32,000 bases of DNA from Hyperthermus butylicus DSM 5456 (GTDB taxonomy: Archaea; Thermoproteota; Thermoprotei_A; Sulfolobales; Pyrodictiaceae): the NCBI RefSeq assembly GCF_000015145.1, contig NC_008818.1, positions 1,470,001 through 1,502,000 on the forward strand, read 5' to 3'. Position numbers and translations under genes: made by a program. This document shows positions 1 to 32,000 of this stretch, one piece after another; the stretch's first letter is position 1, and each line of letters starts with the position of its first letter. The notes beneath the pieces were generated by a model. The model worked only from the letters and a program-made list of their open reading frames with translations. It searched no databases and was not told the DNA's origin.

Positions 1-486
1 GACGAGCTTGAAGAACTTCTGGGGATCACGGAGAACCCATTCGGGGAACAGGGAGACATACTCGAGAGCCCCCCTCCATACCCTATCCCATGGCAGTAGC
101 TTCCTAACCTTCAGCACCACCTCCCGGTCGAAATCGCGTGGTGTCTGCTCCTGTCCACCAATCACGAACCAGCCGCGAGGGCTCACCTGGACGCACTCTC
201 CCAAAACCTCAACCATGCCCTCTGGACACTTTGAGCCAGGCCTCCTCTCGCGACTCCTCCGCAGCAGCTCTTCCAGCGTCACACTGTAGGCCCGGTACCT
301 AGGCCCATAGTGCTTAGCCCATGCGTAGAATATGGCGCGGTTGAGGCCCCAGCTCTTAGCCTTCTCAAGATCTCCCCGCAGCTGGTAGTACCGAGCAGCC
401 TGCAGCAGCGCCATAACCTGAAACCTCCCCAAGCCAGCAAGCCTTACAAGGTCCTCCGGCCGCGGCAACCCAGCCCCCTCCAACAC
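1..486 (-). CDS. hypothetical protein (5' part; gene runs off the left window edge)
   Basis: Absent from the ORF track because it has no stop inside the window. The minus-strand frame is open from 528 to 1 and reads ...LEGAGLPRPEDLVRLAGLGRFQVMALLQAARYYQLRGDLEKAKSWGLNRAIFYAWAKHYGPRY...FPEWVLRDPQKFFKLV. GTG 486 (alternatives TTG 483, ATG 414) lies ~27 nt below a TATA-like CTATAC (511-516), which suggests a leaderless start. Plus-strand ORFs 8..289 and 310..516 are low-complexity antisense shadows. No family recognised. Confidence 0.5.
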   Translation of the reverse strand, partial: MLEGAGLPRPEDLVRLAGLGRFQVMALLQAARYYQLRGDLEKAKSWGLNRAIFYAWAKHYGPRYRAYSVTLEELLRRSRERRPGSKCPEGMVEVLGECVQVSPRGWFVIGGQEQTPRDFDREVVLKVRKLLPWDRVWRGALEYVSLFPEWVLRDPQKFFKLV

Positions 487-640
487 AGCGTAGAGAACAG
501 GCTTGCCTCTGTATAGCTCTACATGTTGCTACGGGCTGACGCTGCACCATGAGAGCCCACTAAAACCCCCACGGCGCTCGTTGTAGAGATTCCGAACGAT
601 TACATAAACTACCGCTTAGCTTTTAACCTGCGCGATAATG

Positions 641-647
641 TTTAAAT
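641..647 (+). promoter_or_regulatory. TATA box (TTTAAAT) of the ABC transporter operon
   Basis: A near-consensus archaeal TATA element TTTAAAT lies in the spacer between divergent genes. The ATG at 638 used by the ORF track is part of this AT-rich element (aATGTTTAAATTT). Confidence 0.4.
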
Positions 648-715
648 TTCAGCTTACGCTACTATATTGTGTGGACTATACTACGGATACGACCGCCAAG
701 CTAGAGCTTCTAAGG

Positions 716-2455
716 GTGGGAGTTGTGGCGAGTCGTGCGGCTTTAATAGCTGGTATTGTTGTGCTTGTTGTTATTGTTGCTGGTATTGCGGTCTACTTTG
801 CCTCCAAGCCTGAGGAGAAGCCTGCAGCACCAACCGAACAGCCAACAGAACAACCAACAACAACACCAACAGAAGAAAAGCCTACGGAGACCAAGCCCCA
901 GCTACCACAGCTAACCGGCAACATAGAGGAGGACATTGTTAACATTGCAAACTACCTGATAGCAAACGGCGTCAAGGAAGTTAAGTTCACCGTCTGGGGC
1001 GCCGGTGACCCCAACAGCGTCCTTAGAACCCTGGCAATCGTCGAGGCTGCCTATAGGCTCAACAAGATACTAGAGGAGAAGGGCATAGACTTCAAGATCA
1101 TTATCGAGCAGGACTTCAAGCGTGGCGGCGGCGACCAGCTAGCAGAGAAGTTCGCCACCGCGTTCCAGAGCGCGGCCAATGCCGACATAATGGCTAACAG
1201 CTACAAGCACCTGGCAAGGTTTGCTGAGGAAGGCTACATACTCGACATAACACCATACGTTGAAGCCTACAAGGACTTCATAAGCGACTTCTACTCAAGC
1301 CTACTAGAGGCCGTCAAGTACAATGGCAAGTACTACGCCATACCACAGGACACAGAGGCTAGGCCACTCTACTGGAGGACAGACGTAGCGGCATGCATCA
1401 AGGAGAAGACCGGTGAGGACATCCTCGTAAACCTCTACGAGAAGGTTGAGAAGGGCGAGGTAACCTGGAAGGACGTCTACCGCTACGCCAAGCTAGCAGT
1501 CGAGAACGGCTGCAGCGAGTGGGGCGTACTGCACAGGAAGGGAAGCGCCCACCCAGACCTAATACAGTTCATATTCGCCTTCGGCGGCACACTATACGAC
1601 CCCAACACCAACAAGCTAGTCCTAGACGTGCCCGCTGTCTACAAGTGGCTGTACGTAGAGTGGAAGATGGCCCGTGACGGCCTCATACCAAAGGACATGA
1701 TGAGCTGGGACTGGGCAAAGCAGATACACCCAACAGTCGTCGACGGCAAGACGCTAGCCTGGATTGGCGGCACCTGGCACTGGACAGAGTGGCAGACCAA
1801 GCCATACCACACCGACCCGCAGACCGGCGAGAAGAGGCCACTAACAGCCGAGGAGGTCAAGAACTACTTCTACTACACGCTATTCCCGGCAGGTGAGCCC
1901 GGCCAGAAGCCAGTAACGCTAAGCCAGCCATTCGTGTGGTACATAGCTAGCAATGCTGGCAAGGACAACCCGAAGTACGACGAGCTCAAGGAGGCCTACC
2001 ACATGCTAGCATTCCTCCTAGTGGTCAAGGCTAGCGACCCAGACCTGGTAGCAATACACAGCATCATCAGCGCACACCTACCAGTAACCAAGAGCGCCGC
2101 CGAGCTAATCAACGATAAGGCATGGGTTGAGAAGCTAGCCAAGCTAGAGGTACAGCTAAGCGACGAGGTTAAGAACGCCATAAAGGACATAGTCGAGAAG
2201 ACGGTCAACGATATTAACGTAGAGTTCCTAGCCGATGCCAGCAAGATGCTAGAGTACACCAAGCTAACACCGATACACCCAAGGTACCCAGCACTAGCCG
2301 ACATATTCGCTGACGCAGTCAACAAGGTGTTAATGGGCGAGATGGAGCCCAAGGACGCCGTCAACTACATCATACAGAAGATCGAGGCTGACCCAGAGCT
2401 AGCAAAGAGCGTCGAGATACGGGGCGAGATACCAGAAGGCTGGACATTCCCATAA
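716..2455 (+). CDS. ABC transporter extracellular solute-binding protein (CUT1/sugar type), membrane-anchored
   Basis: Long ORF (track 638..2455) and first gene of a binding protein-permease-permease-ATPase operon. It has an N-terminal TM anchor (AALIAGIVVLVVIVAGIAVYF) followed by a Thr/Pro/Glu linker (PTEQPTEQPTTTPTEEKPTETKP), typical of archaeal binding proteins. The body is W/Y-rich. Start moved to GTG 716 (or GTG 725) because ATG 638 lies inside the TATA box. The family call rests mainly on operon context. Confidence 0.85.
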   Translation: MGVVASRAALIAGIVVLVVIVAGIAVYFASKPEEKPAAPTEQPTEQPTTTPTEEKPTETKPQLPQLTGNIEEDIVNIANYLIANGVKEVKFTVWGAGDPNSVLRTLAIVEAAYRLNKILEEKGIDFKIIIEQDFKRGGGDQLAEKFATAFQSAANADIMANSYKHLARFAEEGYILDITPYVEAYKDFISDFYSSLLEAVKYNGKYYAIPQDTEARPLYWRTDVAACIKEKTGEDILVNLYEKVEKGEVTWKDVYRYAKLAVENGCSEWGVLHRKGSAHPDLIQFIFAFGGTLYDPNTNKLVLDVPAVYKWLYVEWKMARDGLIPKDMMSWDWAKQIHPTVVDGKTLAWIGGTWHWTEWQTKPYHTDPQTGEKRPLTAEEVKNYFYYTLFPAGEPGQKPVTLSQPFVWYIASNAGKDNPKYDELKEAYHMLAFLLVVKASDPDLVAIHSIISAHLPVTKSAAELINDKAWVEKLAKLEVQLSDEVKNAIKDIVEKTVNDINVEFLADASKMLEYTKLTPIHPRYPALADIFADAVNKVLMGEMEPKDAVNYIIQKIEADPELAKSVEIRGEIPEGWTFP

Positions 2456-2459
2456 AGAG

Positions 2460-3425
2460 GTGAAAAAAGCCTTGGCCCTCCCCAAACCCCGCGTAAACCC
2501 TGCATTGTTTTTCCTCATACCCGCCCTAACGCTTATAGCCATATTCTACGTTGTACCCCTCTTCCTCTCGATATACATCAGCTTTACCCCACTCAAGAAC
2601 TGGAACATCCAGAAGTACCTTGGAGAAGTCACAACATACAACTATGAGCGTCTTATACACATGATACGCTACGACCCCGACTTTGGCATGGTTGTTAAGA
2701 CGACACTGTTCTTCGTACCCGTTACCTTGCTTATCAATGTACTTGGCGGGCTCGCCCTGGCCCTCGCAACATTCCTCATGGAGGAGGCTGTCTCGCTTCC
2801 AACCCGTGTGCTCTGGATACTCCCCCGCATGACACCTGTCGCAGTCTACTCGCTCATGTGGTACTACTTCTTCCTCGGAGATGCGAGTGGCACACTCAAC
2901 AACCTATTGATGAGGCTCGGCATTATAGACCAGCCAGTCAACTGGGGTAATGATCCCAACCTACTCCCCTACAGCGCCTGGACCATACTCGTCATAGTTA
3001 ACGCTCTTGTAGGCGTTAGCTTCGGCATGGTCGTGTTCTACAGCGCGCTCCGCAGCATCCCCCGAGAGCACATAATCGCCGCCCGCATAGACGGAGCCTC
3101 CACTTGGCAGCTCGTCCGCCACATACTCATCCCGCAGCTACGCTGGCACCTCATCTACGTTACTGTCTGGCAGCTACTGAGCCTCCTGACAACGTATACC
3201 CACATATTCCTGCTCGTTAAGTGGGGCGCTGTACACAAGTACTGGGGGAGCACCTGGGCCCTCTACGTCTTCAATAAGGCCTTCGAGGCTGAGTGGGGTA
3301 GCGAGCAGGGACTCGCCGCTGCCGCTGCAACAATACTAGTAATCATAGGCTCTGTGCTCGGCCTCATAGCGCTAAGAATACTCGGCTATGGCAAGATGAT
3401 GGGTGAGCCGAGGGGTGAGCTGTAA
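2460..3425 (+). CDS. ABC transporter permease (MalF/UgpA-like, CUT1)
   Basis: Multi-TM protein with the binding-protein-dependent permease EAA-loop variant IIAARIDGASTWQLVRHILIPQL. GTG start lies 5 nt after the upstream stop, and its own stop overlaps the next start (TAATG). Confidence 0.9.
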   Translation: MKKALALPKPRVNPALFFLIPALTLIAIFYVVPLFLSIYISFTPLKNWNIQKYLGEVTTYNYERLIHMIRYDPDFGMVVKTTLFFVPVTLLINVLGGLALALATFLMEEAVSLPTRVLWILPRMTPVAVYSLMWYYFFLGDASGTLNNLLMRLGIIDQPVNWGNDPNLLPYSAWTILVIVNALVGVSFGMVVFYSALRSIPREHIIAARIDGASTWQLVRHILIPQLRWHLIYVTVWQLLSLLTTYTHIFLLVKWGAVHKYWGSTWALYVFNKAFEAEWGSEQGLAAAAATILVIIGSVLGLIALRILGYGKMMGEPRGEL

Positions 3426-4402
3426 TGACGCTAGCAGGGACTGTTAGGAGGCTCGCTGCGAGGCTTATACCGCGCCGTGCCAGGCTGGAGGCTGAGCACA
3501 CCACTATACAGGATGTCGAGACTATCCCCCGGAGAAGGCTCACCCTAGTCATAGGCCTAGCTGTTTTGCTCGTCACCATACCCCTCATCACGCTCTACCT
3601 GCTCCTCATACTCTCAAGCTTTGCGGACAGAATGCTCTCCGGCCCGGACATATTCGAGGCTAGATACAGCCTCGAGAACTGGAAACTGCTTTTCCAGGGT
3701 AAGCTGGAGCCAGCTGCTGCACAGCTCTACACGCCCCGCGACCTACTAGTAATCATTGCTAATACGTTCATAGTGGCGCTAGGCGTTACGGCCGTGGTGA
3801 TATTCACCAGTGTCATGGCCGGCTATGCGTTCTCCCGGATGAGGTTTTGGGGCCGCCGCAGACTAATGGAGTTCATGATACTGCTACACGCCTTCCCCGG
3901 CGTAGCATTAATCATCGCAGTATACGCTATTTACGTGTGGAGCCTCTCCGGCATACCAAGGGATGTGCTTACCGCTTACCGGTTCACCTACACGATATTC
4001 GCTCGCGCCGCACTAGAGATACCCATGAGTATCTGGCTGATGAAGGGCTTCTTCGACAAGATACCCTGGGAGATCGAGTGGAGCGCAATGATAGATGGAG
4101 CCTCAAGGTTCAGAGTGTGGTGGCAGATAGTTCTCCCGCTCGTGAAGCCGGGCATAGCAGCGCTAGCGATATTTGCCTTCCTCGCCGGCTGGGAGGACCT
4201 AATCTACGTCCACGTATTCCTCTACACGGGCGGCATCAAGACCCTCGCAACCTTCATAGAGGAGGTTATAGGTAACATTGAGACAGCATACCTCCCCATA
4301 GCTGCTGCAGCTGCTACGCTCTACCTCCTCCCAACCATTGTCTTCTTCGTACTTACCCAGAAGCTCCTACTCGAAGCAATGAGCGGCGGGGTGAAAGGGT
4401 AA
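3425..4402 (+). CDS. ABC transporter permease (MalG/UgpE-like, CUT1)
   Basis: Multi-TM protein with the EAA-loop variant EWSAMIDGASRFRVWWQIVLPLVKPG. Start and stop overlap both neighbouring genes (TAATG at each end). Confidence 0.9.
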   Translation: MTLAGTVRRLAARLIPRRARLEAEHTTIQDVETIPRRRLTLVIGLAVLLVTIPLITLYLLLILSSFADRMLSGPDIFEARYSLENWKLLFQGKLEPAAAQLYTPRDLLVIIANTFIVALGVTAVVIFTSVMAGYAFSRMRFWGRRRLMEFMILLHAFPGVALIIAVYAIYVWSLSGIPRDVLTAYRFTYTIFARAALEIPMSIWLMKGFFDKIPWEIEWSAMIDGASRFRVWWQIVLPLVKPGIAALAIFAFLAGWEDLIYVHVFLYTGGIKTLATFIEEVIGNIETAYLPIAAAAATLYLLPTIVFFVLTQKLLLEAMSGGVKG

Positions 4403-5529
4403 TGGTGGAGGTGCGACTGGAGGGTGTAACCAAGAAGTTCGGGAGAGTGGTTGCAGTCAATAATGTGACGCTCACCTTTCCCGACGGGAGGTTCTCTGCT
4501 ATACTCGGCCCAAGCGGCTCCGGCAAGACTACCCTACTATACCTCATCGCTGGCATATACAAGCCTACAAGCGGCAGGATATTCTTCGGAGACCGCGAGG
4601 TAACCAACCTCCCGCCAAAGGAGAGGAACATTGGGCTCGTGTTCCAGAACTACGCACTATACCCCCACATGACGGTGTACGATAATATCGCGTTCCCCCT
4701 GCGGCTGAAGAAGCTGCCAGAGCGGGAGATAGACCAGCGCGTCCACGAGGTTGCCAAGCTGCTACGGATAGAGGAGCTGCTGAACCGCTACCCGAGCCAG
4801 CTCAGCGGTGGACAGCAGCAGCGCGTCGCACTAGCAAGAGCCCTCGTCAAGCAGCCTGACGTGCTCCTGCTTGACGAGCCGCTGAGCAACCTGGACGCAC
4901 TGCTCAGACTCACCATCCGTACCGAGCTGAAGAAGCTGCAGAGCAAGCTCGGGATAACAGCTATACATGTCACCCACGACCAGGCAGAAGCGCTAAGCAT
5001 AGCCGACACGATAGTCGTCATCGATACCGGTAGAATCCAGCAGGTAGGGTCGCCAGAAGACGTCTACCATAGGCCGCGCAACCTCTTCGTAGCAGGATTC
5101 ATAGGCTCACCCCCAGCAAACATGCTGCCAGGCGTTATTGAGAGAAGCAACGGCAACGTCTACGTGAAGGTCGCCGGAGCCAGGTTTACGCCGCGGGAAG
5201 AGCACGTCAGGGTTATCTCCGAGGCCGGGCTGGACCGCGTCATAATTGTGTTCCGGCCAGAGCACGCTAAGCTGCGCTACGAGCCAGCAAATTCGGGGTT
5301 AACAGTCCCGGCAGAGGTCTACGTGGTAGAGCCTCTCGGCAAGGAGAACATAGTATCGCTACTCGTAGCAGAGAACCTAGTCAAGATAGTAGCACCGCCC
5401 GACGTTAAGCCCGAGCCCGGCGAAAAGCTCTACATAACAGTACCCCTGGAGAGGATACTACTCTTCGACCCCGATACACAGCTAAACCTCGAATACCTCA
5501 CCGCCGAGACACACGGTGAACCAGACTAA
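4402..5529 (+). CDS. ABC transporter ATP-binding protein (MalK/UgpC-like, with C-terminal regulatory domain)
   Basis: Walker A GPSGSGKTT, Q-loop VFQNYALYPHMTV, signature LSGGQQQRVALARAL, Walker B LLLDEPLSNLD, H-loop VTHDQ. A ~130-aa C-terminal extension is typical of MalK-type sugar ATPases. Confidence 0.95.
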   Translation: MVEVRLEGVTKKFGRVVAVNNVTLTFPDGRFSAILGPSGSGKTTLLYLIAGIYKPTSGRIFFGDREVTNLPPKERNIGLVFQNYALYPHMTVYDNIAFPLRLKKLPEREIDQRVHEVAKLLRIEELLNRYPSQLSGGQQQRVALARALVKQPDVLLLDEPLSNLDALLRLTIRTELKKLQSKLGITAIHVTHDQAEALSIADTIVVIDTGRIQQVGSPEDVYHRPRNLFVAGFIGSPPANMLPGVIERSNGNVYVKVAGARFTPREEHVRVISEAGLDRVIIVFRPEHAKLRYEPANSGLTVPAEVYVVEPLGKENIVSLLVAENLVKIVAPPDVKPEPGEKLYITVPLERILLFDPDTQLNLEYLTAETHGEPD

Positions 5530-5691
5530 CCCGTAGACTTCAACCCCATTTCTTTCCAATACCGACGCCTAGGCCTAGTTCTGGGCTAGTGGATAAACGC
5601 TAGTCCAGCACTATATCCTCCCAGGGATTGTGGAGGAGGAGCTGTAGCTTTGGGCCGGGGTGGGGGAGAGCGGGGAGCCCGTAGGAGGCCT

Positions 5692-6048
5692 ATGTTTGCT
5701 ACTGGCGAGATCGTCGGCGACTATGAGCCGCTCTACCTGTACTGGCAGGAGGCTGGTGGCCGTGCCGAGGAGGCAGTGCTTAGTGGTGGGGATTTCGAGG
5801 TTCTCCGCAGGCTTGTCGAGGAGGAGGGTGTCTCGAGGCTTGACGAGGTGCTTGAGAGGCTAGCTAGCCACTTCGCGTCGAGGATTGATGCTCGTGCTGC
5901 TCGTAAGGCTCTCGAGAAATATTATGGTGTTGAGGTGTCTGAGGAGGAGGCTGCTAGGAGGATAGCTGGCATACTTGCTGGCTGGCTTGTAGAGGCTGCG
6001 GGAGAGCTTGGAATGTACCGGTTGAGGAAGAGGTGGGAGAAGGGGTAG
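5692..6048 (+). CDS. hypothetical protein
   Basis: ORF track 5650..6048. ATG 5692 is preceded by AGGAGG (cgtAGGAGGcctATG) and is preferred over TTG 5650. The product is helical and charged (…VLRRLVEEEGVSRLDEVLERLASHF…). No family recognised. Confidence 0.5.
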   Translation: MFATGEIVGDYEPLYLYWQEAGGRAEEAVLSGGDFEVLRRLVEEEGVSRLDEVLERLASHFASRIDARAARKALEKYYGVEVSEEEAARRIAGILAGWLVEAAGELGMYRLRKRWEKG

Positions 6049-6133
6049 GAGCAAGTGGCCCCAGACGTGGGGGTTGCAACCGTCAAAAACGTGAGAGCCG
6101 AGTGGGTCACCGGCTGTTGTTGAAAGTGTGGGG

Positions 6134-6790
6134 TTACTTCTGGTCCTGCTGGCCGCTTGGTGTCGGGAAGGCAGTGGGTAGCTCTGGGAACTCTGCCTTC
6201 ATCCTCTGCTCTGCTACTGCAGCAGCCTCCTCCATTATCTTCTTGGCTTCCTCGCTGTAGTATGATGGCATGCTCATGAAGCTTGTGAACTCGCCTGCCT
6301 CGGTTACCACGCTCTCTAGCAGCTCGCCGATCTCGGCCATCTCGATGCCGATTTCTGGCACTAGGCTGGTTAGGTAGCGGCGTAGGTCCTTGATCACGCC
6401 TACTACTGGTGCTAGGCCCACCAGTACGTCGCCCATGGTCATTACTGTCTCTAGCCTTAGTGTTACTCTCTCGATCGCGTACTTGGCTGTTAGCAGGCTC
6501 TTAATCATCTTCCTGAGCTCCGCTACCTCGGCAGCGTACATTGCTGCCCTTGTCTGGTCCTTCTCTATCTGTGCCTGTACAACCTTCTCGAATAGCGCCT
6601 GGTCGCGCTCCTTCATCTTAGCGATTATGTACTCTAGCTTGTTGTTCTGTACACGCAGCTTGTATAGTGCTATGGCTAGCTTGTGCCTAAGCGGCGGCGG
6701 CGGGTTGATCGTGTTCTTGATCTTCTCAATGATGCCTGGCTCCTTGGGCTGTGGGCTCCAAACTTTTGCGAAGTCCTCTACCCTAGCCAA
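6134..6790 (-). CDS. ESCRT-III / Snf7-family protein (CdvB paralogue, no C-terminal winged helix)
   Basis: 218 aa, TTG start. The core PLRHKLAIALYKLRVQNNKLEYIIAKMKERDQALFEKVVQAQIEKDQTRAAMYAAEVAELRKMIKSLLTAKYAIERVTLRLETVMTMGDVLVGLAPVVGVIKDLR matches, from memory, the helical-hairpin pattern of crenarchaeal CdvB/ESCRT-III proteins. The C-terminus is acidic. Confidence 0.65.
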   Translation of the reverse strand: MARVEDFAKVWSPQPKEPGIIEKIKNTINPPPPLRHKLAIALYKLRVQNNKLEYIIAKMKERDQALFEKVVQAQIEKDQTRAAMYAAEVAELRKMIKSLLTAKYAIERVTLRLETVMTMGDVLVGLAPVVGVIKDLRRYLTSLVPEIGIEMAEIGELLESVVTEAGEFTSFMSMPSYYSEEAKKIMEEAAAVAEQRMKAEFPELPTAFPTPSGQQDQK

Positions 6791-7307
6791 GGCTCTCAGC
6801 GCCGTTGAGTCATATTCTGGCAGCGTTTACCCAGTAAGCCCGGCGGGGTAGTGTCATGCAGCCAGAACACCTTTAAACCGCGTAGAGGATCCACGACCAT
6901 CAGCCCGCCTACATACCAGCCAAAGCTCTGATTACGGCTACGGCCTCAAGTGGTAGCACTGTGTCACCCGCACAGCCTCCGCGCGTAGAAGAAGCGCCAG
7001 GGCTAGGCGTAGCTGCTTAACACTATATACGTACTGTTGTGGCTCGGCAATAGCAGTGTCTCGACTCGTCCCTCCTAGAGCCCTCTAAGGCCCGTGGTTG
7101 GGTGAGGCTGGCGTGGAAGGGCCATGCTGAGAATAATTTGGCCACCTACTACTCGCTGTGGGCCTCGTAATAGCTGTGTAGGCATGAAGCCATGGCTGAC
7201 CCTAGTAACTCTTGACAAGCACTTTGAGGCTATACGTGACCACGTGGCGCCAGAGCTGCGGCTAGTATGCGGTGTTACATGGGTCCTCGTGGGGTGCCGG
7301 GTGTTCC

Positions 7308-7314
7308 TTTTTAT
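7308..7314 (+). promoter_or_regulatory. TATA-like element (TTTTTAT) upstream of the M20 peptidase gene
   Basis: The AT-rich heptamer lies ~45 nt upstream of ATG 7356 and inside the longer 7272 ORF. This argues for the shorter start. Confidence 0.4.
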
Positions 7315-7355
7315 CGCTGCCCGGGGGCTTGTTCCACGTAGGTGTGTTGGCCCCC

Positions 7356-8603
7356 ATGTCCTCTAGTGGTGGTAGCGAGGAGCTCTATGTTGTTAGGTTA
7401 TTGGAGAAGTTGATCTCCGTGCCAACTGTCAATCCTCCTGGCGAGAACTACCAGGAGATGGCTACGCTGCTGAGAGAGGAGCTTGAGGCTCTAGGCCTGG
7501 AGGTTAGTATTGTGAGGGTTCCCGACGATGTTGTCGAGAAGTATTATCCCTGGGCTCAGGGCTATCCTCGCTTCATAGTCGTTGCCCGTCTCTACTCGGG
7601 TGCTGAAGAGCAGCCTGTGCTGCACTTCAACGGGCACTACGATGTTGTGCCGCCGGGGCAGGGGTGGAGCCTCGACCCGTTCAAGCCGGTGGTACGCGAC
7701 GGGAAGGTCTACGGCCGTGGCGCGAGCGACATGAAGGGCGGCATAGCTGCCATCATTGCTGCTGTCCGGAGCCTTGTGGAGCAGGGCTGGAGGCCTCGGA
7801 AGGGTGTGCTAGAGCTGAGCTTTACGCCCGACGAGGAGACGGGTGGCGAGACCGGCGTAGGCTACATGCTCGAGGAGGGCATAGCGCTTCCAGACTATGC
7901 TGTGGTGGCTGAGCCCAGCACCACTGAGCGGATATGGATTGGTAGCAGGGGTAACCTCTGGCTAAACGTTCACATCTACGGTAAGCAAGCGCACGGCTCA
8001 ACACCTTGGAGTGGGCTTAACGCGTTCGAGGGAATGGTCGAGATAGCCTATCGACTCATACACGAGTATAAACCGCTTCTCGAGGAGAGGAAGACAGACC
8101 TGCCAATGGATGATCCCAGAGCCGCCAAGCCAACTGTAACGCTTGGCGGCGAGGTGCAAGGCGGGGCGAAGACGAACATCGTGCCAGGCTACTACCGGTT
8201 TAGCATTGATCGCCGCATAATACCCGGCGAAAACCCCGACGAGGTGGAGAAAGAGCTGCGAGAATTCATAGACCGTGTCTCTGCGCCTTTGCGCGCCCGG
8301 GGCTACCGTGTCGAGGTAGAGGTTACCGCTAAGGCGCCCGCGACATGGATACCGCCTGACCACAACTTTGTGGAGCTCGTAGCCTCAACCATACGCGACA
8401 TGCTAGGCATAGAACCCCTCCGCACCATCTGCGTAGGGGGCCTCGATACTAGGTACTTCCAGCTCCGCGGCATACCAGCTGTAACCTATGGCCCAGGTGC
8501 ACTCGACGCTGCCCATAAGCCCGACGAGTACGTACCCATAGAGGAGCTTGTTAGGGCTAAGAAGGTCTACATGGAGCTTGCAAAGAGAGTACTTGGAGCC
8601 TAG
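7356..8603 (+). CDS. M20 family metallopeptidase (ArgE/DapE/ACY1 family deacylase)
   Basis: Motifs LHFNGHYDVVP (His/Asp metal ligands), GRGASDMKGG (bridging Asp), TPDEETGG (catalytic and ligand Glu-Glu), a dimerisation-domain insert, and a C-terminal AAHKPDEY His ligand. Start set to ATG 7356 (track 7272). Confidence 0.9.
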   Translation: MSSSGGSEELYVVRLLEKLISVPTVNPPGENYQEMATLLREELEALGLEVSIVRVPDDVVEKYYPWAQGYPRFIVVARLYSGAEEQPVLHFNGHYDVVPPGQGWSLDPFKPVVRDGKVYGRGASDMKGGIAAIIAAVRSLVEQGWRPRKGVLELSFTPDEETGGETGVGYMLEEGIALPDYAVVAEPSTTERIWIGSRGNLWLNVHIYGKQAHGSTPWSGLNAFEGMVEIAYRLIHEYKPLLEERKTDLPMDDPRAAKPTVTLGGEVQGGAKTNIVPGYYRFSIDRRIIPGENPDEVEKELREFIDRVSAPLRARGYRVEVEVTAKAPATWIPPDHNFVELVASTIRDMLGIEPLRTICVGGLDTRYFQLRGIPAVTYGPGALDAAHKPDEYVPIEELVRAKKVYMELAKRVLGA

Positions 8604-9583
8604 ACCCTTACAACGATGTATATCACTTTTTTCTCGGGATCCACACAAAACTCTTGTATAGCTCTCCACAGCGCCTCCGTGCCTAGGTATTCTCCACCAC
8701 CGCTCCTCAAGTAGAGCCCTACCCTGCCACCGAGCCTTACACTGTCAATCCTAACGCTCTCGTCTGCAAGCCTCACCATGTAGCCATCAGTATACCTTGA
8801 GAAATCGAGCTTCCCCAGCGGAGCCTCACCCATCTCAACAAGCTCGCTAGTTGGTAGCTTGGGACTATACTCCAGCGGTATTCTCCCTGACAGCTCCTCG
8901 TCTATCGGTAGCCCCGCCGTTAACAGCCTAGCCATGCACTCGGACACCGAGAATCCCGAAGCAGCTCCAGGAGCCGTAGGGGCAGCCTCGGCATGCTGCC
9001 GAGCCTCTGCAGCCACAGCTGCTGGCTGTGCAGCAGCCGCCACCACCGGCTCAGCAGCCTCGGCTGCCGGGGCGGCAGCTGCCTCGAAGCCTGCCGGCAC
9101 CTCTGCAGGCTGCGCTACAACCTCCCCTGTCTGTACCTCTGCTGCTGGCTGCTGCATAGCCTCTTCACGCAAAGCACCTAGCTCCCTAGCCCTCATCATA
9201 ACATGGTCTACAATCTCGTTGAATACCCCGCGGGCCCTCTCCTCGGATATCATCTCTACAAGCTTACCGGTCACGACGAAGTATATGGTCAGTATGTCGT
9301 TATAACATGAGAACCTTGCCTCGAACGAGAGGTCACCCCTACCAACGAGCCTAAGCATGGAGGAGGTACGATCAACAATCACCTTTGTCTTTGTCTTACC
9401 GCCAAACCTAGCCCTAGGATTGTACACATATGTGACGGTCACGGTGTCTTTCTTAGCCGATATGCCGGCTATTGGTAACAGCTTAGCCATGCTGACAACG
9501 TCGAGCGGCGATATGTTCTCGAGTAGCTTCTCACAGCCCCTAAGGGGCAGCTTCTCTATAAAAGAATGCATTACAGAAGACAC
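8600..9583 (-). CDS. hypothetical two-domain protein with Ala/Pro/Glu/Gln-rich linker
   Basis: 327-aa ORF with native codon usage. It has an N-domain (~135 aa) and a C-domain (~120 aa) joined by a low-complexity linker (QQPAAEVQTGEVVAQPAEVPAGFEAAAAPAAEAAEPVVAAAAQPAAVAAEARQHAEAAPTAPGAA). Its stop shares the CTAG palindrome at 8600-8603 with the convergent M20 gene. Confidence 0.6.
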   Translation of the reverse strand: MSSVMHSFIEKLPLRGCEKLLENISPLDVVSMAKLLPIAGISAKKDTVTVTYVYNPRARFGGKTKTKVIVDRTSSMLRLVGRGDLSFEARFSCYNDILTIYFVVTGKLVEMISEERARGVFNEIVDHVMMRARELGALREEAMQQPAAEVQTGEVVAQPAEVPAGFEAAAAPAAEAAEPVVAAAAQPAAVAAEARQHAEAAPTAPGAASGFSVSECMARLLTAGLPIDEELSGRIPLEYSPKLPTSELVEMGEAPLGKLDFSRYTDGYMVRLADESVRIDSVRLGGRVGLYLRSGGGEYLGTEALWRAIQEFCVDPEKKVIYIVVRV

Positions 9584-9840
9584 GGCAGCTTAGCCCCCCA
9601 GCCCTCCCCTGCACTCCTCCTTTCAGCTCTACATCCGCTTGTCTAAGGTGTAGCATGGGACTACTAATTACATTTACCGCTTATACCCGAGTCTGTAAGG
9701 GCTGCCCTAACTAGAACCCTTTAGAAGAGCGTTACCGCGCCGCCGGATGCTGGGCGCCAACGGGCTCCTACAGCTCTTAAACCCCGTAGGGGGATGGGAG
9801 GGGTGGCTGTTAAAGGCTAGACTGTGCACCCTTACCCAGG

Positions 9841-10332
9841 GTGGAGTTGGCAGGTATGCAGCGGCCAGTAGAGATTGGAACAAGATACCTTGTGCTCATG
9901 CTACTGGCTGAGGGGCCTAAGACCGGGTACGAGCTCATCAAGCAACTTAGGAGCCTATTCGCCAGATATGGTGGCAGAGCTAGCCCAGGCACCGTATACC
10001 CTGTTCTCCGTAGGCTGGAGGAGGAGGGGCTCATACGCTCAAGGCTTGAGCCCTACGGTGCCCGCGTGAGGAAGGTCTACGAGCTTACGGGGGAGGGTCT
10101 ACGAGCCCTCCTCGAGATGATGTCACGCTGGGTTTCGGTTCTGGAGACGGCGCTGCAGCTCCACATACCCGTGTTTCGGCGCGCTGGCAGGGAGGACGGG
10201 GATACGGTAAAGCTTGTGGAGGAGGTCCTGGAGAGGCTTGAGGCCGCCGCTGAGCAGCTAGAGAAGCTGCTAACAGAGGCTAGGCGGGTTCTCCGCCAGG
10301 CAAAGATGGAGGCTACAGCTATACAGTACTAG
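9841..10332 (+). CDS. PadR family transcriptional regulator
   Basis: The wHTH signature YLVLMLLAEGPKTGYELIKQLRSLF...SPGTVYPVLRRLEEEGLIRSRLE...RKVYELTGEG is followed by a C-terminal coiled-coil helix. GTG 9841 lies ~27 nt below TTAAAG (9809-9815), so the mRNA may be leaderless. ATG 9856 is an alternative start. Confidence 0.85.
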   Translation: MELAGMQRPVEIGTRYLVLMLLAEGPKTGYELIKQLRSLFARYGGRASPGTVYPVLRRLEEEGLIRSRLEPYGARVRKVYELTGEGLRALLEMMSRWVSVLETALQLHIPVFRRAGREDGDTVKLVEEVLERLEAAAEQLEKLLTEARRVLRQAKMEATAIQY

Positions 10333-10423
10333 GCCGTCTCAGTACATCTGGAATGCTACTTAGGGCTGTGAGGAGGGCGATTGGGGCCGACCCCCTCTTG
10401 CACTGCAGGGGTGTGGCGAGCCC

Positions 10424-11074
10424 GTGCTCCGTGCCGAGCCCCTCCTCAACGTTATTGGGGCCGGTGGCAGCATCGCGCTAATCCTCGGTGCCAGCTCCCT
10501 GGCAGAGCTTATCGGCGTGGAGCCTGGCTCCCTGGGGCTGTCAGAACTTCACCGGGCAGCTGAGAGGGCTAGGTATGTGAGGCTTCTCGCACAGCTCGCC
10601 GGCAATCAGGTAATATCGAGGATAATCTACTTCGGCGACGACGGAGTGCTTGCCAGGCTTCTCGGCGAAAAAGTGTTAGACGTTTATGGCAGCCGTGGAC
10701 GGATGAAGTGCAGCAGCTGCGGCTACCGCTGGTGGTACATAGTGGACGGCCCAGCCAGATGTCCCCAATGCGGCGGTGAGGGCATTGAGGACTATGTGCC
10801 GTCAGGTGCTGCTCCTAGGCAGAAGCTGCTAGCCGAAGCGGTCTACGAGGCAACAACCGCCGACGCTGTCCTCGTACACGGTATAGGGTCCGAGGCTATA
10901 CCACTACTCCTAGCTCTCATAGCCTCGAAACACACGAGGGTGTACCTCCTCGAGCCGGGCAATGAGATCCTCGAGTCACTAGGCCTCGAACGCATCGGGC
11001 TAACCCTTACCAACGCCCTGGAAGCCATGGCTGAGGCAGCTGCTAGGCCCAGAAAGGATATGGCAAAAAGCTAA
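10424..11074 (+). CDS. sirtuin (Sir2)-fold protein with degenerate catalytic motifs
   Basis: The layout is colinear with archaeal Sir2: GAGGS (aa 12-16, cf. GAGxS), IIYFGDDG (aa 67-74, cf. ITQNxDGL), DVYGS (aa 86-90, cf. ELHG with the catalytic His), a Cys4 zinc ribbon CSSC...CPQC (C96, C99, C113, C116), and ADAVLVHGIGSE (cf. ADLxLVxGTS). The NAD-contacting Q/N and the catalytic H are all replaced. Confidence 0.6.
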   Translation: MLRAEPLLNVIGAGGSIALILGASSLAELIGVEPGSLGLSELHRAAERARYVRLLAQLAGNQVISRIIYFGDDGVLARLLGEKVLDVYGSRGRMKCSSCGYRWWYIVDGPARCPQCGGEGIEDYVPSGAAPRQKLLAEAVYEATTADAVLVHGIGSEAIPLLLALIASKHTRVYLLEPGNEILESLGLERIGLTLTNALEAMAEAAARPRKDMAKS

Positions 11075-11090
11075 TCCAGCCAATACCCGG

Positions 11091-11432
11091 ATGAGTCTAG
11101 GCACCGGCAGCTTTTGCCGCACTCCTGGGAATCTAGGGAGCTGTAGGCCTTTGGAGGTGGGTCTGGTGGTTGTTGATCTGGCTTTCGAGCTATCATACAT
11201 TCTAGGCGATCGTCTCGGAAGGAGTGTAGAGGTTAAGAGTTACAGCTTCGACCCAGAGAAGGGGCTGCTCTGCATCGAGACGGAAGTTGAGGGCGTGGGG
11301 CTCCGCCAGGCGTGCGTCGAGGTTAAGGCCTGCAAGGGGCTCAGCAATGAGGCTAAATGGGTGCGCTGCGTGTCTAAGACGCTGATGCAGAGCGAGAAGT
11401 ACCTGGACGAGCTTGCCAGGCAGCTAGCCTAG
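11091..11432 (+). CDS. hypothetical protein
   Basis: 113-aa ORF. A start at the internal GTG (…EVGLVVVDLAFEL…) is also possible. No family recognised. Confidence 0.4.
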   Translation: MSLGTGSFCRTPGNLGSCRPLEVGLVVVDLAFELSYILGDRLGRSVEVKSYSFDPEKGLLCIETEVEGVGLRQACVEVKACKGLSNEAKWVRCVSKTLMQSEKYLDELARQLA

Positions 11433-11503
11433 GACTACGTGGCGGGACAGCCTCTCTGGCCAGGAGCTGGCCACAGGAACGGAGCTGTACCTACTAGGAC
11501 TAG

Positions 11504-11548
11504 ACACCCCAGACTATAGACCTGGAGAGCAGCCAACGTCTGGGGTGT
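11504..11548. repeat. 11-bp perfect inverted repeat ACACCCCAGAC-N23-GTCTGGGGTGT
   Basis: Arms at 11504-11514 and 11538-11548 are exact reverse complements. The spacer contains a TATA-like CTATAGA. The 3' arm ends one nucleotide before ATG 11550. Confidence 0.9.
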
Positions 11549-11549
11549 A

Positions 11550-12048
11550 ATGGCCGAAGAGCATGTCCAGACGGGTAATGGGGGCTCAGAGGTAGAGGAA
11601 ATACGGGAGGCCGTGAAGGGGGCTGTGCAGATAATTAGGGAGATAAAGGAGGGCCTCCTAGCCTCCATGAGAGATTGCCAACCTGCTTGACGGCTCTAAG
11701 CTTGGCGAGGACGTGGGCAACTTATACAGGAAACTGATTGAGAGCGGGCTACCCGAGGACATGGCGAGGCAGATGACAGAGAAGTATTTCGAGACGAAAC
11801 TGAATGCAATACCAAACATATCAAGCATCATAAACGCCATAGCCAAGGATATCAGTGGGAAATCCGGGCCAAAGATCTTTATTGGGGGAGGCTCTTCCCC
11901 CGAGGCTGCTGCACGCCAGCTCGAAAAGCTTGCCGAGACGCTAGATGATGAGGAGAAGAAGGAGAAGCTGCTTAGTGCAGCTAGGATGCTGATGGCAATG
12001 AGTGCAACAGAAGAACAAGAAGAGAAGGAGAAGGAAGAAGAGGATTAA
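11550..12048 (+). pseudogene. hypothetical acidic-tailed protein split by a +1 frameshift (or two small ORFs)
   Basis: A 46-codon ORF (11550-11690, MAEEHVQTGNGGSEVEEIREAVKGAVQIIREIKEGLLASMRDCQPA*) overlaps the open frame of ORF 11713..12048, which is already open from 11671 (EIANLLDGSKLGEDVGNLYRKLIESGLPEDM...). Skipping one base near 11673 gives one continuous ~165-aa helical protein ending in EEQEEKEKEEED. Confidence 0.45.
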
Positions 12049-12089
12049 CCCAGCTGTCTGCGCTAAGGGTTCCTGCTTGTAACGGCCTC

Positions 12090-12094
12090 TTTTT
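12090..12094 (+). terminator. oligo-T run downstream of 11713..12048
   Basis: cTTTTTa lies ~40 nt after the stop. Archaeal termination commonly uses short T-runs. Weak evidence. Confidence 0.3.
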
Positions 12095-12112
12095 ACACCA
12101 CTTTGACCTGTT

Positions 12113-12367
12113 TTGGCTCGTTGCTGCCTACGTGGGGTTCGGCGCTTGGCTGATGTTGAGGAGAGGCTGGAAAGGATTGAGCGGGAGCTGGAGAGGATTA
12201 GGAGGCAGCTGGAGAGGCTCGAGGCGTTACTCTCGTCGTTTAGTAGTGTTGCTGGGGAGGCTGTGAGGCTTGCCGCTGCCCTATCGCTCTCTGTGGAGGA
12301 GGCTGTACGGGCCACGGAGAGGCTTGTGGCCAAGCTTAGGAGGCTTGGGGGCGGCCCGATCCGATAA
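12113..12367 (+). CDS. small coiled-coil protein
   Basis: Heptad-rich sequence (ADVEERLERIERELERIRRQLERLEALL). TTG 12146 is a possible alternative start. The gene ends 2 nt before the next gene. Confidence 0.45.
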   Translation: MARCCLRGVRRLADVEERLERIERELERIRRQLERLEALLSSFSSVAGEAVRLAAALSLSVEEAVRATERLVAKLRRLGGGPIR

Positions 12368-12369
12368 CT

Positions 12370-12570
12370 ATGGCTGTGCTGGAGGCGCTAGCGGGCTGCG
12401 AGGCTCTCAGCGTCTCGGAGATAACGCGGCGTGTCAAGGCTCTTAGGGGCTCTGCAAGCCGCACAACCATACGGTCCAGGCTAGCTGCTCTTGTCGAGGC
12501 GGGTGTTGTGGAGAGGCTGGGGAATGGAGTCACGGCTAGGTATAGGTTGAGGAGCTGTGGCAAGGACTAG
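12370..12570 (+). CDS. small winged-helix DNA-binding protein
   Basis: 66 aa. LSVSEITRRVKALRGSASRTTIRSRLAALVEAGVVERLGNGVTARYRL follows the helix-turn-helix plus beta-wing pattern of MarR/ArsR-like wHTH proteins. Confidence 0.6.
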   Translation: MAVLEALAGCEALSVSEITRRVKALRGSASRTTIRSRLAALVEAGVVERLGNGVTARYRLRSCGKD

Positions 12571-12574
12571 GTAT

Positions 12575-12730
12575 GTGCTAAAACTATTGGCTGTGCTTGC
12601 CTACCACCTGGCCCTCCTTGCAGCTGCTGTGCTGGCTGCTGTTTCACGCTTCTGCATTAAGGATGTCCGGCTGCGGGTCTGGCGGAGGCTTAGCATCTGG
12701 GGTTCAAGCGTAAACTACACCGCAATGTAG
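12575..12730 (+). CDS. possible small membrane protein (51 aa)
   Basis: GTG-initiated ORF below the track cutoff. It has one hydrophobic helix (LKLLAVLAYHLALLAAAVLAAV) followed by a basic tail. No other support. Confidence 0.25.
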   Translation: MLKLLAVLAYHLALLAAAVLAAVSRFCIKDVRLRVWRRLSIWGSSVNYTAM

Positions 12731-12819
12731 TGCCGAAGGAACTTGCTGAGAGATTCGTTGGGGCTTACCAGCGCAGGCTGCGTGAAGTGGAGAGCCCTCT
12801 GAAGCTCGTGCGAGAGTTG

Positions 12820-13332
12820 TTACGGAGTATTAAGTGGTAATGGCTTGGCCCGTGCTGGGTGCCCTGTCCTCCTCTTCCTCTTCCTGAGGAGCCACTCGCT
12901 ATACCTCTTGGCAGCCTCGGGGAGCCATGCTAGAAGGTCTGCACGCCCCCTCTCGTAGAGTAGTACTGCTGCTGCTAGGCGGTGGACGCATAGCGGCGCA
13001 CCGGCGAGCCTCGTTAGTGGACACTGGCACGTTGCATCCTCCCGTGTGATCTTTACGGTGTAGACTTGCTGGTCTTCCGGTAGCCTGCCCACGCTGATGT
13101 CTACGTGGCGTGGCTGCCGCCCCTCAACTATGTCTAGGAGGTCCCAGTGGGTGGCACTGTGCACCGGGTTCTGCTGGTGGAGCCTCTGGCTCGGCACCAG
13201 CACCACTGCCTCGTCCTCGGCGAGCCTCGCCATGGTTGCTTTCTGGGCTAGCCTTAGCGCCCGCCTCGCCAGATCCTCTGGCACGCCCTGGCTCCTCAGC
13301 CACTTGTACACCTCTACACCTCCTAACACCAT
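12820..13332 (-). CDS. SWIM zinc-finger protein
   Basis: The C-terminal half carries the SWIM signature CxCx10CxH (YTVKITREDATCQCPLTRLAGAPLCVHRLAAAVLL) and a basic tail (LLRKRKRR). The track ORF (to 13812) overlaps the opposing NTPase gene. ATG 13332 is preceded by GGGGGTG and lies below a TATA-like CTCTATAT at ~13403-13410. ATG 13404 is an alternative start. Confidence 0.8.
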   Translation of the reverse strand: MVLGGVEVYKWLRSQGVPEDLARRALRLAQKATMARLAEDEAVVLVPSQRLHQQNPVHSATHWDLLDIVEGRQPRHVDISVGRLPEDQQVYTVKITREDATCQCPLTRLAGAPLCVHRLAAAVLLYERGRADLLAWLPEAAKRYSEWLLRKRKRRTGHPARAKPLPLNTP

Positions 13333-13482
13333 TTCAGCACCCCCGTTAACTGGTATTACCAGTTCCACCCTTATAACCCATTGCTGGCCTTGACGGAGTT
13401 GCATATAGAGACTACATTCTATTCCGATGATACCCGGGTAGCACTGGTACCCCGCACGGACCACATGGGTGTCGCTGTATGA

Positions 13483-16400
13483 GTGATACCGCACACGAGT
13501 ATGCTGGGGCTCCACGCTATGCCCGTAGCTGCTAGATGCGGGCCGGCACCGAGGAGGCTGCCGAGCCTCACTGGGACCGACGCAGCCAGGCTCGACGAGT
13601 ACCTGCCACCACTGCCTAGCAGGGTTAGGGTGTACCAGCAGGTCCAAGAGGCTCTCAACGAGATGGAGCGTAGCAGCGACCCGGTAATAGTGATGCTTGT
13701 TGCTGAGTGGGGTGAGGGGAAGACAAGCATCTACAATGCCAGGATAAGGCCGTGGCTGGAGTCCAGGGGCTGGGCTAGCCTCGAGGCAAGAGCTGCAACT
13801 GTGATGGAGCATCTCCGCTCCCTGGATGGGAGGCCCGAGAAGAGCCCAGCCTACCGGCTCCTAGCCGCGATCCTCGCTGCCGGCCTCGAGCAGGCCGGGC
13901 TACTGGCGAAGTACGGTGTGCCAGGTGCCGCGGGCAGCCTCCGCAGCTACGTCGAGAACGTGCTCAGAGAGCTGACCAGTGGCGGGGGCAGGCTCGTAGT
14001 ATTCATAGACGAGCTTGAGGACCTCGTGGCGGGGGCTAGCGAGGAGCAGCTAGCCGATCTCGTAGCCGGGCTTGTGGGGATCCTCAATGGCGACGTTGAG
14101 ATAGTGTCTGCCCGCTGTAGCGGAGAGGGCTGCATGCCAGGCTCGCTCCACCTTATCGTCAGCCTTACGCCGCCAGCCTATAGCAGGCTCATGGGGCTGA
14201 GGGACTTCTCCACCATAGCGTCTAGGTTGAAGAGGAGGGTTCGCACCATCTGGATACAGCCCCTCCCACGCCGCGAGGCCTTCGCGTTCCTCGAGAGTCT
14301 CGCCCGCTACAGCCTAGGCGCAGGCCTAGACTCCATCCTGGAGTCCCCATCAATGGCTAACGCTGTTGTCTCAGGCACGCTCGGCAACATGGGTGCGCTC
14401 GTCTCAGCCTTCCGCTACCTTGTGTCCTGGGCTAGGGGCCGTGGCGGCTGCGGCGACCGGGTAGCAGTGCTAGGTGCCTCCGAGCTTGTCGAGGCCCTGC
14501 AGGGCCTCACACTGAGTGTCGGCGGCGCTGAGCTGCCAGCCCTCAACCCCGAGGCCTATACGAGGCTCATGGATGGCTGGGAGGCACGCTCAAAGCTAGC
14601 AGGCTTCGAGCCCGCAGCCGCACGCCGGGTCCTCGACGAACTCGTGGTTAGGGGCCTCGTGGAGGCCGAGGAGCTAGCCCAGGTGACCGGGCTCGAAGAC
14701 TCCGTAGGAGATGTCATTGCCGAGCTGAACATCTACGGGGAGTCCGGCTGGCCCCGCCGCGAGCTAGGCGTAACGAGGATGGTCCATAAGGTGCTGGCTG
14801 TAGCTGCTGTCGAGGACGCCTTCAAGCTGCTACGAGCGGTGGAGCCGGAGGCTGTGAAGAGGCTACCCCAGCTAGCCCCTAGGGACGACTTTAGGCCCCT
14901 TGAAGCTCTCCTAGACAGCCTCGTCTACATGGACTCTAATGGCAGGCTCGTAGTGGCAGTCCCCGAGTCTAGGGAGGAGAGCGTCGAGCTAGTCCAGGAC
15001 ACGGCGCCCCTGGAGCTGAGCCGGAGCGAGGCTGAGAGGCTAGCAGGGCTCCTATGGGACAATGTGTTCTCGAAGCTAGCCGCTACGGGTGGCGCACGGG
15101 CCTACCTGCTATCGCCCAGACTGCAGCGTGTACTCTACGTCAGCCCCGAGCTTCACTACCTAGACTTCATATCCGATCGCGTGGAGAGGCTACACCTCCT
15201 ACGCCGCGTATACAGCGAGGCAAACCGCTCACACCTCGTGGCTGGCCTCGCAGCAGTACTCGCTGGTACAGGGCTTCTGAATGAGCCCCTAACAGCTGCT
15301 GGCGAGGGGCTGGCGAGGGGTGAGGTAAGGCTCCACGGTGCACACGTAAGGATACTGGTCTACGCTGTGCCAGGCCAGGTTACCAGCAGCGAAGCCGAGA
15401 GACTGGAGAAGAGGCTTATGGGCATAGTTATGAGCGGGTGGAGGCCCCACGCAGTACTACTAGCATACCATGGCCCCGTGGAGCCCAGGGCTGAGGACCA
15501 GCTAGAAGCACTGGAGAGGAAGCTCTTCATAAAGATTGTGAGGCTCCCCATAGCCTCGATGGTGTCTAAGGTTCAGCTGCTAGTGCTCGGAGCCAAGCTA
15601 GCCGATGCTGCAGGAGGCCTCGACGGCGCCCTGCGCGAAGCCAGCACAGCTGCGAGAGACATGTCAAGGGCTAGGGAGCTAGGTTTCGACCCGCTGCGCC
15701 TGCAGAGCCTCCTGCGGGAGCTCGCTGGGGAGCTGCGGCCTGGCGAGAGGCTAGAGAAGGCGCTAGAGGAGGGTATAGCTGGCACCCCGCTGATAATCTT
15801 CGACCCCAAGCTTGGCTACGATGTCGAGAAGCCAACCGAGCTAAGCGGGGCGCTGCGCTACTTCCTAACAGTGCCCGCAACCAGGGCCGCCGCACAGGAG
15901 GCGCTGAGGACAGCCTACGAGTACGTTATGAGGTACCACATCCACCGCTGGGGCGGCGAGGCGGCAAGGGGCCTACTGAGCCCCGACATCGAGCGGGGCG
16001 AGGTTGGAACACTGGAGAAGTACATGCTACTACTAGCCGCCAACAAGATGGTGGAGAAGAACAATGGTACCGTACGCATCGACGTGCTGAGCCCCGCTGA
16101 GAAGGCAGTGCTAACAGCTCTGGAGCAGGCAGGGGCTCGCAGCGAGGAGGGCATCCCTGCTGGTGCTGCATGGAGCCTCCTCGTGGTGGCTGCGAGGAAC
16201 CCTGGCACCAAGAGGATGCTGCTACAGTCCCTGCTCTACCGCGGCCTCATAGAGGTAGTGGGTGGAGGCAAGAGGATAGACCCTGACCGGGCTAGGATCC
16301 GGCTAGTAGACTCCGACGAGGACATAGCCCGGCTAGTAGAGAGGGCTACGGCTCTACTCGATAGGCTAGCCTCGGACCCCGAGGCCCTGGCCTGGGGCTA

Positions 16401-17943
16401 CACAGTCTCGGCGAAGGCGAGGGGCTACCGTGCAGGCAGCCTGGAGGCATTCATCGAGAAGATGAGGGGGCTCCTCGACACGGCGAGCGAGGCGCTTAGG
16501 GCTGGAGAGAAGCTGATGGCGCTAAGGCTTCTACGGACGGTTATCGATGTAGCCGAGTACGTGGCAGAAGAGGTTGTCGGTAAGCACGTGAAGCCCGCTG
16601 CTGAAACCGCTAGGAGGCTACGTAACGAGCTGATAAGGGCCATAGAGGAGGCCCGGGAGCTGAGGGAGCGCAGCGAAAAGGCCCTCGCCAGACTGCTAGG
16701 TAGGAATGTTACACTTGAAATCGAGGAGCTCGCCAAGCTTGAAGAGGCACTAAAGATGTTCGAGGAGGTTGAAGGGCTCAGGCTTAGCGAGGAAGAGCTA
16801 GACACAAGGATTGCCGAGCTGTGGGAGGAGGCCAGGAGGCAGAGCCCACGAGACCCGGGTAGGAGGCTACCATTCTACGTGCAGGGCCTAGGGCCTGTAA
16901 TACACTTCAACTATAAGCTTTGGCTGCTCGCCGAGAAGCTCAGAGAGATAGGCATAGCAGAAATAGGTGATGACGGCGTTAGACTAGGCCCACTACCGTC
17001 CAGGGTCCTGCAGAGCCTCGAAGCACTCGTAGAGGAGGCTAGGAGGATTACCGAGGAGATGGCTGATGTTAGGAGGAGGGCTGAGAGACTGGCAGAGATG
17101 CTCAAGAGCCTGGGCGTCGAACCGCCAAGGCCCGAGGCCATAGTGTTGAGGGGGCTCGAGGCGCCCGAGAAGCTCACTGTAGATGATGCACTGCAACTGC
17201 TAAGAGCCGCGAGGGAGAGGGTAGAGGAGGCCAGGAGGCCCATAGTCGAGCTAGAGGAGAGGACTAGAAAGCTCCTCGAGCTAATGGAGCAGCTCGACAG
17301 CCTAACGAGAGAAGCAGGGACCTGGCTTGAAGGCCTACGTAAAGCCTCAGAAGACGCGAAATGGGCTGGCCACGGCCTGGCATCCAGGCTAGCAGAAACA
17401 GCTGAGGACCTAGAGCTCGCGCTAGGCCAGGCTGAGAGCCTGCGTGCAAAAGCACTGGAGGCTCTTTCCGTAAGCCCTAGCATAGGAGAAGCCGTTGAGG
17501 CGGCATTGAAGCTTGTGGAGAGCGCCGTGGTAATGCTGAGAGACAGTATCGACCGTGGCCGCCGCATCTACAGCGACGTTGAGAGGGAGGCTGAGAGGAT
17601 AAGACAGGCACTAGAAGCCGAGGCTGAGGCTCTCCGCGAAGCCCTAGCCAGGACCGGCGTCGCTGTACCAGAGAAGCCACGGGAGGCAGACACCTTCGAC
17701 GCGATAAGGAGGCTCTCAGCCTACATCGAGGAGCTGCAGAGCATCGCGCTAAACGCGGGAGCGCTCACAAGCCGGGAGCTAGACGCCTACAAGGCTATAG
17801 CACTTGAGAGGAGGAGGCGGGGCGAGCTACTACTAAGGGAGGCCGTGGAAATCGTAGCTGAAAGGCTATCACTCCCAAGAGAGGAGGCTAAGAAGATAAT
17901 CATAAGCCTCATCGAGAGAGAAATACTCGAACCCAAGCTCTAG
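13483..17943 (+). CDS. giant P-loop/AAA+-like NTPase with winged-helix-like segments and C-terminal coiled coil (uncharacterised)
   Basis: 1486-aa uninterrupted ORF. Walker A AEWGEGKTS (aa 74-82), Walker B LVVFIDELED (aa 171-180), then SLHLIVSLTPPAYSRL...RRVRTIWIQPLPRREAFAFLESL (ORC/Cdc6- or STAND-like lid). Putative wH segments include LSPAEKAVLTALEQAG...LLYRGLIEVVGGGKRI. About 400 C-terminal residues are E/R/A/L heptad-rich. Start is uncertain (GTG 13483, ATG 13501 or ATG 13516). Confidence 0.85.
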   Translation: MIPHTSMLGLHAMPVAARCGPAPRRLPSLTGTDAARLDEYLPPLPSRVRVYQQVQEALNEMERSSDPVIVMLVAEWGEGKTSIYNARIRPWLESRGWASLEARAATVMEHLRSLDGRPEKSPAYRLLAAILAAGLEQAGLLAKYGVPGAAGSLRSYVENVLRELTSGGGRLVVFIDELEDLVAGASEEQLADLVAGLVGILNGDVEIVSARCSGEGCMPGSLHLIVSLTPPAYSRLMGLRDFSTIASRLKRRVRTIWIQPLPRREAFAFLESLARYSLGAGLDSILESPSMANAVVSGTLGNMGALVSAFRYLVSWARGRGGCGDRVAVLGASELVEALQGLTLSVGGAELPALNPEAYTRLMDGWEARSKLAGFEPAAARRVLDELVVRGLVEAEELAQVTGLEDSVGDVIAELNIYGESGWPRRELGVTRMVHKVLAVAAVEDAFKLLRAVEPEAVKRLPQLAPRDDFRPLEALLDSLVYMDSNGRLVVAVPESREESVELVQDTAPLELSRSEAERLAGLLWDNVFSKLAATGGARAYLLSPRLQRVLYVSPELHYLDFISDRVERLHLLRRVYSEANRSHLVAGLAAVLAGTGLLNEPLTAAGEGLARGEVRLHGAHVRILVYAVPGQVTSSEAERLEKRLMGIVMSGWRPHAVLLAYHGPVEPRAEDQLEALERKLFIKIVRLPIASMVSKVQLLVLGAKLADAAGGLDGALREASTAARDMSRARELGFDPLRLQSLLRELAGELRPGERLEKALEEGIAGTPLIIFDPKLGYDVEKPTELSGALRYFLTVPATRAAAQEALRTAYEYVMRYHIHRWGGEAARGLLSPDIERGEVGTLEKYMLLLAANKMVEKNNGTVRIDVLSPAEKAVLTALEQAGARSEEGIPAGAAWSLLVVAARNPGTKRMLLQSLLYRGLIEVVGGGKRIDPDRARIRLVDSDEDIARLVERATALLDRLASDPEALAWGYTVSAKARGYRAGSLEAFIEKMRGLLDTASEALRAGEKLMALRLLRTVIDVAEYVAEEVVGKHVKPAAETARRLRNELIRAIEEARELRERSEKALARLLGRNVTLEIEELAKLEEALKMFEEVEGLRLSEEELDTRIAELWEEARRQSPRDPGRRLPFYVQGLGPVIHFNYKLWLLAEKLREIGIAEIGDDGVRLGPLPSRVLQSLEALVEEARRITEEMADVRRRAERLAEMLKSLGVEPPRPEAIVLRGLEAPEKLTVDDALQLLRAARERVEEARRPIVELEERTRKLLELMEQLDSLTREAGTWLEGLRKASEDAKWAGHGLASRLAETAEDLELALGQAESLRAKALEALSVSPSIGEAVEAALKLVESAVVMLRDSIDRGRRIYSDVEREAERIRQALEAEAEALREALARTGVAVPEKPREADTFDAIRRLSAYIEELQSIALNAGALTSRELDAYKAIALERRRRGELLLREAVEIVAERLSLPREEAKKIIISLIEREILEPKL

Positions 17944-17988
17944 TCATCGTGCTATAGCTGGCAGCGTATATGCAGGAGCTGGGCAAGG

Positions 17989-18588
17989 CTAGGAGGAGAC
18001 ACCAGCAGCTCTACACGCCTCACCTGCTTCTTTAGCAGCTATGCCCGCTATCCTACTAGCCTCCTCCCGGCCTAGCAGATCAAGTCTGGCCTGCCACTGT
18101 GTAGCATCAACAAGCCCACCCGTGAGACAGTTAACCCAAGCCACTATGAGCCTTGTTTCCCTGTCTCTAAGCGCTACTTCAATCATGTAGGGGCTTGCAA
18201 GCCATTCTAGGAGGCCCATCCCAATCCTCTGGAGCCGCCCCTGGGATGCAAAGTGCAGCCTTTGAGCCCATACATCTGCCTCATACCTGGACATGATGCC
18301 AGCATGCATAGCTATAGCCTTTGGAACATTATCCAGATACGCCTTAGCTACTTTATCGTTCCCGAGTTCCGCCAAGATCACTGCCTCGTAGCCTGGATCT
18401 AGGCTCAGCGCTAGAGCGTTTGAGCCGTCAATAGGGTTCTCTAGTACGCGGACCGTGAAAACACCACTTCCAAGCCTCGTCGATACGTAGAGTTTGTTTT
18501 TGCCGAGGGGCCTGGAGTAGACTGGGAATCCCAGCCGGACCGCCTCAACCACTATCCTGTGAGCTAGCATGGATAGGCTCTCCTGCAT
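17989..18588 (-). CDS. hypothetical protein (downstream partner of the disrupted acylphosphatase gene)
   Basis: 199-aa ORF with native codon usage. ATG 18588 lies 4 nt after the acylphosphatase stop. No family recognised. Confidence 0.6.
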   Translation of the reverse strand: MQESLSMLAHRIVVEAVRLGFPVYSRPLGKNKLYVSTRLGSGVFTVRVLENPIDGSNALALSLDPGYEAVILAELGNDKVAKAYLDNVPKAIAMHAGIMSRYEADVWAQRLHFASQGRLQRIGMGLLEWLASPYMIEVALRDRETRLIVAWVNCLTGGLVDATQWQARLDLLGREEASRIAGIAAKEAGEACRAAGVSS

Positions 18589-18592
18589 GGTT

Positions 18593-18840
18593 CTAGCCCT
18601 CGCGCTTGCCTAGCGGCTTGGGAGTATATGGTTCTAGGTCGTAGCGTATTATGAAGTCGTCCATGTCGCCTCGCGGCTCCTCCCATACAACCTCAACCCT
18701 GTCAACGCGAGCCAGCGGCGGGCCGTGATGGGCCCACACGATAACCTTTTCTACGGCTTCACGTGGACCCTCGACTACCGCTTCGACACTACCGTCAGGC
18801 ATGTTTCTAACCCACCCCACAACACTGTGCCGCCTAGCTA
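18593..18840 (-). pseudogene. acyP: acylphosphatase, 3' (C-terminal) half
   Basis: Encodes (A)RRHSVVGWVRNMPDGSVEAVVEGPREAVEKVIVWAHHGPPLARVDRVEVVWEEPRGDMDDFIIRYD..., the GWVRNxxDGSVE and GPPxA acylphosphatase signatures. The N-terminal VxGxVQGVxFR motif is missing. Upstream of 18840 the track ORF (to 19054) translates antisense GT2 sequence. Confidence 0.85.
18832..18840. repeat. left copy of junction direct repeat (GCCTAGCTA)
   Basis: Matches 8 of 9 positions of GCCTTGCTA at 27806-27814. Both copies lie exactly where acylphosphatase homology breaks off. Confidence 0.6.
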
Positions 18841-19569
18841 TTCTGGGCCACCTTTCCGCAGCCTCCCTAGCTAAAAAGTACGCCGACAAGTACGATTTCA
18901 TCGACCTCCTGCAGCTTAAAGCTAACAGGTTATATGATCCATCTCTAGGTGTGGTTAGGACTGTCAGGGCTGGACTCTTATATCTATCTCGGCGCTTAAA
19001 CTTCGAATGGGACGTATTCATCCAAGTTGATGCTGACACAATACTGTTAAACAACTATATCTATATTGTTATTATATATGACTAAGCATGGTAGTGTAGG
19101 TGTAGCCGGCGGTGTAGTCTTGAACGAACCCCAGGCCCGATTCCACGTGCCGAATACTGGTATGGCTGTGAGGAGAGAGGTGTGGAACGACTGCGGAGGC
19201 TACAGGCCTGTGCCAGCTCCTGACACTGCATACAACTCTGCGCTTTGGCGAGAGGGTGGAGATTGGGTATTGCAAAGAATGCGAAGATGATACTGCTGAG
19301 GCCGACACACATCAACCCCTATAAATCGGGGTTTGTTTATGGACGGAGCTACGGGAGGATTACTTCTCTACTCAATACTAAAGAGTGCAAGGAGATCCCT
19401 AACGACTAGGAAACCCGACGTCAAGTGGATAGTTTCATACATGTCGGGCTTCGTTTCTGGGAGACTAAACAGGAAATCATCCCCCTTCCTCGCAGAGCTT
19501 GAAAGGCAGAGAAGGCTCATCGAGAAATATAGATTGAAAGCCCTTCTTAAAGGAAAATACCTCTACTAA
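18841..19569 (+). pseudogene. family 2 glycosyltransferase remnant (N-terminally truncated, several frameshifts)
   Basis: GT2-like pieces lie in at least three frames: ...SLAKKYADKYDFIDLL...NFEWDVFIQVDADTILLNNYI (DxD motif); HGSVGVAGGVVLNEP...NTGMAVRREVWNDCGGY...PDTAYNSALWREGG; GWRLGIAKNAKMILLRPTHINPYKSGFVYGRSYGR; and the tail ORF 19333..19569. Homology starts abruptly at the insertion boundary. Confidence 0.7.
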
Positions 19570-19605
19570 CCGCTACCTGGTAAGATCGAGAAACTGGGAA
19601 TGGAA

Positions 19606-20085
19606 TTAAATAGATAAGCGGGCCGAGCGTGCCGCGCTGGCTAGAGGCCGAATAGTCCTCCAAGACCCTCGCTGAGGTCTACTTCTCTCTTCCTCCTTCT
19701 CCTCTTCTCCTTCTTTTTTCTTTTCCTCCTCCTTGGCTGGCGCTGGCGCGGCTACTGCCTCCAGGCCCAATTCTTTGGCTTTGTCTCCTAGGGCTGCTAT
19801 GACTGCTAGTTCCTCCTGTACTGCCCACGCGATTATGTCCTCCTCTAGGCCTGGGAGTAGGATGCCCGCCTCTCCAGCTACTGCCTTAGCCTCTAGGAAC
19901 GCCTTTGCCAGGGCTGCTTCGACGGCTCCGGGTACTGCAGGGTAGACTATCTCGACCGCTAGGCCTATGGCCTCCTTAGCGGCGTTTATGAAGTCATTCT
20001 TCACCTCCTTCAGGTCGAAGAGTAGCTGGTCCCTCGGGATTATCACTCCATCGTCGTACATTGCGAGTATCTTGAGGCTTATCTC
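19606..20085 (-). pseudogene. ribosomal stalk protein P0 (uL10) C-terminal fragment
   Basis: (A)LEISLKILAMYDDGVIIPRDQLLFDLKEVKNDFINAAKEAIGLAVEIVYP...AAPAPAKEEEKKKEGEEEKEEE matches the C-terminal half of archaeal P0. The universal stalk tail EVDLSEGLGGLFGL* (stop at 19641) is present but one frame off. The N-terminal ~200 aa are absent, with an in-frame TGA just upstream at ~20087. GC-ending codons are unlike the neighbouring AT-rich genes. Confidence 0.75.
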
Positions 20086-20095
20086 TAAAGCTCAT

Positions 20096-20775
20096 TTAGG
20101 CGAATCCTATGGGAAGGATGAATCGTATCCTCCTATAACCCGCCCTGATGTAGGCCTTGGTTACATCAATTGCCTTCTCTACACTACGGTACTGTACTTT
20201 CGCTTTGAATAGCCATGGGACTTGGCAGAACTTGCACCTGGATTTACATCCCCTCATTAGCTCTATTGGTGGGTATAATTTGAACTCCTCAACATATGGA
20301 TCATAGTCGTCGAGATCGATCATCTCGATCCTAGTAACGTTAAATACCCCATTCTCGTCCATGTAGGCTATGTTTGGAACATTGCCTGGATTCTCCCTCC
20401 TCATTATACTCTCAATTAGACCAGTTATTGCGTTCTCCCTGTCTCCAATTACGGCGGCCCACGCGCCATCCCTGAGGAGATGCCAGTACGCTCCCTCCGC
20501 ATGTGGACCGCTAACTATTACGAGATATTTTCTAGCTACCTCTCTAATTTCTGAGCGGAGTTCTAGGTATAGGGGGAAGGATACTCCATAAAGGATGACG
20601 GGCTGGTATCCCTTAGACTTCCATTCATTGGCTTCTTCTAACGGGTTTCTTCTACCATGGTGATTGGTATGTTTTTACCGTACTCCTTGATTAGTGACGC
20701 TATTATTGGACCGAATGCGTTTTTCGCACCGTATGCTATTCTCGCGATTACAGCTATCTTCAACCCTAACACCAT
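20096..20775 (-). pseudogene. radical SAM protein remnant (frameshifted, C-terminally truncated)
   Basis: CxxxCxxC cluster motif IELMRGCKSRCKFCQVPW. The upstream Rossmann/B12-binding-like part (MVLGLKIAVIARIAYG...ITMVEET | LEEANEWKSKGYQPVILYGVSFPLYLELRSEIREVARKYLVIVSGPHAEG) needs a frame change near 20640. The ORF ends ~45 aa after the Cys motif, directly abutting the P0 fragment, so most of the radical-SAM barrel is missing. Confidence 0.7.
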
Positions 20776-21417
20776 CGTTGGCTTAAACCATGATTGTTGT
20801 GCCAGGCATATCTTGCATGATCTATCAATATATACCTCATTTAGTATCTGGCTTAATTCTTCGCTCATACAGTGGGATACACATAAAGGTCCCTCAACTA
20901 TCGAGACCAGTTTTCGTATGTTTTCCGGTGTTATACCGCCGATCCCTCCGACTATCATATATGGTTTTTACTTAGTATTGTGGCTGCTTTTTCTACAATA
21001 TTTATTGTGCCTGGATGACCGCAACCTATGATCAGTATTGGTCCCTTGTTTGATTCAAGTATAAGGCTTAATTCGTAGATGTCTTCTTTTGGATCGTAGA
21101 GTGGTGGCATTAGTACTATGTCGTCAATTCTCATGACCTCATTTATAACTATTACTTTGAAATTGAAACCTAGCCTCTCTAGTTTGTTTGTCGGTCCTGG
21201 AGGCGCGTAGATTGTTATGTTCTTGTTGCATTTTTGTTAGTGCGGAGAATCCAGCGTAGTGGTCTCTGTGCCAGTGACTTAGAACTGCGTAGTCTAGTTT
21301 AGATAGGTCTAATCCCAGTATACTGGCGTTGTATTCTAGGGAGTAGTATTTTGATCCTGCATCGAAAAGTACTTTCTTTCTTGCTTCTATGTAGATGCTT
21401 AGTCCTTTTCCCCTCAT
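20776..21417 (-). pseudogene. MBL-fold metallo-hydrolase remnant (at least 3 frameshifts)
   Basis: HxHxDH motif LSHWHRDHYAG in ORF 21139..21417. The continuation lies in other frames: NKNITIYAPPGPTNKLERLGFNFKVIVINEV...LILESNK | GPILIIGCGHPGTINIVEKAATIL | MIVGGIGGITPENI...VSHCMSEEL. Frame changes occur near 21225 (A5 run), ~21045 (aaaggg) and ~20958. Confidence 0.6.
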
Positions 21418-21510
21418 TATTCTTCCTGTTTTAGTGGTTTCATTTAATATATGTAGTATCGCTATTGTTCTTCACACTAAGTGCTGTCAGGACTCTTGTA
21501 GGAGGTTATG

Positions 21511-21539
21511 AGTGAGATATATATAAAGTGAGATATATA
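21511..21539. repeat. 13-bp direct repeat AGTGAGATATATA x2 (period 16)
   Basis: Copies at 21511-21523 and 21527-21539, in the spacer between the oxidase operon end and the MBL remnant start. AT-rich and TATA-like on the minus strand. Confidence 0.9.
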
Positions 21540-21545
21540 AAAAAA
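21539..21545 (-). terminator. T7 run downstream of the bd oxidase operon
   Basis: A7 on the plus strand equals TTTTTTT on the minus strand, ~20 nt after the subunit II stop (21566). This is the archaeal oligo-T terminator type. Confidence 0.4.
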
Positions 21546-21565
21546 TGGGGGTCGGGTTTATAGCG

Positions 21566-22777
21566 TTATTTTTCTCTTTTTACTAGTATTACGTAGAGGA
21601 AGTAGAATGTTGATGCTATTAGGAAGGCCATGAATAGGCCTGTTATGACTTGCACACTTTGTACTGTAGCTAGGGTGTTATATGTTTCGAGGTTTAGTAT
21701 GTTGGCCAGCCTCGATATCTGTTCTGGTGGTATTTGGGCCAGTATGTTTTGGCATGACGCTGGGCTTCCTAGGCATGCGATGAAGTAGGGGTATTGGCTG
21801 AAGGCGTTGAGTAGTTCTCCTAATGCTACTGTGAATAGTGCTATCAGTCCGCCTAGTAGTAGTGGTGTAGCCTTTGATTGTGGTATGATTCCTGCCCTAA
21901 GGTGCTTGTACGCTGTTGCGATGATGTAGATTTGTGCTAGGAAAAATATCATCTTTAATACGAATAGCCAGCTGACGTCAAAACCTATAGTCCCGTCTCC
22001 TGCTTTCCAGCCTAATCTAGCGAACACATTGTTGAACTTGTATGGAATGTTCCTTAGACTTACTGCGTACCAGAGGCCCATCACAATCATTAAGACCAGG
22101 CCTATTGCAATGATTGGCGTTAACTCCTTCACTACCTGGCTTACGGCCCTCTTGTATCCCTCATCTGTTGCCTTCACATATGAGTATGCTAGTCCTCCAA
22201 CTATTGCGAATGCTCCAGCCGTTACTGCTGCTATCAGTGATTTGAGGTATAGTGGCCAGTATGTTGGGTTACCTGTTAGAGCTTTTGCAACGTTGAGTGA
22301 TAGTTTGCCCCCTGATAGTTCAAGACCTACTGGAATGTTTAGGAATGCAAATACTGCTCTGAAGGCGAATGGTATTAGTAGTGCTGATAGAGCGAGTAGC
22401 GCGCCGAAAAAGTAGTGCACTCTTCTACTCCACCTGTCCCAGCCATAGTAGAATCCTGTTATAGAGAAGAAGTGGACTACGATCATGAGTATTGCTAGGC
22501 CGAATGGTATTAGTGTAAGGTGTCCTGCTAGTCCTAGGAAGTCTGGATAGAAGCTTAGTAGGAAGACTGTGAATGCTGTTGCGTATACACCGGCTACCCC
22601 ATAGGTTGCGGCGTAGAATTTCATTAGCTTATGGGCTACTTTATCCAGGTCCTCGTCGCCACTATTGTCTGCTTTCCTCTTTAGGTATGGCACATAAAGT
22701 GCTAGGAATATGCCTAGATTAACCATTACTATGTGGAACGCGAATACTAATGCTAGCCAGAATATGCTCCATAACAT
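21566..22777 (-). CDS. cytochrome bd-type oxidase second subunit (CydA-like, CydA'-type rather than canonical CydB)
   Basis: 403-aa polytopic membrane protein. Its ATG lies 1 nt after the cydA stop and is preceded by GGAGGTGA. The segment FSITGFYYGWDRWSRRVHYFFGALLALSAL parallels the CydA segment FIYLTYYGWKKFGKSAMVVLLFLSFIGPW in the upstream gene. No frameshift despite the AT-rich sequence. Confidence 0.75.
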   Translation of the reverse strand: MLWSIFWLALVFAFHIVMVNLGIFLALYVPYLKRKADNSGDEDLDKVAHKLMKFYAATYGVAGVYATAFTVFLLSFYPDFLGLAGHLTLIPFGLAILMIVVHFFSITGFYYGWDRWSRRVHYFFGALLALSALLIPFAFRAVFAFLNIPVGLELSGGKLSLNVAKALTGNPTYWPLYLKSLIAAVTAGAFAIVGGLAYSYVKATDEGYKRAVSQVVKELTPIIAIGLVLMIVMGLWYAVSLRNIPYKFNNVFARLGWKAGDGTIGFDVSWLFVLKMIFFLAQIYIIATAYKHLRAGIIPQSKATPLLLGGLIALFTVALGELLNAFSQYPYFIACLGSPASCQNILAQIPPEQISRLANILNLETYNTLATVQSVQVITGLFMAFLIASTFYFLYVILVKREK

Positions 22778-22778
22778 G

Positions 22779-24473
22779 TTATTTCACCTCCTCTGGTTTA
22801 CCTGGTAGCCATAGGAATCTGTAGACGCTGTATCCTAGTGCTGCTAGTATTGCTAGGAAGAATATTGCCACTAGTGTCACGGCACCGACGCTTGGCGGGT
22901 TGACTGTGTGGGCTACATCGGGCGTCATTACTCCATAGATCGTCCATGGCTTCCTCCCTATTTCTCTTACTGCCCATCCTAGGAAGCTGACGAACTGTAT
23001 GATTATTATCGAGAGCGGTGCTACCGACAGTAGCCATCTAGGAGTTTTTTCCGGATCCTTAGTCCTCCATAGGTAGAAGACTATTGCTAGGGCGTATAGT
23101 CCCATGAGTATTCCAAGACCGGTCTTGGCATAGTATAGGTAGTGTATTATTAGTGGTGGTTTACAGGAGCCGATTCTCGCTGCGTCCTCCTGAAGCGTTG
23201 CTGGGAAGAAGCAGTAATCTGATGGAATCTTATCATAGTTGGGTAGTGGAGCATTGGGATCTCCGTAAGCTAGGAGCGCTACTAATTTCTCGCCGCCTGG
23301 TAATATTTTCGTGACGGGTGTTATCTGGTCGGTGGTGGCCTCCATCGCAGCGAATTTCTCTGGGTTATAATGGGCTATTGATGTACCCATCTCGTGGCCG
23401 AATACGAAGCCCTGTATTGCTATTGTAACGAGTGCTGATACAGCTGCAAACTTGAAGGCAGCATTGACGTAATCTTTGTACTCTTTGGGTGATTTGCCAT
23501 AGCTCTTTATCCTCATTGCATACGCGGCCATTATTGTGAAGGAGCTTACTGTTAATGCCGCCCCTATAACGTGTAGTATTGAAGCTAGGTAGACCGGGCT
23601 CTTGAAGGTGACCGTTGTTACTCCGACAGTCTCTATTGTTTTGACAAGTATCTTGTCCACGATGTCTTTAACGGGGACGTTTAGGATGTCTGGGTGGGCC
23701 TGAACGTAGTCTTTGTTTGCAACCAGTGCCAGTATGCTGTCTTTAACTGTATAGCCTGCCCAAGCCTCATAGACTAATCGTTGAACTATCTTTACCGGCA
23801 TCTCTACTACTACGGCGTCGCTCAATGTATCCTTGACAGTCATTCCAGCGGCCTGTAGTGCTGTGACGTTTAGTGCCTCGACTAAATTGCTGGGTACGAC
23901 AAGAGTCATCTTTGGATAACCTTGATCGTATAGCCATGCACCCGTGTTGGGATCATAGGCAGGCACTATGCCAGTAGGGGCTACCATATAGCTGTTTACG
24001 GAGACGATCATTGCAGCACTGTACCATGGCCCTATGAATGATAGGAATAGCAGTACGACCATGGCGCTTTTACCGAATTTCTTCCATCCATAGTATGTTA
24101 AGTATATGAATACGACTTCTAGTAGGAAGGCGAATACCTCAGCGTACAGTGGGAAGTATATGTATCTACCAGCTGCTTCTGTTAGGTTTGGCCAAAGTAG
24201 GACAAGGCCGAACTCGCTTGCCGTGCCTGTAGCAGCTCCTACTGCGAATACTATTACGAATCCCTTGAACAATGTATACGCTAGTCTCTCCCATTTTTTA
24301 TCATTGGTTTTGGCATATATTAGGTATGCTATAAATGATAGGAAGCTGAGGCCGACGACGTATTGTAGAATCGCCCAGTGGGCCTCAATACCTATGAGTG
24401 ATAGGACCCTGTCGGAAAACGCTGGATATTGACCCCATTGACCTAATAGGTCGGCCAATACCTCACCCATCAA
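22779..24473 (-). CDS. cydA: cytochrome bd-type quinol oxidase subunit I
   Basis: 564 aa. Conserved CydA elements: N-terminal His helix (GIEAHWAILQY), GAATGTASEFGL, PLYAEVFAFLLEVVF...YYGWKKFG, a Q-loop region with HYNPEKFAAMEA (cf. QPxKxAAxE), and C-terminal GWAVREIGRKPWTIYG (cf. GWxxxExGRQPW). Confidence 0.9.
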   Translation of the reverse strand: MMGEVLADLLGQWGQYPAFSDRVLSLIGIEAHWAILQYVVGLSFLSFIAYLIYAKTNDKKWERLAYTLFKGFVIVFAVGAATGTASEFGLVLLWPNLTEAAGRYIYFPLYAEVFAFLLEVVFIYLTYYGWKKFGKSAMVVLLFLSFIGPWYSAAMIVSVNSYMVAPTGIVPAYDPNTGAWLYDQGYPKMTLVVPSNLVEALNVTALQAAGMTVKDTLSDAVVVEMPVKIVQRLVYEAWAGYTVKDSILALVANKDYVQAHPDILNVPVKDIVDKILVKTIETVGVTTVTFKSPVYLASILHVIGAALTVSSFTIMAAYAMRIKSYGKSPKEYKDYVNAAFKFAAVSALVTIAIQGFVFGHEMGTSIAHYNPEKFAAMEATTDQITPVTKILPGGEKLVALLAYGDPNAPLPNYDKIPSDYCFFPATLQEDAARIGSCKPPLIIHYLYYAKTGLGILMGLYALAIVFYLWRTKDPEKTPRWLLSVAPLSIIIIQFVSFLGWAVREIGRKPWTIYGVMTPDVAHTVNPPSVGAVTLVAIFFLAILAALGYSVYRFLWLPGKPEEVK

Positions 24474-24521
24474 CTAGTTATTACAATGTTCTGTTTTTAG
24501 TTCATAACACAAGCTCAAATA

Positions 24522-24566
24522 AAAGAATTTCGTTTAGAAGTGGTAATTTCGAAGAAGAAATTCTTT
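24522..24566. repeat. 10-bp inverted repeat AAAGAATTTC-N25-GAAATTCTTT in the cydA promoter region
   Basis: Arms at 24522-24531 and 24557-24566 are exact reverse complements. A third AATTTC lies at 24545-24550. The promoter-proximal arm (24522-24531) overlaps the minus-strand TATA-like TTTTATTT (24517-24524), ~45-50 nt upstream of ATG 24473. Confidence 0.85.
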
Positions 24567-24638
24567 CTAACCGTACCCATTTTGTAGAATAAGAGTTTTC
24601 TCTAGATGATATTTCAACACTATGTCACTCTCATTCTA

Positions 24639-25688
24639 TTATCCTTTTTCCAAATATGAGGAGTCTGAAATACTAACAAGCACTAATAGGAACCCCAGTA
24701 TGAGCTCTATACTCCCATACAATTCTGAAATGAGCGCTATCAATACCGAAAAGATTAGGAGTGATAGTGCTATTCTCCATGTGAGGAATGGTATTTTGAC
24801 GGGAGCATTATTGCAGTTGTGAGGAAGGCGTTGATGTCTGTGAATGTGAGCATAGTCGCTATTATGGTGAATTTGAAGAGCCAGGGGTCTACGATTAATG
24901 TGAGTATGCTCAATATAAGTAGTGAGATGAACAATTTTGTTCCAGACCTTATTAGTGTACCAAGGATAGCTCCTAGTGTAAGGGCTCCTGCATAGAGTGT
25001 CAGACTCATGTATATGTTACTCGACACGGCACTTGGCATATACACGAGCTTTGCTATTGACAACATGGAGATCAATAATGCTATAATTTGTATAGTGATT
25101 CTATTGTCCTCTTTACGAGGGTTTATTAATGCTTCTGTGAATTTGTCGACTACTTCGAGAGTTATCGCTGGTATGATTGGAGTCCGCTCCTGCACAACTA
25201 TTAATATCATAAAAATTATAATTATTAATATAATAGTTAAGATATGGATATCGAAAACAGTATACAATACTGACAACATTGCATGTGCAATACCAGGAGT
25301 AAACCCGTAGCTTCGAAATAAGAGATGCTATATCCCCCGACGGATCACCGCGCAGAATAGAAGCCAAACAGTAGAGGTACTTACGGCTAGGGATGAAGTA
25401 GAGAGTAGATAGGCAATCATCGCATAGCAGATGGAGTCGAAGACCATAACAAGGGAGACAGCTAGTATCGAGAGAATGGTAGATACAATAGTCTCCCTTC
25501 CTAGAGTATGCTTGGACAGTATATGGTACTGAAATTCTATAGGATAAGAACCATGTAACACCCCATATAGCAACCAATAAGGCAATATCGGTATACCTGT
25601 CCGTTAGCAGTAATGATACCTTAGCCTCAGTCAGGCTCCATACGAATAGCACACTGCCAGTAAATGCTACATACGGCCAGACCCTCAA
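24639..25688 (-). pseudogene. polytopic membrane protein in at least 4 reading frames (probable pseudogene)
   Basis: TTG 25688 is preceded by GGAGGAGG. Hydrophobic segments continue through successive frames: MRVWPYVAFTGSVLFVWSL...LLVAIWGVTWFL; ETIVSTILSILAVSLVMVFDSICYAMIAYLL; ORF 24770..25279 (169 aa, may still be expressed alone); then RIALSLLIFSVLIALISELYGSIELILGFLLVLVSI...EKG* (stop 24639). No family recognised. Confidence 0.4.
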
Positions 25689-25727
25689 TGGCCTCCTCCA
25701 TCCCCTAACACTATCATACCACTGGAG

Positions 25728-26108
25728 TTAAGGGGGTACATTCCCAACTGGAATGTATCTTCCCTTACAACCCCTTTTGAGAATCTCAGAGTAAAGGCCC
25801 ATTATTTTACGTGATTCACCCTCAGCAAAGAAGGCCTCCATACAGGCCTCGTTTAGGTGAGCATGTAGCCATGCTACAATCACCTCACTGTACTCCTCCG
25901 TTATATTAGATAGCTGACCGCTAGCCGGACAGTGAGCTACCAATATTCCCTTGCAATCATGTGGTACTAGTAGGTGGCTATGATCCTCTAAGTAACCCTT
26001 TATCGCTTCCTCAATTAACCTACTTCTATTTACTCCCGTCTGGTTGGATAGGACTTCGAGCATTTTGGCAATAGACTCATTAATACTTATTCCAAATCTT
26101 CTCTTCAC
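25728..26108 (-). CDS. NikR-family (ribbon-helix-helix plus metal-binding domain) transcriptional regulator
   Basis: RHH N-terminus (KRRFGISINESIAKMLEVLSNQTGVNRSRLIEEAIKGYL) and an ACT-like C-domain (VAHCP...EVIVAWLHAHLNEACMEAFFAEGESRKIMGLYSEIL, cf. NikR lHvHld..CLEv.vv.G). GTG 26108 overlaps the permease stop (GTGA). The track start at 26159 would overlap the permease by 55 nt. Confidence 0.8.
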   Translation of the reverse strand: MKRRFGISINESIAKMLEVLSNQTGVNRSRLIEEAIKGYLEDHSHLLVPHDCKGILVAHCPASGQLSNITEEYSEVIVAWLHAHLNEACMEAFFAEGESRKIMGLYSEILKRGCKGRYIPVGNVPP

Positions 26109-26974
26109 CTGTACCACCCCGCGAAATACACGACTCCAAACTCTAGTACGAGTAAGCACCCCGTCATCGCCGAGGAACTCTGGTCAAATCCAATTGCTAA
26201 TGCGAGTCCTGCGAGGAATGAGAATAACGCTATTAGAATGCTCAGTGTTAAAGCCCTATAGACACCCTTTGAAGCATAGTGCGCTATGAGGCCTGGTATA
26301 AGTATTAATACGTGCTCTAATATGAAGCCGACTGTATTGATCATGACTATGACTACAATCCCTATGCTAGTATATAATGCGAGATCGTAGAGCCAGACCT
26401 TGAGTCCGGAGAGCCTTGCATCCTCAATGTCGGCTCCTATGTATACTATCTCTCTAGTCGTCGTATACGCGAAGAACATGAAAAGTATAGCGACGATCAT
26501 AGATATTACCGCGTCGCTTCTCGAGGAAAGCAGTGGATCTCCAAAAACAACGGCCCATATCCTTGATGAGTACGGATACCTAGTCAAGACATAATATGAA
26601 GCCAGCACCCCGCCACTTGCAGTGAGACCAACGAATAAGCTGGTCGCCTCATCTGGATCCATGCCCTTATAGGTCAACCATCCGACTAGGTAGACGAGTA
26701 CAAGGCCGATAACTAGCATCCATACTCTCATCGGGAGGCCTATAAAGACTGATAATGGTATTTAGAGGGCGGCGGCCAAGAATGCACTGTGAGGTGAAGC
26801 TGCTGCCATGTACATTAGCCTTCTTGAATAAACCAGCAAACTAAGTGCACCGAATGCTACTCCGCTTGAAGCCATTACAATTACCCACAGTGGATTGTAT
26901 TCTAATGCTAACACAACCGCTAATGATAATGATGACATCAGTATTATTGTGAGAAGCAAAGTGTGGTTCCTCAT
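26105..26974 (-). pseudogene. ABC-3 (ZnuB/MntB-type) metal transporter permease with in-frame TAA
   Basis: ORFs 26762..26974 and 26105..26731 are in the same frame, separated only by TAA at 26762-26764: ...PHSAFLAAAL*IPLSVFIGLPMRVWMLVIGL.... The combined ~289-codon product has the ABC-3 permease pattern (…VVFGDPLLSSRSD…IGADIEDARLSGLKV…LEHVLILIPGLIAHY…). Confidence 0.8.
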
Positions 26975-27747
26975 TTTCTAGCACCTTCATGCTCGTCAAG
27001 AATATGTATATGTTTCTCCACCTCTACTATTGCCTCACCGTATACTTTCGATAGGAACGCTCGCCCTTAACACCTGATCCGGTGATCCCACCGCATATAT
27101 TATTCTTATTAAGTAGTACTACAACATCTGTGTATTTCTCCAGCAACAGGGATCATGGCTTGTTACATTAACCAGTTTCGTCTTTGATATCTCTCCTAGC
27201 AGATATGAGAATTCAATCTTGCCATGGGGATCTATGGGTGCTAAAGGCTCATCTAATAATAGAATTATAGGATCGTAGAGTAGGGTTCTGGCAATGAATA
27301 CTCTCATTAATACTCCACCACTTAGCTCCCAGAGCCTCTTTCCAAGGACGTCTCTCGTTAATCCAGTCCTGCGTAGAACGTCATAGAGTTTTTCCTTGAC
27401 ATCACTTCCCTCACTTAGTCTAGGCCAACGGCGCGTGAATAGGGCTCTAGATGAAAGGAAATCGTACACCGTCATGGGATTGTACCTAGATATTGGAGAC
27501 GTTGTGGCACATAGCCAATACACTCACCCGCAATGCTAGGATCGCCAGTAGCTTCACTTCCACATACTCTGACTATTCCCTTAGTCGGTTTGATGAGTCC
27601 TGCCATAATTCTTAGAAGGGTAGTCTTACCAACACCGTTCGGTCCAATAACCTGAACTAATGCTGGACCTTGTATGTTTATGTTAATGTCTTCTAATATG
27701 GGCTCGCCATCAACCGAGTAGCTTGTGTTAATCAGTTGAATCTGCAT
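26971..27747 (-). pseudogene. ABC-3 metal transporter ATP-binding protein with at least 4 frameshifts
   Basis: The pieces occupy all three reading frames, with a frame change at each junction: MQIQLINTSYSVDGEPIL...GPNGVGKTTLLRIMAG...IGYVPQRLQ | ISRYNPMTVYDFL...LSGGVLMRVFIARTLLYDPIILLLDEPLAPID...VTSHD | LLLEKYTDVVVLLNKNNICGG | SPDQVLRA | AFLSKVYGEAIVEVEKHIHILDEHEGARK*. The last stop overlaps the permease ATG (ATGA at 26971-26974). Confidence 0.85.
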
Positions 27748-27805
27748 TCTCCTCTGACCGTGCACAATATACAATGAAATCAAACTATTTATGCACACAT
27801 CAATA

Positions 27806-27814
27806 GCCTTGCTA
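27806..27814. repeat. right copy of junction direct repeat (GCCTTGCTA)
   Basis: Matches 8 of 9 positions of GCCTAGCTA at 18832-18840. Sits at the point where the acyP 5' half loses homology. Confidence 0.6.
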
Positions 27815-27890
27815 CGTCTCTCATGGTTGCTCTGAAGAATACGCCCCGCACCCTGCCATAGATGCGGAGGTACGCCTTGGGTATCCCTAC
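27806..27890 (-). pseudogene. acyP: acylphosphatase, 5' (N-terminal) fragment
   Basis: Encodes ...[28 protein letters not shown], the N-terminal acylphosphatase signature (VxGxVxGVxFR). It then reads LLMCA* into insertion DNA (stop 27789-27791). This is the only credible part of track ORF 27789..28139. Confidence 0.8.
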
Positions 27891-27920
27891 TGTAGAGCCG
27901 TGTAGCGCTGCTCGGGGGCG

Positions 27921-27927
27921 ATATAAA
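27921..27927. promoter_or_regulatory. ATATAAA/TTTATAT element between divergent acyP and the UbiA-family gene
   Basis: The only AT-rich heptamer in the GC-rich spacer. It lies ~31-37 nt upstream of the acyP coding remnant (minus strand) and ~85 nt upstream of GTG 28013 (plus strand). Confidence 0.35.
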
Positions 27928-28012
27928 GCTGGCACCCGGGCCGGAGGGCTGGAGGCCTTCCAGGCTATGGCTTGTATTCTGGGCAAGGAGTAAGACCCGC
28001 GGGCCGTCTCGT

Positions 28013-28969
28013 GTGACATGTCTTGGGGGCCTGGCCGTGGGGTCTCAGGGTGCGCCAGCAGCCTGGGATCCAGGTAGGCTTGGCGGCAGAGCTGGTAGGC
28101 TTCGCGCTCTCGCCCGTCTAATCCGTATCGAGCACACACTGTTCAGCCTACCGTTCGCCTATGCTGGCGCCCTCATAGCCTGCCCGGAACGCCTCGATGC
28201 TAGAACAGTTGTGCTCATAGCGCTCGCAGTGTTTGGTCTTAGGACGGCAGCTATGGCCTATAACAATATCGCGGATCTCGATATTGACCAGCTGAACCCA
28301 CGTACGAGGCACAGGCCGCTGGTGATTGGGGTTGTCAGGATCCGCGACGCGTGGCTCCTAGTTTTCGCTGGCTCCCTGCTATACTATGCCTCGGCTGCGC
28401 TGCTCAACCGCTACGCGCTGCTTCTCAGCCCGCTGCCCTGGCTCCTAGCCATGAGCTACCCTCATGCCAAGAGGGTGCACTGGGTTCCACACATCCACCT
28501 GGGCATAGTCCTGGGCCTCGTTGTGTTCGGCGGCGCCGTAGCTACAGCCGGCATGGAGGCCACTGGGCTAATAGATGTTCTCCGCGCTGTGCCATGGCTG
28601 CTCGTGGCTGCTGTAACGCTATGGGTTGCAGGCTTCGACACATACTACGCAATAATGGATCTGGAGTTTGACCGCAAAATGGGGCTGGGCAGTATACCTG
28701 CAAGGCTAGGCGTAAAGGGCGCATTCGCGGCGAGCAGGCTCATGCACTGCGCTACGGCGATCCTCCTAGCCTGGAGCATCCACGCCTATGGGCTCGGCGT
28801 CATAGCAGCTGCCTCGGCCATCATTGCTATCGGCTTGCTGGCGTACCAGCACCTGCTCATCGCCAGGAAGGGCCTCGGCGCGATACCCGAGGCCTTCAAC
28901 ACAAACCTGCTGCTAGGCCTGGTCATAAGCCTCGGAATCGCGGCTGACGTGCTAGCCAGGCTGGCGTGA
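28013..28969 (+). CDS. UbiA family aromatic prenyltransferase
   Basis: Polytopic membrane protein with the first Asp-rich motif AAMAYNNIADLDIDQLNPRTRHRPL (NxxxDxxxD) and the second YYAIMDLEFDRKMG (DxxxD). N-terminal LIRIEHTLFSLPFAYAG is typical of the family. Start is GTG 28013 or GTG 28037. Confidence 0.85.
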   Translation: MTCLGGLAVGSQGAPAAWDPGRLGGRAGRLRALARLIRIEHTLFSLPFAYAGALIACPERLDARTVVLIALAVFGLRTAAMAYNNIADLDIDQLNPRTRHRPLVIGVVRIRDAWLLVFAGSLLYYASAALLNRYALLLSPLPWLLAMSYPHAKRVHWVPHIHLGIVLGLVVFGGAVATAGMEATGLIDVLRAVPWLLVAAVTLWVAGFDTYYAIMDLEFDRKMGLGSIPARLGVKGAFAASRLMHCATAILLAWSIHAYGLGVIAAASAIIAIGLLAYQHLLIARKGLGAIPEAFNTNLLLGLVISLGIAADVLARLA

Positions 28970-28989
28970 AGGAGGAAGGGGAGGTGTTG

Positions 28990-29066
28990 TGGCGGGCCGG
29001 CCGGGATTTGAACCCGGGACCTACGGGTTAAAAGCCCGCCGCTCTGCCAGGCTGAGCTACCGGCCC
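28990..29066 (-). tRNA. tRNA-Lys (anticodon UUU), CCA encoded, no intron
   Basis: The minus strand reads GGGCCGG-TA-GCTC-AGCCTGGCA-GAGC-G-GCGGG-CTTTTAA-CCCGT-AGGTC-CCGGG-TTCAAAT-CCCGG-CCGGCCC-G-CCA. It forms a perfect 7-bp acceptor stem, 4-bp D stem, 5-bp anticodon stem (one G-U) and 5-bp T stem with a TTCAAAT loop. Anticodon-loop positions 34-36 are TTT. Confidence 0.95.
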
Positions 29067-29104
29067 AGACCCCATCATTCCTCCTCCCCACGTGCCCTGG
29101 TTTA

Positions 29105-29704
29105 TTAGGATTGTTTGCCATGCCCCTTGAGGAGGCTCGCCAGCTGCCTTGAGAGCATTGAGGCTAGCTTGTGTGCTGTGAATAATGGCTCAGGCTGCCT
29201 CGTGTGTAGCTGAAGGCTGCACGTCAGGCTCCACGCCTCCCCCGTTTCCATGCCGTAGCTCGCCAATAGCAGCTCCCCCTTGGGGCACGGCATCTTGGAT
29301 AGCTTCGACCAGACCTTCTCGAGCAGCTTCAGCCTAGTCCTCCAGTCGGGAAAGTGTAGCTCAAGCGCTCTCCTCACCGCATCCCGGTTCGGAGGGTACC
29401 AGTACACAACTATGACGGGCACGCTTGTCTCCCTGTGGAGCGCTTCGGGGTCTAGGATGTTGAAGCCTGCATAGATGTTCGTATCCAGCAGTACCGCCTG
29501 CAGCCTATGCCTCTCCATAGCCCTCGCGACTAACTCTGCTGCCCTAGCGGTAGCGTCTAGACCGTCAATGGTTAGCATCGCCGTGTAGGCGCCACAGGGG
29601 CATAGGCTGCTACCCCTCCAGCAGTGGACCGCCAGGACTGCTATCGTTCTCCTCCAGCCCCTCTCGAAGAAGCCGTCGTCGAAACCTGCTATGCAGGCCT
29701 GCAT
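29105..29704 (-). CDS. DUF99/UPF0215 family protein (EndoV-like fold)
   Basis: IAGFDDGFF...AVLAVHC...LTIDGLDATARAAELV...LQAVLLDTNIYAGFNILDPEALHRETSVPVIVVYWYPP...PEPLFTAHKLAS follows, from memory, the conserved pattern of archaeal UPF0215 proteins (GfDDg...vDG.DaT...ldG...gfNv.D...PVI.V...PEPlR.AH). Confidence 0.7.
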   Translation of the reverse strand: MQACIAGFDDGFFERGWRRTIAVLAVHCWRGSSLCPCGAYTAMLTIDGLDATARAAELVARAMERHRLQAVLLDTNIYAGFNILDPEALHRETSVPVIVVYWYPPNRDAVRRALELHFPDWRTRLKLLEKVWSKLSKMPCPKGELLLASYGMETGEAWSLTCSLQLHTRQPEPLFTAHKLASMLSRQLASLLKGHGKQS

Positions 29705-29706
29705 GG

Positions 29707-29919
29707 CTAGCGCTTCTCCTCCCGGTAGGCGTCTAGGCCTGATGCGACGAGGTAGTAGCCTATGGCTGCTGCTAGCAGGCCCGCGAGAACATGCCTTGCG
29801 TAGAGTAGCGCAATGCTTGCTGCTAGGAAGGCTAGTCCAGAGCCTACGAGTAGTGCTGGAAGCCCAGACCGGGCCACGGCTGCCACCAGCCCTGCTGCGG
29901 GGCTACTCCTAGGGCGCAA
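29707..29919 (-). CDS. small membrane protein (2 TM)
   Basis: 70 aa, TTG start overlapping the upstream gene end by 11 nt. Two hydrophobic helices. In an operon with the MoxR/DUF58 genes. Confidence 0.45.
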   Translation of the reverse strand: MRPRSSPAAGLVAAVARSGLPALLVGSGLAFLAASIALLYARHVLAGLLAAAIGYYLVASGLDAYREEKR

Positions 29920-30646
29920 GGATCCGGGCTATCTCGGCGTCTACGCCTAGTAATAATGCTGCTGCAGTGTATGCAGCCATGTAAGCTACTAGCCTCGCCC
30001 TAGGCTTCACCTGCACCGCTATGCCGCCTGCTGCTAGACCCGCTAGGACTGCGGCAAAGACTGCTGGCTCGCTGAATACGGGGATCATCGTGGCAGTATA
30101 GACTACTACTTCGAGTATGTGCCAGGGCCTTAGCCTTGACGGGGGACGTAGAAGGGGCCTAGGCGCCGAGGCAAGGTAGGAGATGGCGGCGGCAACGAGG
30201 GCGGCGGCAAGGTAGGCTGAGCCCTCCGCGCCAGGGTGAGAGGCTAGTATCGCTGCGTAAGGCTGCACCATCGCCAGCGCATGTGCCGCGAGGGATGCGT
30301 GTAGCGCTGCGAGCCCGGAGAAGGCTATGGCTAGGAGGAGGCTCTTCGGAGGCTTGTAGGGGGGCTGGAGTCCGGGCCCCGGAGCAGCTAACGTCAATAG
30401 GGCTATGCCGGCGAGCGCCGCCACTGTCTCGGGCCTGGACTCCACGGCTGCCGCAGTCAGCGCTACCGACAGTGCTGTGAGCAGCGAGAGCCATAGCCTC
30501 CCCACAGCTGCTGCCGCCGCTGCCACAGCCATGCCTGCTAGCAGCCAGGGCGCGGGGAGAACAGTGTAGGCTAGCACGAGAAGGGCTAGCGCAGCTGTGG
30601 GGACGGCGAATCCATGGGCTATGCGGGCGATGCTATCAGCCTCCAA
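29909..30646 (-). CDS. Ala-rich polytopic membrane protein
   Basis: Track ORF 29909..30820. Its first ~58 codons overlap the DUF58 gene and are Arg/Gly-rich junk, so the start is moved to TTG 30646 (ATG 30532 alternative). The remainder has ~7 hydrophobic helices. Its position after MoxR-DUF58 is typical for the membrane component of such operons. Confidence 0.55.
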   Translation of the reverse strand: MEADSIARIAHGFAVPTAALALLVLAYTVLPAPWLLAGMAVAAAAAAVGRLWLSLLTALSVALTAAAVESRPETVAALAGIALLTLAAPGPGLQPPYKPPKSLLLAIAFSGLAALHASLAAHALAMVQPYAAILASHPGAEGSAYLAAALVAAAISYLASAPRPLLRPPSRLRPWHILEVVVYTATMIPVFSEPAVFAAVLAGLAAGGIAVQVKPRARLVAYMAAYTAAALLLGVDAEIARILAP

Positions 30647-31893
30647 GCCTCCCTCACGAACTGCCCGCCGGGGGCCAGGTATAGTCTTGCCCCTGCCCCG
30701 CCAAGAACGCTGGAGGCCCTGCCTGCAAGCCTTACCGCAGCCGTGCGGGCCAGCCTGGAGGCCTCTGCGTCGCCCACCGGAAGAACCACTACGACCACCG
30801 CGTTTAGCCCCGCGAGACACGAAGCCATCTCCTCGAGCCTGGGCTGGACCAGGGCGTGGGGTCCGGTGAGTACTAGGAGCAGCATGCCCCTGGGGAGCAG
30901 GGTTCTAGCCTCCTTGACGGCTCCGCAGAGCCCCCAACCGCTATGGGTTAGGGTCTCGATGGGGTCTAGGCTTGAGAGCTGCGTGAGGAGCTGGTGGAGC
31001 CTCTCCCCAGCCCTGCCTGGCTGCACTGTTAGCCAGACATCGCCGCGGAGCAGCGTGTAGCCGAAGACGCCGCCTAGGCTGGCGATGCTGCGGGCGAGCG
31101 AGGCTGCAAGCCTTGCAATATGATCTCCCGGAGTGTCCCCGGGCTCTCCCGCCCAGCTGTAGCGGGAGAGGTCCACTAGCATGTGGAGCCTCGGCTGCAG
31201 CTCGGAGAGGTCCTCGCGGACCATTAGCCTCCCGACCCTCGCCGTGGCGGTCCACACGATTCTCCTCGGGTCGTCGCCTGGCTGGTACTCCCTCACCTCG
31301 TAGAACTCAAGGCCCACACCATGCACGAGCCTCCTATAGGCCTCGAGGAACCCGTGCACCGGGCTCGGGGCACACGGCTCGGAGAGGCTTGCCACTGGCA
31401 CCGTCTTGATGCTTGCTGGGGTCCTAACCGTGCGACGGTAGACAAAGAAGCCCAGTGGGTCCACGACATCCACGGTCAGCTCGCTGAAGATGTGTAGCCC
31501 TGGAAGGGGCTTCACAGTGTAGGTGTAGGCTGCAGATGCGCCTGGCAGCAGCGAGACACGAAATACTGGGCTCTCCTCAACCCTAACCCTTGCCGGGATA
31601 GCATCGGTCACCACCGCCTCGGCGCGGAGTCTCGACGCGTTGTGTACACGGATAGTCACCTTGACCGGTGCGCCCTCATAGGCTGTCTCTGGCTCCACAC
31701 TCCTCTCAAACATTAGGCCTAGCGCTGCCCTGGAGAGGGTGTAGGCGTAGCCGAGGCTCCAAGCTAGGATCCCCGAGAGGAGGACCGCAAGGCTGCCCGT
31801 TAGCCACGGGTAGACCCCGGCATAGCTGGCTATGAGGAGGGCTGTTATCGACGCGGCAGCCAGGAGCGCCTTTGGCGTCGGCTCTACGGGCAA
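30619..31893 (-). CDS. DUF58 domain protein (MoxR-associated)
   Basis: Two N-terminal TM helices, then the DUF58 signature FYEVREYQPGDDPRRIVWTATARVGRLMVREDL. TTG start is preceded by GGGAGGG and lies directly downstream of a MoxR-type ATPase gene. Confidence 0.85.
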   Translation of the reverse strand: MPVEPTPKALLAAASITALLIASYAGVYPWLTGSLAVLLSGILAWSLGYAYTLSRAALGLMFERSVEPETAYEGAPVKVTIRVHNASRLRAEAVVTDAIPARVRVEESPVFRVSLLPGASAAYTYTVKPLPGLHIFSELTVDVVDPLGFFVYRRTVRTPASIKTVPVASLSEPCAPSPVHGFLEAYRRLVHGVGLEFYEVREYQPGDDPRRIVWTATARVGRLMVREDLSELQPRLHMLVDLSRYSWAGEPGDTPGDHIARLAASLARSIASLGGVFGYTLLRGDVWLTVQPGRAGERLHQLLTQLSSLDPIETLTHSGWGLCGAVKEARTLLPRGMLLLVLTGPHALVQPRLEEMASCLAGLNAVVVVVLPVGDAEASRLARTAAVRLAGRASSVLGGAGARLYLAPGGQFVREAWRLIASPA

Positions 31894-31910
31894 GAACCCT
31901 CTGGCCCTCC

Positions 31911-32000
31911 CTACGGGGGCTCCACACGCTCCAGCACCGAGTCTATGATGTCGTCCACAGTTACGCCTGCAAGGCGGGCCTCAGGCCGCAACACTATGCG
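31911..32000 (-). CDS. MoxR-like AAA ATPase, 3' end (gene starts beyond the right window edge)
   Basis: The minus-strand frame open from 32000 reads RIVLRPEARLAGVTVDDIIDSVLERVEPP* (stop 31911-31913). This resembles the C-terminal lid of MoxR ATPases (HRi.l..eA...g.....ii..il..v.vP) and sits in the standard position upstream of DUF58. Only 29 codons are visible. Confidence 0.6.
   Translation of the reverse strand, partial: RIVLRPEARLAGVTVDDIIDSVLERVEPP

What the first reader, a model, noticed from the sequence alone, without database searches (positions are those of the whole stretch)
12820..17943. Divergent SWIM zinc-finger / giant P-loop NTPase gene pair: candidate uncharacterised two-component system
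A ~170-aa protein ends in a clear SWIM finger (CQCx10CVH) and a basic tail. It is transcribed divergently, ~150 bp away, from a 1486-aa protein. A single palindromic TATA-like CATATAGAG/CTCTATATG sits between the two genes.

The large protein has these parts.
- An N-terminal P-loop domain: [AG]xxxxGKT as AEWGEGKTS, hhhhDE as LVVFIDE, and an ORC/STAND-like lid.
- Several winged-helix-like segments.
- About 400 residues of C-terminal coiled coil, ending in another wH-like module.

SWIM fingers are classically partnered with SNF2-type ATPases. Pairing with this kind of giant AAA+/STAND-like NTPase is not an arrangement I recognise. The architecture (NTP switch, nucleic-acid-binding modules, long coiled coil) recalls surveillance or chromosome-organising machines, but no nuclease or other effector is visible. 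The neighbouring small coiled-coil, wHTH and TM genes (12113-12730) could belong to the same module.
Basis: partly seen in the sequence, partly recalled or inferred. Interest (0 to 1): 0.65.

Follow-up and report, generated by a model that had tools for sequence, protein, structure and literature searches.

The report
Orphan giant ATPase, unrelated SWIM neighbour
A very large, uncharacterised DNA-associated ATPase gene in a heat-loving archaeon sits beside a small zinc-finger gene only by accident; in related archaea its usual neighbour is the DNA-cutting enzyme NurA (often with the HerA motor), which points to a rare DNA-surveillance machine I found no description of.

Summary
Both genes are real. 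A 170-aa protein (12820-13332, minus strand) carries an invariant CxCx10CxH SWIM-type motif. It lies 186 bp from a divergently transcribed 1474-aa P-loop protein (13519-17943, plus strand).

The proposed two-gene system is not supported. No SWIM homologue occurs in any of 39 foreign loci that encode a relative of the ATPase, including the closest one (72% identity). No ATPase relative occurs in four loci that carry SWIM homologues.

The large protein belongs to a small archaeal family of about 228 representatives among 1.84 billion proteins, most about 1400 aa. It has no Pfam, NCBIfam or PADLOC model.
- The N-terminus is an ORC/Cdc6-clade AAA+ module.
- Winged-helix modules and an alpha/beta domain follow.
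- The C-terminus is about 380 aa of long helices with a conserved apex.

The layout resembles published BrxC, but sequence tests for BrxC membership fail. In 20 related loci the gene is next to a NurA nuclease gene, a HerA gene, or both. Three of these also carry an ArcS-like/TGT-like gene pair, and two of those three lie beside integrases and defence-type genes.

The window's subclade lost this linkage once. Its copy is an intact orphan among housekeeping genes. It is most likely a DNA-binding ATP switch that directs NurA/HerA. Whether the role is defence or repair is unresolved.

The parts
12820..13332 (-). Gene for a 170-aa SWIM-type zinc-finger protein. It is specific to the Pyrodictiaceae. 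It is a neighbour of the ATPase gene, not part of a system with it.
   Evidence: ORF. There are 15 homologue clusters at 47-83% identity. Alignment A2 supports the start at 13332. PF04434 is matched below threshold in 14 of 15 homologues.
12982..13029 (-). SWIM motif CQC-x10-CVH (residues 102-117).
   Evidence: C102, C104, C115 and H117 are invariant in 15 sequences.
13333..13518 (.). Divergent intergenic spacer of 186 bp. It holds the single CATATAGAG site (13402-13410) and an imperfect 14-nt inverted repeat (13357-13370 and 13436-13449).
   Evidence: Sequence, repeats. The motif count is no better than chance.
13519..17943 (+). Gene for the 1474-aa giant AAA+ ATPase. It is an orphan member of a family whose genes usually lie next to NurA and/or HerA genes.
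13606..14436 (+). ORC/Cdc6-clade AAA+ core plus lid (about aa 30-306). Walker A is at 13702-13728 and Walker B at 13993-14013. The candidate arginine finger is R236/R239/R240.
   Evidence: Invariant columns. AlphaFold2 model. Foldseek top hits are archaeal ORC2, Cdc6 and Orc1, E 3e-7 to 3e-5.
14476..14808 (+). Winged-helix region after the lid (about aa 320-430).
   Evidence: Helix and strand pattern. Weak HTH_IclR, Crp, ScpB and TrmB hits in family members. Foldseek alignments to Cdc6/ORC run on into their winged-helix domain.
15094..15618 (+). Alpha/beta sandwich domain with a two-helix connector (about aa 526-700). It holds the family-invariant F550 and H644. No catalytic motif is recognisable.
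   Evidence: Secondary structure. Invariant columns.
15826..16308 (+). Tandem winged-helix-like modules (about aa 770-930).
   Evidence: AlphaFold2 model. There are only weak Foldseek hits to tandem winged-helix proteins such as Stn1 and IclR-type regulators.
16510..17652 (+). Long-helix (coiled-coil) region, aa 998-1378. A small alpha/beta apex lies at about aa 1065-1156 (16711-16986) and carries the conserved motif P1118-F-Y ... G1125 ... N1131-Y-K1133.
   Evidence: Helices of 39-63 residues. SMC_prok_B hit at ORF residues 1177-1425 (protein residues 1165-1413), E 3.4e-5. PDB coiled-coil hits. F1119 and K1133 are invariant and N1131 nearly invariant across the whole family.
17692..17940 (+). 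C-terminal four-helix module (aa 1392-1474).
   Evidence: L1416 and L1464 are invariant.

Best explanation
The two genes are unrelated neighbours.

The SWIM gene. It encodes a small zinc-finger protein found only in the Pyrodictiaceae. It has no fixed genomic partner.

The large gene. It encodes an intact but orphaned member of a rare archaeal family of about 1400-aa proteins. The parts, in order:
- winged-helix DNA-binding modules;
- an alpha/beta domain;
- a long antiparallel coiled coil with a conserved apex.

Genomic partners of the family (shown). The ancestral and most common partner is the nuclease NurA, often with the translocase HerA. Three loci also have an ArcS-like/TGT-like gene pair.

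Proposed mechanism (inferred):
1. The protein binds DNA through its winged-helix modules.
2. It uses ATP binding and hydrolysis to assemble on DNA, much as ORC/Cdc6 and BrxC do.
3. It thereby recruits or licenses NurA, or HerA-NurA, to degrade or resect that DNA.

The subclade that includes the window lost the adjacent nuclease gene once. There the protein would have to work with a nuclease encoded elsewhere, or have taken on a chromosomal DNA-maintenance role. Whether the family serves defence or repair is not settled. I lean towards an origin in defence.
For: No SWIM pairing:
- No SWIM homologue occurs in 39 ATPase loci.
- No ATPase relative occurs in 4 SWIM loci.

Fold: Foldseek hits to ORC2, Cdc6, Orc1, TnsC and RdrA on a model with pLDDT 87.

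ATPase intact: Walker A and B, R240 and E253 are invariant across the family.

Discrete family: 228 hits at E<=1e-3, and 199 at E<=1e-10. Most complete proteins among the 150 best are 1390-1600 aa.

Linkage:
- NurA lies directly downstream, from a short overlap to a 77-bp gap, in L004/L015, L005, L012, L013, L016, L019-L021 and L043. It lies one gene away in L042.
- NurA-HerA lies directly upstream in L022-L024, L031 and L032. HerA lies upstream in L033 and L036.
- HerA-NurA is divergent upstream in L025, L030 and L035.
- Pfam confirms NurA, DUF87/HerA, DUF5591 and TGT above threshold.
- The NurA motifs GxDG, E117 and DGP are invariant, and H282 is nearly so.

Evolution:
- In an NJ tree the NurA-less members form one subclade nested inside NurA-linked clades.
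- ATPase and NurA pairwise distances correlate: r = 0.75, Mantel 0 of 2000.

Context:
- Distant cassettes lie beside integrases, a DndB-like gene, a Dam methyltransferase, Shedu SduA and Cdc6.
- The window's neighbours are housekeeping genes.
- An acylphosphatase gene lies near the ATPase gene both in the window and in P. abyssi.

Published BrxC has the same order of modules and shows ATP-regulated DNA binding and effector binding (PMC12839542 section 16; PMC13326643 abstract).
Against: - The window has no NurA or HerA gene. A NurA HMM finds nothing in 32 kb. The partner in this organism is therefore unknown.
- Function is inferred from relatives at 20-47% identity.
- There is no experimental evidence for any member of the family.
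- The ATPase-NurA distance correlation could reflect shared species history alone.
- Sequence tests do not link the family to BrxC, so the BrxC analogy rests on the order of modules only.
- A fixed chromosomal site, 64% identity to P. abyssi, and the absence of mobile or viral context fit a housekeeping role as well as, or better than, defence.
Confidence: 0.6

Rival explanations
1. The SWIM protein and the giant NTPase form a two-component system specific to H. butylicus. The SWIM finger would act as a DNA- or protein-binding adaptor expressed from a shared divergent promoter.
For: - The two genes are divergent and 186 bp apart.
- An imperfect 14-nt inverted repeat flanks the middle of the spacer.
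- SWIM domains elsewhere accompany ATPases (my own knowledge of the SNF2 association).
Against: - The adjacency is found only in this genome. It is absent from 39 ATPase loci, including relatives at 72%, 64% and 55% identity.
- It is absent from 4 SWIM loci.
- The shared 'palindromic TATA' is a single, non-palindromic 9-mer at chance frequency.
Confidence: 0.07
2. In the Pyrodictiaceae the protein is a housekeeping factor for chromosome maintenance or double-strand-break repair. It would be a functional analogue of coiled-coil ATPases such as Rad50, working with the cell's own HerA-NurA, and not an immune protein.
For: - It is a single intact copy among housekeeping genes, with no integrase or transposase nearby.
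- An acylphosphatase gene lies nearby both in the window and in P. abyssi.
- It is 64% identical to P. abyssi over 1474 aa.
- There are no viral-contig relatives.
- HerA-NurA act in DNA end resection in thermophilic archaea (abstracts of PMC3326311 and PMC4641729).
Against: - The distribution is patchy, with divergent paralogue-like copies inside the Pyrodictiaceae: Pyrolobus P0024 and L035 at about 25% identity.
- Distant members sit beside integrases, Shedu, a DndB-like gene, a methyltransferase and a DNA-modification-type TGT/ArcS pair.
- The ATPase is of AAA+ type with both Walker motifs in the first 170 residues, not a split ABC head.
Confidence: 0.25
3. The protein is a divergent BrxC and the locus is a remnant of a BREX or BREX-related system.
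For: The order of modules matches published BrxC: ORC/Cdc6 AAA+, wHTH, an alpha/beta domain of about 200 aa, wHTH, then a coiled coil of 250-500 aa with a small distal subdomain (PMC12839542 section 16; models).
Against: - None of 17 family members hits the BrxC Pfam domains (PF19557, PF25791, PF25792, PF25796) or DUF499 at E<=0.1.
- NCBIfam gives no BrxC hit.
- A profile-profile comparison with a 15-sequence alignment of type-1 BrxC gives a probability of 0.6%.
- The Pfam scans I ran found no PglZ, PglX or BrxB, either in the window or among the flanking genes I scanned in L022, L023, L031 and L032.
Confidence: 0.05

Closest known systems
BrxC (BREX P-loop protein, DUF6079) and related DUF499 ATPases
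   Same: - It is a giant single-chain protein with an N-terminal ORC/Cdc6-clade AAA+ domain.
- It has a wHTH, a central alpha/beta domain and further wHTH modules.
- It has a long C-terminal coiled coil with a small apical subdomain.
- It has no enzymatic effector of its own and is encoded beside the effector (PMC12839542; PMC13326643).
   Different: - No sequence relationship is detectable.
- The partner is NurA with or without HerA, not PglZ, PglX or BrxB.
- It is about 200 aa longer.
- The family is almost exclusively archaeal and very small.
HerA/FtsK 'capture' systems with Orc/Cdc6 ATPases, and the BREX-related capture (BRC) system. These are computational predictions (PMC10853773; PMC12839542 section 36).
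   Same: An ORC/Cdc6-type ATPase is combined with a HerA-type translocase, a nuclease and, in some loci, a TGT-type enzyme, in mobile or defence contexts.
   Different: - Those papers do not mention NurA at all (0 occurrences).
- BRC requires PglZ, a STAND NTPase and DUF4007. None of these appeared among the genes I scanned.
- The described Orc/Cdc6 proteins carry an inactive restriction-endonuclease insert, not a coiled-coil tail.
- The window copy has none of the partners.
Archaeal Orc1/Cdc6 replication initiators
   Same: They are the best structural matches for aa 1 to about 430: the AAA+ core, the lid and the winged-helix domain.
   Different: - The TIGR02928 score is 21.9 bits against a cut-off of 181.
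- More than 1000 extra residues follow.
- A separate bona fide Cdc6 gene lies beside the family gene in L002.
Mre11-Rad50-HerA-NurA end-resection machinery of thermophilic archaea
   Same: A coiled-coil ATPase is genomically coupled to HerA and NurA.
   Different: - Rad50 is an ABC ATPase with a split head and a zinc hook. This protein has both Walker motifs within the first 170 residues and an AAA+ fold.
- No Mre11 was seen in the loci examined.

Membership tests
SWIM zinc finger (PF04434) | CxCxnCxH zinc-binding signature | tested here: met
   C102-x-C104-x10-C115-x-H117 is invariant in 15 homologues.
SWIM zinc finger (PF04434) | Score above the Pfam gathering threshold | tested here: inconclusive
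   The window protein scores 13.6 bits (E 0.052) against a cut-off of 19.6. However, 14 of 15 homologues match, with a best E of 0.0015. UniRef names the P. occultum homologue a SWIM-type domain protein.
[quoted passage not shown] | Walker A, Walker B, a lid and a following winged helix, with closest structural similarity to ORC/Cdc6 | tested here: met
   GEGKT and DE are invariant. The Foldseek top 8 are archaeal ORC2, Cdc6 and Orc1 plus PAB2304, E 3e-7 to 3e-5.
Orc1/Cdc6 replication initiators (TIGR02928) | Score above the NCBIfam cut-off | tested here: not met
   21.9 bits against 181.3.
BrxC / DUF6079 | Sequence match to the BrxC domain models or to a BrxC profile | tested here: not met
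   No PF19557, PF25791, PF25792 or PF25796 hit in 17 members. hhalign against BrxC alignment A8 gives a probability of 0.6%.
BrxC / DUF6079 | Genomic association with PglZ and a methyltransferase | tested here: not met
   The Pfam scans I ran found none, either in the window or among the flanking genes scanned in relatives' loci.
BrxC / DUF6079 | Module order: AAA+, wHTH, alpha/beta domain, wHTH, coiled coil with a distal subdomain | tested here: inconclusive
   The secondary-structure order in the AlphaFold2 models agrees with the published description. No 3-D superposition was possible, because no BrxC structure appeared among the PDB matches.
KAP P-loop NTPases (PF07693) | Full-domain match, with transmembrane helices inserted in the NTPase domain (the TM feature is my own knowledge of the family) | tested here: not met
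   18.3 bits against a cut-off of 20, covering only model positions 4-41 around Walker A. No hydrophobic insert appears in the model.
SMC/Rad50-type coiled-coil ABC ATPases | Split ABC head, with Walker A at the N-terminus and Walker B plus signature motif at the C-terminus | tested here: not met
   Both Walker motifs lie within aa 62-165. The SMC hit is the coiled coil only, at 21.8 bits against a cut-off of 567.
NurA/HerA-linked giant AAA+ family (defined here) | Full-length homology, including the EWGEGKT loop and the apical PFY...NYK motif | tested here: met
   The window protein aligns end to end with 16 members. W64-T69, D164, E165, F550, H644, F1119 and K1133 are invariant.
NurA/HerA-linked giant AAA+ family (defined here) | An adjacent NurA and/or HerA gene | tested here: not met
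   A NurA HMM finds nothing in the 32-kb window. The feature is met in 20 related loci.
Known anti-phage defence systems (PADLOC-DB v2) | A match to any PADLOC model | tested here: not met
   No hits at E<=1 for the ATPase, the SWIM protein or the downstream 199-aa protein.

The most novel reading that the evidence does not exclude
The family marks a kind of archaeal DNA-degradation system that I found no description of.
- A BrxC-like giant AAA+ sensor or scaffold licenses NurA, or the HerA-NurA machine.
- In some lineages (Thermoplasmata, Hydrothermarchaeota, Archaeoglobales) an ArcS-like/TGT-like pair writes a 7-deazaguanine mark on host DNA as the self signal.
- In the Pyrodictiaceae the sensor has become a fixed chromosomal gene. 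In Hyperthermus it now acts on the cell's own HerA-NurA in trans, or has been repurposed for genome maintenance.
Probability: 0.3. Interest if true: 0.7.

Novelty: new variant of a known kind. Interest (0 to 1): 0.42.

Why it matters
If the inferred partnership is real, it would add a third kind of machine that uses the HerA-NurA resection apparatus. The other two are recombinational repair with Mre11-Rad50 and the HerA-based defence systems. It would also be an archaeal counterpart to the poorly understood BrxC-type 'scaffold ATPases' of BREX. The cassettes that carry an ArcS-like/TGT-like pair would be candidates for restriction-modification based on 7-deazaguanine in archaeal cells. For annotation, the practical result is simpler: the SWIM gene and the ATPase gene should not be annotated as one system.

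Tried and rejected
- Family libraries. PADLOC gave nothing and NCBIfam and Pfam gave nothing above threshold for the ATPase. PADLOC and NCBIfam gave nothing for the SWIM protein or the 199-aa downstream ORF, and Pfam gave nothing for the 330-aa SWIM ORF or the 199-aa ORF.
- PDB sequence search. A search with the family profile returned only coiled-coil matches.
- Foldseek on the C-terminal half. No match below E 0.01.
- BrxC test. hhalign against a single BrxC sequence and against a 15-sequence BrxC alignment gave no relationship.
- Viral contigs. No relatives.
- Conserved partner in the NurA-less subclade. The genes just downstream in L001 (256 aa), L002 (242 aa) and L042 (284 aa) are unrelated to each other and to anything in the window.
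- Antisense 'conserved' ORF clusters inside the ATPase gene are artefacts of the coding strand.
- Degenerate NurA in the window. None found.
- Pyrolobus fumarii context. Its homologue P0024 could not be looked up because it is not on record.
- HerA-NurA in L002. I tested whether this pair, 4.8 kb upstream of the ATPase gene, is the canonical repair pair. The test was inconclusive. The HerA proteins of L002 and L035 are about equally distant from S. solfataricus HerA, and the NurA profile hits no PDB chain.
- Literature. Searches for a prior description of a NurA plus giant ORC-like ATPase system found none.
- Organism.


Full report
**What is in the sequence**

The window has two divergent ORFs at the stated place.

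The minus-strand ORF can be read as 330 aa (12820-13812). Its 15 homologue clusters are 157-200 aa and align from the ATG at 13332, so the protein is 170 aa. C102-x-C104-x10-C115-x-H117 is invariant in all 15 sequences, and a basic tail follows. Pfam SWIM (PF04434) is matched below its gathering score: 13.6 bits against 19.6 for the window protein. It is matched in 14 of 15 homologues, which together with the invariant ligands makes the SWIM reading sound.

The plus-strand ORF is 1486 aa at most (GTG at 13483). The database product is 1474 aa, and the homologue N-termini fit the ATG at 13519. The spacer is therefore 186 bp.

The 'palindromic TATA-like' element is one copy of CATATAGAG at 13402-13410. 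It is not a palindrome, and a single occurrence of a 9-mer is what chance gives.

**The organism**

The product lies on a contig of 1,667,163 bp. From memory this is the genome size of Hyperthermus butylicus, but I could not confirm it. The nearest named relatives are Pyrodictium abyssi and an uncultured Hyperthermus sp..

**Is the pair a system?**

No. I collected 39 foreign loci that encode a relative of the large protein. Neither tblastn nor an HMM of the SWIM family finds a SWIM homologue in any of them.

The closest relatives are included:
- L044, 72% identity over 939 aa, with 5.7 kb upstream. Its divergent neighbour is a 516-aa membrane-anchored protein.
- P. abyssi L001, 64% identity.
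- L007, 60% identity, with 10-kb flanks.
- The Hyperthermus sp. contig L010.

In the other direction, four SWIM-homologue loci with 8-kb flanks, including Pyrodictium occultum, hold no relative of the large protein. Their neighbours differ, apart from partial synteny between L037 and L038.

The small genes at 12113-12730 are convergent with the SWIM gene. The coiled-coil and TM ORFs have no homologue in any locus. The wHTH ORF has homologues about 2.9 kb downstream of the ATPase gene in L007 and L008 only.

**Anatomy of the large protein**

Two AlphaFold2 models built on a 21-sequence alignment are confident (pLDDT 87 for aa 1-760 and 85 for aa 740-1474).

- aa 1 to about 430. The best PDB matches are Aeropyrum ORC2, Pyrobaculum Cdc6 and Sulfolobus and Aeropyrum Orc1 (E 3e-7 to 3e-5). 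PAB2304, TnsC and RdrA follow. This is an ORC/Cdc6-clade AAA+ core with a lid and a winged helix.
- ATPase motifs. Walker A (W64-G-E-G-K-T69), Walker B (D164-E165), R240 and E253 are invariant even in relatives at about 20% identity. The ATPase is probably active.
- Middle region. After further helix-strand modules comes an alpha/beta sandwich (about aa 526-700). It holds the invariant F550 and H644 but no recognisable catalytic motif. Tandem winged-helix-like modules follow (about aa 770-930).
- C-terminal region. Long helices span aa 998-1378. A small alpha/beta apex (about aa 1065-1156) interrupts them and carries the family-wide motif PFY...G...NYK. A four-helix end module closes the protein.
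- The C-terminal half has no PDB match below E 0.01.

**The family**

A profile of aa 1-430 was searched against 1.84 billion representative proteins. It finds only 228 proteins at E<=1e-3, and 199 at E<=1e-10. Most complete proteins among the 150 best are 1390-1600 aa. The family is small and sharply bounded, not a tail of generic AAA+ proteins.

Named sources are:
- Pyrodictiaceae, other Desulfurococcales and Ignicoccus pacificus;
- Thermoplasmata, Archaeoglobales and Hydrothermarchaeum;
- Aenigmatarchaeota and Methanophagales;
- two bins labelled bacterial.

No member reaches a specific family model in Pfam. Only generic P-loop models match: AAA_16, AAA_22, AAA, and sub-threshold KAP and nSTAND5. 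For the window protein, NCBIfam gives only sub-threshold hits and PADLOC gives none.

**Genomic partners**

All-against-all clustering of ORFs from the loci gave two recurrent neighbours. Pfam confirms them above threshold as NurA (PF09376) and HerA (DUF87, PF01935).

| Arrangement | Loci |
|---|---|
| NurA directly downstream, same strand, from a short overlap to a 77-bp gap | L004/L015, L005, L012, L013, L016, L019-L021, L043 |
| NurA downstream, one gene between | L042 |
| NurA then HerA directly upstream, same strand | L022, L023, L024, L031, L032 |
| HerA upstream, contig ends before NurA could be seen | L033, L036 |
| HerA-NurA divergent upstream | L025, L030, L035 |

The NurA proteins keep the invariant GxDG, E117 and DGP motifs and a nearly invariant histidine.

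In L023, L031 and L032 the cassette continues with a DUF5591 gene and a TGT gene. DUF5591 is the catalytic C1 domain of archaeosine synthase ArcS, which viruses that put 7-deazaguanines into DNA also encode (10.1101/2023.04.13.536721). L022 has a TGT gene nearby.

Two of these cassettes lie beside mobile-element or defence genes: integrases, a DndB-like gene, a Dam methyltransferase, a Shedu SduA homologue and a Cdc6 gene.

**History of the linkage**

In a neighbour-joining tree the NurA-less members form one subclade. They are the window, L001, L002, L006-L008 and L010. The subclade is nested inside NurA-linked clades. The simplest reading is a single loss of the adjacent nuclease gene.

L002, the basal member of that subclade, still has a HerA-NurA pair 4.8 kb upstream. 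I could not tell whether this is the canonical repair pair.

ATPase and NurA pairwise distances correlate (r = 0.75; Mantel 0 of 2000). Shared species history could explain this on its own.

**The window copy**

A NurA HMM finds nothing in the 32 kb. The neighbours are housekeeping genes, with no integrase or transposase:
- an ABC transporter, an M20 peptidase and a PadR regulator;
- acylphosphatase and cytochrome bd oxidase;
- UbiA, Endo_dU and DUF58.

The acylphosphatase gene also lies near the P. abyssi orthologue. The gene is intact and 64% identical to P. abyssi over its full length. No relatives occur on viral contigs. It is therefore a maintained, vertically inherited orphan.

**Mechanism**

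Shown:
- the fold, the intact ATPase motifs and the order of modules;
- the bounded family and the recurrent NurA/HerA linkage;
- the lack of SWIM linkage.

Inferred:
- The protein binds DNA through its winged-helix modules.
- It assembles under ATP control, as ORC/Cdc6 proteins do and as reported for BrxC (PMC13326643 abstract).
- It recruits or licenses NurA or HerA-NurA.
- Where ArcS-like and TGT-like genes are present, a 7-deazaguanine mark may separate self from non-self.

In H. butylicus the nuclease would have to be supplied in trans. [quoted passage not shown] Otherwise the protein has a maintenance role of its own.

I put 0.6 on this overall picture, above 0.85 on the SWIM adjacency being fortuitous, and about 0.5 on the nuclease-licensing step.

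**Comparison with what is known**

- BrxC. The order of modules matches the published description of BrxC closely (PMC12839542 section 16). Membership fails every sequence test. None of 17 members hits a BrxC Pfam domain. hhalign against a BrxC alignment built from E. coli HS BrxC and 14 homologues gives a probability of 0.6%. No PglZ or PglX turned up in the Pfam scans I ran.
- Predicted 'HerA/FtsK capture' systems with Orc/Cdc6 ATPases, and the BRC system. These share the theme. They use other nucleases and extra components, and neither paper mentions NurA.
- Other families. The protein is not an Orc1/Cdc6 initiator (21.9 bits against 181), not a KAP NTPase, and not an ABC-type SMC or Rad50.

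I found no paper describing a NurA-linked giant ORC-type ATPase. That covers only the held library.

**Verdict**

The finding as written, a SWIM/NTPase two-gene system, is not supported. The large gene belongs to a rare family that I found no description of, and the family has a clear and testable genomic partnership. The window holds only an orphan copy, so the most interesting biology lies in related loci rather than here. I rate it as a new variant of a known kind (ORC/Cdc6-clade scaffold ATPases of DNA-targeting systems), with interest 0.42.

Noticed in passing
L023 7144-16026; L031 7543-15791; L032 7133-15807: A tight five-gene cassette runs NurA, HerA, giant ATPase, DUF5591 (ArcS C1 domain), TGT-like. 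It occurs in a Thermoplasmata, a Hydrothermarchaeum and an Archaeoglobales genome. In L023 it lies beside an integrase, a DndB-like gene and a Dam methyltransferase. In L032 it lies beside Shedu SduA, Cdc6 and an integrase. It is a candidate restriction-modification-like system based on 7-deazaguanine.
   Followed up: partly
L019 4180-8653; L020 9983-14445; L021 9989-14442: In three Desulfurococcales loci the giant ATPase is encoded as two abutting ORFs of about 600 and 884 aa, followed by NurA. The split falls just before the alpha/beta domain. This suggests a natural domain boundary.
   Followed up: no
window 20000-28000: An 8-kb stretch has much lower G+C than its flanks (41-47% against 54-66%). 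It carries two ORFs that match cytochrome bd oxidase subunit I (21566-24473, minus strand) and an ABC-3 transporter gene. It may be horizontally acquired. It is also notable if the organism is the strict anaerobe H. butylicus.
   Followed up: no
window 13348-13370 and 13436-13449: The spacer holds a perfect 8-nt inverted repeat (AACTGGTA/TACCAGTT), 16-32 nt upstream of the SWIM start codon. An imperfect 14-nt inverted repeat (12 of 14 complementary, arms 65 nt apart) brackets the middle of the spacer. By my rough estimate about 0.1 such pairs are expected by chance in this stretch. These could be operator sites.
   Followed up: no
L002 500-3241 (same contig as L009): A HerA-NurA pair without Mre11 or Rad50 lies 4.8 kb upstream of the ATPase gene in the basal member of the NurA-less subclade. 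A bona fide Cdc6 gene lies directly upstream of the ATPase gene. This may be a remnant of the ancestral linkage.
   Followed up: partly
L044 5708-9028: In the closest relative (72% identity) the called gene ends after 937 aa, and a new ORF starts 115 bp later. This is either a disrupted gene or an assembly error.
   Followed up: no
window 12370-12570; L007 17280-17474; L008 8153-8347: The 66-aa wHTH ORF (HTH_20/IclR-like) has homologues at 46-48% identity about 2.9 kb downstream of the ATPase gene in two Pyrodictiaceae MAGs. This is loose synteny, not an operon.
   Followed up: no
window 15915-16211, 16911-17567 and other minus-strand ORFs inside 13519-17943: Long antisense ORFs lie inside the ATPase gene, and the 330-aa extension of the SWIM ORF overlaps its 5' end. 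They appear 'conserved' across loci only because they shadow the coding strand. They are not genes.
   Followed up: yes
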